A DNA stretch of 64,000 bases, taken from the IMG/VR virus record IMGVR_UViG_3300005573_000001; one strand, written 5' to 3'. Numbering within the stretch: position 1 is the stretch's first letter; every line of letters starts with the position of its first letter. This DNA is from a virus. The translations under genes and the position numbers were made by a program. The notes below the pieces were generated by a model that saw nothing but the letters and a program-made list of their open reading frames with translations, searched no databases and was not told where the DNA came from. Positions 1 to 64,000 of the stretch are shown here, piece by piece.

Positions 1-2
1 CC

Positions 3-1103
3 AGTAAAAAAGTACAACACAGGAAGATTATTAAGGATACAATAAAGTACCTTAAGAAGATCGACGCATGGGGTATGGATAAGCTCACCGTTGGCACTAA
101 GGCCCTAATAGCTGACCTTTATAATAACGAAGGACATAATGGTCCAACAGTCAAGTGGTGTAGGAAAAATTTTAAGGACGTAACCATCACCTTCGACGAG
201 GCGTGGCCTAAGATGGATGAGGTACGTCGAGCAGCACGTGATGGCAATAAACGTGTCTATGGGCAACACAAAAAAGCCAAAGCAATAGAAGATGGTACGT
301 ATAAGCACAAGATAGACTATGAGGATAACGATAGTGATACAGAGGATACGAGTGATAGTAGCGACTCGTTAAGGGAATACGATGACCAGTACATAGTAAG
401 CGCAACCAAGATTATGAGTAAAATTGTGTACGACGAGAATATGGATGAGAAAACCGCTCGTGGTACAGACCGCTGGATGACCAAGTACATTGCTGAGGCC
501 GTGGACAAGATGAACGACGCTCAGCGGGCTACAAGCTATACAATACGAAGCGATAATACAAACCAAAGCAGCACCGACCCTACTCTTATACCAGGAACTA
601 ACTTGAAATATAACCCGTCTGCTACTGGCGGCATATGGTCGCTACCAATTAACAAGGCATATTGTGTGTCGCTAACGCAACTTGACGCCGCAGAGGACGC
701 CATGGCAGACTACTGGGATGACTCTACCCACCAAGCAGATATGGTCGAACTTGCCGATACTAAGTTCACGTTTGCCGACAAGACACAGAATAAATTCAGG
801 TCAGACTTTGCCGCATATATGACCATCTTGCGGATGCAGGTCATAACGAAGGGAAACGTATCTACACTAAGGGATGCATCCTGCAAGATGACTGTCATGC
901 GTGGGTTTACACCGAAGAGCTCCACAGGAGCAGAGAAAGGACATATGGGCGGGATAGCAATAGACATCACGGTTGCCAACCAAGACGACGCAGTGGCGCT
1001 TGCTAATGCCGCAATTACAGCCGGCTTCATGGGCGTAACTATATCAAGCAAGAACTTCGTTCATATAGGCCTATGGGGAACAGGCACAATAACAAACGAA
1101 TAG
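3..1103 (+). CDS. 5'-truncated tail/baseplate hub-associated protein with C-terminal peptidase M15-like (Zn peptidoglycan peptidase) domain
   Basis: The frame is open to the window edge. The C-terminus has the M15-like motifs GHMGGIAIDI and FVHIG. It lies directly upstream of the baseplate genes. Confidence 0.6.
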   Translation, partial: SKKVQHRKIIKDTIKYLKKIDAWGMDKLTVGTKALIADLYNNEGHNGPTVKWCRKNFKDVTITFDEAWPKMDEVRRAARDGNKRVYGQHKKAKAIEDGTYKHKIDYEDNDSDTEDTSDSSDSLREYDDQYIVSATKIMSKIVYDENMDEKTARGTDRWMTKYIAEAVDKMNDAQRATSYTIRSDNTNQSSTDPTLIPGTNLKYNPSATGGIWSLPINKAYCVSLTQLDAAEDAMADYWDDSTHQADMVELADTKFTFADKTQNKFRSDFAAYMTILRMQVITKGNVSTLRDASCKMTVMRGFTPKSSTGAEKGHMGGIAIDITVANQDDAVALANAAITAGFMGVTISSKNFVHIGLWGTGTITNE

Positions 1104-1112
1104 GGTGAAAAC

Positions 1113-1559
1113 ATGAGCGTAATCAAAGATGTAGTCAAGAAAGAGTTACAGGGACTCGGAGCAAACGAGGAATGCTATGGGATAATCAAGGATAAGAGCG
1201 CCGATGGGACCACCGTAGACGTAATGATAACGGATTCAACCAGCGCCGGCGTTGGTACGCTTGTAGGCGTATCTACCCAATACTTAGGTACTAGCAGCGG
1301 CATAGTCGGCGCTAACCTTAACCGCGGAGACAGGGTTACGGTAAAGTTTTTGGGTAGGCAGAAGACTATACCAGTAGTAGTTGGCACTATAAACAAAACA
1401 GGAACAGCCGCTATGCTTAACGATACGCAAATGACTGGGGACGCTGCCAACCCGCTAAGCAGCTATAAATTTGCAGCCGGTATACCGGACACCGGAAATA
1501 GCACATATGACGCAGACGCTGTTGAGGCGAAAATACAGTCTATTCTAGGAGGTCTATAA
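1113..1559 (+). CDS. putative baseplate/spike-associated protein (OB-fold-like)
   Basis: 148 aa with RBS GGGTGA and a GDRVTVKF..PVVVG pattern typical of spike N-terminal OB folds; baseplate context. Confidence 0.45.
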   Translation: MSVIKDVVKKELQGLGANEECYGIIKDKSADGTTVDVMITDSTSAGVGTLVGVSTQYLGTSSGIVGANLNRGDRVTVKFLGRQKTIPVVVGTINKTGTAAMLNDTQMTGDAANPLSSYKFAAGIPDTGNSTYDADAVEAKIQSILGGL

Positions 1560-2101
1560 TGCCAATTCAATTAGTACCAAGGCCGGCAGAAGAGTCAACA
1601 ATAGACCCTATACAAGCCAAGGCGCTGCAAGCCTTAGCTATGGCCGGCTCGCTGCACGTAGAAACCAACCATAGAACAAAGGATAAGTTTCAAGACCAAG
1701 AAGTAGGACTTATACACCCCCGCAACGCAAGCTATGCGCGCATCAGGGATAACGGAAACATAGAGTTGTTTGCTAGTAACGGTTGTGGCATAGAAATAGG
1801 GAGAAACCCAGAGGGCGTGGCTATTTCTGGAGCTACAATGGAACTCAACTCCAAGACCATAAATATTAGAGTAAATCCAAGTGGCCTCAGCGTAAATGGA
1901 TATATCCTAAACCCAAACCTATACCTATTTGCAAATGGACAATATGCAAGGAACCTAAGACTGCAGGCTACGGTCGACCTATATGACACGTCTACCGGTG
2001 AATGGAGCACGGTGGAGACAAGCATAAGGCCCTTTGTGCAGAGGGCCAGCGACATTGGATACTACGATAATAATTTATTAAAGTTAGTCCTTGACAAATA
2101 A
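1559..2101 (+). CDS. putative baseplate protein
   Basis: 180 aa, beta-rich, coupled to the upstream gene by TAATG; baseplate context. Confidence 0.4.
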   Translation: MPIQLVPRPAEESTIDPIQAKALQALAMAGSLHVETNHRTKDKFQDQEVGLIHPRNASYARIRDNGNIELFASNGCGIEIGRNPEGVAISGATMELNSKTINIRVNPSGLSVNGYILNPNLYLFANGQYARNLRLQATVDLYDTSTGEWSTVETSIRPFVQRASDIGYYDNNLLKLVLDK

Positions 2102-2119
2102 CATTAGGAGTGATACAAT
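2091..2119 (+). promoter_or_regulatory. sigma70/sigmaA-type promoter
   Basis: TTGACA (2091-2096), 17 bp spacer, TACAAT (2114-2119), with TG in the extended -10 position. Confidence 0.55.
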
Positions 2120-2122
2120 ACC

Positions 2123-2542
2123 ATGAGTACAGATATGCTCTTCTCTAAGGAAGGAGACATCCAAGTCGTACCTAAAGCACAGCTTGCAGACGGTACGGTT
2201 CTTTACGATATAGCCATAACTTACGACGAAAATGCCCTCAGTCAGATAGTATATAATAGGATCAAGACACAAGCACCGGACTGGTTCTTACACCCAACCC
2301 TTGGAAGCAACCTAGAGGACTTGATTGGAGAGCCTAATAGTAAGCTGACAGCAGTACGCGGCGAGGGCATGATTATGCAAGTCTTGACGTATGACAACCT
2401 ACTCAACGCAAATGCAGTATCCGTTAAGGGAATCCCAACAGCACACGACACAATAGTATTTATAATTACGGTCACTGTCAGAGGCACGCGCAATATAGTA
2501 ATCCCAGTCACATTCAACCTGTACACAGGTATTAGTTCATAG
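2123..2542 (+). CDS. baseplate wedge protein, gp25/GPW-like (XkdS/DUF2634-like)
   Basis: 139 aa with pattern RIKTQAPDWFLHPTLGSNLEDLIGEP; precedes the baseplate J-like gene. Confidence 0.7.
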   Translation: MSTDMLFSKEGDIQVVPKAQLADGTVLYDIAITYDENALSQIVYNRIKTQAPDWFLHPTLGSNLEDLIGEPNSKLTAVRGEGMIMQVLTYDNLLNANAVSVKGIPTAHDTIVFIITVTVRGTRNIVIPVTFNLYTGISS

Positions 2543-2551
2543 GGTGATAAC

Positions 2552-3361
2552 ATGTTACCAGGTAAAACATATGACCAAATATTAACCGATATGCTAGCGG
2601 ATATGGTTAAGATGACCCCGTTCACATATACTGAGGAAGGCAGCATAGCACGCTCGTTTTTCGAAGTAGTAGCATATCAAATAGGCGACTTATACTCTCA
2701 ATTAGAGGAAGACGTCGCTAACTGCAGAATATCTACAGCCACGGGAAGCTACTTGGACGAAATAGGGCAAATCGTAGGATGTACAAGGGGAACTGGCGAA
2801 GGCGACGAAAACTACCGATACCGTATAGCTAATCAAGTATATACGGCAGCTAAGTCAAACAAAACAGCCCTCGACATACTATGTAGACAAGTAGACGGAG
2901 TTAAAGACCTAATTTGGATGCCATACTCCAATGGTGTCGGCTCCTTCTCCGTATATGTAATTACGGATGAAATAGACACACCAAACGCTGTAGTCAACGC
3001 AGTACAGAACATAATCGAGCAAAACCAAGCGCTCGGTATAAGTGGCTACGCAAAGAAACCAACATTAATCCCAGTAGACTTGAAGATGCAAGCCGTATTT
3101 CCAAACAACACTCCCGATAGCTTAAGAGTACAGACGTGCGATACTATAGCCACGGCAATTGCTTCATATATAAATTACCTGCCCATGGGAGCTTCCTTAT
3201 CAATACAAGATATAAGGCAGAGTATGAAGGCTTCATACAATATAATGGACATAATCCCACAGGGTATAATTATTGCCGATATAGCAAGAGAAGTTACCGA
3301 CATGTATGCAATTAAGCTGGACGAGCGTTTATACGCGAGAAACATCAACGTGACCAAGTAG
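2552..3361 (+). CDS. baseplate J-like protein
   Basis: Motifs EGSIARSFFEVVA, TATGSYLDEIG and GEGDENYRYRI. Confidence 0.8.
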   Translation: MLPGKTYDQILTDMLADMVKMTPFTYTEEGSIARSFFEVVAYQIGDLYSQLEEDVANCRISTATGSYLDEIGQIVGCTRGTGEGDENYRYRIANQVYTAAKSNKTALDILCRQVDGVKDLIWMPYSNGVGSFSVYVITDEIDTPNAVVNAVQNIIEQNQALGISGYAKKPTLIPVDLKMQAVFPNNTPDSLRVQTCDTIATAIASYINYLPMGASLSIQDIRQSMKASYNIMDIIPQGIIIADIAREVTDMYAIKLDERLYARNINVTK

Positions 3362-3370
3362 GGATAATAT

Positions 3371-5038
3371 ATGGCAATTAACAGAAAAACCCGGTCAATG
3401 ATAAACATGTTTCCGTCATGGATGGAAACCAGACGGAATCAGGATAGCAACGGTGCAAGGCTTCTAAATGTCTGTGGAACGCACCTCGATATTGCCGAGA
3501 ACGATATAAAGGATTTTCTATACGACAGTTTCATAAGGACAGTCGACTTAGACGCCGTTGACCTAATCTATAAGGCACAGTTATTTACCGACGTACTCTT
3601 CGCAACCCACCTAGAGGTTGTTGGATATATCGGGAATACCGCCTATACCCTTATAGATGCTGGAAATTTGCGCTCATTCTATATGGAGGCAGAAGACAGT
3701 AATGTCTATATAGCAGACAGAATAGACCGCGTAGTATATGTACGAAGACTGTTCGACAGAATAACCGTCAACGGCGAAGAGTGCCCTATAGAGGCACAAC
3801 ATGTATGGAACGCACTCGACGAATTAGGATTACTAGTAGGTGTGCCAAGGCTTACCGGCGAAGGTAATGCAGAATACCAAGCTCGTATCCTAAACAGGAC
3901 TGAAGCCCCGGGAAGCGACAATAGGAACGCGTTTATCAACCACGTAAGAAGAAGTCTTGGGCTCAGTCCGGGAGAGATAACGGTAAATTCACTCAATACC
4001 TTGGCCTTTGAGGGGAGCCTACTCAATAGCGACGGTACTCCAAGCGATACATTAATAAAGTACGTAGAGAGCGTAAACTCCGTACTACCTATGATTGTTG
4101 GTAAGGGACAATGGGATAAGGCCTATTGGGATGCACTTGACGAGGCCAATGTAGGATTTTGTTATCTACCACATGTATGGGACGTATCGACAGATGTATG
4201 GAGTGATAGCGACTTTCAGTCTGGGTATGGTAGCGGAGACGACGTGCTTATATCCAGCCCAGAGGAACAACCCGATACCCAAGAGTTCGACTACTGGGTA
4301 GGACTGCGCGGTAAATATGTAGAGAAGACTGCGTCATACCCAGAACACACGTGCTCACTCAAGCTGTATGCAGAAGGTACGATAGACAGTATAGACGTCG
4401 AGCCAGAGGAATTCGACTATACTATAATAGCTTCCCCACGCATACCGTTATTAATGACGATTAGAGCAAACGATACCTGGGTACAATCCGTACATGCTGA
4501 TCCCAATAACCTAGATGCAATAACTGACATTAGGACGACAGGTGAAAGCCCAACTGCATCCGACTTTATAGTCCAGCATAGTAGAGACAGGCTGCAGCTC
4601 TTTTCAGGCACCGAATACAGGAGCCCTCAGGCGGAAAGGGTCCAAGTTAAAGTGGAGCTGTATCCATCTCTAGACAGAAGCGCCGCACCCGTCGTCGACG
4701 CTATATCCCTTCAATGGAGAGATGGCAATAATATTAGCCACATACTAAACTTTACCGAATACACGCAGAGCACAAAGGCAATCTACTCAAGCGGCAACAA
4801 CTATATAGCCACATTCGATGTCGACGGTTCAGTCACTAACGTGCTGACTGCTCAAAATATCGTGTCTACTAATATAGAGTATATTGCTGGTACTAACGAC
4901 GATGCGTCGATAACAATAAGCAAGGGAACTTACACAAAACTAATCGACACGCAAAATGAATGGCACATAAACCAGAACAAGCCGCTGTCAAGTAACATCA
5001 ACATATCTACCAATGGTACAATAAACCTGAATATATAA
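3371..5038 (+). CDS. baseplate/tail structural protein
   Basis: 555 aa; WNALDELGLLVGVPRLTGEGNAEYQARI resembles a baseplate wedge repeat; structural context. Confidence 0.55.
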   Translation: MAINRKTRSMINMFPSWMETRRNQDSNGARLLNVCGTHLDIAENDIKDFLYDSFIRTVDLDAVDLIYKAQLFTDVLFATHLEVVGYIGNTAYTLIDAGNLRSFYMEAEDSNVYIADRIDRVVYVRRLFDRITVNGEECPIEAQHVWNALDELGLLVGVPRLTGEGNAEYQARILNRTEAPGSDNRNAFINHVRRSLGLSPGEITVNSLNTLAFEGSLLNSDGTPSDTLIKYVESVNSVLPMIVGKGQWDKAYWDALDEANVGFCYLPHVWDVSTDVWSDSDFQSGYGSGDDVLISSPEEQPDTQEFDYWVGLRGKYVEKTASYPEHTCSLKLYAEGTIDSIDVEPEEFDYTIIASPRIPLLMTIRANDTWVQSVHADPNNLDAITDIRTTGESPTASDFIVQHSRDRLQLFSGTEYRSPQAERVQVKVELYPSLDRSAAPVVDAISLQWRDGNNISHILNFTEYTQSTKAIYSSGNNYIATFDVDGSVTNVLTAQNIVSTNIEYIAGTNDDASITISKGTYTKLIDTQNEWHINQNKPLSSNINISTNGTINLNI

Positions 5039-5050
5039 GGGGAGATCACA

Positions 5051-6121
5051 ATGGCTGGTCCTAATATAGCAGACTTAACCAAAACTGCTTATCCAATCAA
5101 GATAGATGACAATAGAGAAAATGCTTCTGGCGATTACCAGTATAATGCCAACTTCGTCGCCAACGCAGATTACGACAGTGAGGATGCTTCAGGTGACAAC
5201 TACATCGTTAAGGCAGACGACGTAAACACATTCGCAGAAGCCATTATGGCAATACAGCGCACCCTTGGGGTAACTCCATATGGAGACGCCGAAAGCGTAT
5301 CTGCCAGAATAGCCAATATAGAGAACTTCTTAAGGAACCCGACTGTCTTTGACGAACGGTATGGCGGCGTCAACTGGGGTACCCCAGAAAATACTTGGCC
5401 TACTATATTATCTCATACACACGTAGGCGGCAACAACGCTCCTTCAAAGATAGACCTAACGGCAGCTGTTACCGGCAAGTTACCCAAAGGCAATATGACC
5501 CTATCTGCATCAGACGAAGCGCCGCTTACATCGGAAGACATTCTGTATACTAAGGCCGACGGCCGCTCCATAAAGTATCACTTAGACACTAAGATAGCCA
5601 CTACTGGCGACTATACAATCGAGGGCAATTTTACGTTCAAAGGGAACGTCGTGGGGCACATATTCGCAGAATATAATATGGCTAATGCCCCTGCTTCGGC
5701 ATGGGCAACTACAAGTCAATGTTCGGCAGCAGTAGACACCAAAGCATACTCCGGGTATTCCCTTAAAGCTTCACAGGCTAACGGCACGTGCACCGTAAGT
5801 GTGCCAGTGCGTTTTGGGTGGATGTCTATAAACTTAAGGTGTAAAATCTCTCAAAGCGACTTAGCCACAGCAGGAAATAAGCTAACCGTAGCAATATCCG
5901 ATTACGGTAGGCCTGCAGTGAGTACGACGCTTACCGATGCAAGCTTTGAGAATAGTGACGTATACCAGAATTTCGCCTTCAACTTTGAACACACGAACTC
6001 TACCACGGCTCCAAACAATAAGAACATGTTCGTCAATATTACATTCCACACTACCGGAGTATCTATAGACAGCATGATAGTTATGCCATCCAGTATAGGA
6101 CTCTGGGCAGAAAACGCATAA
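5051..6121 (+). CDS. putative tail fibre/appendage protein
   Basis: N-terminal module shared with ORF 16976, an HTH fibre-type motif, and a beta-sandwich-like C-terminus. Confidence 0.5.
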   Translation: MAGPNIADLTKTAYPIKIDDNRENASGDYQYNANFVANADYDSEDASGDNYIVKADDVNTFAEAIMAIQRTLGVTPYGDAESVSARIANIENFLRNPTVFDERYGGVNWGTPENTWPTILSHTHVGGNNAPSKIDLTAAVTGKLPKGNMTLSASDEAPLTSEDILYTKADGRSIKYHLDTKIATTGDYTIEGNFTFKGNVVGHIFAEYNMANAPASAWATTSQCSAAVDTKAYSGYSLKASQANGTCTVSVPVRFGWMSINLRCKISQSDLATAGNKLTVAISDYGRPAVSTTLTDASFENSDVYQNFAFNFEHTNSTTAPNNKNMFVNITFHTTGVSIDSMIVMPSSIGLWAENA

Positions 6122-6132
6122 GGTGACGACCA

Positions 6133-9100
6133 ATGGCCCAATATAATAAGAACTTCTATGGTGCTTCCTTCTACGGCGACATCAACGTACTAAGCGGACA
6201 ATATGCCAGTAACTGGATCCCACTATCCGACGATCCAATAAGTGGGACACTCAATGTCACAATTAATGCAGAGCTACCGGTTGCATCGTACGACTATCAA
6301 CACGTAGTAATGAGAGACGAGTTTAACGGTAGTGTCATACCTACTGTTACAGAGGTAATAAACGGAGACACATATATTAAGTTATCCGGGACCCACGTAG
6401 CGGAATTTCGAGTCACGTGCAGGAAGGCTGAAATTGTATACCTGAAGGGCCCAGGGTATGGCTCTCTTGCAGTAAATGGTTACAACGAGTTGGATGAATA
6501 CGTAAATGACTGGACAGTAAATTGCAACTACGCAACGATAGAGGAAGCGTCGGGAGTCAGTGGGTTCTGCTGGCCGACTCTCCACGATTATACATACTAC
6601 CTATGTGCAAGTTCCGGGACAGTATATATTCGCTGTATAAATGCGCATGTAACAGATGTCCAAGTACAGATGGTCGTGTCCGACACAGCCAGCGACCTTA
6701 GCAAGACTAGCTTTGAAACCCTTAGCAACGGTGAGTGGGAGCTCGTGTCTGGGAGTAAATATACGCGCGCTATGGAAGTTAGTCCGTTCTCAGACTGTAT
6801 AGTCTACGCATTCAAGATAATTATGAGCACGTCCGACGATACCTTGGCACCATCAGTCAGCGACATAATGTTCCAGACTAATGATACTAACGTATACGCG
6901 AGTAAGGCAACATGGGTAGCAGATATAACACTAAGTAATCCATCAAGCATAGACAATGTCTACTGTTCCAAAGAGAGCATAGAAGGAACTGCAGTCCATA
7001 TCTATACGAGGAGCTATAATGGAACAGCATGGTCTGCGTGGTCCCCGGTATATAACTGCGGTAAGTACATAGGGTTGGCAAACGATCAGCTTACTGAAAC
7101 GATATATACTCCAGTATTAGACCCGTCGTCTACGAACGTTAGCGCTGTAATCCGCCGGCTTGTAGTAGGGCAATATGCCCCTGCAGGTACCAGGATTACA
7201 TACAAGCTCATAAATCAAGATTTAGGCAATATAAGAAACTACTATGCCTTTATGGCGGCTACTGATCCATCTAACGATACGTATACGGTTACGGATGCGC
7301 TAACATCGGTCAGCGGCAGCAAAGTCCTATACAACGACGTCTTTATTAATACGATGGGTATGGACCTAAACAGTATAAGCAGCCCGGTCCGTGTCGCGAT
7401 CACTCTTAAGCGCGACAACCTGACGTCTCCAACTCCAATATTCAGGTTTGCTACAATCGAAGCAGACGCCACATATGAGGAGAGGTTCTTTGTATCCCCG
7501 TGCGATACGATGGCAGACGGTACACCAAATACAACAAAGAGATATGCGTACGCCAGTGCAGTATACAACAGACTGGGCGGCAACGTTCCAGCTGCCTTCG
7601 TACTAGACGAAGCAGATTACGAAGACATCCTTATTGGGAATGCCACATATATCACTCCAGAGAATATGAACTTCAGCCCACCGACAAAGGTCGAAGGGTT
7701 AGCCGTAAATACCACAAGCACAATCAGTACGCCTACCTACATAATTGAGCCAGAGTATGTGCTCTATAGAGTTGTCGACGGCACGGAGACAAAAGTGCCC
7801 CTAAATAAGAATGAGCTAGCGGTATTCTGGGAGTCTGGAGAAAGCACGCGTAGTCTGACTACTACATTGCCAAACGACGTGCTGATAGCGCAGGTAACTC
7901 CCTACGATCCTACCGGTACGGCAAACATAGACGAGTATAACATCTTCCTTGCATATCAATATGGGTACGGCGTAGTAGTTTACGGCAGCGATAAGACAAT
8001 AGAACCAGGCAACACATTCGTTGTGCCGCGGCTAAAGGGGCGGCAACCCATACTGGACGGCGTAAAATATGCATACTACCTAGTTAACGGCAGCGCTAAC
8101 GCATCCGGGATAGAGAACACTAACGAGCAGGTTGCCATAGCATGGGGTGGGACCCAATATCAGGAGCCGTACGCGGACATTGTGGAAGATTCCATCCATA
8201 ACGGCACGACGAACAGAGCCATTACAATAGCCAGTACAAACCCGGACAGATACGGTAGGATAGAGTGGATAAGTGAAGCAAAGCGCTTCTCCAGTATAAT
8301 AATAAACGAGAATGACGACTCGGTTGCGACTCCAGCGAGGGTGTTTCTAAGGTCAGTTGGCGATTTCCCAACGGTAGCACCGCAAGCTAACTTGGATAAG
8401 TATATAGTTGTAGCTGAGCCCGGGTCTGTTATGTGCCGTGGGAAAATAGTCCCAGACTCTAGAATCCATGCCGAACTTACTATCACCGGATATACGCCTG
8501 TAGACATGGATAATGAGCCAATCATCAGAACCGCCGGTAGTGCGCATGATACGTTGTCAAGAGAGGCCATCAGCGGTACTGCTCGTGTCGTAAATAGCGA
8601 GGGCGTCACGCTCATGCCCACAATTAGCGGCTCGGACATAGATTGGTCCGGCGTGTTTCCCGAGGGTACTCCAGAGGACGGCGAAATATACTACGTCAGT
8701 TACCAATACAATACACCAAGCGAGGGTATAATTACAGCGCGCGCAGTAGACAGCAAAGGACATGACTACTATGAGAACAAGGTCAGGACACACGCATGGA
8801 GCAGCGCGAAGCTGTATCACAGTCAAGGCATTTGTGCGCCTAGAGAAGACTACGTGTCTGCCACTTTGCCTGCCATTAGCGAAAGCGGTATCTGGGGCAC
8901 GATCGATACCAAGGTAGAAAACATCGAGTACTACGTGCTGGATAATAATCCTTGGGTAACTACGTTTATTAAGGACAGCAAGGTAGTAGGCACGCTGCGC
9001 AACCGCAAGCCATCGCAACAATGGCTTCCCTCCATTCACAACGGCTACTACTATCTGAATAAGGACGAATACTATAAATTCAGTCAACCGGCAGAGTATA

Positions 9101-11562
9101 CACCAGAAGTAACGAAGCTCGAACAGGCGACAAACGCCGTCATAACAAGTACTGGAACACTGCTTGAGCCAGCAACCACAAACTTAGTAACAGACCCAAC
9201 CTTCAATATCTCAGAAGGTACATATACAAAGGTATACGAGCTGCGTGGCAGCGATCCAGCAAGCTGCCAGATGGCATTGCTACACGGTGCATACACGGTC
9301 AACGAGGCAGGGATAATAGAGGCTAACGAGGCTACGATGGCGGCAACCGTCGTCCCCTTCCATAATATGCAGACTCGTATGGAGTATATATATAACGGAG
9401 ACTCAGTCAGCCTCGTATTTTGCTACAACGAAGATATAGGCTACCTCGAAGCAAAGATAACTCCGTACAACCTTACGCTACAAAGGGTGCAAATAGTACC
9501 AGACTACGGCGAGCGTGTAATTGCGACATTGGGTACGGCAGATATAGTCGAGGAACCTCAATTCACCATAGACTCCAGATATAGTATCACCGTTACAAAG
9601 ACAGACACAGTATTAGTAGTAGAGGCCACAACAGACGGCACAAGTATTACACTTACTGCCGAGGACAACCTGTATCAGTATGGTGGGGTTGGATTCAAAT
9701 GTGAGAACTCGATACGGCTTGACAATATCCAGGTTCTAGAGTGCCTAGGAGCATGGGAGCCAACACCAAACGATAGCAGCGGGCCGTCCGTAGACCTCTA
9801 TAATAACACCATATACATTACAAGTATAGACCAAGCCCATGGCATAGGCCAGACAGTCACCACAGAGGCTGGGTATGCTTATACGCTGTCCTTCGATTAT
9901 ACCGGCAATAGCGCTGTAATCGGTATAGACGATGATTACACAAGTGACACCAACGACACCGGGACTGTTAAGAGGGTCTCGCGTACATTTATTGCCTCCG
10001 AGGAAGCGCACCGCATATTTATAGGCAGCAGCGGAGAACAAACGATTGCGGTTGCTAATGTACAAGTAGAACAACACCCATACGCTACCCAGTTTACGCC
10101 AAGCGCAAGGGGCGAAGGTAGTATAACTATCCCATCCTCAAGCATCAGTCCCATCGTAGGAACACTCTATATCTCGTATACTCCGTTGACAGAGATTACA
10201 GAGGAAATTAATATCATATCCCTAACGGGCAGCGAAATGTCGATAAAAACTGATGGCAACACCGTCACATTCTACTATGGCGAGACGAGCACTAGCGTAA
10301 ATATCCCCATAGAGACTGGAAATGAGGTACAAATAGCTGCCTCATGGAATGCCTCAGACAACGAGTTTGAGATGCAACTAATCAAGCTTATGGTATGTAT
10401 AGAGGGCAGTGTCGCAAGTAATTATGCGACAGTATCAAGCAACGATCACATATCTATAGCTGAAGACAGTATACTAATGATCGGCGCACAGGAATCTATC
10501 CCGGCCATATACAAGAACCTCAGAATATACGACTACATATTTGGCGACTCATTTGGTGTACCAGACGACTACGTCTACGCGGCTGCTCTACAGGGTGTAA
10601 TTACCACGTACGACAACTCATATATAGAAATCAGCCCTGCCCCAGTTAACGGACAACCTATACTTGTATACGACGAAGACGGTCCATACACACATATAGC
10701 CTTCGTAGACAACAACAAGTTGGTCCCATATACGACTGAAATGCACACGTGGAGGGGGGAGCCAATCAGCCTGCACTATGTTGTCGATCCATCGTTCGTC
10801 ATCGTAATTAAGGATGAAAAGGGCGTACCCTTACTAAACTCAGATGAGGGTAAAATAATCATATCAGGCAACACACTTACTCTGGATGTAGCCGAAGAAG
10901 AGATAGAAGAAAGAAGCGAGGACGAACTATACGAGGGCAACATCTGGATTACGTATCGTCCGGCCAAATGCTTCACCTCAGAATTCTTTGACGACAAGTG
11001 TGTAATCCGCCTAACAGGGTTTTGCGGCAAGCCAGTAACTATAGTCTACGAGTCCAATCCATACGACTACGAGCATGCGCTAATAGATACTGCCGACCTG
11101 AATCCGATGAATAACCCAAACAACTTCGGCTTTATACGCATCCACCAGCGGACCGACGTAGCGACATCCTTCGACGTCAAAGTAACCCCAGAAACCCTTA
11201 GGGCGAATGGACACGAGTTCACCGTAATCATAATAGATGCCAAGGATGGAGTTGGAAACCCAGTTAGCAATGTAAATTACACATTCTCTGGATTGAGATA
11301 CGGCACGCTAGAGCGTTACATAACAGATGAACAGGCCGAGTTTATAGCGAGACGCGACAACGCGGAAGACCAGGCAAGCTTCAGATCAGAAAACGGATAC
11401 CTCATCACACTGAATGAGATGGCAGGAAGACAGATATTTATATATACGCCCAGAAGACATACAAACCTTGATCCCACCTACGGTACCGTAGAGGAGATAA
11501 ACCTGTTAGACACTGAGTCAGGATTAGGTATGGCAATCGATATAAGACTTATGCCAGCATAA
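6133..11562 (+). CDS. large virion structural protein (1809 aa) with probable carbohydrate-binding/LamG/Ig-like domains
   Basis: Very long beta-rich ORF with LLEPATTNLV..P and VQVEQHPYATQF motifs typical of phage tail CBM modules. Confidence 0.6.
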   Translation: MAQYNKNFYGASFYGDINVLSGQYASNWIPLSDDPISGTLNVTINAELPVASYDYQHVVMRDEFNGSVIPTVTEVINGDTYIKLSGTHVAEFRVTCRKAEIVYLKGPGYGSLAVNGYNELDEYVNDWTVNCNYATIEEASGVSGFCWPTLHDYTYYLCASSGTVYIRCINAHVTDVQVQMVVSDTASDLSKTSFETLSNGEWELVSGSKYTRAMEVSPFSDCIVYAFKIIMSTSDDTLAPSVSDIMFQTNDTNVYASKATWVADITLSNPSSIDNVYCSKESIEGTAVHIYTRSYNGTAWSAWSPVYNCGKYIGLANDQLTETIYTPVLDPSSTNVSAVIRRLVVGQYAPAGTRITYKLINQDLGNIRNYYAFMAATDPSNDTYTVTDALTSVSGSKVLYNDVFINTMGMDLNSISSPVRVAITLKRDNLTSPTPIFRFATIEADATYEERFFVSPCDTMADGTPNTTKRYAYASAVYNRLGGNVPAAFVLDEADYEDILIGNATYITPENMNFSPPTKVEGLAVNTTSTISTPTYIIEPEYVLYRVVDGTETKVPLNKNELAVFWESGESTRSLTTTLPNDVLIAQVTPYDPTGTANIDEYNIFLAYQYGYGVVVYGSDKTIEPGNTFVVPRLKGRQPILDGVKYAYYLVNGSANASGIENTNEQVAIAWGGTQYQEPYADIVEDSIHNGTTNRAITIASTNPDRYGRIEWISEAKRFSSIIINENDDSVATPARVFLRSVGDFPTVAPQANLDKYIVVAEPGSVMCRGKIVPDSRIHAELTITGYTPVDMDNEPIIRTAGSAHDTLSREAISGTARVVNSEGVTLMPTISGSDIDWSGVFPEGTPEDGEIYYVSYQYNTPSEGIITARAVDSKGHDYYENKVRTHAWSSAKLYHSQGICAPREDYVSATLPAISESGIWGTIDTKVENIEYYVLDNNPWVTTFIKDSKVVGTLRNRKPSQQWLPSIHNGYYYLNKDEYYKFSQPAEYTPEVTKLEQATNAVITSTGTLLEPATTNLVTDPTFNISEGTYTKVYELRGSDPASCQMALLHGAYTVNEAGIIEANEATMAATVVPFHNMQTRMEYIYNGDSVSLVFCYNEDIGYLEAKITPYNLTLQRVQIVPDYGERVIATLGTADIVEEPQFTIDSRYSITVTKTDTVLVVEATTDGTSITLTAEDNLYQYGGVGFKCENSIRLDNIQVLECLGAWEPTPNDSSGPSVDLYNNTIYITSIDQAHGIGQTVTTEAGYAYTLSFDYTGNSAVIGIDDDYTSDTNDTGTVKRVSRTFIASEEAHRIFIGSSGEQTIAVANVQVEQHPYATQFTPSARGEGSITIPSSSISPIVGTLYISYTPLTEITEEINIISLTGSEMSIKTDGNTVTFYYGETSTSVNIPIETGNEVQIAASWNASDNEFEMQLIKLMVCIEGSVASNYATVSSNDHISIAEDSILMIGAQESIPAIYKNLRIYDYIFGDSFGVPDDYVYAAALQGVITTYDNSYIEISPAPVNGQPILVYDEDGPYTHIAFVDNNKLVPYTTEMHTWRGEPISLHYVVDPSFVIVIKDEKGVPLLNSDEGKIIISGNTLTLDVAEEEIEERSEDELYEGNIWITYRPAKCFTSEFFDDKCVIRLTGFCGKPVTIVYESNPYDYEHALIDTADLNPMNNPNNFGFIRIHQRTDVATSFDVKVTPETLRANGHEFTVIIIDAKDGVGNPVSNVNYTFSGLRYGTLERYITDEQAEFIARRDNAEDQASFRSENGYLITLNEMAGRQIFIYTPRRHTNLDPTYGTVEEINLLDTESGLGMAIDIRLMPA

Positions 11563-11575
11563 GGAGAGAATCCCA

Positions 11576-14500
11576 GTGACCAAGAAACACATAGACAGAT
11601 TATCCAGCGTCGGCAAAGGAAGTGGCATTACGCAGGAGCATGGCACATATTCTATAGGAATCGTAAGGGAAGTTCCGTCAGATAGTGCCAACCTTGCCTT
11701 CGTATCAGGTGGAAAGCTCTCTGTTAATAAAAATATATCCCTACAAGACTATTGCAACACAATAGTTGAAAATCAACCTGCCGACTATACAGCAGACTTT
11801 CATATCCTTACACAAGATGGATCCGAGAGACTAAGGTTACGTATCGATGCTGGTGCATATACTTTTCACACCAGCGACCTCCTCATAACAGACGAGTTTT
11901 CCGTCCCTAATACTCCTCTCGATACCATCTACCCACTATATTATAAAGCCGTACCGTCATACAGTCTATACACAACCGACCTTGCACATAGTGGACTTAT
12001 GCGGCAATACGCGGCGGGTTACAATAGAGATAAGTCAGCATTCTCTCCCGTAGTAGATGATACTAAACCTATGGTATACTTCGGGCAGGACCTAATAATA
12101 CGGCACAGAAATGGGTCAGCCCTGTCAGATACCGAGGCTTATAAGGTAGTGCTAACCAAGTCTGCAAGCAACATATATAATGTCGTAATCTATACAAACT
12201 TCCAGAATACAGACAACAGGGAGTATATCGTAAGATATAGGCGCGGCCCAACAGCGTGGTTCGAAGAGAGCCTCAATGCCGCAACTTTCTTTACACGGGT
12301 CGAAACCTTCGATGCCATTAGTGAGACTCAGGAAAACTACCTCGCAGGCAACGAAGCAAACATATATACATACTACATAGACCAGGAAAGCCCTGGCAAG
12401 TATAATGTCTGTGCACCATCAAAGTTTGTCACTATCAATAATGCCGCCAGAGTGCCGGCAAGATTTAGGTATAGAATAGTCGGTACTGCACGAGATAGTT
12501 ATAACAACTATAACAAGTGCACGTTAAAGATAGGTATTATCTATGCAGCCGCATCCGGCAACGACAATACGCCATGCCATGTACTTGCCAGTATGAATGC
12601 AAAGGCTCCATATGGTTTGCCTTCATTCGTAACACTTACCAACCCGTATGCACACCCTGAATACTCGCCGTCACAAGCCGAGTACTGGTTAATAGACATT
12701 AATACGCCCTTAGAAATACTAGAGAATTACGACGTCATACTTATGACTGGCTACGGCGCAGTAGACTTGGACATCTATGCCGACAAATTCAACTCATATA
12801 TTACGGACGGTGGCAAGCTATGGATCGACAATCCGGCCAGTGGAGAAGGAACCTTCATCCCGTCTCTAATAGTGAACTCGTCCGACATTATCGGTGCTCA
12901 CTTTACCACCAATGAGCCAACGGCATATGAAATATCTGTCCCTACGTCTACTTACCTTAGCAACTACTATGCAGTCAATGGCACCGACATAGCATACGTG
13001 GATCAAGGCGCTATAGTAAAGGCCCCAATAGAGACAGCGACGACATGGATTACTCTCGTATCTGATAGTAATAACGACAACGTTGTTATATACCGCCAGT
13101 GCGGTAACGGGGCCATTATGATGAGCTCTTGCGGGCTCTTTAGAGAATACGCGAGGGCAGGCGGCTCCAACAATAATGCCAAACTGGTAACAAACCTTCT
13201 CCTAACGCTGGCGGAGAATAAATACATCTCCACGCCATGGATTTATGATAACGTCCACCACATAAGCAGCCTATTCGATAATGAATACGCCATAGGCGGT
13301 AGAACAGTATATCAGAAGGACGTAGTCAACGGAGTGGCTGTAGCAAAGAAAATACTTGCCCCATCGACCCTACATGCCATACTGCCATACATAGAGTATA
13401 ACTTGTCTAATGCCACACTCAACTTGGTGCCCCAGTTCCAGCAACTTAGAAACAACGTATGGACTGATGCCACACAGATCGAGTATGCCGGCACAAATGA
13501 CGGCTCGGAGCCACTGTGGGTCTACTGCAAAGCCCCATTATCAGCGTTTACCCCGCTTACTGTAGGATATAAAGAGTCCGACGTTAGAGTATGCGACGAT
13601 ACTGTGCCGTGGCAGGTCACCATAGTAGCCTATGCGAGCGTCTGGGGCGTAAACCAGAACGGACAGCCGGTATGCTCGAAGGTATATGGCACATCTAAAA
13701 AGGTCATACCATTTACCGTTAAGTATAGCGATGGATATAAGGATATAGCTACGCTAATTAATGTTCTGCCAGACTTATACTATGACAATAGTAATGTCCT
13801 ATGGCGCGACAAGACCAAGGTATCATACGAAATACGTATAGACACGATAGCCGGCGTACCTAATAGCAAAGTGAATATAGGGTTATATGACAAGCGCCTA
13901 AGCAAGTTCTATTATGCCAAGGATAACACCATAACAATCCCATATACTTCAGTTTTTGAACAGAGAAGCAATCCAGCGGCTATAGGTGGGGCAGAAATGA
14001 CTCTTAGGGCGTGGACGAACGAATACAGTATTATTGCTAACGACAGGACGTTTGGGGTATGTCCCGACACGAATAGTACCAGGGTATATCTTGAACTACC
14101 AAACAATACGGACGAGCGCGAGCAATGGCATGTAAGGATAAGGAATGGCCGGTTCGTGCGCAGCAGTATAGACAAAAACAACTACTTGCAGTATAGTACG
14201 ATAGTATCCAGCATCTATAATGGTACCTATTCGGTAATAGACGAGGTGCCGCTCGAAACAGGAGACATCCTTGAATATTCGGTAGAACCACAATACTTGA
14301 AGCAAGCCTTCTGGAGAAGCGACGGCATCAAAAGGGTCATACACGAGAAGGCACAGTACGTCAGAGATAATACAATTATGGTAATGAATAGCCCTCTAAT
14401 CATTACCGACCTCAGCGTTACAGAAGAACTGGTATCGCTCGGAGACGGCATTACATTTAAGGGCACCTACGACCTGTGGGACGAGGATGTAGTCCCAGTG

Positions 14501-15601
14501 CTCAAGGATGAGAATAATGATACTATTTCTATGGATGAGTATGACATCGACCTCTCGCGCGGCCTTGTAATATTTAAGGAAGTAGCGCCATATGCCAAAG
14601 TTATAGCAACATACACTTGCGAAAACACCAAAGTAACCAGGAATAGGTTTGCCAATAGAAGCGTTAGTCAAGAAGAGCTTAGGCGCATAAGTAGTTCTGT
14701 CTACCGCTTCAGCCACGGAGATATTGCCACGTCTCCAAGGCCAACGCTATATCACATTACACCAGGCAGCAGAACGCTAATACCGGCAGGAAGCTACACA
14801 ATAGACTACGAGCGTGGGTTATTGCGTATGCATGGCGTACAGGCAGAATCCATGAGGATCTTTGCCGACTATATCTACTATAGCGAAGATACTCTCACAA
14901 TAGCAGACTACAACGCAGAAGCCGGAACCATCAACGTGGCTGAGCCTATAGACTTTACCGACATTATCTATGTAAGCTACGAGTATCAAGAGAAGTTTCT
15001 GGTATACAACGGGTATGTAGACGCGGGGCAGTATTTCCACTTAGACCTAAACCCGTCAGAGGGGCATCTAAGCACGCAGTTAATCACAGATACAGCAGAT
15101 CATCCGGTCTATAGCTTGGAACCAACCAAAAATCTGATCAATAAGAGTATATACATATACATGCTCCCGAGTACGATCTACGACGCCACTACCGGCGCTG
15201 TCAAGTATCAAGAGGAGTACCCAATCCGACATTGCATAGGCCAATCTACTATAGAGTATATACTTACGACCTATCCCTATGCCGTAGTACTAGGAGAAAT
15301 CATAATTAGAGATCAAAACAAGGAGGCACAGGCCCTGGTTTTGGATACCCGCAAGCGTGGCGGCGGGCTGCTCGAGAGCATAACGGTAGAGCAGATAGAT
15401 AGGGTATATCCGGGTGCCAGGTACCATTGGGATATTGCGGAGTTTGACGGACTGCCATACCAAGGCAACGGTGCGTTCGTAATCCGAATTCCCAAGACAG
15501 TACTTACATCCTATGGAGGCAGATTCACCGAGGACGAGGTCCAAGATATTATATCCAAATATCAGGCGTATGGTACATACGCCATCATAGAATATATCTA
15601 A
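11576..15601 (+). CDS. large virion structural protein (1341 aa)
   Basis: GTG start with AAGGAG RBS, repeated YxIDyxxGxI motifs, C-terminal DTRKRGGGL...WDI; structural context. Confidence 0.55.
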   Translation: MTKKHIDRLSSVGKGSGITQEHGTYSIGIVREVPSDSANLAFVSGGKLSVNKNISLQDYCNTIVENQPADYTADFHILTQDGSERLRLRIDAGAYTFHTSDLLITDEFSVPNTPLDTIYPLYYKAVPSYSLYTTDLAHSGLMRQYAAGYNRDKSAFSPVVDDTKPMVYFGQDLIIRHRNGSALSDTEAYKVVLTKSASNIYNVVIYTNFQNTDNREYIVRYRRGPTAWFEESLNAATFFTRVETFDAISETQENYLAGNEANIYTYYIDQESPGKYNVCAPSKFVTINNAARVPARFRYRIVGTARDSYNNYNKCTLKIGIIYAAASGNDNTPCHVLASMNAKAPYGLPSFVTLTNPYAHPEYSPSQAEYWLIDINTPLEILENYDVILMTGYGAVDLDIYADKFNSYITDGGKLWIDNPASGEGTFIPSLIVNSSDIIGAHFTTNEPTAYEISVPTSTYLSNYYAVNGTDIAYVDQGAIVKAPIETATTWITLVSDSNNDNVVIYRQCGNGAIMMSSCGLFREYARAGGSNNNAKLVTNLLLTLAENKYISTPWIYDNVHHISSLFDNEYAIGGRTVYQKDVVNGVAVAKKILAPSTLHAILPYIEYNLSNATLNLVPQFQQLRNNVWTDATQIEYAGTNDGSEPLWVYCKAPLSAFTPLTVGYKESDVRVCDDTVPWQVTIVAYASVWGVNQNGQPVCSKVYGTSKKVIPFTVKYSDGYKDIATLINVLPDLYYDNSNVLWRDKTKVSYEIRIDTIAGVPNSKVNIGLYDKRLSKFYYAKDNTITIPYTSVFEQRSNPAAIGGAEMTLRAWTNEYSIIANDRTFGVCPDTNSTRVYLELPNNTDEREQWHVRIRNGRFVRSSIDKNNYLQYSTIVSSIYNGTYSVIDEVPLETGDILEYSVEPQYLKQAFWRSDGIKRVIHEKAQYVRDNTIMVMNSPLIITDLSVTEELVSLGDGITFKGTYDLWDEDVVPVLKDENNDTISMDEYDIDLSRGLVIFKEVAPYAKVIATYTCENTKVTRNRFANRSVSQEELRRISSSVYRFSHGDIATSPRPTLYHITPGSRTLIPAGSYTIDYERGLLRMHGVQAESMRIFADYIYYSEDTLTIADYNAEAGTINVAEPIDFTDIIYVSYEYQEKFLVYNGYVDAGQYFHLDLNPSEGHLSTQLITDTADHPVYSLEPTKNLINKSIYIYMLPSTIYDATTGAVKYQEEYPIRHCIGQSTIEYILTTYPYAVVLGEIIIRDQNKEAQALVLDTRKRGGGLLESITVEQIDRVYPGARYHWDIAEFDGLPYQGNGAFVIRIPKTVLTSYGGRFTEDEVQDIISKYQAYGTYAIIEYI

Positions 15602-15614
15602 GGAGAGAGATAAT

Positions 15615-16781
15615 ATGGCAGAAACCATTCTGAAGGTAGGCTCAAGCGGGCCTGCAGTACTGGAGTTACAGAAGAACTTACAGAAACTCATTAACCCACT
15701 TACAAAGAAGCCATACTTTAATGCAACCCCAGGCGGCAACTTTGGGCCACTTACCAGCTTAGCAGTAAGGACGTTCCAAGCTGTAAGACACATTAAGGTA
15801 GACGGAATCGTTGGGCCACAAACGCAAGGAGAAATCAAGCTGGCACTACAGCAGCAAGCAGACGAAGCGGCAGGTATCATGCAGTATGGGGATACCGGCG
15901 AGGCCGTCAAGAAGCTACAGGCAAATCTTCATACCCTTATAGATCCGCAGACAAAACTCCCTTACTATAATGGAGTTAACGAGGGGAGCTTCCTTGGTAT
16001 TACTAAGGCCGCCGTCATGGCATTCCAAGCTGATAATGGGCTGCCAGTCAACGGTATAGCGGATAAGGCAACGCTAGCTGCTATAGACAAAGCGCTAGCT
16101 ATGACACAGGCTCCGCAAGTAGTACAGTATCTAACCAGAGAAACGCATCCTAACCTTACCAGTCAGCAGCTTACAGAAATCAATGCCGCCTTGCAAGGTG
16201 TCAACACCATGCGCAGGAACATGGTAATAGAGGGATGCAAGTATGTATGGCCAATAGGTATATACATGATAGGTGCCAATGAGTTTAATAAAAGCCTCAA
16301 GCTCAATACCGTAGACGAAGCCGAAATTAAGGCATACATCAAGCGTGCACCAACCTACGTTACAAATGGGCGCGGAGAGTTCCTGCTGAAACATGTAAGA
16401 GAAATGACGGCAAGTGGCAAATTCTGTGTCGGAACAGACTGCAGTGGACAGGAAGTAGGACTATTAAGATTCTTTAAGCTGGTCAGTCCGTCGTTCGACA
16501 CTACGGCTAATGGCATGTATCACAGCTATTGTCATGCAATCAGTAGGGAACAACTCATGCCCGGGGACTTCGTATTCAAAAAGCCAGCTGTTGGGCGCAT
16601 CCCGCATATGGCCATGTATGTTGGCAACGGATGGGTACTCGAAGCGGCGGGTGGCGCTTACGGCGTAGTACTATCACAGCTGGATACCCATAGGGTAAAG
16701 AACCAAATGACAGGTCGTACCGAGACTCACAAGCTATTCAACTGCTTCGGCAGACCAAAGTTCGCAGGATATGAATCCTAA
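15615..16781 (+). CDS. peptidoglycan hydrolase/endolysin: two PG-binding_1 domains plus NlpC/P60 domain
   Basis: Repeats LKVGSSGPAVLELQ..FQ...VDGIVGPQT and GDTGEAVKKLQ..FQADNGLPVNGIAD; catalytic DCSG and PGDFVF..HMAMYVGNG. Confidence 0.85.
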   Translation: MAETILKVGSSGPAVLELQKNLQKLINPLTKKPYFNATPGGNFGPLTSLAVRTFQAVRHIKVDGIVGPQTQGEIKLALQQQADEAAGIMQYGDTGEAVKKLQANLHTLIDPQTKLPYYNGVNEGSFLGITKAAVMAFQADNGLPVNGIADKATLAAIDKALAMTQAPQVVQYLTRETHPNLTSQQLTEINAALQGVNTMRRNMVIEGCKYVWPIGIYMIGANEFNKSLKLNTVDEAEIKAYIKRAPTYVTNGRGEFLLKHVREMTASGKFCVGTDCSGQEVGLLRFFKLVSPSFDTTANGMYHSYCHAISREQLMPGDFVFKKPAVGRIPHMAMYVGNGWVLEAAGGAYGVVLSQLDTHRVKNQMTGRTETHKLFNCFGRPKFAGYES

Positions 16782-16790
16782 GGAGGTTGT

Positions 16791-16979
16791 ATGGACGATA
16801 CAACTCCACTTGGTATCAGTCAAATATATGACGCCGCTACCGATACGACACAGGTCTCTTGGTCCTACTTAGAGGGTGCCAACATAGACTACTTTATCCT
16901 TGAATACTGGGACCAAGATAAAAATAGGTGGGTACCATACGACGGCCGTATGGGAATCATAAGGGTGGATAATGGATGA
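16791..16979 (+). CDS. small hypothetical protein (FN3-like fragment)
   Basis: 62 aa, strong AGGAGG RBS, VSW..YFILEYW pattern, ATGA overlap with the next gene. Confidence 0.55.
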   Translation: MDDTTPLGISQIYDAATDTTQVSWSYLEGANIDYFILEYWDQDKNRWVPYDGRMGIIRVDNG

Positions 16980-19900
16980 GCAACTATCCTCAGGCGATAG
17001 ACCAATTTGTAGTACAGGTAAATGATGAATATGATAGCCAAGGAAACCTAACAGCACAAGGCACTATTATTGATGCCAACGACTATAACGCACACAGTAG
17101 GGCTATTGTATCTATAGAATCAGTACTTGGCGTAAATCCAAACGGGGGTTCCACCAACGTTGCCGCGCGCCTCAGCAATATAGAGGAAGAGATCAGCAGC
17201 ATAGGCGAAGCAATCAGTGATATAGAGGAAGAGCTTGAGTCTTATTCCGGGGGCTGGGAACCGCCGGGCAGCATTATCGCTGCTATCAACGCAAGCAACG
17301 AAGAGACTACGATAAGTGTTAGTAAGGTATCCAACTACACCGTCAGCGATTCAGCCAAACTGAAGGGTGCCGTCGAAAAACTGTTCTCACATGACGCCAA
17401 CGACACCAACTTCGTAACAACAATAAATCCAACAAATCTATATCCCAAAGTAGCAGACGTGCTTGCCATAGATAAGGGCGCTAGTAACCCCCTTTATATC
17501 CCAAGGGTTCAGACCGACCGTATAACCGCAAGCAGCGAAGCGGCCGGACTGCTGTCTACAGATCTTATCAACATCATCAACGCCCAAGTAGGCGAAGCGC
17601 GCATCCTTAAAGGAGCGATAGGCGTACTTGATGTTAACAACCTGGGAGCCGGCTGTGTACATGCGGCACAGCTGGCTACCGGCATAATAACATCAGACAA
17701 GCTTACTATAGGATTAGCCCGCGGCTACGAACAATGGATATTCACATACAGAGTTATAAATAATACAAACGTCACTCTTAGTAGGCAGCTCTTGCTCGGG
17801 AAGGTGTGCACCGGGACTTCCGTAATCAGTGCCGATACAACGTCTCTGCCATTACACCAGTATATTACAAGGGTAGGCGGGTATATACCTAACCATATCG
17901 GTATGGTAACTACGTATATGGTAACCAGCGCCAGTACGACCTTTGGATGGTCGCTAACTTTGCCTGGACAGGGTTACCTATACATTAATGGGGTAGCCAC
18001 GTCGGAAACCCCTAGTAACACAATTAATGCTACTGTCAATCTTAACCAAGGCATAAACCTGGTACAAATCCTATATCTCGGATTAGAAACCAATGCTACA
18101 GAGTTTCTATTAAGTACTACACCTCGTATAACAGCAAAGGAAAATGTCCTCGATCCAGAGGACGAAAACAACACTGTACAATACTACTCGATAGATAATC
18201 TCGAGTATATAGACTGTTATGTTAACGAATCTGTCAGTATAGAGGGAGACACCATTAATGTCGGTGACAACATTAGTCTCAGTTCTACAGAGGGCATTAG
18301 TATCTTCGGCGGGTATGGCGTAAAAGTACACAATAGTGGGCATATCTGGATAGAGGACGGAGCACTCGACATAGTAGAAAGGATTGACGACTTATACATA
18401 AGCCGCATCTCAATAGGTAACATCGGACTCGACGCCGCCAGCACGGATGACACGGGTATGGTACTTACAACCAGCAGCAATAAGACTGTACGGCTTGATA
18501 AGGATGGAATCACGTCTCCAGGGTTTAGAATAGGCACAGACGGATATACGTATCTCGACAAGGCATATGCCAACAATATAACTGTCAATGGCTTAGTCAC
18601 CATAGGTAATATACTCATCAGCGGCGGAAGCACTAATCTGCTTAGCGATAACATTACTGACACATACCAAACTATCAATATAACGCCATACATATACTAT
18701 ACATTCAGCTGTACTAGTGTCAGTATGCCTATGGCATACAACATAGTGTATATACAGTTCTTAGATAACAATGATACCAATATAACAAGTACGGTACGCG
18801 TGGACAAGATCGAGGCACCGAATAGCACAAGGCTCTACGATGCAACGGCGGAAGCAATTACGATGCGGTCGAGCAAGGCACCGCAATTCTCGTTCAAGGG
18901 AGTTAACGCCTCTAAGATATCAATAAAGATCGTTTGTTATGATAACCAAAGTCCGCCGGAGGCCATATCCAACGCATATGCGGAAAACTCAATGTTAGCC
19001 CCATATGCTATGCCACACGAGTATATAACGTATGGAGCGCAACAGCCCAGCTATATAATGAGCGCAGACTACCAGCCTAACTACACAGGGTGGTATATAT
19101 CGGAATCTGGCAATGCCGAATTTAACAACGCTAAAATCCGTGGTGCCCTGTATAGCTCAATATTTATCAAAGAACAGATACAGGCTACCGACGGTACGTT
19201 ATACGTAAGACCGGCAGGGATACTATACGAGACGACAAGTCTCAACATTAGTCAAACGGGCGCGGAAATTAAGATACGTAAGCACTACACTACTGAGGTT
19301 ATCGCCTTTAGTGTAGACGACTACCTGCAAATCAAGGCGGCTAATAGAGACGGTACAGGGTACGTTACTGCCTTACTGCAGGTAACCTCGGTTGGGGAAG
19401 CAACCCCTGACTATGCGCCATTCACTGTCGACGTAATAGAAATAATAGGAGATAACATGATTGCCCTCGAAACGGGTAACGTTGTACTTAACGTAGGACA
19501 ACCCGGGGAAGGCGGCATCGTAATATCTTCCGATGTATCTAGAGGAAACAGGAATGTACCGGCTATAGAAATCTATAGCTTCGACTCGATAGACGAAAGC
19601 AACACAATACAGTATACTGTAAAGACGCGCATAGGTAACCTTACGGGTATAGTCGGCTCACCAGATACTTTCGGAAGAGACTTTCCATTCACGGGCTACG
19701 GCTTATATGCAGAGAACGCCTACCTATCCGGCACAGTAGCCCTGCCTAATGCAGGTATAACAGGTATAGGAAACTCGCCTAACTCTGTAAGGATGTGGGC
19801 GGGCGCTTCGTTGCCTGAAGTACTGTCAGATCCTACGCTGGCTCCATTCCGTGTCCTACAGGACGGAACCCTATATGCAACCAACGGGCACTTCGAGGGT

Positions 19901-20974
19901 AAGTTCTATGTAAACAGGAAAGTGGACAGCACTTATGAGAACGTCCTTACCATAAACGAGGATGGCATCACAATGGCATATGGCAAGTTACAACTAGACC
20001 TGGATACAACCGACTCCGTACCGCCATACTTCTTCATCTCAGGCCAAGACGCCATAACAGAAGACTTAAGGATTACCTATCCAGCTGGAGCAAGCCGTCC
20101 CCTTTTCCCTATAGACCTTACCTTAGAGTACAGAGTAACTTATAATGAGGAGGAACTGACCGAAGGCGAAGACTACGAGATACAAGACCAGCAGTGGGTG
20201 TACGTATTAGACCCTGACCCAGAAGGATCATACAAGATAACGTATCACCCAAAAGATAAAAACGACAGGATCATCCTTAAGAGCCTGCATGTATTTAACG
20301 AAGAACAGTTGGATGACGACTTCATTAGTGCCGAGTCTGTACATATTGAAGGTACACGTTTAATCGGCAGGAGAGATATATACGATGAAGTCCTTACGCG
20401 CCTCACACCGGCAGACATAGGTACCGCTGACAGTACCAAGCTCAACGTGGAACGCGCCCGTATTCGAGAGCGGATGGTAAGACAAAACTATGCTGGGAAT
20501 ATAATTGACTTAAGGCACAGCTATACGGTAAATGGTAAGACATATGAGGATGGTATAGGCATATTGCTCGAGCCAGGCTTCGGGGATCTTGCAATAGGTG
20601 TACACACCGGGGATATACCTGGCACACCCTCTATTGTGACGGAGCTGCCTTGGTGGCTGGACGAGTTAGTACACGTCCATATATATGGGGATCTTAGTGT
20701 CAATGAAATAACTGGGACCAGCATCAATGCGGATAACATCACCGTACAGGATATTCATGCCCTAACAATAGGTTCGGAGTACCCAGTAACATCTATAACT
20801 GCCCAGGAAATAAACACTGACACACAAGTTTCAGTGAATGAGACCGTTACAAACTTAAGTGCAGACCATGCCAGCATAAACCAAGCTAGTATAACAACGC
20901 TCTTCCTAGGTAATGCATCAATATACGAGCACACAGTATCAGGCATCAATGTGCTAACCATATTTGAAATCTAG
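16976..20974 (+). CDS. tail fibre/host-specificity protein (1332 aa)
   Basis: GWYISESGNAEFNNAKIRG, VRMWAGA..APFRVLQDGTLYATNGHFEG and beta-helix-like repeats are typical of phage tail tip/fibre proteins. Confidence 0.7.
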   Translation: MSNYPQAIDQFVVQVNDEYDSQGNLTAQGTIIDANDYNAHSRAIVSIESVLGVNPNGGSTNVAARLSNIEEEISSIGEAISDIEEELESYSGGWEPPGSIIAAINASNEETTISVSKVSNYTVSDSAKLKGAVEKLFSHDANDTNFVTTINPTNLYPKVADVLAIDKGASNPLYIPRVQTDRITASSEAAGLLSTDLINIINAQVGEARILKGAIGVLDVNNLGAGCVHAAQLATGIITSDKLTIGLARGYEQWIFTYRVINNTNVTLSRQLLLGKVCTGTSVISADTTSLPLHQYITRVGGYIPNHIGMVTTYMVTSASTTFGWSLTLPGQGYLYINGVATSETPSNTINATVNLNQGINLVQILYLGLETNATEFLLSTTPRITAKENVLDPEDENNTVQYYSIDNLEYIDCYVNESVSIEGDTINVGDNISLSSTEGISIFGGYGVKVHNSGHIWIEDGALDIVERIDDLYISRISIGNIGLDAASTDDTGMVLTTSSNKTVRLDKDGITSPGFRIGTDGYTYLDKAYANNITVNGLVTIGNILISGGSTNLLSDNITDTYQTINITPYIYYTFSCTSVSMPMAYNIVYIQFLDNNDTNITSTVRVDKIEAPNSTRLYDATAEAITMRSSKAPQFSFKGVNASKISIKIVCYDNQSPPEAISNAYAENSMLAPYAMPHEYITYGAQQPSYIMSADYQPNYTGWYISESGNAEFNNAKIRGALYSSIFIKEQIQATDGTLYVRPAGILYETTSLNISQTGAEIKIRKHYTTEVIAFSVDDYLQIKAANRDGTGYVTALLQVTSVGEATPDYAPFTVDVIEIIGDNMIALETGNVVLNVGQPGEGGIVISSDVSRGNRNVPAIEIYSFDSIDESNTIQYTVKTRIGNLTGIVGSPDTFGRDFPFTGYGLYAENAYLSGTVALPNAGITGIGNSPNSVRMWAGASLPEVLSDPTLAPFRVLQDGTLYATNGHFEGKFYVNRKVDSTYENVLTINEDGITMAYGKLQLDLDTTDSVPPYFFISGQDAITEDLRITYPAGASRPLFPIDLTLEYRVTYNEEELTEGEDYEIQDQQWVYVLDPDPEGSYKITYHPKDKNDRIILKSLHVFNEEQLDDDFISAESVHIEGTRLIGRRDIYDEVLTRLTPADIGTADSTKLNVERARIRERMVRQNYAGNIIDLRHSYTVNGKTYEDGIGILLEPGFGDLAIGVHTGDIPGTPSIVTELPWWLDELVHVHIYGDLSVNEITGTSINADNITVQDIHALTIGSEYPVTSITAQEINTDTQVSVNETVTNLSADHASINQASITTLFLGNASIYEHTVSGINVLTIFEI

Positions 20975-20982
20975 GTGATAAG

Positions 20983-23900
20983 ATGGCAACTACCACACTA
21001 TACGCAACCATGGGTGCCCGCCCATGGGCATACCATCCAGATACCGCATATAACTACGATTATCAAACCGCGGGAGAGAACAGCGGCGGCTATGCATATG
21101 AGTCGTTCGTTATGTTCGACATAAGCTCGTTATGTGGCGTCATAAACTCCGCAACACTTATCCTTACACAATTCGACAGTGATGATGACTGGTTAGTCCC
21201 AACGGTTACATGGGAGGCGTTTGTACCCTGCTTAACAAGCAATCCCAGCGCGACAAATATATGGAACTCTTCAACAACATGGAATAGCAGACCTACTGGC
21301 AGAGCGTCTGCAAGTGCATACTGTACATTCAATAACGCTATAAGTACCGGTATTAGGTTTAATGTAACTGACATACTACAAGATGTTGTAGATGGGCTCA
21401 TAGTGTGGAACGGTTTTAGAATACGCTACACCGGTACATCCTCATCTACTGCTAAATACTTCAGGTCACCTACGTATAGCACCACATCGGCTAGGCCAAA
21501 ACTAGTCATAGACTACACGCCAATTCCCGATCCTCCTGGCACTGTCAGTGCCATAGGGGATATTAGTAGTACTTATGCAGAACAACACATAACCTACTCC
21601 TGGCAAACGTTTTACAACCCTGGGGTCATAGTACGCAGCAGATGTTATTACAGCAACGGTACGTTATTTAGTACATCAACTACTACCGTAACTGAGCAGG
21701 ATCCACAACAAAGAAGCATTGACATATCGAGCGCAGCTCGTGGATCAACATTCTACATAGTCATAGACGCTACGTACAACCAGACTCAGTATAGCACGGC
21801 AAGCACTACCAATACCGTTACGCGCAACTACCAGCCAACAACTCCCAGCGCTCCGGTATTAGCTAACTCCAATGCAGATGGGAGCGTAACAAATAGCACT
21901 GCGGAAGCGGAAAGCTATGTCAATGTAACGTGGAACGCTTGTACAGACGCCGGAGGCGGGACGCTTAGCTATAGACTATACCGTAAGGTAGGAAGTGGCT
22001 CCTATACGCAGATATATAGCGGTACTGCGTGCAGCTATATAGACAACGTATCGAGTGATACCAACTTCCCTCGTGGCTCCACCATATACTATTACGTCGT
22101 GGCAACCGATGGCTATGTAAGTTCCGCCAATGGATCAGTAGCGACTATACTCAGAAACTCGCTACCGGAAATTCCGGCCCCTACGTTTACCACCACGGGT
22201 AATCCAGCTTACAGTATAATATCAGACACATATAACTATATCCACCCAGGTAACAACGTTACAATAGCATGGGATGCCCCGACAGATGCCGCCACATATA
22301 CGCTAACGCAGTACTTCTACAACGGAAGTACAACAACATCAACCACGCCGATTCAAAACCAGAACACTAGAACATACAACCTTCCCGTAAGCAACCTTAC
22401 GGACGGACAATATTACTACGTAACTATAGTAGCAATAGACGCCTTAGGGGCAGTAAGTTCTACATATACAAGCACTAGGTTCTACCGCGAACCGGTGCTT
22501 GCTGCGCCGACAATATCTAGTATAGGTAGCTATACGGGAATATCCCCATACAAAATATTCAGAAACACGTCATATGTAATTACATGGTCACAGTCTGCCA
22601 CTAACCTAAGTAGCCACAATAACTTGCAATATAAGATAGAGGTAGTAGACCAAACAGAACAGAGTCCTTTATCCCCATATGCAATACGAAACTATGCCAG
22701 CGCATCCACACTATCATACTCATACGACTTCAGCAACCTGCCGTCAAGCTGGCAAGGGCGGCAAGTTAAGGTCAAGATATATACGATGCATGGCGTATGG
22801 GGAGACGTTACTAGTGTAACGAGCACCGACACATATATAGTAGACACTAGGGCGGCAGCAACAAGCCCTGTAGCAATCAACAGAACAGGTAGTACATATG
22901 AAAGATACCGGCAGAATCTGAGTTGGACCGCCAGTACATGTTCCGGTGTAACAAATATGTACTACCAGATAAAGATATGGGTTGATGGAACTCCTACGAC
23001 TATAACGTCCGTACAAACCGGCACCAGCAAAACAGACTACTACCTGCCGTACGTCAGTACTAATACTCTCGCATACTTCACTATTCAGGCTATTCCAGAC
23101 GACGAGGCAGGCGGCTGTATTCCTGGGACGTCAACACATGCTTCCTACTTAGACAGCCCTATTGTGGCAAGCAGTCAATTTACAATCGTCAATCGTACGC
23201 TTCCGACACATACAATATCCTTCGCTAATCGCGGGGTAAGTCAGAGTGGGAACGACGAAATCAATAGCGTGACCGTCAATGTCGCATGGAACGTAGCCGG
23301 CGGATACATAATGAGCAATTACGTAGCCGGTAATCCAAACCATGGAGTCAGGTGGCGGCTAAAGTGGCGCATCAACGGTACTACGACGTACTACAACCCG
23401 ACATCATATATAGGACTGACCGCAGTAAACGGTTACATAGAGACGGTGCCTACAAGCTCTCCAGTAACATTCACTATTACCGACACTGGTGGGACTAACG
23501 GATATAAGACGCAGCAGCTTGACATTATAATGGAGGTCGAGTACACTTACCTGCTGCAGGATGATGGCATAACATGGGAATCGATCTCTAGTACCATAAC
23601 CAGTGGCACAGCAGTAAATACGCCACTAACCATTCCGGCTGCCTCGGTTCCAATCAACATAACCAGATACGGACTCGGAATTAATACGACGGTAGCAGAC
23701 GACAGTTACGTATGCAAGGTCGCTGGCAATATGCAGCTCATAGGCGCTGATATATATGACGACAACGGCCAAAGAAAGTATCAGCCATACGGCAACGAAC
23801 TGGCCGCGCTTCAGAACCTTGCCGACACAGCCGGTTTCGTAAAGAAAACCAGTGATGGTGCCTACTCTATAGACACCACTACGTATATTTCCACAAGCGC

Positions 23901-24471
23901 CCTATCAAGTCTTATGCTTGCAATGTACCCAGTAGGATCGATATATATATCCGTATCAAGCACGTCGCCGGCCGTGTTGTTTGGCGGCGTATGGTCGGCT
24001 TTCGGCGCGGGCAGAGTACTGGTGGGATATGACAGCGGCGATTCGGATTTTAATACCGCAGAGAAAATCGGCGGAGAAAAGACGCATACGCTGACTACGG
24101 CCGAGATGCCAAGTCATACGCACACGCAGAACGCGCATACGCACACGCAGAACGCGCATACGCACACGCAGGACGCGCATACGCATGGACCTGGAACCCT
24201 GGCAGGGTATTACAAGATGCGCGATACCGACGATTCGGGTACTGCCGTGTGGGGCAGCGAGGCGTTCCTATATTCTGCTTTCGATACAAATAGTACTGCC
24301 GGAGCTGTAGTAATTAACAGCGGTACTACGGCAAGCGCCACGGCCACGAACCAGAGCGCCACGGCCACAAACCAGAGCGCCACGGCCACGAACCAGAGCG
24401 CAGGCGGCGGAGACGCGCATAATAACCTACAGCCCTATATTACGGTATATATGTGGAAAAGGACGGCATAA
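20983..24471 (+). CDS. tail fibre/adhesin: N-terminal DNRLRE-like domain, FN3-like repeats, C-terminal collar/needle domain
   Basis: SFVMFDISSL..INSATLIL...RPKLVIDY; Ser/Thr-rich FN3-like repeats; C-terminal YPVGSIYIS..GRVLVG..GGEKTHTLTTAEMPSHTH..HNNLQPYITVYMWKRTA. Confidence 0.8.
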   Translation: MATTTLYATMGARPWAYHPDTAYNYDYQTAGENSGGYAYESFVMFDISSLCGVINSATLILTQFDSDDDWLVPTVTWEAFVPCLTSNPSATNIWNSSTTWNSRPTGRASASAYCTFNNAISTGIRFNVTDILQDVVDGLIVWNGFRIRYTGTSSSTAKYFRSPTYSTTSARPKLVIDYTPIPDPPGTVSAIGDISSTYAEQHITYSWQTFYNPGVIVRSRCYYSNGTLFSTSTTTVTEQDPQQRSIDISSAARGSTFYIVIDATYNQTQYSTASTTNTVTRNYQPTTPSAPVLANSNADGSVTNSTAEAESYVNVTWNACTDAGGGTLSYRLYRKVGSGSYTQIYSGTACSYIDNVSSDTNFPRGSTIYYYVVATDGYVSSANGSVATILRNSLPEIPAPTFTTTGNPAYSIISDTYNYIHPGNNVTIAWDAPTDAATYTLTQYFYNGSTTTSTTPIQNQNTRTYNLPVSNLTDGQYYYVTIVAIDALGAVSSTYTSTRFYREPVLAAPTISSIGSYTGISPYKIFRNTSYVITWSQSATNLSSHNNLQYKIEVVDQTEQSPLSPYAIRNYASASTLSYSYDFSNLPSSWQGRQVKVKIYTMHGVWGDVTSVTSTDTYIVDTRAAATSPVAINRTGSTYERYRQNLSWTASTCSGVTNMYYQIKIWVDGTPTTITSVQTGTSKTDYYLPYVSTNTLAYFTIQAIPDDEAGGCIPGTSTHASYLDSPIVASSQFTIVNRTLPTHTISFANRGVSQSGNDEINSVTVNVAWNVAGGYIMSNYVAGNPNHGVRWRLKWRINGTTTYYNPTSYIGLTAVNGYIETVPTSSPVTFTITDTGGTNGYKTQQLDIIMEVEYTYLLQDDGITWESISSTITSGTAVNTPLTIPAASVPINITRYGLGINTTVADDSYVCKVAGNMQLIGADIYDDNGQRKYQPYGNELAALQNLADTAGFVKKTSDGAYSIDTTTYISTSALSSLMLAMYPVGSIYISVSSTSPAVLFGGVWSAFGAGRVLVGYDSGDSDFNTAEKIGGEKTHTLTTAEMPSHTHTQNAHTHTQNAHTHTQDAHTHGPGTLAGYYKMRDTDDSGTAVWGSEAFLYSAFDTNSTAGAVVINSGTTASATATNQSATATNQSATATNQSAGGGDAHNNLQPYITVYMWKRTA
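24115..24186 (+). repeat. 21-bp tandem repeat (~3.4 copies) encoding HTHTQ(N/D)A
   Basis: CATACGCACACGCAGAACGCG x3 (third copy with GAC) plus a partial copy. Confidence 0.95.
24334..24401 (+). repeat. 21-bp tandem repeat (~3.2 copies) encoding SATATNQ
   Basis: AGCGCCACGGCCAC(G/A)AACCAG x3 plus a partial copy. Confidence 0.95.
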
Positions 24472-24473
24472 CT

Positions 24474-24968
24474 ATGTTATATTACGCGGTTACTATTAAA
24501 GACAATATCATAACAGCGGTACATGAGAGTGCTTCGGTTATTACTTCCGACATGTTTGCCGGAACCGAGTACGAAGGTCAGGAGGTCATTACCGTGCCGG
24601 GCGGAGTGTATATTGAAGCCGGTCGACACGTACAGGAGTATACCTCTGACTGGGTACTTAAACCGTTAAGCCAGCGTGCCGCCGAAGGGTATTTTATAGT
24701 CCCCGACGGGTATGAGCTTGTTGGAGATGCGCTTATAAAAATGCCTGAGGAGACTCAAGAACCAACGCCGCCGACTCAGGAAGAACTCGATATGGCAAGG
24801 ATAGAGGAACTTAAGGCCTTACTTGATAACACAGACTACAGGATAATTAAATGTTACGAGTATTCCTTATTAGAATTGCCGCTTCCATATGACATACAGG
24901 CGCTGCATGAACAGCGCCAGTCATGGCGTGATGAAATAGACCAAATTAGAGAGATACACCAATGGTAA
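24474..24968 (+). CDS. tail fibre assembly/chaperone-like protein
   Basis: Follows the fibre gene; C-terminal ELKALLDNTDYRIIKCYE...RQSWRDEID is typical of such chaperones. Confidence 0.65.
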   Translation: MLYYAVTIKDNIITAVHESASVITSDMFAGTEYEGQEVITVPGGVYIEAGRHVQEYTSDWVLKPLSQRAAEGYFIVPDGYELVGDALIKMPEETQEPTPPTQEELDMARIEELKALLDNTDYRIIKCYEYSLLELPLPYDIQALHEQRQSWRDEIDQIREIHQW

Positions 24969-24976
24969 AATATATC

Positions 24977-25005
24977 TTGACAAACAGCAAGACTTATAGT
25001 ATCAT
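24977..25005 (+). promoter_or_regulatory. sigmaA-type promoter
   Basis: TTGACA, 17 bp, TATCAT in an intergenic gap; the first 21 bp are identical to the promoter at 34529. Confidence 0.85.
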
Positions 25006-25034
25006 ATAAGTAATATCAATATAAGGAGCAGAAA

Positions 25035-25436
25035 ATGATTATAGTTAAGGGAAGACAAATAGAACCTATCGTAAGGGCACTTACAGAGATTATGACAAAT
25101 AAGAGCATACGCCTTAGCGGGAAAACGGCATTAAAGTTGCTCAAGATAGACCATAAGCTCAGGAACGAGTTTGACGACATTGAAAAGGTACGGTGGCAGT
25201 TGCTTGAAAAGTACGGGAACAAGAAAGACGATCAGTCCCTAGAAGTAGATAATAATGGGTCTGTAGTCTTTACAGAAGAGAATCGTGCGGCGTTCTCTAT
25301 GGAATATGGAACTATACTATCCTCCGATATAGAGATAGACACCCCAAAGATCACAGAAGATGAGCTGGACGGAATTCAAGGCGTCACCCCCGCAACTATC
25401 GCCATTCTAGAACCACTTATAGACATTAAGTACTAA
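25035..25436 (+). CDS. hypothetical protein (DUF1617-like)
   Basis: 133 aa, AAGGAG RBS, LLEKYGNKKD..EIDTPKI pattern seen in phage tail-region proteins. Confidence 0.5.
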   Translation: MIIVKGRQIEPIVRALTEIMTNKSIRLSGKTALKLLKIDHKLRNEFDDIEKVRWQLLEKYGNKKDDQSLEVDNNGSVVFTEENRAAFSMEYGTILSSDIEIDTPKITEDELDGIQGVTPATIAILEPLIDIKY

Positions 25437-25446
25437 GGAATATCAG

Positions 25447-25758
25447 ATGGACGACTACATAAAGTATGGCACAGTACGTTACGGTAGTAACCGCTTCCAC
25501 CAGCGTATTCTTAAGGCCGTTCCACAAGTCGTCAGACGAAATGTAAAGTATAGGTTAACTACAGTAGGAAGCACAACGACAAGTATCATTAATACATGGA
25601 CAACTATCCCTGGCAGGGTAAGCCGGGTGCGCATCAACGGCGTAATCAGTCAAGCAGTCACAATCAACGGACAAATAGGTCCTCTCAGATTAAGGGCAGT
25701 CAGCAACGCAAACGAATCAAAGGCAGTCCTTTCAACAGTAAACATCCTAACCAGATAG
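25447..25758 (+). CDS. hypothetical protein
   Basis: 103 aa ORF with AAGGA RBS, in operon. Confidence 0.5.
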   Translation: MDDYIKYGTVRYGSNRFHQRILKAVPQVVRRNVKYRLTTVGSTTTSIINTWTTIPGRVSRVRINGVISQAVTINGQIGPLRLRAVSNANESKAVLSTVNILTR

Positions 25759-25768
25759 GTGAAAATCA

Positions 25769-27955
25769 ATGGGTAAGTATCTAAACGGATACTTGTCTAT
25801 AATTCCTGAAAACCAGAAACAGTACATTATAGACTTGATCCAAAAGAATAAGACCAAGTATAATCTCTCAATCAGCGAAGAAGAGTTTATACAGATTATT
25901 TCCAGCATACAAGAGAAGCACGAACAGCTTTATCACTACTCAAAGCTTAGCGGCCGCATTGACTCCACTGCCTATAATGCCGCAATAAGTAAGATAAGCA
26001 TAGACCTGCAGGTATTGTTCTCAGAAGTCAACCTGCTATCCAAGGCTGCCGAGAATTACAGTACGCTAGGCAACGCTATGCTAGCCGACCTGCGGCACGA
26101 AATAGACAAGCTTGCCAGTAAAGTGACGGCACTAGAAGCTTCTGTGACTACTAATGAAACCATAGTTGCCATTAACGAAACATTTGACACTGCCCAAAAC
26201 ATGGAGTCTACGGATAGCCCACTGTATCTTGGGATGAGTACCGTAGAGATGTCCACCCGTAATAAGGACCACATCATAACCCTAAGACAAGTAGCCAAAG
26301 ATTATGTAGAGACTGACAGTGTACGAGAAAATCCTACCATTAACGTTACGCAAAGAGTCGGGTTGCCTGTAAACCAGCAGAAACCCCAGTGCAGCGCTAC
26401 GGATACCAAGTGCCTCATCCAGAACTGGACCGAGACTGCCATATCCTTAGCTCCGCTAGACATGATGTTAGATAACGTCAGCGGACCTGGCGCAATCGCC
26501 AAACTTACCATAACGTTTCCATATAGTCAGCTCATCTCGTGTATTTCCATAACCCCAGGTGGGGTTGGCGACATAGAAGTCGCAGCTATATGTTACCAAA
26601 CAGAGGTAGACTTGGCTAACGCCGCAAGTACAGCGAGTTACAAGTACATATGCGCAAGTGACAGTGTCAAGGACAGCGTCGAAGTGCTGTGTACTCCAAA
26701 TACATATAGCTCCAGCAACCCTATGACATTTGTCTTCCCATCTATCGTCGCCAAACAGGTAATTATCTACATAAAGCAGCCTAATTACGTACAGGAGCGT
26801 CTGACTGAAGACATAACTCTGGACGACATACCAATCCAGTTTGCACAAGGATACGGCAGTGTCCATAAGTACACGTACGGTATTAAAAGTTTGGAAATCT
26901 CCCACTATGAGTACGGAGAGTGCTCATGCTTTATTTCCAAGCCATATAATATAGACAGGAACATAGCTAAGGTCACACTGTCTACAGTAGAACACCATCC
27001 GATATTGATAGCCGACTCCAGTATCCCTGTAAATAATATAAGCGAGAGGGATACAAGTATAGAGTACTACATTACAAACTCCGACGGCAATACAGCCGAA
27101 CAATGGATTCCCATACTGCCTACTAACGAGGAAATGGTCATTAACGAGTTGCTGAACTTCATCGGACCTACGGCAACACTAAGATTTAAAGCCGACGGTT
27201 CAAAGGAAGCCACGCTCTATAAGAATGGAATACGGGTATCCAACAACGAGTGGTCCAAACTGCAAACCGATAAGACCCTGATCAGTATCGACACAGGGTA
27301 CGACCCAAATGCTGTATATACAATAGATTACTACCCAACGCCAGAAGCCTATACAGTATTCCTCTCAAATTCATACATAACGCAGTATATAGGCAAAAAC
27401 ACGACTGGCAATAGCTTTGGCGAGGTATTTCACGGAACTAACAATGACAAGACTGTAGTCCTATCTAAGTATCCATACGTAGACTATATGGCAATCAATA
27501 CGAATGACGCATGGGATCCGAATATAGACAACCCGCCTATCCAGGTGTACTTTGAGAACGCATATATAACTGGACCAAATAGGAGCCTGCTTACCAGTAT
27601 AGCGCCATATCCAACCAGCGGAACCCCAGCACCAAATGCAGTCTATACAAAGAACATTACCGACTATAGAGACCCGGATAAGCAGTACCATATCCGAGAA
27701 TACGACCCTACAAGCTATAGGTTTATAGAGTACTACCATAAAGATAATAAGTTGTTCTTCGGAGAGATGTGGAAATACAAGGACAACCCACTATCCACGG
27801 AGAACAACCACGGTTGCGGCGACATTAGGGTACAATACAGTTACCCGGTTACATCGGTCCGTATAAAGATAATCCTCAGGCGCTTCAAATATGCAGACGC
27901 GGCCCTAACCCCAGAACTCTCCAGCTACACACTTAAGATATACATGAGGAAATAA
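25769..27955 (+). CDS. virion structural protein (paralog family member 1)
   Basis: N-terminal coiled coil, YTYGIKSLEI motif, C-terminal VRIKIILR..TPELSSYTLK. Confidence 0.55.
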   Translation: MGKYLNGYLSIIPENQKQYIIDLIQKNKTKYNLSISEEEFIQIISSIQEKHEQLYHYSKLSGRIDSTAYNAAISKISIDLQVLFSEVNLLSKAAENYSTLGNAMLADLRHEIDKLASKVTALEASVTTNETIVAINETFDTAQNMESTDSPLYLGMSTVEMSTRNKDHIITLRQVAKDYVETDSVRENPTINVTQRVGLPVNQQKPQCSATDTKCLIQNWTETAISLAPLDMMLDNVSGPGAIAKLTITFPYSQLISCISITPGGVGDIEVAAICYQTEVDLANAASTASYKYICASDSVKDSVEVLCTPNTYSSSNPMTFVFPSIVAKQVIIYIKQPNYVQERLTEDITLDDIPIQFAQGYGSVHKYTYGIKSLEISHYEYGECSCFISKPYNIDRNIAKVTLSTVEHHPILIADSSIPVNNISERDTSIEYYITNSDGNTAEQWIPILPTNEEMVINELLNFIGPTATLRFKADGSKEATLYKNGIRVSNNEWSKLQTDKTLISIDTGYDPNAVYTIDYYPTPEAYTVFLSNSYITQYIGKNTTGNSFGEVFHGTNNDKTVVLSKYPYVDYMAINTNDAWDPNIDNPPIQVYFENAYITGPNRSLLTSIAPYPTSGTPAPNAVYTKNITDYRDPDKQYHIREYDPTSYRFIEYYHKDNKLFFGEMWKYKDNPLSTENNHGCGDIRVQYSYPVTSVRIKIILRRFKYADAALTPELSSYTLKIYMRK

Positions 27956-27957
27956 CC

Positions 27958-29745
27958 ATGGATGATATAGTCGCCAAGAAGATAGAGTGGCTAACCGAAT
28001 ACCTGAATGCCATGGCCGAACAAACATCAAGCCCCTATGAAAAGGCCATCATAAGGTATATATGCGAGAAGAAAATTAATGCAATAACTCAGGATGCAAG
28101 CCTACCGCTAACTACGCATAGGCCGATGATACCTGGGTTTACATTCGTACAGGAAGACATAAATGATATACTGCATGAGGCAGAGGCCGACATCAGCATA
28201 CTATATAAGGTTATAGAAGATGTAGGGGACCAGATAGCCGACGCATTTAATTATAACCAGAATAATAAGACGAGACTTAAGAACAAGATCATTCAACTTA
28301 CAAGCGCGGTTACAGATCTCAAGCTACTCAATACGACAAACGACCCCAGCGTAGTATACTTTACCGACACTTTCTCTAACTATAACAACGTAGATACAAA
28401 TATTAGTACCGGACCAATCGCCAATATATCAACGTCAGAGGGGATAGCAAGCTTAGCAAGAGAAGGCAGTATAGCTATTCCACACAACAAGATGAGTATA
28501 CGCGGCATCCAAGGTAACGGCATGTTCGGTAATAGCTATGTACTAACAGGACAAAGTCTGGCTGACGTACAGTACAAGTCAGAGACGCTCAATCCACGTA
28601 GGGTCGAGGCGGCGATAGACGACAAGGCAGATACGTGGTTTGAGTATCAAGCTGTCAACATTGAAGATGTCGCGAAGGATGTCGTAAGTAATTTCGTAGA
28701 CCTTACGGATATGTCGCTAAGACAGTATGGCGACAAGCTTAGGCTGCGCTTCATAGTAGACCTTGGGTCTATAACCCCTATCAACTGGATACAGCTATCC
28801 CCGTACATGCCAGAAGGAAGCAATGCCGCAATCACGGTATACTCAATAAGTACATCTGTCGATGGAACGGCATACACGACCGTAGCTGGCGGCGAAGACA
28901 TTGGTATTACAATCAACTCCACGCCGCAAACATACCGAGAGGACGAGATACTTACTACCACAAATAAGTTTAATGGGCAAGGTATATTCTGTTTCCCAAC
29001 CATGCAGGCAAGGTATATAGAATTCGTCCTAGACCAGAATACGTCATACAGCGAAAATCTTGGCGTAACTATCTACTATAAGTACGACGCGTCTAGTAGC
29101 ATCGCATTAGAGGAAACCAAGACTATAATACCTTCTAATAGCGAAGAGATACCGGCGATCATACGTAACGGCGTCGTTACAAAGATGTTTGTAAATCAGT
29201 CTGACGATAACAGCTACGTAATAGAGAAAAGCATCCTTCCATTACCAGGATGGAGATACGTCATAGGTATACGAGACATATCCGTATACAGACATACATA
29301 TCAGCCAACAAGCGAGATTATAAGTAAGCCGTACACGGCCCCAGGTCCGATAAGTCACGTAATGCTGTATGCAAGCGAGATCATTCCCAAGGAGCTTATG
29401 GCTATCACGTCCGGCGACGACACGGTTATAGACACCAGTAAGGCATACGACTTTATCAAGTATTATATAAGTATAGACGGTACGAACTGGTATGAAATAA
29501 GCCCAATGCAACACGAGCCAATCAGTAACTCTCCATTCCCGCCGAAGATATACGAAATCAACTCTAGTGCTAACGTTGAGGAACGCTCCAGTATGATAAA
29601 CAAGGGATATATAGAGGCCCCTTCAGACGTAACGTCGATCCGTGTCAAGATAGTCTTCAGCAACGGAGGCAAGACGGACTATACACCGCTGCTGCAAGAC
29701 TACACAATTAAGGCTATACTCAACAATACGCCATACATCCAGTAG
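27958..29745 (+). CDS. virion structural protein (paralog family member 2)
   Basis: Coiled coil, discoidin-like segment, YVIGIRDISV motif, C-terminal IRVKIVF..TPLLQDYTIK. Confidence 0.55.
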   Translation: MDDIVAKKIEWLTEYLNAMAEQTSSPYEKAIIRYICEKKINAITQDASLPLTTHRPMIPGFTFVQEDINDILHEAEADISILYKVIEDVGDQIADAFNYNQNNKTRLKNKIIQLTSAVTDLKLLNTTNDPSVVYFTDTFSNYNNVDTNISTGPIANISTSEGIASLAREGSIAIPHNKMSIRGIQGNGMFGNSYVLTGQSLADVQYKSETLNPRRVEAAIDDKADTWFEYQAVNIEDVAKDVVSNFVDLTDMSLRQYGDKLRLRFIVDLGSITPINWIQLSPYMPEGSNAAITVYSISTSVDGTAYTTVAGGEDIGITINSTPQTYREDEILTTTNKFNGQGIFCFPTMQARYIEFVLDQNTSYSENLGVTIYYKYDASSSIALEETKTIIPSNSEEIPAIIRNGVVTKMFVNQSDDNSYVIEKSILPLPGWRYVIGIRDISVYRHTYQPTSEIISKPYTAPGPISHVMLYASEIIPKELMAITSGDDTVIDTSKAYDFIKYYISIDGTNWYEISPMQHEPISNSPFPPKIYEINSSANVEERSSMINKGYIEAPSDVTSIRVKIVFSNGGKTDYTPLLQDYTIKAILNNTPYIQ

Positions 29746-29752
29746 GTAAGAT

Positions 29753-31756
29753 ATGAACACAAGGGATCATAGATTAGATAAAGAATTTGATAAGGTAGTA
29801 CAGGAACTTCTGCAGCAAGGCACCTTCCCATCTGTTTACGACGTAGCCGCAAGGGTAGCCGCAAGGGTTACAAAGGAAGACCTTGACCTGCCTAGTATGA
29901 AGCCATACCTAGCATACCCCAACGAAAAAATAGACTACAATGCATACAACAAAATGATGGCCGACCTTATCGACGACCTCAGTGTACTCTATAGCGTATT
30001 GCTTGAAATAAAAGCCAAGGCGCTTAATAGCTTTACTACCTTTGACATAGAGGTCAAACAACAGGAAGCCATTATAGCTGGTCTTGAAAAAAGAATAAGG
30101 GAACTCATCCTAACTAACTCAGCAGAAGGACTTACCGGTGCCTTCGTCGAGGATTTCTCCACGTCAGTAAATATAGATACGTCCGCCACTTCTGCCAACG
30201 TAAATACTCAGTCCCATGAGGTTACATTACCAAAGATACAATCGAGCGAGGCAATTATTACTGAACCATGTGAAATATCGGTATCCGTTGACAATACACG
30301 TGCGATTACATCACAGATAGGCTCCACAGCCATTAGTGAGGTATACAATAGCACCGACCCAATCACAGTCTGGCAATATCAAATAGCATGTAACTCACAG
30401 GCTGTCATACCGATCTATATAGAGATAGATTACCACAAAGCAATAGTGGCAAACCAGATAGTAGTAGACATGCTGTCCGTAAAGCCCACAATGGTGCGTG
30501 TCGAGTTTAAGCCTAAGAGCATAGACACATGGTATCCTGTACCATACAACGAGAGTGCCACTACATGTGATAAATCTATAGTAGTAAAGTTCCCAAGTAT
30601 GGAGATCGCATCGCTAAGGCTAATACTATACAAGGAAGAAGCCGACAAACTAGAAGTTAGCGACAACCAGCCAAATTACCTATATATCTACGGTATTAAG
30701 AATATCTCTGTGTATAGCACCACATATACAACAAAGGCAGTTATACAAAGCAAACCGATAGCAATAGCCCCGGGCATCATATCTATCAGTACTGATGAAG
30801 ACATACCGGATGGGTGTAATATAAATTACAGCATAGCACTCGAGGAGCCTGAACTTACATGGAACCCAATATCGCCAGTAGGAAACCCAAACCCAAGGTA
30901 TAGCAAGACGTTAGACCTGTCCAATGTAATCACAAGTGATCCGCCCTCTGAATTCGCCTTTCCGAATGGCGTAAACCCACCAGCTTTACACGAGTTAGCC
31001 ACCAACGGAATAAACTTCTACGAGTTGCCTGCACTAGACAACTCGTTCAGTTCCCGTAATATCATAGACGGTTCAGAAATGCTATTCAGGGGCAAGAACG
31101 CATGGCTGGTAGAGGTAGCAAGCAGCAGCACTAGCGGCATACCCAATAACAGCCTATTTGCACAGGCAGACACATCGTATCTACAGCATACCGCTGGCGC
31201 GCAGAGTATATCAGGCTCATACGAACATCCGGTAAGATTGTCGTGCGCCGTATACCATAGCAAGCCTAATACCGGCATGAGTAAACTATTCTCCACTAAC
31301 TGCCCAGCGGCTGTATACGTCAATGGTGTGCCCATCTTCAGTACCCTGACACCAGTATCAAATGTCAGGGTAGAGTATCCATTACGTAATGGATGGAACA
31401 CGATAGCCATCCTAGTAAACTGCAACGCAGACGTCAACCTTAACCTGTCATTTGACCCGACATCAGAATTTAGGTACATGTTCGCATCTAACGTGCCAAT
31501 GACAAAGGTAAGCCTATACGACCTGCAGCATAATATAATGAACTACAATCACGATTGTTATGCGATAACGCAGCTCGACGGTAACAATGTAGCCATACTA
31601 AACCACACAACGGATAGCTCCCTAGTATATAGCATGTTCTATAGATATATAGGAACCTCAAGCTCTCAGGTAAGCATAATCCTAAGGGCAGTACTATCCT
31701 CAGACAATAGTAGTATAACCCCAACGCTGCGCAAATACATTGTAAGGAGTATCTAA
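29753..31756 (+). CDS. virion structural protein (paralog family member 3)
   Basis: Coiled coil, YIYGIKNISV motif, C-terminal IILRAVL..TPTLRKYIVR. Confidence 0.55.
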   Translation: MNTRDHRLDKEFDKVVQELLQQGTFPSVYDVAARVAARVTKEDLDLPSMKPYLAYPNEKIDYNAYNKMMADLIDDLSVLYSVLLEIKAKALNSFTTFDIEVKQQEAIIAGLEKRIRELILTNSAEGLTGAFVEDFSTSVNIDTSATSANVNTQSHEVTLPKIQSSEAIITEPCEISVSVDNTRAITSQIGSTAISEVYNSTDPITVWQYQIACNSQAVIPIYIEIDYHKAIVANQIVVDMLSVKPTMVRVEFKPKSIDTWYPVPYNESATTCDKSIVVKFPSMEIASLRLILYKEEADKLEVSDNQPNYLYIYGIKNISVYSTTYTTKAVIQSKPIAIAPGIISISTDEDIPDGCNINYSIALEEPELTWNPISPVGNPNPRYSKTLDLSNVITSDPPSEFAFPNGVNPPALHELATNGINFYELPALDNSFSSRNIIDGSEMLFRGKNAWLVEVASSSTSGIPNNSLFAQADTSYLQHTAGAQSISGSYEHPVRLSCAVYHSKPNTGMSKLFSTNCPAAVYVNGVPIFSTLTPVSNVRVEYPLRNGWNTIAILVNCNADVNLNLSFDPTSEFRYMFASNVPMTKVSLYDLQHNIMNYNHDCYAITQLDGNNVAILNHTTDSSLVYSMFYRYIGTSSSQVSIILRAVLSSDNSSITPTLRKYIVRSI

Positions 31757-32067
31757 TGAAATCGGAGATTACAAGGCATAACCATAGATACCGCGGCCCA
31801 ACGTCTTATGCAGATATGGTACTCTTTATGGGCCAAGCTGAATACACGCTAACTAAACTGTATACTGGCATAAAGGTAGTCAGAGAGGCTGTGGCTAAGA
31901 ATACTGAACATTACATAGTAGGCTCTGGCGACACGCGGCATCAAACCGCAGTTACAACAGAAGTCGATGGTATCAGTAGTAGCAGGGTATTTACGCCGCT
32001 CAATACACTCAAAGACAGGCTATCTGACATAGAAGACACTATAAACTTCCTAAGAAAAAATATCTAG
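31756..32067 (+). CDS. hypothetical structural protein
   Basis: 103 aa, coupled by TAATG, with an RYRGPTS motif. Confidence 0.5.
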   Translation: MKSEITRHNHRYRGPTSYADMVLFMGQAEYTLTKLYTGIKVVREAVAKNTEHYIVGSGDTRHQTAVTTEVDGISSSRVFTPLNTLKDRLSDIEDTINFLRKNI

Positions 32068-32071
32068 GTGG

Positions 32072-33259
32072 GTGACACAACCAATGGGAACATTTATACA
32101 GAGGTACCTCAGCAAGGGTATATTGAACTCTAGTGCAATCAACGAGATCCACGGATACATCCTAAAGGAGATGCAAAACCTAGCTGAAGCTCAGACAACA
32201 AACGAAGACATCATAAATAAGAATATGCAGGCCTTACTCACGGAGAATATCTTCTTGCAAGACAAGATCAAAGAACTTGAAGACTCTCTATACAACCTAA
32301 AAAGTAGGATAGATACCGAACTCGGTCTAACATATTTGTCTAAGTTAAGACAGAGGTTTACCGGCGGTGCGGGCATCGTAAAGATGGATACTGGTTACAT
32401 CGACCCAGTATATAACTATGCAACAATCAAACCATCAGCCAGTCCTATAGTAAAGACGTCGATAGTCGACAACCTCGGAAAGGTATTTATACCAGACGAG
32501 CTACAGGTCACTGTAACGAAGTGGTTTGACGACAATACGGCCGCCGGGACGGTAACCAACAGAAGCAACGACAGTACCATAGACAACATGTTCGACCGTA
32601 AGCAATATACATACTGGATAGATACCATAACAACCTCGGATAGCGTATCCACACTAAAGGCATGCATACACATTAAATTACCGACAAATATAATGAATAA
32701 CGCCCTTGTCAACACAATCAAGCTTAATCCGTACCCAGAGTACGGCCTAAATATAGACAGCATAGAATATAAGGGATACAACGAAGAGTGGACCACGGTA
32801 TCTGTAATCCCAGATGGCGGCATCAAAGGGGCTGGCAAGAGCGCCATATTAATAGCCCCCACTAACGTCCTAGAGGTAAAAGTATACGTATCACAGCCTA
32901 CCAGTATCGTATCTGGAACCAACAAAACATTCACGCTAGGTATGCAGGAGATAAGCATAGAGTATAACCAGGTACTTCTCGACCAAGGCGAGATAGTTGT
33001 CATGTTCCAACTACCTGCCGGTAAATACTTCTCACAGGTAAGTACACCTACGGCAGTAGTACACCCATATGCGCCGCAAAATATAGCTGGACTCGTAGAG
33101 TTCAAGTTATACTACAATGCGGACCTGGTAGACGAATTCCCATTCGGCAGAAGTATCACAAGTAATATCGGCACAGTCTATATTAAAATAATCTTAAGAC
33201 AAAGGGGAGGGGTTCTACCGGTACTCTCTGCGGTAGAACTAAACTATTTGCCGAAGTAA
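32072..33259 (+). CDS. virion structural protein (paralog family member 4)
   Basis: Coiled coil, FTLGMQEISI motif, C-terminal VYIKIILR..PVLSAVELNY. Confidence 0.5.
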   Translation: MTQPMGTFIQRYLSKGILNSSAINEIHGYILKEMQNLAEAQTTNEDIINKNMQALLTENIFLQDKIKELEDSLYNLKSRIDTELGLTYLSKLRQRFTGGAGIVKMDTGYIDPVYNYATIKPSASPIVKTSIVDNLGKVFIPDELQVTVTKWFDDNTAAGTVTNRSNDSTIDNMFDRKQYTYWIDTITTSDSVSTLKACIHIKLPTNIMNNALVNTIKLNPYPEYGLNIDSIEYKGYNEEWTTVSVIPDGGIKGAGKSAILIAPTNVLEVKVYVSQPTSIVSGTNKTFTLGMQEISIEYNQVLLDQGEIVVMFQLPAGKYFSQVSTPTAVVHPYAPQNIAGLVEFKLYYNADLVDEFPFGRSITSNIGTVYIKIILRQRGGVLPVLSAVELNYLPK

Positions 33260-33306
33260 CAGCTGCAAGGACAACACATCAATCAACAGAAGGACAGATC
33301 AGAAGT

Positions 33307-33732
33307 ATGGAACAGTACATTGAAGTATCAAAACACCTATCTAACCTAGACGCCAGAATGGAATCACTGGAAGAATGTACAAGAGATCTTAAAGGCGTAT
33401 ACAACACCTTTACAGAGGCAATCACAGAGCTAGTCACACTACAAAAGGTTATACAGGAAAGGCAGAGTAAGAGCGAAGAGACGCAGAAGGAAATAGCCGA
33501 CAAGGTAACGCAGCTTGCCAGTATAGTGGCTGTTATGCAGGAAAGACAGGACATGTCTATTAAGGGAGAAGCAGCGCTAAGGAACGAAGTTTCCAACATT
33601 AGAGCTGCTATCAACCACGAAAGCAAGAAAAACAGTATAGATATAAGAGATATAGCCAAGAAGGTAATCGTCTACCTAATAGTAGGATTAGTCAGTGCGG
33701 GATTCGCATTGTTACTCAAAGGAGGACAATAA
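33307..33732 (+). CDS. coiled-coil protein with C-terminal TM helix (XhlA/holin-accessory-like)
   Basis: Heptad-rich body and hydrophobic C-terminus VIVYLIVGLVSAGFALLL. Confidence 0.55.
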   Translation: MEQYIEVSKHLSNLDARMESLEECTRDLKGVYNTFTEAITELVTLQKVIQERQSKSEETQKEIADKVTQLASIVAVMQERQDMSIKGEAALRNEVSNIRAAINHESKKNSIDIRDIAKKVIVYLIVGLVSAGFALLLKGGQ

Positions 33733-34152
33733 GTGGAGAATATTATCAATAGTATAGCCAGAGACCCGATACTAATCTATCTGCCGATTTTAATTATCGT
33801 ACACCTCATTATCGGCATTATTACGGCTATCAAGACAAAGACATTCAAGTTTAAGGAGCTGCCTAACTTTATATTTAAAGGCACACTCATTATAGTATTC
33901 ATGGTGCTCGTCAACTCCGCCAAGGCGGTTGTAGAAAACAATGCGCTAGGAGACGTTGCGGTAGCTGGCATTACCGGCCTATGGGGCACCGCATGGCTTG
34001 CAGTGTTGTTATACTACCTAGCAGCAATATATAAAAACTTAGTAACCTTAGGTTGCCCAAAGCTGCCAATACTCGAGAAGAAGCTAGAGGAATCAAACAC
34101 AGAGGCCGAGGAATCAAATATGGAGACTACGGATTCAGAACATATAAACTAA
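33733..34152 (+). CDS. putative holin (3 TM helices)
   Basis: Three hydrophobic segments, a IYKNLVTLG.P motif like phage holin-4, and a charged C-terminal tail. Confidence 0.65.
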   Translation: MENIINSIARDPILIYLPILIIVHLIIGIITAIKTKTFKFKELPNFIFKGTLIIVFMVLVNSAKAVVENNALGDVAVAGITGLWGTAWLAVLLYYLAAIYKNLVTLGCPKLPILEKKLEESNTEAEESNMETTDSEHIN

Positions 34153-34162
34153 GGAGGTAAAT

Positions 34163-34525
34163 ATGTTAACAACAATCATCCTTACAGCCATTATCACATT
34201 AGTGGTAGCCGGTGCGGCGTTCGTAATATATGAACGCAGAAAGGCAAACCCAGCAGAAAGAGTAAGTACCAGCATCGTCGCCTGTTGGGAACAAATCAGG
34301 CCTATAGTGCTCGAAGGCATAACTAAGGCTCTAGAGTTCGTACAATTAGACAAAACTGACTTTGTGGCTGTCGAGCATTACGTAGCGACTAATATTAAGG
34401 CGCTCATAGACGATTTAGACATATTAACAGAACAGGAAAAGGCCCTTTTTACGGTCGACATGATAAAGACTATAATCAGCCCTATACTCCGCAAGATATA
34501 CGAACAAGACACACAACATCAGTAA
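34163..34525 (+). CDS. membrane-anchored protein (LL-H holin-like)
   Basis: N-terminal TM helix, AGGAGG RBS, lysis-cluster context. Confidence 0.45.
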   Translation: MLTTIILTAIITLVVAGAAFVIYERRKANPAERVSTSIVACWEQIRPIVLEGITKALEFVQLDKTDFVAVEHYVATNIKALIDDLDILTEQEKALFTVDMIKTIISPILRKIYEQDTQHQ

Positions 34526-34528
34526 GCA

Positions 34529-34557
34529 TTGACAAACAGCAAGACTTATGATATTAT
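34529..34557 (+). promoter_or_regulatory. sigmaA-type promoter (extended -10) driving the recombination/replication cluster
   Basis: TTGACA, 17 bp, TATTAT, with a TG extension. Confidence 0.85.
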
Positions 34558-34584
34558 TCGAGTAGAAATAACTAGGAGATAACT

Positions 34585-35319
34585 ATGGAGTACTATTTAC
34601 AACATTCGTACGACAGGGCAAAGGCTATCAAGATTATAGAGACGCCTATTGATCCCAAACTGATTAAAGTAAGAGAAGAAGAGTCTTGGAGTAATGGGAA
34701 GAAAACAAAGAAGCAGTTTAAGTACATCAGCCAAGCAACAGTAATCAACATCCTTAACAGCGCCTTCGGGTATGAATGGAGCTTTGAAACGCCTCATGCC
34801 TTCGTACAGGAGGCACAGCCCACTAAGGAAATGACATGGAGCGACAGGGAGAAAAAATACGTGCCGGTTCTCGACGAGAATGGAAAGCCTAAATTAAAAG
34901 AGGAACCAGGTTATGTAGTAGTATGCGGTAGGCTGACAGTACCGGGGCTTGGCGTAAAGGAACAGTGGGGTTCATGCGTTCTTCTCGGCGGTGCCTCAGT
35001 CCAACAAGACGCATTCAAAGCAGCTGCTTCCGATGCACTTAAGAAGTGCGCCACCCTATTTGGTATAGCCATAGAGCTCTACGACGATGCACCCGAAGAG
35101 GACGCAGACACGTGGACACCAAAGAATATCCAAAAGTATTCAGAGGCCCGCGCCAAACTGAGTGAACTTAAGACAAAGTTCGGAATAGGTCCAAACGAGA
35201 ACACAAAACTGAACCCAATGGTAAGAAGCTTCCTAGGAAGAGAAAACGCCACATGGGAGAATATACTCCCATCCAATATAGAGAACTTCGTGGCATACCT
35301 AGAGAAGCAACTACCATAA
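34585..35319 (+). CDS. Rad52/Sak-family single-strand annealing protein
   Basis: YISQATVINILNSAFGYEWSF and FKAAASDALKKCATLFGIAIELY. Confidence 0.85.
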   Translation: MEYYLQHSYDRAKAIKIIETPIDPKLIKVREEESWSNGKKTKKQFKYISQATVINILNSAFGYEWSFETPHAFVQEAQPTKEMTWSDREKKYVPVLDENGKPKLKEEPGYVVVCGRLTVPGLGVKEQWGSCVLLGGASVQQDAFKAAASDALKKCATLFGIAIELYDDAPEEDADTWTPKNIQKYSEARAKLSELKTKFGIGPNENTKLNPMVRSFLGRENATWENILPSNIENFVAYLEKQLP

Positions 35320-35328
35320 AGGAGCGCC

Positions 35329-36006
35329 ATGGCAACATTAGCATACCAGTTAGCCATGGAATACTTCAACAAGATAAAGTGGTTCTGCAAGGATAGGGGC
35401 GCAGTAGTCGCGGCAGCTGCCAGGTCATATGAAAACCTTATTAAGGAACTTAAGTATGCAGACCTCTTCGAGGCACTTAACTTCTTTAGTCTGACTCGGG
35501 GTACATGGCAGCTCAATGCAGTCCAAGACCCAAGTGAAACTGTCCTCACTCCAGCCGACAACCTTATAGACAAGGGGACGTTTTACTTCCATCCCGTACT
35601 ACAAATCGCCCCACCTGCACCGATATGGTACCCGGACGGACCCCAAATCGAGCAGGAGCCATTTTATCTAACCAACGTAGAAGTATTTACAATGGGGCAT
35701 CTGGTAACCTACTTTAGCGAGAGGACAAACCAGATGCTCACACCCTTGGCTAACAACGCCTATAGTAAGACATTACGTTATATATTCGGGAGAATACCTA
35801 ATCTGCGACAGCCGCTTAATAAGCTGGACGCCGTATTATATACGATAGACGAAGCGGTTACGCAGACATATGATAAAGGGGATAAGCCCATAAGAGAGGT
35901 CATCGAGCTTGTCAACTACATCCCAGACGGCATCGAAATATATGAGGCAAGATATAACTCCAGCGTCGAATATGGGCTCGACAAGCCCATCCTCCCTACG
36001 CGTTGA
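35329..36006 (+). CDS. hypothetical protein
   Basis: 225 aa ORF with AAGGAG RBS. Confidence 0.6.
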   Translation: MATLAYQLAMEYFNKIKWFCKDRGAVVAAAARSYENLIKELKYADLFEALNFFSLTRGTWQLNAVQDPSETVLTPADNLIDKGTFYFHPVLQIAPPAPIWYPDGPQIEQEPFYLTNVEVFTMGHLVTYFSERTNQMLTPLANNAYSKTLRYIFGRIPNLRQPLNKLDAVLYTIDEAVTQTYDKGDKPIREVIELVNYIPDGIEIYEARYNSSVEYGLDKPILPTR

Positions 36007-37000
36007 ATATGGTGCGAGAATAGACTCAGGCTTCATTCGTAATATATTCTGCACTCCAGACCAGGAAGACAATTTCAGGAGGCGGTACAATAACACGGAC
36101 GTATACCAGTCCGCGTTCCTATATGACAGCAGAGATATAGATGAGGCCAGCCTCGTTGGAGATGCATACTTTGACTTTGATACGGAACTCAACAACGAAG
36201 AAGCTTTCAGTAAAGTACGCCAGGATGCCCTGTCGTCTCTAATGGCGCTAAAGATATGGTATGGCATACCTACAGATATGGTACACATATATTTTAGCGG
36301 ATGCAAGGGTATCCACATTACTGTGCCGCAAGTCATATTCGACATACAACCGGATAGGGAGCTTCACCTAAAATACAAGGAGCTAGCTACAAAGCTATCC
36401 GCAAGATGCAAGTATAAGACACTTGACCTAAAAATATACGACAGGCGCAGACTATTCAGATTAACTAACAGTATACATAGGAAGACCGGGCTATATAAAA
36501 TCCCCATAACGTACGAGGAACTACAAGGGCTTAGCTACGCACAAATACTAGAGCTAGCCAAGTCCCCCAGATCAATCACATACACTACACCCAGGACCAT
36601 ACGTCTTGCGGTCCTAGGACTTAAGCAGTTAAACTCATTGCGAAGAGTACCCCGCAAGATCAAGGCTGACTTTTCCCAGTATAAGGGCAAAGAATTCTGG
36701 CCGCCATGCATCACATATATGCTTGAACAGCCTGTTACAATAGGGTCGCGTAATAATATAGGCTGTGTCATAGCCGCTTATATGTATCATCACGGCTATA
36801 CGGAGGAGGAAACAAAGGACATAATTATTACATGGGGCAATACGGTATGTATGCCACAATTATCTCAGGAAGAGATAGAAAGCATATTGGTATCTATGCG
36901 TAAGGGTGGATATAACTACGGATGCGAAACAATAAAGAGTTTATGTCCCTGCGCATGCAAGGATAAAGAATGTGGAATGAAGAGGAACAGCAAGGTATGA
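35909..37000 (+). CDS. archaeo-eukaryotic primase (PrimPol-like) with C-terminal PriCT/Cys domain
   Basis: YFDFD, YFSGCKGIHI, DLKIYDRRRLFRL and PPCI...GSRN motifs; the start codon is uncertain. Confidence 0.8.
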   Translation: MSTTSQTASKYMRQDITPASNMGSTSPSSLRVEYGARIDSGFIRNIFCTPDQEDNFRRRYNNTDVYQSAFLYDSRDIDEASLVGDAYFDFDTELNNEEAFSKVRQDALSSLMALKIWYGIPTDMVHIYFSGCKGIHITVPQVIFDIQPDRELHLKYKELATKLSARCKYKTLDLKIYDRRRLFRLTNSIHRKTGLYKIPITYEELQGLSYAQILELAKSPRSITYTTPRTIRLAVLGLKQLNSLRRVPRKIKADFSQYKGKEFWPPCITYMLEQPVTIGSRNNIGCVIAAYMYHHGYTEEETKDIIITWGNTVCMPQLSQEEIESILVSMRKGGYNYGCETIKSLCPCACKDKECGMKRNSKV

Positions 37001-37179
37001 AAGAAACAAACGAATGGTCACTTGAGGTAGCACTAAACCAATGGAAAGGTGAGATAGGTCGAGAGTTCGAAAAGGTATGCCCTACAGCAGCGTCATTTAA
37101 AGCAGTGCTACATACGCTGCACGATATATTCGATAAGATAGAGAGAGACATCCTGCAACACTATAAGAGAATAGACTAA
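36997..37179 (+). CDS. hypothetical protein
   Basis: 60 aa; ATGA overlap with the primase stop codon. Confidence 0.45.
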   Translation: MKETNEWSLEVALNQWKGEIGREFEKVCPTAASFKAVLHTLHDIFDKIERDILQHYKRID

Positions 37180-37191
37180 TGGGGTCAATAC

Positions 37192-38262
37192 ATGAATGTT
37201 AGAGAAAGACTGTTTGGAAGCAGCAATAGTGAGGCGAGCACATTAAGTGAATTACAACTTAGTATAGACAGAAGTAATCTAGTCGACATTGAGAATGAAT
37301 TCCTAGACGAAATAGAGGCCTTCGACACCCAAAGTAATGAGCGTAGCTTAGGAATAGACACTGGGTTCCCTAAGCTAAACGAAGCGCTCAACGGCCTCGA
37401 GGCAGGGCTCATAATGGTCAGCGGACCAGCCAATACCGGTAAGACGGCTTTCTGTTTACAGTTAGCGTGGCAAATAGCCAACCTTAACCGCGACAGTACG
37501 CCAGAACACCCGTTCAGAGTATATGTCCTATATTTCTCGCTCGACGATGCAACAAGGGACGTAATCCCACGATTCGTAGCAATAGAAGAACATATGGACA
37601 TAAGGATAGTAAAGACCCCACACCGTCACGCACATTCTATATCTGACCTTATTAGAAGGGCGACAGGTATCCGTAAACTAAAGCAGAGCCTGAATGTCAT
37701 TAAGGTAGTAGATAAGGGTAAGGGCTGCAGCATAGAATACATTACTGGAGAAGTCGAGCGACATATGTTCGATCTACAGAACATGGAATCAAGGGACAAT
37801 GTCCGGTACAAACTCGTCGTTTTTATAGACAACTTCCACGATATAGAAGTAGAGTCCCAACGTTATAACGACGAAAACCGCCGCTACAACGATATATGTG
37901 CAGCGCTAGACACCTTAGCAATTAGGTTCGACCTACCGATCATCTGCACAGCAGAATTACGCAAACTTAACGGTTTAAGGCGGCCTACTAACGATGATAT
38001 ACGCGAGACGGTAAAGATGAGCTATAAGGCTAAGGCCATCCTATCATGCTATAACGAGGTAGGAATAAGAGACCAGAACGCAAGTATATACTGGACACAC
38101 CCAGAGAGGCAAGAGAAAATGCCAGTACTAGAGGTCAGGTTTACCAAGAATAAGATGAGTAGCTATAAGGGAAGGCTGTTCTTCAAGTTCATACCTGAAC
38201 AATCGAGACTTATAGAGGCTGACACAATGGAGGCACAAAGATATGCACAAGCAAGCCAATAG
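37192..38262 (+). CDS. DnaB-like replicative helicase
   Basis: GIDTGFPKLNEALNGL, Walker A GPANTGKT, FSLD, VFIDNFH, ELRK..RRP and KNK motifs. Confidence 0.85.
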   Translation: MNVRERLFGSSNSEASTLSELQLSIDRSNLVDIENEFLDEIEAFDTQSNERSLGIDTGFPKLNEALNGLEAGLIMVSGPANTGKTAFCLQLAWQIANLNRDSTPEHPFRVYVLYFSLDDATRDVIPRFVAIEEHMDIRIVKTPHRHAHSISDLIRRATGIRKLKQSLNVIKVVDKGKGCSIEYITGEVERHMFDLQNMESRDNVRYKLVVFIDNFHDIEVESQRYNDENRRYNDICAALDTLAIRFDLPIICTAELRKLNGLRRPTNDDIRETVKMSYKAKAILSCYNEVGIRDQNASIYWTHPERQEKMPVLEVRFTKNKMSSYKGRLFFKFIPEQSRLIEADTMEAQRYAQASQ

Positions 38263-38276
38263 AAAGTGGAGACTAT

Positions 38277-39650
38277 ATGATAACAAAGGTACTGGACACA
38301 AACATTCTCCTCGACCGCCCATTCGAGGAGACACTTAAACTACTATCTGAGAAACACGACAACATTAAAGTCGTAGTCCCCCTCTCGGTACTAGTAGAGC
38401 TAGACACCTTCAAGAATGGCAGCAACCCAATCAATGCAAACTGCCGGTCCACTATCAGGTTTATAGAAACCCTGCGCCACCTTGGGGTAACTAAAGGACA
38501 AAACCTTGTAGACGGTGTAATCTTCGGTAATATAAGGTTCTGTGTACACATAGACACAGGAAACCTGGACGAGACGAAGGTAGACAACCTCGTAATCAAG
38601 ACGGCGAGAGAACTATCCGAGTATGAGAATGACGTGGAGATACTCTCTGAAGACATACACGAGCGCATCCTTGCCAATATATGTGGCATCACGTCAAATA
38701 GTCTAGCCAGTAAAGACATCAACATCGATAAGCTTTACACAGGTAAAGCAGAAATACAGATAACCGAGAATCAGCTCGAAGAGCTGTACAAAGACAGAAA
38801 TAGCAGGCAGCTTAGGACTAGACGAGAACTAGAGTATAACCAGTTCGTAATCATGACGGATCCGACCGGACAAGTCCACTACGGTATATACGATAAGGAG
38901 TTCCACGTAATAAGGGGACTCAAGGATACATACGAAGCATGGGGCATTAAGCCCAAACGTGGCAAGGATGGACGGTCCATTAGAGAACAGACAATGCTGA
39001 TGCACCTATTGCTTGACAAGAATATAAACCTAGTCACGTGTGTAGGTCCATCTGGCAGTGGAAAGACATTTCTAGCGCTTGCAGCGGCGCTTGAACAGAC
39101 TATATATAAGGAAATCTACGATAAGATAGTAGTCATCAGGCCGCTTGTACATAATGACATAGGTGCTCTGCCCGGTGATAAGCTGGATAAATTACGACCG
39201 TGGATGGGGTCGGTGTTCGATAACCTCGAGTATCTTCTATCAATAGAAGGTACAAGCGCAAAGTTGAAGGACCTAACAGGTTACGGAAGCACTATAGACC
39301 GCATTAACGACCTAATCCAGAACGACATAATCGAACTAGAGGCATTCAGCTTCATACGCGGCAGGAGTATACCAAACCAGTTTATTATAGTTGACGATTG
39401 TCAGAACATGTCTGTATCACAAGCAGTAACTATTCTGACACGCGTAGGGGAAGGTAGTAAGATAGTCTTACTAGGGGACATTGCCAAACAACAAATAGAC
39501 GACCCAAGGCTATCCCCAAGCAACAATGGACTTACATACATCGTAGACAAAACTAAGGGTATAAGCCCATTAGTCGGCCATATAACAATGGAACAGGTAG
39601 TAAGGTCCCCGTTAGCAGAATTAGTAGTAAAGATAAGTAGCATGGAGTAG
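38277..39650 (+). CDS. phoH: PhoH-family protein with N-terminal PIN domain
   Basis: VLDTNILL (PIN), GPSGSGKT, IGALPG, IRGRSI, TRVGEGSKIVLLGD and RSPLAE. Confidence 0.92.
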   Translation: MITKVLDTNILLDRPFEETLKLLSEKHDNIKVVVPLSVLVELDTFKNGSNPINANCRSTIRFIETLRHLGVTKGQNLVDGVIFGNIRFCVHIDTGNLDETKVDNLVIKTARELSEYENDVEILSEDIHERILANICGITSNSLASKDINIDKLYTGKAEIQITENQLEELYKDRNSRQLRTRRELEYNQFVIMTDPTGQVHYGIYDKEFHVIRGLKDTYEAWGIKPKRGKDGRSIREQTMLMHLLLDKNINLVTCVGPSGSGKTFLALAAALEQTIYKEIYDKIVVIRPLVHNDIGALPGDKLDKLRPWMGSVFDNLEYLLSIEGTSAKLKDLTGYGSTIDRINDLIQNDIIELEAFSFIRGRSIPNQFIIVDDCQNMSVSQAVTILTRVGEGSKIVLLGDIAKQQIDDPRLSPSNNGLTYIVDKTKGISPLVGHITMEQVVRSPLAELVVKISSME

Positions 39651-39680
39651 CACCTAGGAGAGTACTATTAACAAGGATTG

Positions 39681-39884
39681 ATGAACAGCATGGCTCAGTG
39701 GATTCAGAAGGCTATAAAGAGGCCTGGAGCCTTATCAGCAAAGGCAAAGAGAATAAAGGGAGGCTACAAGAACGGGCGTATCACACCAAAAGGACTCGCA
39801 GCCCTAGCTAAGTCCAAAAACCCGACAACCCGTAGGCAAGCGGCCTTAGCCCGTACACTTGCAAAGCTTAGAAAGAAGAAGTAA
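39681..39884 (+). CDS. small highly basic protein (possible DNA/RNA-binding or condensing protein)
   Basis: WIQKAIKRPGAL...RQAALARTLAKLRKKK; Lys/Arg/Ala rich with no acidic residues. Confidence 0.6.
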   Translation: MNSMAQWIQKAIKRPGALSAKAKRIKGGYKNGRITPKGLAALAKSKNPTTRRQAALARTLAKLRKKK

Positions 39885-40099
39885 TGATGGATAATATCAT
39901 AGCTCGCGGTTATAAGGCCATGTTTGGAGCCGCAAGGTACTGCCATCTATGTGGCAGACAACTCATAATAGGAGACGACGACGGACACGGCAACGCAGTA
40001 ACACCTGAGGAATTCCAAGCAGAGATGCACAGTGTCTGCTTACGCAACGAGTTAGTCAGACGTAAGGCCTTAAAGAGCAACAATGAGAGTAGACATTAG
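39884..40099 (+). CDS. hypothetical zinc-binding protein
   Basis: CHLC and HSVC motifs. Confidence 0.5.
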   Translation: MMDNIIARGYKAMFGAARYCHLCGRQLIIGDDDGHGNAVTPEEFQAEMHSVCLRNELVRRKALKSNNESRH

Positions 40100-40859
40100 T
40101 GACATATTAATCTACATGGACTGCCCCGTTAAGTACCTAATCAAACAGCGAACGGCTGAGTCCAAAGCATGTAGCATAAATAGGGAGTTTGACGAGGCCA
40201 TACATAAGGTTCTATTATACTATTACTACAAGAAGATGAATGGCCAGGAAGTCGGCATCACAGCCATGAAAAGGAGATGGGGAGAACTATGGTATACGCC
40301 AGGAACTCCCAATGATTATGCACTGCGAGAGAACAGGTATAGGGACAAAAGAAGGCAGCTTGAGCTATATGGAGTAATGCTAATAGACGCATTCTACAAT
40401 AACGAAGGGCATACCGGGGCAGTCCCCTTAATTGTAAACGCACAAAGTCAGGTCCAAGTTGGCAAGCACGTCGTAACTGTAAATATAGAGCTCGTACGTC
40501 GAGCCAAAGATAAAAAGGTAGAGTTAGTTGACTTTCGCATAGGAACCGTATACCCAAAGAACATCGTCGTAAACAGAGACCTCTCTCTCTCAGCACAAGC
40601 CAAAGCATTCCGCACAACATTCGACATGGAAGAGGACCGCATAATATTGTCGTATATGCACCAAGCTGGGATGGGAGCACACGACTTTACCGTAAGAAGA
40701 ACAGAAGAACACATAAGAAAGTTTGAATGCATCGCCGAGATGGCGATTACAGGAATAGAGAACGAAGTGTTCTATCCTCGATACAGTAAAGATTGTTATA
40801 CCTGTTTGTATCAGGGGATGTGCAACGCAATTAGATTTAAGAAGGTGAAAAAATGTTAG
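40083..40859 (+). CDS. PD-(D/E)XK (Cas4/AddB-like) family protein, possibly catalytically altered
   Basis: N-terminal CP, C-terminal CYTCLYQGMC cluster; catalytic region reads IELV..VDFR. Confidence 0.65.
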   Translation: MRVDISDILIYMDCPVKYLIKQRTAESKACSINREFDEAIHKVLLYYYYKKMNGQEVGITAMKRRWGELWYTPGTPNDYALRENRYRDKRRQLELYGVMLIDAFYNNEGHTGAVPLIVNAQSQVQVGKHVVTVNIELVRRAKDKKVELVDFRIGTVYPKNIVVNRDLSLSAQAKAFRTTFDMEEDRIILSYMHQAGMGAHDFTVRRTEEHIRKFECIAEMAITGIENEVFYPRYSKDCYTCLYQGMCNAIRFKKVKKC

Positions 40860-41017
40860 AGTTAGTTAAAGATGGTAAGGTAGTCCTTACTATAGACGAC
40901 CGTGGGAATATGTGTGGAGAGTTACTTGACAATATGAAGGCCAAAGCTGACGAGCTTGCCCAAAAAGGCAAGTTACCAATACCAGATAAGGCCAAGGAGA
41001 AGAAGAATGAAAAATAG
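40853..41017 (+). CDS. small hypothetical protein (54 aa, not in the ORF track)
   Basis: ATG at 40853 after AAGGTG; MLELVKDGKVVLTIDDRGN...; fills the gap between neighbours. Confidence 0.55.
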   Translation: MLELVKDGKVVLTIDDRGNMCGELLDNMKAKADELAQKGKLPIPDKAKEKKNEK

Positions 41018-41249
41018 AGAATTAGTACCGAGCAAGGTAGCCGTCATTTATGACACCTATAATCCTCAGGAAGTCCTGGACATCGTGCCGGTCGAGGTCT
41101 TTAGCTCACTAGGAATAGGCGATACAATTATAATAAGGAGCTTTGGGGCTGACAATAAACTAATTGAAATATACAAGAACATTGCAGACAAACAAATAAT
41201 CCTTAACCACACATTAGGGTCTATAGACTACAACATTATTGCCGGATAA
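41007..41249 (+). CDS. hypothetical protein
   Basis: ATG at 41007 after AAGGAG; 80 aa. Confidence 0.5.
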   Translation: MKNRELVPSKVAVIYDTYNPQEVLDIVPVEVFSSLGIGDTIIIRSFGADNKLIEIYKNIADKQIILNHTLGSIDYNIIAG

Positions 41250-41264
41250 TAGGAGAGATACTAA

Positions 41265-43283
41265 ATGGCATACCCAGTACTAAATAACTGGAGTGCTGTT
41301 CAGAGCGCGCCCCCTATCAGTAAGAATGACCTTATACAGATACAGTACGCTGTCGACGAGTATAGGGCTAAATTCAAACATAGGGATATGACGCCGTTCG
41401 CGTGGCACTTCAAGGGTAATAAACTACAAGGATGGGAAGGTTGCGACATAGTTGGCTCATGTGTAAGGCCAACTGATGTCATGGTTAGCCCAGTACTTGT
41501 AACTGGCGACGACATAGGATGTACTATTACGTGTAATGCAGACGTATACAAGTACTTTAGCATGATGGTTACAGTCGAAGGACACGAGGACGCAGAGGCG
41601 ACACTATCATACTACAGCGACGAAGAGACGGTAGCAGGGTCCGTAAGTCTAATTTGCCCAGCAGGCGGACCATACATAATAGCGCACGACCTATCTAGTG
41701 AGGCAAACTATACCGGTACAATATATCAAATAACCCTAAGCTTCTCCTGCAATGTTCTAATCCAATATGTCAAGATAGACAGTATACAAACAATCTATAT
41801 CGACGAGAGAAGAGTTGTGGAGGCACAATACTTCAATACTATCCTTAATGGCGTAGAAGAAGTATCTAATCCTCCGAGAGCTCCAACCACACAAAGAACC
41901 AACAAGATTGACCTTAGAACAAACTTAGCTAAAGTAGGAAAGCCAACAAGCAAGAAAAAGCTCAGAAACCTGCTTACAGCACTAGAAAACATATATCAGT
42001 CGGCATACAACGGGTGTGCGGCGTGCGATATAAATACCCAAACCTGTACAGTAGCTTACGGCATGGTTGGTTGTGCGACCTGTAATACATGCAACGGATA
42101 TACAGCTTGTAGCTGCGACATGAGTTGCTATGAGGAAAGCGTACGGTGCAGGTGCGAACCAGCGAGTTATGGTGTCCATTGTACATGCAACCAGACGGCA
42201 CACACGGCATGCACCTGTAATACCACACAGTACAGTACGGGCTATGGAGCCGAGGTAACAGCGACATGGGAAGCCACATGCACATATACATACCGTGACA
42301 GACAGAATGCCAGCACGTATGGGTGGCGTGGCGACCCCGAAGATAATTACGAAGGGTGGCACCCATGGATATATCACGGGGCCTTCAGAGACGAGGACGT
42401 AAATCCTATATATCCTGACTACGGATTACATCGAGGGTTTATATTCTTCGATACAGCCAACATCAGAGCCACGCTAGCCGGAGCACAAATCCTAAAGGTA
42501 AGACTATACATAAAACGGGCAGCTACTCCACACGGACAAGTCAATGGCGGGCGCGTAAAGTTCAATCTGCACAACTATGGTCCCGATATATACGAAACCC
42601 CGTTACCAGACATCAGAACGTACCAACCACCAAGTAAGTACTTTGCTAACCCGACGGAACTGTTAAAGTACGGGCCACAAGTAATGCCTAACACGGGGTG
42701 GTTTGCCACCAACGGCAGCGGATATATAGCCGGCACCGATACTCCAGACGGCAGCATATATACGACGTGGCCGCGCGGCACAGCAAGGTGGATAGTCCTA
42801 CCGCTATGGTACGGCACTAAGATAAGAGACGGAGAGGCGCAAGGCATTGTTTTGCATACCAACATTACAGAGGAAGACACTGGCATAGACAATGTAAAGC
42901 GCACGCGCAGCTATAACTACAACAAGAGCTACATGTACTTCTGCAGCTCGCCAATGTCTGCGGGAGCAAAGAAACATTGGCCCAGCTATGTCAAGTGGTG
43001 GGAGCCAGCCAAATTAGAGATTACATACAAACCCCTACTGTGTGGCTGTTATACAAGCAAATATAACCAGTGCCTATGTAATATGGCCAAATACGGGTAC
43101 TCCTGTACATGCGATGGAACAGATATCGCAAGCAGGGTCTGTACATGTAACCAAGCAGCATACGGAGCAACGCCATGCTCAGTATGTGACATAACTAACG
43201 ACGGCTATAGTGCGTGCACGTGCAATATAGGCTGTTACGAGGATACGTGCAGGGATTGTCACAACACTGGATACCATACATAA
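41265..43283 (+). CDS. cysteine-rich protein (two CxC-rich tracts flanking a DNRLRE-like domain); candidate radical SAM substrate
   Basis: Dense CxxC/CxC repeats at about aa 250-320 and 590-670; central RGFIFFD..IRATLAGAQILKVRLY...PAKLEITY. Confidence 0.7.
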   Translation: MAYPVLNNWSAVQSAPPISKNDLIQIQYAVDEYRAKFKHRDMTPFAWHFKGNKLQGWEGCDIVGSCVRPTDVMVSPVLVTGDDIGCTITCNADVYKYFSMMVTVEGHEDAEATLSYYSDEETVAGSVSLICPAGGPYIIAHDLSSEANYTGTIYQITLSFSCNVLIQYVKIDSIQTIYIDERRVVEAQYFNTILNGVEEVSNPPRAPTTQRTNKIDLRTNLAKVGKPTSKKKLRNLLTALENIYQSAYNGCAACDINTQTCTVAYGMVGCATCNTCNGYTACSCDMSCYEESVRCRCEPASYGVHCTCNQTAHTACTCNTTQYSTGYGAEVTATWEATCTYTYRDRQNASTYGWRGDPEDNYEGWHPWIYHGAFRDEDVNPIYPDYGLHRGFIFFDTANIRATLAGAQILKVRLYIKRAATPHGQVNGGRVKFNLHNYGPDIYETPLPDIRTYQPPSKYFANPTELLKYGPQVMPNTGWFATNGSGYIAGTDTPDGSIYTTWPRGTARWIVLPLWYGTKIRDGEAQGIVLHTNITEEDTGIDNVKRTRSYNYNKSYMYFCSSPMSAGAKKHWPSYVKWWEPAKLEITYKPLLCGCYTSKYNQCLCNMAKYGYSCTCDGTDIASRVCTCNQAAYGATPCSVCDITNDGYSACTCNIGCYEDTCRDCHNTGYHT

Positions 43284-43291
43284 GAGAGACA

Positions 43292-44518
43292 ATGGACATT
43301 CGTAACAATCAGGCATTAGACGCGGCCGAAACCTTCCCAGTTACATCAATAACGCTAGAGCTTACGAAGAGATGTCCCCTAGCGTGCGACTACTGTTTTA
43401 GTCATTGTTTCAACAAAGAAACCAACCAGACAGACCTATCCCCTGAAATGGGAAAGAAGGCCATAGACTGGCTGTTCGATCCAAAGACTAACGGTAACGC
43501 CACTTCAGTCGATATAAGCTTCTGGGGTGGCGAACCGTTAGTTAAGTGGGACTTACTAAAGGAGCTTGTACTCTATGCAGAAGGCAAATCCAAAGATTCG
43601 GGCATAGGAGTAACATTCGGCGGGACTACTAACGGTGTACTCCTAACACCAGACAAGTTTGATTTCCTGGATCAACATAGTATATTTTTCCTCCTTTCAA
43701 TAGACGGTACCCGCGAACATCACGATGCCTTTAGGAGGTTCCCGAATGGCAGCGGGTCATGGGACATTATTATGCGTAATGCAGAACAAGTCCTAGCCCG
43801 CTGGCCATTCTATAAAGTAAGATTATCATTCACAGTAGAGCACATAGAAGGCCTGCTTGAAGACATCAAGTGTCTCTACGACAATGGATTTAGAGAAATT
43901 ATATATTCTCCAGTATCGGAAGGGAATTGGACGCACGAAAAGTTGGACACGCTGAAGAGCGTCTTCCATAACATTGCACAATGGTATATGGAGACTAAGA
44001 TAAACGGCAAGCCAATTAGTATTAAATATATAGACGACGGGTGCAACCAGTTAGTCAGACCTATGGGAGAACAAGCTCCATGCGGAGCCGGAAGGGGGTA
44101 CGTAGGGATAGCCGTAGACGGGAGTATCGCACCATGCCACCGATTCCATAAAGTAGACGACATTCGTCCATGGTATGAAAAGGAGACCTGCTTAGGGCAC
44201 ATAGAGTACGGTATACTTAACCACAGCCTAAGGAATCAGTTCACAAGGTGGAAACCAGAGAACGTAATGTGCAGCAGGTGCGGGGCATTTAAGGTATCAT
44301 GTACCGGAGGCTGCTGGGCCAGTAACTATGACATAAACGGAGACATATGCAAACCAACTGAGCCGCTTTGCACAGTATCACAGGTAAACCTAGAGGTTGC
44401 CAAAGCGATACGAGAGACAGAGAGAGAATACTACAAGGCAATAAGCTGCAACCACAACGACATCACGGCATACCTAAGCAAACAGCTCGACATAATAAGA
44501 CAGACCTTAGGAGACTAA
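43292..44518 (+). CDS. radical SAM/SPASM-domain enzyme (anSME/ranthipeptide maturase-like)
   Basis: CPLACDYC, FWGGEPL, TTNGVLL, SIDG; SPASM CGAGRG..DGSIAPCH..CSRC..SCTGGC..C..C. Confidence 0.92.
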   Translation: MDIRNNQALDAAETFPVTSITLELTKRCPLACDYCFSHCFNKETNQTDLSPEMGKKAIDWLFDPKTNGNATSVDISFWGGEPLVKWDLLKELVLYAEGKSKDSGIGVTFGGTTNGVLLTPDKFDFLDQHSIFFLLSIDGTREHHDAFRRFPNGSGSWDIIMRNAEQVLARWPFYKVRLSFTVEHIEGLLEDIKCLYDNGFREIIYSPVSEGNWTHEKLDTLKSVFHNIAQWYMETKINGKPISIKYIDDGCNQLVRPMGEQAPCGAGRGYVGIAVDGSIAPCHRFHKVDDIRPWYEKETCLGHIEYGILNHSLRNQFTRWKPENVMCSRCGAFKVSCTGGCWASNYDINGDICKPTEPLCTVSQVNLEVAKAIRETEREYYKAISCNHNDITAYLSKQLDIIRQTLGD

Positions 44519-44519
44519 A

Positions 44520-44873
44520 GTGGAAGACGTACTACAATTCATGGTCATAGAAGCTGTAGAAGACGGGACAGTCATTATAGTACGCATACTATTTACTGAG
44601 GCATCGCTCATACTACTAAGCAGAATGTGCGCAGTAGACGAGGACATAATTGAGGACGTAGAGAAGGCGATATTGGAAGATGACGAGGCTAGGAAGAATC
44701 TAACCGAAGAAGACAAGGACGACATAATTTGTCTAGCCGAGCTCACGGGCATAATAAGCAACTTCATAAAACAGTACATATGCAGCGATGCTAATGCAAT
44801 AGCTATACGCCCAACCAGTAACGAGTACGGCAATGAGTTCGAGGCCATAATTTCAATCAAGAAAGAGAGTTAA
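44520..44873 (+). CDS. acidic hypothetical protein
   Basis: 117 aa, GTG start after GGAG. Confidence 0.5.
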   Translation: MEDVLQFMVIEAVEDGTVIIVRILFTEASLILLSRMCAVDEDIIEDVEKAILEDDEARKNLTEEDKDDIICLAELTGIISNFIKQYICSDANAIAIRPTSNEYGNEFEAIISIKKES

Positions 44874-45017
44874 GTACCGTGGGACCTTACCTGTTAGGCT
44901 ACAGGCAAGAAGACAGTTAGGGAGGACAATAATACTGGAGCTATACACAAAGCATGTAAAGCAACAGACGCGCTAGCCACCGCATACATACACTTACCTA
45001 AAGGGGAGCAAGTCTAG

Positions 45018-45275
45018 ATGCTAATAACAAGGAACAACATAAGTGTAGAAATCAGTTTAGAGGAGCTTAAAGAAATTACTAGTTCCGAACAACTAATACA
45101 GTTTATCTTAGAGATTACGGCAGTGCCGGGACAAAACGAGCTGCCAGTAATCCAAAAATCCCCCAAGATGACACCCACCAATAAATATAACATCCTCGAC
45201 AGCGCTATTACCGACATAATCAAGGATAACATCAGGAAAGACTATGGAAGATCAGAAAACAATATCGCCGAGTGA
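45018..45275 (+). CDS. hypothetical protein
   Basis: 85 aa, GGGGAG RBS. Confidence 0.5.
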   Translation: MLITRNNISVEISLEELKEITSSEQLIQFILEITAVPGQNELPVIQKSPKMTPTNKYNILDSAITDIIKDNIRKDYGRSENNIAE

Positions 45276-46059
45276 CTACGAGGAAATCGACAAGTTAGTC
45301 CTAAGGTACCAAAGCGGCGACAGCAAGGCAGCGGAAAGGCTCATAGTGGTTTTCGAACCGCTTATAAAAAAGTACTACTCTATCATAAGAACCGAGTGTA
45401 TAAGTTATAACGACTGGGATACACGACGCTTCCTGCGCCTATTCTGTCCCAGTAAAGAAATAAGGAAGCGCTTCCTACACAAGCCCTTCATGATGCGCTA
45501 CAAACAATACATTGAGGCCGCACTTACGGCGCTACATAGAATGTGCGATCCATTACCCAGCGAAGATATAAGACAAGAGTTAATCACACAGCTCTTAGAA
45601 ATAGCCCATAAATACAAGCCACCAGAGAATAAAAGATCATCATTCTGTAACTACCTAGAAATTTCGTACCCATTCTATATTTACAGAGCCATAATGAAAC
45701 TCACGAGAGAACCGTGCGCCTATAACACAGAACATTCAGTGTCGTACGACGCATACAGGTACATAATCGAGAAGACGTCGGTATACAGAATGGAAGACTC
45801 ATGTATAAACAGTTTACTATGTAACCAAGCTCTAAAGATGTTAGACCCTATACAAAAATACATACTAGATATGTATTATAATCAAGGATTAAATGATACA
45901 AGCATTAGTAAAATTATGGGATATAGCCGACAGTATATACATAGGATAAGACAAGAGGCTGAAAACATTATAGCAGCTCAATTAGGACCGGAGTATAAAA
46001 GAATTTTAACGGCTAAGAGTAAGAGACATACGAAAGATGCCAAAGATCACACACTGTAA
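45244..46059 (+). CDS. RNA polymerase sigma factor-like protein
   Basis: LVLRYQSGDSKAAERLIVVFEPLIKK (region 1.2/2), EDIRQE, SFCNYL and region 4 HTH ISKIMGYSRQYIHRIRQEA. Confidence 0.75.
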   Translation: MEDQKTISPSDYEEIDKLVLRYQSGDSKAAERLIVVFEPLIKKYYSIIRTECISYNDWDTRRFLRLFCPSKEIRKRFLHKPFMMRYKQYIEAALTALHRMCDPLPSEDIRQELITQLLEIAHKYKPPENKRSSFCNYLEISYPFYIYRAIMKLTREPCAYNTEHSVSYDAYRYIIEKTSVYRMEDSCINSLLCNQALKMLDPIQKYILDMYYNQGLNDTSISKIMGYSRQYIHRIRQEAENIIAAQLGPEYKRILTAKSKRHTKDAKDHTL

Positions 46060-46537
46060 GGGATGCGGTAAAGAGATTTCATATCAGACTAAGCCACCGC
46101 AGTATTGTGCAGAATGTAAGACAAAGACTACAACCAAACATAAAAAGGGACCGTTCAAATGGAAAAAAGAGGCCCACCTGTTTCATATCCTAGGAGAACT
46201 ATGCAAGAACTACGAGTGCATATACAATGGGTATTACTCGTGGCTTGTGTCTCCTAAGGGAGAACCTATGCAGCTAGACTGGTATTGTCCTGAGCTAAAA
46301 GTAGCGGTCGAACTACAAGGAAGGCAACATTACGAATATTCAAACTATTTTCACAAAAGCAAGCGAGCATTTAGGTATCTACAGGAATGTGACGCACTAA
46401 AGGTAGTGCAGTGTACAGAACACGGGGTCAAACTAATTATAGTAAAGTACGACAACACAATAACCAAAGAGTACATGCTAACCAAACTAAGGGAACAAAT
46501 CCCAGACATAGAGAAAGTAATAGGTCTTGACCAGTAA
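46037..46537 (+). CDS. zinc ribbon plus Vsr/DUF559-like endonuclease
   Basis: CKGC..CAEC and MQLDWYCPELKVAVELQGRQHY. Confidence 0.7.
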   Translation: MPKITHCKGCGKEISYQTKPPQYCAECKTKTTTKHKKGPFKWKKEAHLFHILGELCKNYECIYNGYYSWLVSPKGEPMQLDWYCPELKVAVELQGRQHYEYSNYFHKSKRAFRYLQECDALKVVQCTEHGVKLIIVKYDNTITKEYMLTKLREQIPDIEKVIGLDQ

Positions 46538-46565
46538 CTACAACTACAGTATAATAGGAGATAAG

Positions 46566-47336
46566 ATGACATTTACAGACGCACTTTATGAAGCAATAAT
46601 TGCCGAGAATATAGAGGATGCGAGTAAACACACAGAGCCTCACATTTACCCGAGTAGCATAGGGTCCTGCTCACGTAAAATAGCCTATGAAGTATTAGGG
46701 TACAAGGGAGAGGATGAAGAGCCTATTGCCTTAATGCGAATGAAAAACGGCACCTACTTCCATGAACGCGTAGAAGCCCTAATTAAGAGGACAGACATAT
46801 ACATAGCTAACGAATACAGGGTAGTCAACGCAAGTAAAAAAATATCAGGGCGGAGCGACCTATTAATTAAAAACATTTACCCGCATAAGCCATCTAATAA
46901 TATTATCAAGCTATATAGGGCCACAGAAACAGAGGAAGAGCCCGAGGTATTATACGAAGGACCAGACAATGATATAATGATCGTAGAGCTGAAGAGCATA
47001 AAGTCCAAGAAATACGCGCAACTACTAAGAGATAATAGTCCTAAGAAAGAGCATGAAATGCAGCTGCAATTGTACATGGAAGAGACGGGTATCAAAGCGG
47101 GACTAATAGTATACGAGAACAAGGATACCCAAGCCATGAAAGAGTTCATTGTAAACTATGACCCCGATATAGTAGCGGCCGTCAATACACAAATAAATCT
47201 AGTATGCGAACATATAGATAGAGGGGAGCTACCACCAAGAGAATACAGCCAATCAGACGGAGAATGCTTCTGGTGTAAGTATAAGCAATACTGTTGGAAA
47301 GACGAAGACGCTCTAGATCTACATAAGCTCTTCTAG
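46566..47336 (+). CDS. Cas4-like PD-(D/E)XK exonuclease
   Basis: YPSSIGSCSR, GTYFHE, SGRSD, VELKS, QLQLYM and CFWCKYKQYC. Confidence 0.85.
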   Translation: MTFTDALYEAIIAENIEDASKHTEPHIYPSSIGSCSRKIAYEVLGYKGEDEEPIALMRMKNGTYFHERVEALIKRTDIYIANEYRVVNASKKISGRSDLLIKNIYPHKPSNNIIKLYRATETEEEPEVLYEGPDNDIMIVELKSIKSKKYAQLLRDNSPKKEHEMQLQLYMEETGIKAGLIVYENKDTQAMKEFIVNYDPDIVAAVNTQINLVCEHIDRGELPPREYSQSDGECFWCKYKQYCWKDEDALDLHKLF

Positions 47337-47370
47337 TCAACCACATATAGTAACCCCTAGGGAAAACAAC

Positions 47371-47417
47371 AAAAAAAGACAATAGCTAGTCTAAGGACTA
47401 ACTATTGTTTTATTTTT
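47371..47417. terminator. probable bidirectional intrinsic terminator at the convergence of the + and - arms
   Basis: AAAAAAGA-CAATAGCTAGTC-TAAG-GACTAACTATTG-TTTTATTTTT, a hairpin flanked by A and T runs. Confidence 0.7.
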
Positions 47418-47857
47418 AAGGGTTTTGGATTACGTGTAAGCAAATAAGCCTCAACAGCATCAGCAGTATTCAGTTGCCTGTCTTCCTCGGTGGTCACATC
47501 AAGAGGAACAAGGTACATGACATACTGACAATCTGAAGACATCGAGAAGTACATAATAGTATGACCAAGCGAGTCAGTGTCAACCAAGTAGAAAGCCCCG
47601 GGACGATCTAAGAAACGCAACAACTTAAAATCCACATCAGCAAAGTCTTCAGTACTAACGAGGATATAGCGAGGAGACGACAAACCAGTAGGTAAATACG
47701 ACGAAAGTAACGGGTTTACCTCAAGAGTACCAGAGGAGATGTCACTAAAGACAGAGAGCGGAAGGTCAAAAGCTATAAACAAGAGACGATATGCTTGGCA
47801 AGCAGGAAAGACAACGTCCTCAAACCAGCGGCGCAAACGTAAACGTGCACGTGTCAT
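47402..47857 (-). CDS. hypothetical protein
   Basis: 151 aa, AGGAG RBS. Confidence 0.55.
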   Translation of the reverse strand: MTRARLRLRRWFEDVVFPACQAYRLLFIAFDLPLSVFSDISSGTLEVNPLLSSYLPTGLSSPRYILVSTEDFADVDFKLLRFLDRPGAFYLVDTDSLGHTIMYFSMSSDCQYVMYLVPLDVTTEEDRQLNTADAVEAYLLTRNPKPLKIKQ

Positions 47858-47868
47858 AGAGTAGGCTC

Positions 47869-50532
47869 CTAGGAATTATATTTACGAATCAACTTGCGCA
47901 TAACGCCATAAGTAAGCTTAGAGACAGTATCGCGCTCCTTATCACTGCGCTCTACTACCAAATCGGCATACTCTTGCTTCTTATAGAGGACACGACGTAT
48001 CCTATCGTCGACACCGTCATGAGCAAGTAAGTTAATTATAGTAACAGATGCATGAGTACTAGTAAGCCTATGTATTCTAGCTACACGCTGAGCCCAGACA
48101 GCCGGATTCCAAGGCAGATCCATATTAATTAGGGCCGAAGCAACTTCTAAATTTAAACCATAGTTACCGGCGTCCGTACTGACAAAGAACATAACCTGAG
48201 AATCATTCCTAAAGCGATCCAAGAGAGCTTGGCGGTCCTTAGAAGGTACAGAACCGTTAAGAATAACAGAAGCACCAAACTTCTCAGTAACTTGCAGGAC
48301 AAGGGCCTGGAAGCGAGCAAACTCAGTAAAAATAGCTATCTTGGAGTGGCCAGCACGCACAAGATCACGAATTATCTGTTCAAGCTCAACAAGCTTCGGG
48401 GCACGCTCGGTATAATCGATAGCATACCTCCTAGCCAAGCCAGCATCAGACATAGACAGGAGGTCTGGGGAATCACAGACTTCCTGTAACAGAGAAAACA
48501 TAGCGTGCATGCGGTCCTCATAGGGATCAGACGCATCTAACACATCGGAATCAGGAGTCGGCCTCGGCTTACGCATAAGCTCGTAGAGGTCGTTACTAAT
48601 ACGAGTATGCAGGGCCGCCTGCTGTGGCGTCATCTGAACTCGATAATCATTAACAACTATTTCAGGCAACTGAGGAGCTACATCCTTCTTAAGCCTGCGC
48701 ATAATATAAGGAGAGAGCTCCTGATTCAGGGCAGCCAAATTACGGTATCCTACTACCATACGAGGACGACCGTACTTTACGCCAAAGCATATAAACTTCT
48801 TGCAGAAGTCAGACCAGCGGCCTAGTATAGCAGGGTTAATGAAGGCAAAGATACTGAATATCTCATCTGGACAATTCTGCAATGGAGTACCAGTCATACA
48901 AACTTTGTAGGGTGCATTCAGTCGCCTAAGAACGGCACTAGTCTTAGACTCCCAAGAGCTTATTCGGTGAGCCTCATCAAGAACAACAAAGTCAAAGTCT
49001 AACTCTAAGAGTGTGTCAATGTCAATCCGAGCAAGCTCATAGTTGATAATCGTAAAGAGAGGAGACCTTTGACGAATATCCTCATAAAGAATCGCACGCT
49101 TACGCGGAGGCCCATCAATAACAACAGGCGTGATACGATCAGTCAGAAACTTATAAAGCTCGGCTTCCCACTGATACTTAAGAGAAGCCGGACATACGAT
49201 AAGGCTCTTCTTAATACGAGCATCGCGGTACAAGCGCCATATAGCATAGGTAGCCTGAACGGTATTGTGCGTTAGAATACAATGCTCCGTTACATAGAGT
49301 TTGTCGGGAGCTTCGACGGCTATACAAACAGCTTCAGCCATACGCACATACTGAACAGACTGAAAGACACGATAAGGACGAACCGGAACGTATCTGGAAA
49401 GACGAGCAGGAGTCCTAAAAGGCATAAGCCAGCTGGGAAAATACATAGAGACACGGTACCTACGACCGCGGGACGTAACAGAAGCAGAACCACCTAGGTT
49501 CTCTACTAAAGCTTGAACGCTATTAGCTAAAGACTCGAATAACGTAAAGAAGCATACATCAGAACGGCGAGAAGAGATTAGACCACCCGTATCAAGGAGT
49601 CCTTGTAGCAAGTCAACACGGTCCTGAACGGAAGCCTCTAGATAAATTTGGGGGATAAAGGGACTGGTAGGACCAAGACCGAGACATAAAGTACGCAACC
49701 GAGTCAACTCAGGGTAATCAGGCAAGGTAGCAAGCGCAGTATCATCAGGGACCATAGCAATTAGAGCTAAGTAGCGTCCTACAGTATAGGGATCCACAGG
49801 CAAAGCAACCCGATTAAAGCGTATAGGACCGGTAAGCATAGGACAATAGAGGGCTGTCCGCGACAAGTCAAGCAAGGTACCATCCGCAGCGCGTACTTTA
49901 GGCAGCGTCATCAGTTGAGCAGTAGTTACCGTAAGAGTAGCCCACGTATTACCGACCCTATAACGCACAGTCCACAAGTGCTGAAGCCCGGCTTCGACGG
50001 AGGAACCGTCAGACAAAGTAACACGATAAATAGGCTTAATACCTTGTGGATATATACCGATAACTTTCGTAGGCATTCCATCAGAACCAATGACATAATC
50101 ACCAACCTGAAGAGACGAGATGGGGGCCCAGCCAGTTGGAGTACATACTAGAGTATCGACAGGATGCTCCTTACCGAGCCCCATCTCATCAGCCAGCATA
50201 CACTGCTTCACATTATAAATAAAATCAGCTCCTACTATCTGGAAAGGGTAAGGGCGCAAAGCAAAGTCATCAATGTAGTCTATAGGTACGTCGCCAGAAG
50301 GGGTATACAAGGCTATAGGAAGGTCCATAGGAACCTCTGCCCAAAGCAACTTAGTAATGCGAGACAGAGAACAAACTTGGTCGTAAGCGGACCTTGGAAC
50401 GTTCCAAAGGCGATTGATATACTGACGCCCGGGAATAGCTCGGATAACACTAAGAACAGAGTTAAAAGATTCAGAACTCTCGTTAAGTATCGAGAGCTGA
50501 ATCTTATCATTATAAAGGGTAGCTATAACCAT
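47869..50532 (-). CDS. SNF2-family helicase containing an intein
   Basis: LADEMGLGK|..|TVQA, IVCPASLKYQW, LDEAHRI, MTGTPLQN, STDAGNYGLNL and QRVARIHR. Confidence 0.92.
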   Translation of the reverse strand: MVIATLYNDKIQLSILNESSESFNSVLSVIRAIPGRQYINRLWNVPRSAYDQVCSLSRITKLLWAEVPMDLPIALYTPSGDVPIDYIDDFALRPYPFQIVGADFIYNVKQCMLADEMGLGKEHPVDTLVCTPTGWAPISSLQVGDYVIGSDGMPTKVIGIYPQGIKPIYRVTLSDGSSVEAGLQHLWTVRYRVGNTWATLTVTTAQLMTLPKVRAADGTLLDLSRTALYCPMLTGPIRFNRVALPVDPYTVGRYLALIAMVPDDTALATLPDYPELTRLRTLCLGLGPTSPFIPQIYLEASVQDRVDLLQGLLDTGGLISSRRSDVCFFTLFESLANSVQALVENLGGSASVTSRGRRYRVSMYFPSWLMPFRTPARLSRYVPVRPYRVFQSVQYVRMAEAVCIAVEAPDKLYVTEHCILTHNTVQATYAIWRLYRDARIKKSLIVCPASLKYQWEAELYKFLTDRITPVVIDGPPRKRAILYEDIRQRSPLFTIINYELARIDIDTLLELDFDFVVLDEAHRISSWESKTSAVLRRLNAPYKVCMTGTPLQNCPDEIFSIFAFINPAILGRWSDFCKKFICFGVKYGRPRMVVGYRNLAALNQELSPYIMRRLKKDVAPQLPEIVVNDYRVQMTPQQAALHTRISNDLYELMRKPRPTPDSDVLDASDPYEDRMHAMFSLLQEVCDSPDLLSMSDAGLARRYAIDYTERAPKLVELEQIIRDLVRAGHSKIAIFTEFARFQALVLQVTEKFGASVILNGSVPSKDRQALLDRFRNDSQVMFFVSTDAGNYGLNLEVASALINMDLPWNPAVWAQRVARIHRLTSTHASVTIINLLAHDGVDDRIRRVLYKKQEYADLVVERSDKERDTVSKLTYGVMRKLIRKYNS
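49264..50169 (-). mobile_element. class 3 intein (302 aa, Glu at position 1) with degenerate LAGLIDADG region, in the Walker A motif of the SNF2 helicase
   Basis: Starts EHPVDTLVCTPTGW; block B QHLW, block F VCIAV, ends ILTHN before Thr+1; contains LLQGLLDTGG. Confidence 0.9.
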
Positions 50533-50805
50533 TTATTCTCCAAATACAGAAGTAATAATATCTAACAGGAACTTACGGCTTTGCAGGACAAAGCGCCTAT
50601 TACGAGAAATAGTCTCAGGGGAAGTAGCATGCTCAGAAAGCTCATGTAGTAGGGAATCAGAAATGTCAATATTGTCAAAGAGCTTCCAATATAGTAGGGT
50701 CAACAAAGTCTGATTAACACAGGCTGCGGGAACACGGCGTAGAATCCACTTCACACGGTCAAATACCGTATGGGGCATGTCATTATTCTGTAGACTGGGA
50801 GTCAT
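50533..50805 (-). CDS. hypothetical protein
   Basis: ATG at 50805 after GGAG; LYWKLFD..ATSPETISRNRR. Confidence 0.55.
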   Translation of the reverse strand: MTPSLQNNDMPHTVFDRVKWILRRVPAACVNQTLLTLLYWKLFDNIDISDSLLHELSEHATSPETISRNRRFVLQSRKFLLDIITSVFGE

Positions 50806-51202
50806 TAGTGTCTCCAAAATACTTACAGTAGACATTAGAGAGCAAACGAGCCTTGAACTTACGAGTTCGGCGGTAAAAATCACGGGTTTCCTCATCTAAA
50901 GCTGGATTATCGGAGTAGTCATTAGATAATACATCCTGCACTAGAGCCAACGCAGCAGAGAAAGCGTCAAAACCATCTATAATGTATAAAGATATAGCTA
51001 AGGGTTCTATATCTGCTCTAAACTTAGTATAAAGTGTATAGACCTGCTCAAGCTCGGCAAAAGCAGCACGCAGAGCCATCGCGTAAGCTCCATCACCAGC
51101 CGATGGAGGCGAAAGCGGAGCAGGTCTAGTAGAACCAGACTTAGGAATCTCTAAGCCATTATCATGACCAAAGTAGAAATCAAACATGTCACTATCGGAC
51201 AT
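50783..51202 (-). CDS. hypothetical protein
   Basis: 139 aa ORF in a tightly packed operon. Confidence 0.55.
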   Translation of the reverse strand: MSDSDMFDFYFGHDNGLEIPKSGSTRPAPLSPPSAGDGAYAMALRAAFAELEQVYTLYTKFRADIEPLAISLYIIDGFDAFSAALALVQDVLSNDYSDNPALDEETRDFYRRTRKFKARLLSNVYCKYFGDTNDSQSTE

Positions 51203-51204
51203 AA

Positions 51205-51447
51205 TTACTCGTCAGCCTCCTCAAGTAAGTCATCATAATTAATTTCAGAAGACCCTATAGAAGGGTTAGTAGAAGCAAGAGTCAGACAGTCACGAAGAAG
51301 ATTACGTTCCTCATCTCTCTCGGCAGCAGACTGTCGGTAAACTTCAGACTCTACTAGCATACGCATGAGCGCAGCTTGATCTAAAACAAGAGACTCCTCA
51401 TCAGTGTTCTCACACTGCTGTTGTAAGTAGTCTATATAACTAGTCAA
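51205..51447 (-). CDS. hypothetical protein
   Basis: 80 aa, GGAG RBS, ATGA overlap. Confidence 0.55.
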   Translation of the reverse strand: MTSYIDYLQQQCENTDEESLVLDQAALMRMLVESEVYRQSAAERDEERNLLRDCLTLASTNPSIGSSEINYDDLLEEADE

Positions 51448-52013
51448 AGTACATCTCCTTTCGAGATAAAGTCTCCAGTAAGCTCATGTAGATAAGCTAA
51501 CAAGCGATCCAAGGTAGTAAGCAAAGTTAGCTCATCATTATAATTCTTAATAATGTAAATATCATCATGTCCCTTAAAGGCAAATGGCAAAGCCCAATAG
51601 CTCTTACCAACGGCAGCAGCTTCTTGGGCGATTTTCTGGAGCCATTCTAAATGGATAGTTATAGTCTTTGCTCCTCGACTGGTTGTCGTTCCTCTTTCTT
51701 TGCATTCAAAAAGCGCATCAGGTGTAACAACGTCTCCAGGGAAAGCCCAAAGAGCCCCACTAGCAGGACAACGGGAAGCACCACCTCGGATATTTCCACT
51801 CCCAGTAACACTGTTAAAACGCTTGACAACAGTCTTTTCAAAAGTCTCTCCCTTTCTCCTAGTCCTAGGTTTACCTAAAAGTCTGCGTGCAGCTTCTTTT
51901 TCCTTACGAATAAGCCACTTGGGCTTCTTAAAGAGCGACATACCATTGCAATTCTTGCAGAACGCAGTGTTCACACACACAGCATGTTGCTCGTCAGAAC
52001 ACTTATAATCCAT
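51444..52013 (-). CDS. Holliday junction resolvase-like PD-(D/E)XK nuclease
   Basis: KGETFEKTV, RCPASGA, GDV and FECKE motifs; N-terminal Cys cluster. Confidence 0.7.
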   Translation of the reverse strand: MDYKCSDEQHAVCVNTAFCKNCNGMSLFKKPKWLIRKEKEAARRLLGKPRTRRKGETFEKTVVKRFNSVTGSGNIRGGASRCPASGALWAFPGDVVTPDALFECKERGTTTSRGAKTITIHLEWLQKIAQEAAAVGKSYWALPFAFKGHDDIYIIKNYNDELTLLTTLDRLLAYLHELTGDFISKGDVL

Positions 52014-52016
52014 AAA

Positions 52017-52472
52017 CTACCTAAGCAAATTCTGTTCCACTTTAAGAACACTAGTAACGGTTATTAAACGTTCCTGACGCTGACGTATTATATCAAGGAC
52101 ACCATCAAGCATATCATAAACATACTCTAGAGTCGCCAGAAGCTCATAGAGATTCACAGCCTGACCGTTAAATACGTAATTAAGACACGCATTAGTAGCA
52201 GTAGCTCTACGAGCACTCTCATTAGAGCCAGTAGAGTTAACTCGTTCAACAATAGATATAAGGCGCTCTACTTGAGCCTTATATGACTTAAACTTAGCAT
52301 AGGCCATACGTAAGTTGGCAAACAGTGAGTCCAACGACTGAATAATATTACGAACCTGGCCTGTATCAATATCTGCGGGTATCTGACAACGTGATAGAGT
52401 AACGCGGGCACGTTCCATAACATCGTCTATACGATAAGCATTGACCTGTATCCTAATGTCTAGCACATTCAT
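52017..52472 (-). CDS. hypothetical helical protein
   Basis: AGGAGG RBS; first gene after the promoter at 52522. Confidence 0.6.
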   Translation of the reverse strand: MNVLDIRIQVNAYRIDDVMERARVTLSRCQIPADIDTGQVRNIIQSLDSLFANLRMAYAKFKSYKAQVERLISIVERVNSTGSNESARRATATNACLNYVFNGQAVNLYELLATLEYVYDMLDGVLDIIRQRQERLITVTSVLKVEQNLLR

Positions 52473-52493
52473 AACCATCCTCCTAATACCTAA

Positions 52494-52522
52494 AGTATAC
52501 TATGAAGTAGGACAAATGTCAA
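52494..52522 (-). promoter_or_regulatory. sigmaA-type promoter
   Basis: On the - strand: TTGACA (52522-52517), 17 bp, TATACT (52499-52494), immediately after the RT stop codon. Confidence 0.85.
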
Positions 52523-52526
52523 GACT

Positions 52527-53381
52527 TCAGGGACCTACAGGTCCATGCTGTAGTAACTGGACTATTGCATCATACTGGGACTTATAAGGAGTAGAAGGAT
52601 CTATACTATAAATAAAACTAACCCAACCACCCAAAGTAAATAGGGAAACACCAATTATAGACGGCACATCGGCATAAGTAAGATTAGGATTGTTAGCGTA
52701 AGCCAACCGTAACTTGTGTAGGTTGCCGCGAACACGATTAATCAGTTTACGAGGAGCGTTAAGGCGGGTAACGACTGTAATACCAGTAACACGAGCACAC
52801 TTATTCTTGCCTACAAGGCGTGTCTTAGCATAGTTCAAAGAGAATCCCATACTGCGTATACATCTGTCTAACTCAGGCAAAATGACCTTCGCGTCTATGT
52901 ATGTTCCACTAATAGTAATATCGTCAGCATAGCGAGTATAAACTAATCCTCGTTTCGCACAGTACCGAGCAAGCTCAGAATCCAGAAAACTGAAGACAAG
53001 GTTACTAAGAAAAGGCGACGTAGGAGCACCTTGCGGTAGAACACCATCAAGGGTACACCAATAGGTAATATCTTGGGCATCACTAGGTGTAGCTAAACCA
53101 TGTAAGACAAGAGCCATAGCTACCATACCACTAGTTATCGAAGGGAAAAAATCCTTTAGATCAAGGCTGAGAATATAGCGACTAGAAACATGGTAAGCCG
53201 CATTGTGCCGAATAGACCGTCCAGGGACAAAACCAGTCACATAGACAGGCCAACTAACTCGACGCTGCAGGTCACGTAAAAGGCGACGCTGGAACCTCTT
53301 AAGCTCTGGGTTAGGCTCATAAAGTATACGCCACGATCCATCACGCTTTCTTATTCTATGCTGAATATACTGTCTAGTCAT
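52527..53381 (-). CDS. retron-type reverse transcriptase (~284 aa)
   Basis: KRDGSWRILYEP, GFVPGRSI, NAAYH (retron NAxxH), LDLKDFFPSI, LPQGAPTSPFLSN, YTRYADD and VTGITV (retron VTG); ATG at 53381 after GAGAGG. Confidence 0.93.
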   Translation of the reverse strand: MTRQYIQHRIRKRDGSWRILYEPNPELKRFQRRLLRDLQRRVSWPVYVTGFVPGRSIRHNAAYHVSSRYILSLDLKDFFPSITSGMVAMALVLHGLATPSDAQDITYWCTLDGVLPQGAPTSPFLSNLVFSFLDSELARYCAKRGLVYTRYADDITISGTYIDAKVILPELDRCIRSMGFSLNYAKTRLVGKNKCARVTGITVVTRLNAPRKLINRVRGNLHKLRLAYANNPNLTYADVPSIIGVSLFTLGGWVSFIYSIDPSTPYKSQYDAIVQLLQHGPVGP

Positions 53382-53399
53382 AATTCCTCTCGACAAATC

Positions 53400-53563
53400 G
53401 CACAATAGGTGGCAGATATACACGAACACTAGTATTTGCTCGCCGGCTCAGTATTGTCGTCTAATTGCCGGGAGGCAACATTGGACGACAATATATTTTT
53501 AATTCTATATCTGTTAGCAGTATAGTTTGATTGTTAAAGCTATATCTGCCACCATACATGTGC
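53400..53563 (-). ncRNA. retron msr-msd ncRNA unit, RT-proximal
   Basis: Perfect 13-bp inverted repeat 53408-53420/53541-53553; candidate branching G at 53540 opposite G at 53421; msr hairpin 53505-53525; long msd hairpin 53452-53493. Confidence 0.85.
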
Positions 53564-53585
53564 CTTGGGCATAGACCCAATAGCC

Positions 53586-53677
53586 GTATGTCTTAGGGTT
53601 ATTACATAACTTAAACTAAACCCTCTCATTTCTCCCGTACTATTAGGTACGAGTCCTCTTCTAACCCTAAGACATAC
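53586..53677 (-). repeat. perfect 16-bp inverted repeat enclosing a small hairpin; spacer stem or degenerate third ncRNA unit
   Basis: GTATGTCTTAGGGTTA (53586-53601) and TAACCCTAAGACATAC (53662-53677); inner CGTAC/GTACG hairpin. Confidence 0.75.
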
Positions 53678-53686
53678 TATCACAAA

Positions 53687-53873
53687 CAAGACACAGGTTA
53701 TGCTATACACGAAGTGACTCTTATATCTTGAATTCACTTGATCTCCTCCAGGCCACTTCTGCAGCTCCTCTCCTCAGCTGTTACTCAATCAGCTGAGGAG
53801 AGCGTTTTAATTGTTTAATTGTTATCAATAAACCTTGTATATTATTATTGTGACTATAGCCTCCTGTGTCTTG
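53687..53873 (-). ncRNA. second retron msr-msd-like unit, RT-distal
   Basis: Interrupted inverted repeat CAAGACACAGG..GCTATA (53687-53707/53855-53873); G at 53854 opposite G at 53708; msr-like hairpin 53813-53833; 13-bp msd-like hairpin 53768-53802. Confidence 0.75.
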
Positions 53874-53881
53874 CGGCTATA

Positions 53882-54592
53882 CTACATCATAGTAACACCT
53901 AACCTTATTCCTTCTAATCCGGCTATATCTACATCAACAGGAGTAATAGTAACTTCACTTGACAATGGTTCAATATCAAGATTAGTCAAGAAGCGCCTAT
54001 ATAGGAGATATATCTGCATTATAAAGGCCGGAGAGCTAAGCTCTGTATACATATAACCCATAACACCACTACGAATAAAGCTCTGAACGTTCTTTATAGG
54101 CATGCCAGGATACTTAACAGATAAGTAATGATACAAGATCATATGACTTATAATAGTTGAACTAACCATTCCATGCGTAGCTAACGTATAGAACGGATTA
54201 GTTCTCAATCCCTCACTATCAACAGTAAACGCGAGAGAGTTCACAAACGCCAAAACATTCTGAACAGTATCAGGTAACGTCGTCACTAATTCCTGCGGTC
54301 TTTCAGTCGTATCAAAACACGCCTCAAGTATAAGAGAGTTCACATAAGAACTAGGGAGAAAATTCGTAGGCAAAGATACAGATACTTGCGAATTAGGACA
54401 ATTTCTTAGCTCATAATACGGCACAGGATCTATCTGTAACTTAAGCAACAAGATATAAAAGAGACTAATCAAGTGATCTAGATGAGCAACTATACACCCA
54501 CGAGGAGAAAGCGACCTAATAGTCCGTATCCTTATTTCAGGATCAGATAAAATACCAAGAGAAAGATCAGTCATAAACAAAGTCCTTTCCAT
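53882..54592 (-). CDS. hypothetical protein directly upstream of the retron ncRNA region
   Basis: 236 aa ORF coupled to the UDG stop by TAATG; no recognisable motif. Confidence 0.6.
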   Translation of the reverse strand: MERTLFMTDLSLGILSDPEIRIRTIRSLSPRGCIVAHLDHLISLFYILLLKLQIDPVPYYELRNCPNSQVSVSLPTNFLPSSYVNSLILEACFDTTERPQELVTTLPDTVQNVLAFVNSLAFTVDSEGLRTNPFYTLATHGMVSSTIISHMILYHYLSVKYPGMPIKNVQSFIRSGVMGYMYTELSSPAFIMQIYLLYRRFLTNLDIEPLSSEVTITPVDVDIAGLEGIRLGVTMM

Positions 54593-55179
54593 TATTGTAA
54601 AACGTTAGCCCTAGCAACTACCTGATGCAGGGCGCTGAGGACCTGATTAGCCAAAGTTGTGCCCAAAGGAGTATCAGTACCAATGCGCAGTAAATAACTT
54701 GGGTGGTAGATAACGGTAACATCACGATTACCAAGCCTATGCCAAGTGCCGTGAACCTGCGTGATACCGCTTGTAATACCTAAAATAGCCCGCATAGCAA
54801 CCGCACCCGTGCATACAATAATTTGTGGATTTACCATAGCAATCTCAGCGTCGAGAATGTAGGCACAGGCAGCCACCTCAGCAGGAAGCGGTGTACGATT
54901 AGCGGGGCCTGACATAGGCCGACACTTCACAGTATTAGTAAGATAAACATCAGAAATAGGTATGTCAGCCTGAGCAAGTAATTGTCTAAAGAGCTGACCG
55001 GCAGGACCAACAAGGGGAGTTTTTTGAATGCACTCAACAGCTCCGGGAGCCTCAGCAATAAACATTATCCTAGCATTAGAATTACCAACGCCAGGAACGT
55101 GAACACTACGAAATAGACTGCATTCCTCACAGTTATCTACAAGTTGACAAAATTGATCATACGTCATAAGAAACTCCAA
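54592..55179 (-). CDS. uracil-DNA glycosylase, family 4
   Basis: CEECSL, IAEAPGAVE, VGPAGQL, TNTVKCRP and YHPSYLLR. Confidence 0.92.
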   Translation of the reverse strand: MEFLMTYDQFCQLVDNCEECSLFRSVHVPGVGNSNARIMFIAEAPGAVECIQKTPLVGPAGQLFRQLLAQADIPISDVYLTNTVKCRPMSGPANRTPLPAEVAACAYILDAEIAMVNPQIIVCTGAVAMRAILGITSGITQVHGTWHRLGNRDVTVIYHPSYLLRIGTDTPLGTTLANQVLSALHQVVARANVLQ

Positions 55180-55472
55180 AAACTAAGGGCACGATCACGA
55201 GACTGTAACTGTTCCTGGGCGTAGCGACGGCCAACCTCAACACGGGTCTCACAGGAAGGGCGCACACCAAAATCAGAGAGAGCTTCAAGAAGTACCGTAT
55301 TACGCCCTACAGCAACTATTTGATAAGGTATGCCAGATTCAACTAGAAAGCGTCCTAGAATGCGACCCTGAGCCTTAGCACGTCGATCAATAGTAGACAA
55401 CCTACGCCAATTAGACCTACAAGAGGCAGATGGATTGGGGCGATAAAGCAACTCGTCAGGTATATAGACCAT
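55164..55472 (-). CDS. hypothetical protein
   Basis: 102 aa, GAGG RBS, in operon. Confidence 0.5.
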   Translation of the reverse strand: MVYIPDELLYRPNPSASCRSNWRRLSTIDRRAKAQGRILGRFLVESGIPYQIVAVGRNTVLLEALSDFGVRPSCETRVEVGRRYAQEQLQSRDRALSFWSFL

Positions 55473-55474
55473 AA

Positions 55475-56590
55475 TTACCTCACAGTAAGACTAATACCAA
55501 GAGCCTTCTCAACAGCAGTAATATAAGCAAGACGATCAGGACGGCTCTTAGGTATATATATCAAGTCAAGTACCTTCTCAAGCGTAGTGCGAAGAAGCTT
55601 AGTTGACTCAAGCTGGTAATCGGCTAGACAGCTAGTAATCCTAGAGAGGATAACATCATAAGCACCCTGCCTGATGAGATCTAAACTATGCTCACGATTA
55701 GCCAAGAAGAACTCATCTGGGTCAACAGAATCTGAAAAGAATACCTCAACTACGAAACCAGCTTGGCATAGTACGTCAGCCATCCTAGGAGCTTCCGCTT
55801 GACCAGCTTGATCATTATCAAGAAAGAGAATTACTCTCTTAGTTACCTGCTGCAATAAAGCAACATGTTCCTTAGTCAAGGTAATACCCATTAAGGCGGC
55901 AGTAGGCACTCCATATTTAAGACCAAGAATGGCGTCGTTATATCCCTCAACAAGCACGATACAGCCAGTCTTAGCAGCCAAAGCTTTAGCACTGCTCCAG
56001 CCATATAATAAGGCTCCCTTCTTAAAGGTACTGTTCCGGTACTTAGGATCAGCAGCATCTGGATGAAGCGGATCTTGCCTATAAGCAAAGCCAATAATAA
56101 CCCTAGACTCATCAGCAACAGGGTACACCAAATGACCCTGATCGTCAAGTCCAAGAAGCCAGCGCTTAATCATAGCTTGATCTATACCCCGAGAAGCCAA
56201 GTACCGGAGGTAGTCAGGGCTTTGCAGGAGCCGTGCATGATAAGCAGTAGCCTGCTCACGAAGTGCTATTTGTTCGTCTGTTAACGTCAACTGTAATCCC
56301 ACCCTTCTCGCTAGGGTTTCTACTGCATCCTCAAAGCTAAGGCCGGCAAGAAAGGCATACAAATGTATCACAGTACTACCTCCCGTAACGGCTCTAGTTC
56401 CAGCCGAACAACCATAGCAGTAGAAACTCTGAGTCTCTGGATAAACAACAAGGGACTTTGTGTGCACGTCTCCATGCGGACAAAGTCCCTTATACACTGA
56501 ACCACTGCACTCAAGGTGCAGACCAGGAAACTCCTTGGCTATCTCGACAATGTCAAGCTGTTCCTTGAGTTGTCTGACTAGCGAATCCAT
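55475..56590 (-). CDS. dnaG: DnaG-type DNA primase
   Basis: CPHGD..FYCYGC zinc finger, PKYRNS, LVEGYND, FLDNDQAG and DPDE. Confidence 0.9.
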   Translation of the reverse strand: MDSLVRQLKEQLDIVEIAKEFPGLHLECSGSVYKGLCPHGDVHTKSLVVYPETQSFYCYGCSAGTRAVTGGSTVIHLYAFLAGLSFEDAVETLARRVGLQLTLTDEQIALREQATAYHARLLQSPDYLRYLASRGIDQAMIKRWLLGLDDQGHLVYPVADESRVIIGFAYRQDPLHPDAADPKYRNSTFKKGALLYGWSSAKALAAKTGCIVLVEGYNDAILGLKYGVPTAALMGITLTKEHVALLQQVTKRVILFLDNDQAGQAEAPRMADVLCQAGFVVEVFFSDSVDPDEFFLANREHSLDLIRQGAYDVILSRITSCLADYQLESTKLLRTTLEKVLDLIYIPKSRPDRLAYITAVEKALGISLTVR

Positions 56591-57404
56591 TAGTACCCTC
56601 CATCGTATAGCGGCGCATCAATAAAGCCCTACAGGCAGGAAGCTGAGGGACAGGTTGTTGCAGAAGAGCAGTAATAAGTTCCAAAGACATAGGTACATCA
56701 ATTATGCGCAATAAGTCATTAAGCATAAGATCCATAGTCTGCTGGCCAGCAAACTCATACATAAGGGCCGAACCAGCAACATCTTGAGTTCTTATAAGGT
56801 TAACTACAATCTGTACTCCTTGAGCTACATAGTACCTAAAGATACGGAAAAACAGGGGGAGCTGGGAAGTAGGGCAAACATCCACAAAGAGAACCCGTCC
56901 CGGGATAGACATAATGTTCTCCAGCCGTAATATTAGGTCCAAGCAATAGAAGGTACTATTCATAGTAGAGGTTACAGTAAGAGGAAGCCTACGAAGAGGT
57001 GTACCGTCAACAATAAGGCTAGAGTACCCATAACACTCCGAAGAAGAGTGAGGGTCAAGAGATAGGCCAACAAGCCGTACACCGAAGATGTCGAAGAATC
57101 TATTGGCAAGCCAGTCAGAGGTATGAGAGGACAGGAACGTAGTAATCTCACTAGAACGGTCTAGACTCCATGAAAAAACATAGTTATCAATGCTATAGAG
57201 AAAGTGTATGCGGGCACTCAACGAAGGATCAACAAAGTGAGGAACAAGTGTAAAGTTGCTATAAGAAATAAAGCGTACAGGTACAAAGCGGGAACGTAAA
57301 GTAGAGAGATTAGCCCAGACAGAGAGCGCAGTAAACGGAAAAGTAAGAGAGATAGAAGAAGAAGAGTCCGTAGAAGAAGGCAACGAGAGCGAATCAACAA
57401 TCAT
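56553..57404 (-). CDS. hypothetical protein
   Basis: 283 aa, AAGGAG RBS. Confidence 0.5.
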   Translation of the reverse strand: MIVDSLSLPSSTDSSSSISLTFPFTALSVWANLSTLRSRFVPVRFISYSNFTLVPHFVDPSLSARIHFLYSIDNYVFSWSLDRSSEITTFLSSHTSDWLANRFFDIFGVRLVGLSLDPHSSSECYGYSSLIVDGTPLRRLPLTVTSTMNSTFYCLDLILRLENIMSIPGRVLFVDVCPTSQLPLFFRIFRYYVAQGVQIVVNLIRTQDVAGSALMYEFAGQQTMDLMLNDLLRIIDVPMSLELITALLQQPVPQLPACRALLMRRYTMEGTNGFASQTTQGTA

Positions 57405-57406
57405 AA

Positions 57407-57991
57407 CTACTCCTTCTCACTAGTAACTACGACGTCTATTAGCCCATAAGCTTTGGCTTCCTCAGGTGTCATAAAGAAGTCTCGGTCAGTATCGACAGCT
57501 ACTTTCTCCAAAGGCTGACCAGTCAACTGTGAGATAATAGCATTCAGGCGAGCCTTTATATCACTCATATGCTTGGCATGGATCAGGACGTCGCTAGCAG
57601 GGCCCTGAGTACCACCCATGGGCTGATGAATCATAATCTCGCTGTTAGGAAGAGCAATTCTCTGAGAACCCGCAGCCAAGAGGATCGCGGCCATCGACGA
57701 AGCCATACCTATACAGATAGTCTTTACGGGAGCAGAGATGTAGCGCATAGTATCGTAGATGGCAAGGCCAGCAGAAACACTGCCACCCACACTATTGATG
57801 TACATCTCAATAGGTTGATTGCTGACAGTGTTAAGGTAAAGCAAGGTAGCTATTACGTCGGCAGCCATAGCATCGTCAATCTCACCGATTATAAACATCA
57901 TCCTGTCTTTAATCAGTTTAGAGTAGACATCCATATAGCGACGACTCTCAGCATCTTCAATAGCTACAACCATATTTCTAATCGTATTCAT
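57407..57991 (-). CDS. clpP: ATP-dependent Clp protease proteolytic subunit
   Basis: DVYSKLIKDR, YINSVGGSVSAGLAIYDTM, MASSMAA, IMIHQPMGG and DTDRDFFMTPEEAKAYGLID. Confidence 0.93.
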   Translation of the reverse strand: MNTIRNMVVAIEDAESRRYMDVYSKLIKDRMMFIIGEIDDAMAADVIATLLYLNTVSNQPIEMYINSVGGSVSAGLAIYDTMRYISAPVKTICIGMASSMAAILLAAGSQRIALPNSEIMIHQPMGGTQGPASDVLIHAKHMSDIKARLNAIISQLTGQPLEKVAVDTDRDFFMTPEEAKAYGLIDVVVTSEKE

Positions 57992-58200
57992 AAGACACCT
58001 TTCCGCTTAGGGGATTTCCCCATAGCACAATAATAAGTTATTTCAGCCTTACAGGTAAGGCATTTAGTAACAAACATATATTTAAGCCCCTTAGCATAAT
58101 AATGCTGCGGGGCTAAACCGTAGTTAAGAATATTAGAGAACTCATCAGAGCCACAGGAGGGACAAACAAAGTCCTTACCTTCAAGAATATAGCGCTTCAT
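57988..58200 (-). CDS. small zinc-ribbon protein
   Basis: CPSC and CLTC motifs; ATGA overlaps on both sides. Confidence 0.6.
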   Translation of the reverse strand: MKRYILEGKDFVCPSCGSDEFSNILNYGLAPQHYYAKGLKYMFVTKCLTCKAEITYYCAMGKSPKRKGVL

Positions 58201-60146
58201 AGCATCACTATATTATCCTTGGGTAACTCAGACAAGAACCTGCTAGGTTTTAAAGCCTGATATGTAGCATTAATAGAGCGAAAGACACAGTAGCTCAAAT
58301 AAAGCCTAAGCTTAGCTCTCGTTACAGCAACATAGAAAAGGCGGCGTTCTTCTTCAAGTTCAGCTGAACTGGTCGCACTAGTTGAGTGAGGGAAAATACT
58401 CTCGTTTAGGCCAACGACGAAGACAACCTTATACTCAAGACCTTTAGCCGTATGAATAGTCATAAGCTTGACAGAGTTGTCCGACTTGATCGTATCATGG
58501 GCCAGAACCATAGTAACGGAGTTTACCAGCTGTAGAAGAGCCTGAATTACAGTCAAGCCGTCCTCAAAGGCCATATCATCAACAACGTTGAGAAACTCAT
58601 AGTAGTTCTGAAGACAGTCCTCGTCGCCCGACTTAGCAGCCTCGTCTATAAGCATTTGCTTATAGCCAGTCATATCGCAGACAGCATCAATAATACCACG
58701 TAAGGGCACAGTAAGTGGCGTATCGAGCAGAGCGCGGATCTCATCAACAAGGGCAACAAAGGCTTGTAGTTTCTTTAACGTTGAGACAGTAATACCTAAG
58801 TCGCTAGTCTCAAGACTAGCCAAGACATCAGAAAGACTACGATTATGATCGGTTACCTCAGAAACCAGCTTAGAAATAGTAGCCTCACCTAGGCCGCGCT
58901 TAGGGAGATTGCAAATCCGTATGAAGGCAGAGACATCATCCTTATTTACGATGTAGCGCAGGTAAGCAACTATATCCTTAGGCTCCTTACGCTGATAAAA
59001 ACTAATGTTACCAATAAGCTGGTAGGGAACGTCACTACTAAGCATAGCATCTTCTATAACCCTAGACTGGTAATTAGCGCGATAGAGAATAGCAATATCC
59101 CCATAGGAGACATTATAGGATTCAACTAAGTTAGTAATGCGAGTAACCAGCCACTTGGCCTCAGCTATATCGTTAGGGGCACGATGTAATAACACCTTGT
59201 CGCCCATAGCATTAGTAGTCCAAAGCTTCTTCTTAAGTTGCTTACGGTTGTTAGCAATGACAGCATTAGCAGCCTCTAGTATGTTACCGGTACTACGGTA
59301 ATTCTGTTCAAGTTTAAAGACATTAGCACCATAGCTCTTGGGAAAGTCGAGGAAGTTCTGAACACTCGCATTACGCCAACTATAGATATTCTGAGCATCG
59401 TCACCTACTACAAAGAGATTATGGTGGACGGAAGCGAGCTCGCAAGCAAGGGTATGCTGAGCATAGTCACAATCTTGATATTCGTCAATATGGATATAGC
59501 GGAACCTATTAGTAAGAACATCCCTAGCTCTACCGGGAGTCTGGACAAGGGTGACTGCCTTGCAAATTAAGTCATCGAAGTCTAGACTATTTGACTGCAC
59601 CAAGGTTTCTTGATAGATACGGTAGAGGTTAGCGAGGAACTTCTCATTAGGACGGAGAGCATCACGTAAAGCATCCTCAGGAGAAAACACACGGGCCTTC
59701 ATCGAACGAATATACTCTTGAGCGTCATAGATCTGTTGCGAAGTAGGCTTGCCACCGATAAGGGAGGTATAAATCTGCTTTAGGATTTTCTCCTGCGAAT
59801 CCTCATCAACAATAGTAAAGTCTTTACGTATACCAGCCTCAGTACTAAACTCTATCAGCAGGCGCAAACATATGCCATGAAAGGTACCTATCCATATGTC
59901 ATTAGCAACAGGTCCTACTAAACTATGGATACGCTGCCGCATCTCAGCGGCAGCCTTATTAGTAAAAGTTATAGCTAGAATACTAGCTGGATCGACACCT
60001 GAAGCTACTAAGTAAGCTATCCTATGCGTAAGAACAGCAGTCTTCCCACTACCAGCCCCAGCTACAGTCAAATTAAAGCCCTCAGTACACTGAACAGCCT
60101 TGCGTTGCTCTTCATTCAAGGGCTTCAGGATTGTCTCCTTCGTCAT
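58197..60146 (-). CDS. pcrA: PcrA/UvrD superfamily 1 helicase
   Basis: AGAGSGKT, TFTNKAA, DEYQD, VGDDAQNIY, LEQNYRST, TIHTAKGLE and EERRLFYVAVTRA; start at 60146 after AAGGAG. Confidence 0.93.
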   Translation of the reverse strand: MTKETILKPLNEEQRKAVQCTEGFNLTVAGAGSGKTAVLTHRIAYLVASGVDPASILAITFTNKAAAEMRQRIHSLVGPVANDIWIGTFHGICLRLLIEFSTEAGIRKDFTIVDEDSQEKILKQIYTSLIGGKPTSQQIYDAQEYIRSMKARVFSPEDALRDALRPNEKFLANLYRIYQETLVQSNSLDFDDLICKAVTLVQTPGRARDVLTNRFRYIHIDEYQDCDYAQHTLACELASVHHNLFVVGDDAQNIYSWRNASVQNFLDFPKSYGANVFKLEQNYRSTGNILEAANAVIANNRKQLKKKLWTTNAMGDKVLLHRAPNDIAEAKWLVTRITNLVESYNVSYGDIAILYRANYQSRVIEDAMLSSDVPYQLIGNISFYQRKEPKDIVAYLRYIVNKDDVSAFIRICNLPKRGLGEATISKLVSEVTDHNRSLSDVLASLETSDLGITVSTLKKLQAFVALVDEIRALLDTPLTVPLRGIIDAVCDMTGYKQMLIDEAAKSGDEDCLQNYYEFLNVVDDMAFEDGLTVIQALLQLVNSVTMVLAHDTIKSDNSVKLMTIHTAKGLEYKVVFVVGLNESIFPHSTSATSSAELEEERRLFYVAVTRAKLRLYLSYCVFRSINATYQALKPSRFLSELPKDNIVML

Positions 60147-61611
60147 TAATATCTCCTTCAAAGTCAGTCGGTTCCATCTGGGCAACCAGTCTATTATATT
60201 CAGTAGAATTAGTACGTAGATAGTCGGCGAAGGCAGCTTTACCATTAAGGTTCTGCTCAACTCCCTGACTATCTGTATAGTAGATACGAGCGCCGGCTCG
60301 GCGTACCAGACCCAAAGTAAGGGCAGTATCAACAAGCTCAGCTACCTTATCAAGACCTACTCCATAATAGAGAGGGACAACCGCCTGCTTAAATGGGAGA
60401 GCAGTCTTATTCTTCGTAACACGGATATTCATCTGATGACCAATTACAGTAGCACCGTCCTTAATAGGCTCGCCCTTACGAACGCAGAGACGCATACTGG
60501 CATAAAAGGCCAAGGCGCGACCGCCACTAGTAACCTCAGGAGAATTATGAACTATCACACCGGTATCAGACCCACCAACGACATAGTTAGCATGGTCCTC
60601 AATAGTAAGGTCATACCGACCAAGAAGCGCGGTCTCAGCAGAGGTCAGATACCGGAGCAAGGTAATTGGAACATCAGTTATAGTAAGGTCGACTGCCTTA
60701 GCCATAAGGCGCGTACCTATAGTGAGAGACCGAGCAGGTTTCCAGCCATCCTTAGTAAGGACCAAATGGTCAGGAGTCACCGCAAGGGAAAGGACACCTC
60801 CATCACTAGACAAAGGAGCCTCAATGTAGATATAGTCAGAAGAACGGGCAACATAACCATTGAAGTGCCAGTCAAGAATGGACTTAGGCTCGAGAAGACC
60901 GGTTTGTTCATTAAGGGCCCAGACACGACCATCGATACAGTTCTCGACAACATCTTTAATTGGAATGGAGCGCCCATCCACAAAGTTAACCAAGGTACTA
61001 CCGTGTACACATCCGTAAAGGACACCAACCTTCTCACGAATCTGGTTAATGAATATAAGAGTACAGTCGTTAGCACTGAGAATAGGAGCAAGAAGTCTTA
61101 GACTCTTGCTCATCAAGCGAGCCTGAGTACCAATAGTATTCTTAGAGACGGAATCGGCCTCAAACTCAGCACTTGGAACTAAGGCTGAGACAGAATCAAT
61201 AACGGCTAGATTACAATTACCAGAGCGCACACACTCAGAAAGAATATCAAAGGTAACTTCGCCAGTAGGCGGCTGAACATACCAAACCCTATCAAGATCA
61301 ACTCCATAGGCAGCAGCCAAAGCCTTATCTAAGGTAGTCTCAAGATCAAGAAACAGCTGAAACTTATCAGGCTGGGCCTTCTGGGCCTCTATAATAGCCA
61401 GTAAGGCGATCGTAGTCTTGCCAGCCGACTCAGGACCATAAACCTCCTCAATCCTACCAACAGGATGTCCACCACCCATAGCTAAGTCTAGACGTAGACT
61501 GCCGCTGCTTATTCTACGAATATCGGCGTGCATCTCGCTCATCCTAACTATCTTAGTAGCATACTTACGCTGCAAATCAGAACGCAGCTTACTCATTGCA
61601 TCTAGAGTCAC
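60112..61611 (-). CDS. recA: RecA recombinase containing an intein
   Basis: GPESAGKTT, IDSVSALVP, ARLMSKSLR and FINQIREKVGVLYG|..|SPEVTSGGRALAFYAS. Confidence 0.93.
   Translation of the reverse strand: MTLDAMSKLRSDLQRKYATKIVRMSEMHADIRRISSGSLRLDLAMGGGHPVGRIEEVYGPESAGKTTIALLAIIEAQKAQPDKFQLFLDLETTLDKALAAAYGVDLDRVWYVQPPTGEVTFDILSECVRSGNCNLAVIDSVSALVPSAEFEADSVSKNTIGTQARLMSKSLRLLAPILSANDCTLIFINQIREKVGVLYGCVHGSTLVNFVDGRSIPIKDVVENCIDGRVWALNEQTGLLEPKSILDWHFNGYVARSSDYIYIEAPLSSDGGVLSLAVTPDHLVLTKDGWKPARSLTIGTRLMAKAVDLTITDVPITLLRYLTSAETALLGRYDLTIEDHANYVVGGSDTGVIVHNSPEVTSGGRALAFYASMRLCVRKGEPIKDGATVIGHQMNIRVTKNKTALPFKQAVVPLYYGVGLDKVAELVDTALTLGLVRRAGARIYYTDSQGVEQNLNGKAAFADYLRTNSTEYNRLVAQMEPTDFEGDINDEGDNPEALE
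60544..61011 (-). mobile_element. mini-intein (156 aa) in RecA
   Basis: Starts CVHGST, block B VTPDH, block F YDLTI, ends IVHN before Ser+1; no endonuclease motifs. Confidence 0.92.
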
Positions 61612-61942
61612 TAGTATTCTCCTTCCGAATAAGTTCTATTACAGTTAATAAAGTATCATAAGCAGTTAAGGTCTTAAAGCGCTCATCCTCAGACATGTGG
61701 GAGCCGAGCCGAGCATGATACTGTTGTGCTAAATTATCCAAGTAACTAAGTACAACAGTAGGAGTATCAGAAGCGGGCAAACCTACAACACTTAGGAAAT
61801 AGGCCCGCTCGTTATCAAGTTCACGTAGTACACTCTGGACAGCCTGTTCTTTAGATAAGTCTTGGCACAGTTCACGGTACATGAGCATACAGAACTGTCC
61901 AAGACCTTGGCGCAGTTCAGCAACCTTTAGTTCAGTAGACAT
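61589..61942 (-). CDS. hypothetical protein
   Basis: ATG at 61942 after GGAGG; 117 aa. Confidence 0.55.
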   Translation of the reverse strand: MSTELKVAELRQGLGQFCMLMYRELCQDLSKEQAVQSVLRELDNERAYFLSVVGLPASDTPTVVLSYLDNLAQQYHARLGSHMSEDERFKTLTAYDTLLTVIELIRKENTSDSRCNE

Positions 61943-61969
61943 TAGTATTACCTCCATAGAAGCCATTAA

Positions 61970-61989
61970 GGGGAGCTCAACAGCTCCCC
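61970..61989 (-). terminator. GC-rich hairpin after the ssb gene; possible terminator or stabilising stem
   Basis: GGGGAGCT-loop-AGCTCCCC 8-bp stem with only a weak U tract. Confidence 0.45.
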
Positions 61990-62000
61990 ACGGCAGCACC

Positions 62001-62387
62001 TTAGAAAAGCTGATCAGGTGCAAGAACTTCGACAGCCGGAGCCTTAGCTGCAGAATTGGCCGGATTTTCATCCAAGTACGTGATGTTGTCCACGCTTATG
62101 CGGAAGGCTTCCTTCTCGACACCATCTTTAGTGGTGTACTTGTTGGGTTCAACCGTTCCGGTCACGCGGACAAGCCTGTTAGCTTTGAGATAGTCTTTGT
62201 GCCTAGCGGCAAGACCTCTCCAGGCCGCACAGTTAATGAAGATGTCGTTCTTTATGAACGCAAATTCCAAAAGCTCGACATCCTGACCAGACGACTGAAC
62301 TACCGAATGCTTCGGGTCGCCTTTTACCCAGCCAATCAACTCAGCTGCGAACAGCTTAGTACTGTTAGAGGGCTTTTCATGTGCCAT
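62001..62387 (-). CDS. ssb: single-stranded DNA-binding protein
   Basis: FINCAAWRGLA..YLKANRLVRVTG..YTTKDG; C-terminal DQLF. Confidence 0.8.
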   Translation of the reverse strand: MAHEKPSNSTKLFAAELIGWVKGDPKHSVVQSSGQDVELLEFAFIKNDIFINCAAWRGLAARHKDYLKANRLVRVTGTVEPNKYTTKDGVEKEAFRISVDNITYLDENPANSAAKAPAVEVLAPDQLF

Positions 62388-62438
62388 TATCCATAACCTC
62401 CATATGTATTTTAATCACCATGGTGATGATTAACTGAA

Positions 62439-62966
62439 TTACTTACCAGAGGAGCCAAGACGGCCTTCCCCACGCTCTGACGCTATCGATACAACGGCAT
62501 CAAGGGTAGTAGGCACTATCTCAGCATCTGGAACAATCTCAAGCGCAGCTTGACATATAGCCTTAGTATACGGGTAGATCGTTACGCACTCAGACAGAGC
62601 GGGATCACCAACAAAGTTACCGTACATATCAAAATACTGATCTACCTTCTTAGTAATAATAATAGGTCTAAGGCTAGTATTATTAACTAAGACAAACCAT
62701 TCGTAACGGTAGCCAGAATCTATCTGACCAGCCCTAATAGCCATAGCACGTATACCGGTATTACCGCGCTCACGCAACTCAAAGCGGTAACCTGACGGCC
62801 AAGCAGTCACAAGACCAGTAGGAACACTAACTATATCCAAAGGCCTAATGACAAGAAAGTCACCCGGAAAGTCAGCGTAAATATCGTAGCAGCCATCCTC
62901 AGGACGCTTAGTAGGAATACGGACACCTTCATGTAACGGAGCCACAAAAACCTTAAGTGATGCCAT
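62439..62966 (-). CDS. dut: dUTPase (trimeric)
   Basis: GCYDIYA, VPTGL, GQIDSGYR, ICQA and RGEGRLGSSG. Confidence 0.88.
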   Translation of the reverse strand: MASLKVFVAPLHEGVRIPTKRPEDGCYDIYADFPGDFLVIRPLDIVSVPTGLVTAWPSGYRFELRERGNTGIRAMAIRAGQIDSGYRYEWFVLVNNTSLRPIIITKKVDQYFDMYGNFVGDPALSECVTIYPYTKAICQAALEIVPDAEIVPTTLDAVVSIASERGEGRLGSSGK

Positions 62967-63420
62967 AATCTTTACCTCGTACATAAATTGTTTGGTTAGA
63001 AGTAGCCAAAGTTACGCCATACATCTGATACCCAGAGACAGCTAGCTCTGGCTCATAACGGCCACTCTTAATATAATCAAAGAGTAACTTGATAGAATCA
63101 GGAATTTCATCAATGGGATACCGGGTGAAAAGCCAGAAGGGACAAGAAGTCAAAGAGCGAAGGGCAGTAACCAAGTCTACCAACTGAGAGGAATCATTGT
63201 CTAAAGGCTCACCACCCAGTATCCACAAAGATTTTATAATAGGTACACTAGTCAGCTTACTAGCTATACTGGTCAAGCAGGTATACCAAGGTTGACCAAC
63301 ATTAAAGTCCCAAAGGTCAGGATTATGGCAGCCACGACACTTAGGCTGTGCATTGCATCCTGATAAGTAAATCTCAAAGGAACTAGTAGCAAGACTAAAC
63401 TGCGTCGCTGCAACATTCAT
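62953..63420 (-). CDS. nrdG: anaerobic ribonucleotide reductase activating enzyme
   Basis: YLSGC....CRGCHNPDLWDF, LGGEPLD and LATSNQ. Confidence 0.88.
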   Translation of the reverse strand: MNVAATQFSLATSSFEIYLSGCNAQPKCRGCHNPDLWDFNVGQPWYTCLTSIASKLTSVPIIKSLWILGGEPLDNDSSQLVDLVTALRSLTSCPFWLFTRYPIDEIPDSIKLLFDYIKSGRYEPELAVSGYQMYGVTLATSNQTIYVRGKDYGIT

Positions 63421-64000
63421 TAATGGCCTCGGGAGTATCAGAAATTTCAGGCACGTCAAGGGCGGAAAGATTATAGCGTTGCCGAAGTGGGTAATCTTGC
63501 TCACGGCGTACGCTATGCCAGTTGCGGACAGACGTTAAGAAACCTACAACACGGGTATAATTATCTTTAATATCGCTACCGCAGATACTACAATGGTCTC
63601 CAACATGAACAGTCAGATGACCGTCATAGCACTCCTGTAAGTTATAGTTAAGAGCCCAATATACAACACCCTGCTTAGCACAAAACTCTATCAGCTCAGC
63701 TATCTTATCTTCAGAAACAGGCTGTTCCACATTAATATGCGCAATAGCACCACCAGAGAAGTAGCGGTCAAATATACCCTGAAGACGTATCCTGTCCAAG
63801 ACATCAGCACGAGTCGTAAGAGGAATAAACTGATTAGAGTAGATAGAATACTTATCATTATAGCCCAAGAGGGCATCCTTCTGAGCAAGCTTTATAGAGA
63901 CATTCTCAGCTGGTATCTGCTCAACGTTATGTGGTGCCTTATAGAGCTTTTGCATCTTATCGTTCTCATCATTAATAACGCCAATTAGGTCAAGACCAAA
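63395..64000 (-). CDS. nrdD: anaerobic ribonucleoside-triphosphate reductase, C-terminal part (truncated by the window edge)
   Basis: EQIPAEN, SGGAIAH, Zn ribbon C..GH..CSICG and glycyl-radical motif TRVVGFL; frame open to the window end. Confidence 0.9.
   Translation of the reverse strand, partial: FGLDLIGVINDENDKMQKLYKAPHNVEQIPAENVSIKLAQKDALLGYNDKYSIYSNQFIPLTTRADVLDRIRLQGIFDRYFSGGAIAHINVEQPVSEDKIAELIEFCAKQGVVYWALNYNLQECYDGHLTVHVGDHCSICGSDIKDNYTRVVGFLTSVRNWHSVRREQDYPLRQRYNLSALDVPEISDTPEAINECCSDAV

Follow-up and report, generated by a model that had tools for sequence, protein, structure and literature searches.

A radical SAM/SPASM enzyme of a hot-spring phage and the cysteine-repeat protein that it probably staples

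Enzymes that staple by thioethers are known so far to act on small peptides in bacteria and on one protein in an archaeon, the latter described in 2026. Among the peptide maturases, PapB (of the PapB/PapA pair that yields freyrasin) links Cys to the beta-carbons of Asp in repeated C-x3-D motifs, and its substrate is a short leader-plus-core peptide. Asp is also the acceptor residue for QhpD; for NxxcB it is Asn. CteB, the SCIFF enzyme (PDB 5WGG and 5WHY), is paired with CteA, a 45-residue peptide with six Cys. The archaeal case is that of CrpC and CrpA in Methanococcus voltae, in which mass spectrometry has shown ranthionine thioethers on a large protein (Dieter et al. 2026, PMC13692751). QhpD, as summarised in the same paper, also forms thioethers, and its target is a protein subunit and not a natural-product peptide. 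Phages go unmentioned there, and our literature search found no paper on the stapling of proteins by a phage radical SAM enzyme.

Here we analyse a locus from a hot-spring phage of roughly 174 kb, in which a radical SAM/SPASM gene lies directly behind the gene for a large Cys-rich protein, ORF A. The window is the whole stretch of DNA that was analysed, 64,000 nucleotides long. The features of the locus are these:

41265..43283, + strand: ORF A, Cys-repeat protein and presumed substrate (ORF listing, homolog searches)
41322..41789, + strand: conserved N-terminal helix and CBM-type beta-sandwich (AF2, fold match)
42006..42281, + strand: Cys tract 1, residues 248-339 (Cys count, family alignment)
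42282..43040, + strand: inserted middle domain, residues 340-592, a beta-sandwich like those of CBM96 and TGF-beta prodomains (fold match, Atlas look-alikes)
43041..43280, + strand: Cys tract 2, residues 593-672 (Cys count, family alignment)
43292..44518, + strand: radical SAM/SPASM enzyme, 408 aa, without an RRE (Pfam, NCBIfam, CteB alignment)
43373..43396, + strand: CX3CX2C motif, C28/C32/C35 of the enzyme (alignment of relatives)
44081..44371, + strand: SPASM region with the auxiliary-cluster Cys, C264 to C360 (invariant in 23 relatives, CteB alignment)
44441..44473, + strand: degenerate remnant of a tail unit in the enzyme, ISCNHNDITAY (comparison with relatives)

ORF A encodes 672 amino acids and has an AGGAG 8-9 nt upstream of its ATG. 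Its stop codon, TAA, occupies 43281-43283, and the ATG of the enzyme at 43292 lies exactly 8 nt beyond it on the same strand, with no terminator-like site on the + strand between the two genes. The ORF listing begins the enzyme at a GTG at 43214. We rejected this start because the two genes would then share 70 nt and because all relatives begin at the Met of an MDLR or MDIR sequence; the likely start at 43292 gives a protein of 408 aa. Nuclease and PhoH-like genes flank ORF A on one side and a sigma-like gene on the other, placing it amid replication and transcription genes and outside the tail and virion module of the window (1-32 kb). Between 39 and 47 kb the + strand has no Cys-rich ORF besides ORF A, and a search for a hidden gene for a small Cys-rich peptide nearby returned only antisense shadow frames. 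The short leader-plus-core precursor that defines ranthipeptide and sactipeptide loci was thus not found, ORF A being the sole Cys-rich ORF in the vicinity. Neither in the window nor in a related locus (L001) does a protease or exporter gene stand beside the pair. The sequencing-run search listed no RNA runs with the locus.

The enzyme matches the Pfam model Radical_SAM (PF04055) at 48.4 bits against a cut-off of 29.5. The Pfam SPASM model alone scores 17.7 bits, under its cut-off of 21.5, but the set of SPASM Cys is complete (C264, C282, C300, C327, C330, C337, C341 and C360, including CX2CX5CX3C); these residues are kept in 23 relatives and in register with CteB, as expected for two auxiliary clusters. 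The first-pass annotation had described an intact radical SAM/SPASM gene 8 nt behind a 672-aa protein with two Cys tracts, and both descriptions hold. The top NCBIfam models are PapB (NF047865, 228.7 bits, 1.1e-67), SCIFF (TIGR03974, 190.8 bits, 3.8e-56) and QhpD (TIGR03906, 187.1 bits, 4.5e-55), each below its curated cut-off (340, 425 and 453 bits, respectively). Weaker matches are the sactisynthase RumMC (4e-26), anSME (1e-19) and the cyclophane formers (1e-15 to 1e-19). The enzyme thus reaches the curated score of no named maturase family, a point against the thioether reading, and family membership does not reveal which reaction it performs.

How does the enzyme compare with the described maturases? 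The PapB model is matched over all of its 330 positions, yet the presumed substrate here is a multi-domain protein of 672 aa and there is no pairing of leader and RRE. CteB (5wgg) is the best solved relative, with an E-value of 1.5e-42, and its radical SAM and SPASM domains align with those of the phage enzyme. Its N-terminal 95 residues, the RRE, have no counterpart: the radical SAM core sets in after only some 16 residues, and the alignment begins at CteB residue 96 and at position 92 of the SCIFF model. An RRE, which the first-pass annotation had put forward as something to look for, is therefore absent, and so is a peptide like CteA at the phage locus. QhpD uses an RRE and a leader on QhpC, a subunit of quinohemoprotein amine dehydrogenase, whereas no dehydrogenase genes are present here. 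The arrangement resembles that of CrpC and CrpA: a radical SAM/SPASM gene, CrpC carrying three [4Fe-4S] clusters, stands beside a large Cys-rich repeat protein, and the repeat region is predicted at low confidence in both (PMC13692751). The two also differ. CrpC is a member of TIGR04463, for which the phage enzyme scores 55.8 bits against a cut-off of 525, and an RRE helps CrpC to bind the N-terminus of CrpA. The CrpA unit has 17 residues with C-x-x-Q/D, whereas the unit here has 10-12 residues and reads C-x-C-(N/D)-x-x-(C)-Y. Finally, the CrpC system is cellular and archaeal, not that of a phage. With QhpC and CrpA, the large substrate that the first-pass annotation called unusual for such chemistry now has precedents.

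The Cys of ORF A, 38 in all, are concentrated in the two tracts. Tract 1 has 16 in residues 251-339 (18.0%) and tract 2 has 15 in residues 593-672 (18.8%). The long ORFs of the window give a background of 1.38%, from which each tract departs with a binomial P of about 1e-13. The example passages in the first-pass annotation correspond to residues 306-323 and 626-642. Nine C-x-C units follow the pattern C-x-C-(N/D/Y/E)-x-x-x-(Y/H), and C-x-x-C caps stand at the start (CAACD) and at the end (CRDCHNTGYH). In tract 1 a YNGCxxCD cap leads into the C-x-C units; tract 2 consists of five C-x-C units, one CxxCD and the terminal cap. The tract 1 cap and the first Cys are invariant across 23 members of the ORF A family, and the C-terminal cap is kept in P0002, P0003, P0124 and P0125, with a variant form in L001, L085, L014 and L016. 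Conserved caps at the two ends would fit a self-folding repeat domain too, and to that extent they count against the pairing. So do the several ORF A units that lack the third Cys and those that have Tyr or Glu at position 4. Among the units of the ORF A family this position is Asn in 36% and Asp in 34%; the figures for other carriers of the unit are 64% and 21%. Tandem Repeats Finder detected no DNA-level tandem repeats beneath the Cys repeats.

A repeat of the same kind is found in the enzymes themselves. In nearly all of the 119 relatives the stretch beyond the SPASM domain contains C-x-C-(Y/N)-N-x-x-Y one to three times. The window's enzyme has lost its tail units, the first C-x-C-Y-N unit surviving only in degenerate form, and this counts against the pairing. 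With 74 sequences, AF2 gives a pLDDT of 94-99 for the enzyme core and 39-62 for the tail. A complex predicted from the enzyme, ORF A residues 583-672, SAM and three clusters scored 0.31 against a mark of 0.32, which decides neither for nor against the pairing.

The partnership recurs across viral contigs, as the first-pass annotation had proposed to check. In L001 a 516-aa homolog of ORF A lies upstream of the enzyme, from which a single 115-aa ORF separates it, and a sigma-like gene comes after the enzyme as in the window; in L107 a homolog with the four-part architecture of ORF A ends 15 nt before an enzyme that is 58% identical. P0003, of the ORF A family, and P0013 both have a longest contig of 105,980 bp, and their linkage is read from this equality alone. 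When viral contigs were found through the enzyme clade, 13 of 16 had a carrier of the C-x-C-(N/D)-x-x-(C)-Y unit; the other three, all fragments, had no visible carrier and count against the pairing. In the opposite direction, a degenerate DNA pattern for the peptide CTCNNTCY hit 22 loci, of which 12 were single chance matches and one (L088) a spurious ORF; all nine contigs with real carriers also encode the enzyme. Only one of 64 control loci around unrelated radical SAM genes had such a carrier. Altogether the enzyme clade (34-58% identity) and the unit occur together on about 20 contigs, all from uncultured phages in IMG/VR. The carriers elsewhere are tail-tip proteins of the lambda J type (phrog_31, E 4e-35 and 5e-39; Pfam Phage-tail_3), fibre-like proteins with up to about 30 units (L087) and short all-repeat proteins of 111-188 aa (L004, L006, L013 and L095), and the enzyme often adjoins the carrier directly (L012, L013, L015 and L017). 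ORF A differs from these carriers: its N-terminal domain is that of its own family, its two tracts enclose an inserted domain, and its gene lies outside the tail module. These loci were recovered with broader alignments; searches of IMG/VR with a three-sequence alignment (A1) or a single enzyme, and of JGI metagenomes with A1, returned none, and the annotated phage collection yielded no match at either the DNA or the protein level. The sole match in a scan of genome contigs was a 2.6-kb contig binned in a Bathyarchaeota MAG, which we do not accept as evidence of the host.

The folded parts of ORF A bear on what the protein might do. A helix at residues 20-36, with the family motif IDxYRAKF/YxH..TP..W.FHGN, precedes a CBM-type beta-sandwich that extends to residue 175; together they are the best-conserved portion of the family, and AF2 models this N-terminal part at a pLDDT of about 90. 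Its closest folds are 2q1f_B (Z 11.7, rmsd 2.6, 125 aligned), the CBM8 domain 7t7z (Z 11.6) and the phage baseplate protein 8gtc_M (Z 11.5). The middle domain has a single Cys and is found only in ORF A and in P0125 of L107. Its fold matches the arms of TGF-beta/activin prodomains (Z 9.9 for 8fxs_A, rmsd 3.6, 135 aligned; then 9.6 and 9.2), and its Atlas look-alikes by language model and structure are CBM96 clusters (score 0.95, TM 0.51-0.57). The first-pass annotation had called this domain DNRLRE-like and similar to the N-terminus of the tail fibre at 20983. This is borne out only in part: the look-alikes are CBM96 clusters, but no Pfam or NCBIfam model, including the CBM96/DNRLRE-type PF24517, matches even at E 10 or E 1, and the likeness to the tail fibre is marginal (BLASTP E 0.3, hhalign probability 12%). 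The fibre N-terminus itself matches Pfam CBM96 weakly (E 2.8e-4, below cut-off). ORF A as a whole has no match in Pfam, PHROG or NCBIfam; only two homologs of near-full length occur among 5.8 billion proteins, and a profile search gave 35 matches among 1.84 billion representatives. With no PHROG match and a locus outside the structural module, the description of ORF A as virion-like is not supported, and a CBM fold alone does not settle whether it belongs to the virion. Of the earlier proposal that the phage crosslinks a large structural or adhesin protein, the pairing of enzyme and substrate is well supported genomically; the structural or adhesin part is not.

We consider it probable that ORF A and the enzyme behind it are substrate and maturase, and that the tracts are stapled by thioethers without a leader. 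Several lines of evidence point to the pairing: the 8-nt adjacency on one strand with no terminator; top family matches that are all thioether-forming maturases, with CteB as best solved relative and the cluster Cys complete; ORF A relatives beside the enzyme in L001 and L107 and the clade-wide co-occurrence set against the controls; the unit in the enzymes' own tails and the Asn/Asp at position 4; ORF A as the only Cys-rich + strand ORF within 39-47 kb; and the CrpC/CrpA precedent for a large protein (PMC13692751). We infer the thioether chemistry on ORF A from family resemblance, and the occurrence of the modification, its sites and the role of the product are likewise predictions from sequence. 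The enzyme would recognise C-x-C-(N/D)-x-x-(C)-Y directly, with neither RRE nor leader, and 5'-deoxyadenosyl radical chemistry would join Cys sulfurs to nearby side-chain carbons. The likeliest acceptor would be the Asn or Asp after the C-x-C pair, giving thioethers of the ranthionine type. Two flexible tracts would thereby become rigid, redox-insensitive segments resistant to heat and proteases. As these segments flank the CBM96-like domain and come after the CBM-type domain, the finished protein probably binds glycans and serves the phage as an accessory protein or in association with its particle.

Other readings of the same locus were weighed. Might the tracts stand on their own as structural elements or metal-binding sites (zinc, iron-sulfur or disulfide ladders), with the enzyme acting elsewhere, on its relatives' own tails, for example, or on an unrecognised peptide? 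The caps at both tract ends do resemble the capping of a folded repeat domain, and the window's enzyme is without a tail unit. Yet enzyme and repeat accompany each other in both directions across unrelated carriers, the unit is present in the enzymes' tails, no other Cys-rich ORF is nearby, and AF2 finds no fold for either tract (pLDDT about 30 for tract 1) nor for the tails with 74 sequences; we regard this reading as quite improbable. The possibility that ORF A is a multi-core precursor, its stapled tracts being cut out as small bioactive peptides and its folded domains serving as carrier or leader, is more improbable still. It would suit the short all-repeat proteins of related loci, and also the N-terminal helix, since conservation in the family peaks there, as it usually does in leaders. 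Against it stand the missing protease and exporter genes, the folded domain that the tracts of ORF A flank, and the unit's place within tail-tip proteins of other phages, where release makes no sense.

A different reaction on the same repeats is unlikely too, if a little less so than either of these. The enzyme could form a C-C or C-S link to the unit's Tyr or a sactionine at an alpha-carbon, or it could oxidise Cys in the manner of anaerobic sulfatase maturases. Conservation of the Tyr at position 8 (53-76%) is close to that of Asn/Asp, SPASM enzymes of the same superfamily carry out all these reactions, the anSME, YhhB, FxsB and RumMC models match, and the enzyme lies under the cut-off of all thioether families. 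Those models, however, rank at least 40 orders of magnitude behind PapB and well behind SCIFF and QhpD, and the best solved relative, CteB, is a ranthisynthase.

If thioether stapling does take place on full-size phage proteins, viral protein maturation would gain a new class. Such stapling would also explain how covalent, non-reducible crosslinks could arise in particles or accessory proteins that originate in a reducing cytoplasm, in this case in a hot spring. A broader proposal, to which we give somewhat less than an even chance, is that this clade of RRE-less phage enzymes staples a portable unit of 10-12 residues wherever it is inserted, so that the unit acts as a transferable crosslinking tag; the copies in the enzymes' tails would then be pseudo-substrates or self-modified anchors. 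Phages would in that case harden proteins made in the cytoplasm by means of a natural tag, and site-specific protein stapling would have a candidate tool in an enzyme that does without leader and RRE and recognises so short a unit. The unit has been seen in tail-tip, fibre-like and short all-repeat proteins, in CBM proteins of the ORF A type, and in the tails of the enzymes.

ORF A, the presumed substrate, and the radical SAM/SPASM gene are arranged head to tail.

41265-43283, plus strand: ORF A, 672 aa, as in the ORF listing

ORF A has a good ribosome-binding site. The first-pass annotation had described an intact radical SAM/SPASM gene 8 nt downstream of a large cysteine-rich protein, and this holds: the enzyme's ATG at 43292 lies exactly 8 nt past the ORF A TAA and opens a product of 408 aa. 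The listed enzyme ORF starts at GTG 43214; we prefer the ATG, which agrees with the start in all relatives. Searches found no terminator-like site on the plus strand between the two genes and no other cysteine-rich ORF near the pair.

The cysteines of ORF A are strongly clustered. Residues 251-339 contain 16 of the 38 and residues 593-672 another 15, so that cysteine makes up 18-19% of these tracts; across the other long ORFs of the window it makes up 1.38% (binomial P about 1e-13 for each tract). The two CxC/CxxC tracts reported earlier are thus real: they comprise nine C-x-C-(N/D/Y/E)-x-x-x-(Y/H) units, preceded by one C-x-x-C cap (YNGCAACD) and closed at the very end by another (CRDCHNTGYH). 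A tandem repeat was looked for in the DNA of the tracts and none was found, so the periodicity is maintained in the protein and is not the product of recent slippage.

What kind of enzyme accompanies this protein? It has the CX3CX2C motif (C28, C32, C35) and all of the SPASM cysteines. Its top NCBIfam matches are thioether-forming maturases: the models for PapB (1.1e-67, 228.7 bits), the SCIFF maturase (3.8e-56) and QhpD (4.5e-55). Models for sactisynthases, sulfatase maturases and cyclophane formers score much more poorly. Because every score is below its curated cut-off, we place the enzyme in no named family. The closest solved relative is CteB (5WGG/5WHY, E 1.5e-42). The RRE, the leader-binding domain of RiPP-type maturases that the first-pass annotation had proposed to look for, is absent: the alignment reaches back no further than CteB residue 96, and the enzyme has only about 16 residues ahead of its core, leaving no room for it.

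The enzyme and the short repeat C-x-C-(N/D)-x-x-(C)-Y, which we call the unit, occur together on other contigs, most of them fragments. In a profile scan of IMG/VR, 16 distinct contigs encoded enzymes sharing 34-58% identity with that of the window, and 13 of these contigs also encode a unit-bearing protein, or carrier. The carrier is directly beside the enzyme in loci L012, L013, L015 and L017; in L003/L086, a single contig, it lies away from the enzyme. In the reverse test, IMG/VR was searched for DNA encoding C-(S/T)-C-N-N-T-C-Y, and all nine contigs with real carriers also had the enzyme. Around unrelated radical SAM genes, by comparison, a unit-type protein was found at 1 of 64 loci. The co-occurrence across phages on which the pairing had been staked is therefore present.

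Two loci resemble the window closely. The IMG/VR contig L001 has, in order, a 516-aa ORF A family member, a 115-aa ORF, an intein-interrupted enzyme, a RuvC-like gene, an acidic protein and a sigma-like gene, an arrangement that echoes the window. On the 2.6-kb contig L107, assigned by binning to a Bathyarchaeota MAG, a protein with ORF A's four-part architecture stops 15 nt before an enzyme 58% identical to the window's. The longest contig is 105,980 bp for both the homologous protein P0003 and enzyme P0013, the equal size being the sole sign of linkage.

The one matching control locus (L026:9379-10254) may represent a second, more distantly related system of this type. There, a 292-aa protein containing 59 Cys and 16 C-x-C units lies close to a radical SAM protein that shares only 23% identity with the window enzyme. 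At L082:419-6703, on the contig of L004, two tandem enzyme paralogs (E 1e-121 and 1e-123 against the clade profile) and two weaker radical SAM ORFs precede a 551-aa carrier containing 49 Cys, so some phages appear to use several maturases.

The unit also recurs in the enzymes themselves. The post-SPASM tail contains C-x-C-(Y/N)-N-x-x-Y one to three times in nearly all of 119 relatives (36-57% identity); the closest clade always has three copies, followed by a coiled-coil helix. In an AlphaFold2 model of the enzyme built from 74 sequences, pLDDT is 94-99 in the core and 80-94 in the final helix, but 39-62 in the motif-bearing segment despite its nearly invariant cysteines. The window enzyme retains only a degenerate first unit (ISCNHNDITAY), after which the protein ends. 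The L001 homolog (2287-5040) is enlarged to 917 aa by an intein whose middle part is homing-endonuclease-like and which interrupts the SPASM region between ...GAIYPC and HRFHK.

Taken together, the two-way co-occurrence, the unit in the enzymes' tails, the lack of another cysteine-rich ORF nearby and the missing RRE indicate, at the level of sequence, that the enzyme probably acts on the unit itself. From its family resemblance, it would form ranthionine-type thioethers there. Asp is the acceptor used by PapB and QhpD, and Asn that used by NxxcB; the alternation of Asn and Asp at position 4 of the unit fits these acceptors. The unit also contains a conserved Tyr, which leaves room for other chemistry. 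If thioethers do form, cross-links of this kind, being covalent and non-reducible, would be well suited to a protein that is synthesised in a reducing cytoplasm and functions at high temperature. The window DNA is present in two hot-springs metagenome runs of 2017, and the window may derive from one of them; among the sequencing runs listed as containing it, none is of RNA.

The carriers are mutually unrelated proteins of four types.

J-type tail-tip proteins: four units inserted; phrog_31, E 4e-35 and 5e-39; Pfam Phage-tail_3 above cut-off
Fibre-like proteins: up to about 30 units within a globular domain (L087, 87 Cys)
Short all-repeat proteins: 111-188 aa
ORF A family: the fourth type

The L087 protein (10276-12486, 737 aa) has about 30 near-perfect 11-residue units of the ACSCN.TCYGY type. 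They split a globular domain, both halves of which are common to carriers of L004, L011 and L086. Short carriers (L004:2619-2951, L006:484-891, L015:708-1445) have the C-terminal motif KYAP(G/D)(V/S)W(L/M)F(Y), and another group (L014, L016, L085) ends in YRYPW(T/S). Each may serve its class of carrier as a docking or capping motif.

ORF A itself matches nothing in Pfam, PHROGs or NCBIfam. Only two homologs of near its length exist among 5.8 billion proteins; an exhaustive profile search gave 35 hits, about two dozen with a common layout: an N-terminal helix motif (IDLYRAKYRH..TP..WCFHGN), a sandwich, a YNGCxTCD cap and a C-terminal C-x-C-x-x-x-C-Y run. The middle domain is an insertion confined to ORF A and its homolog P0125. 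An AlphaFold2 model from 23 family members predicts a confident helix and beta-sandwich in residues 20-175, then a helical linker, a partly confident beta-sandwich in the middle region and no fold in either tract (pLDDT about 30). The modelled N-domain is a jelly roll of CBM type, matching 2q1f_B at Z 11.7, a CBM8 at 11.6 and a siphophage baseplate protein at 11.5, and residues 340-592 resemble the TGF-beta and activin prodomain arm (Z 9.9, 9.6, 9.2). The middle domain had been called DNRLRE-like and likened to the N-terminus of the tail fibre at 20983. By fold this is plausible, since its look-alikes by language model and structure are CBM96 clusters; by sequence it is unproven, the fibre N-terminus matching CBM96 weakly (E 2.8e-4, below cut-off) and its direct similarity to ORF A being marginal. 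The two predicted domains of carbohydrate-binding type point to a glycan-binding protein, accessory or associated with the particle. The description 'virion-like' finds no support in the locus, whose neighbours are PhoH-like, nuclease and sigma-like genes; the tail module is elsewhere, at 1-32 kb.

QhpC is an established example of a protein with thioether cross-links, and CrpA of Methanococcus voltae, cross-linked by CrpC, has been another since September 2026 (PMC13692751). CrpC has an RRE and belongs to TIGR04463, whereas the window enzyme lacks an RRE and scores 55.8 bits on that model; phages are not mentioned in that paper (PMC13692751). A literature search for phage proteins stapled by radical SAM enzymes found nothing. 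The chemistry class and protein-sized substrates are already known; what appears new is the viral setting, the recognition of a portable unit, putatively without leader or RRE, the copies in the enzyme tails, and the family of ORF A.

The genes around the pair include a 457-aa ORF (38277-39650) that by eye joins a PIN-like N-terminus to a PhoH-type ATPase C-terminus (GPSGSGKT). Downstream lies a sigma-70 region-4-like factor (45244-46059; phrog_351, E 7e-11); a sigma-like gene also follows the pair in L001, so the synteny is wider than two genes. Its end is overlapped by a DUF559/HNH-type homing-endonuclease-like gene (46037-46537; several PHROG endonuclease families, E 1e-13 to 1e-11), and a 269-aa ORF comes next (46527-47336).
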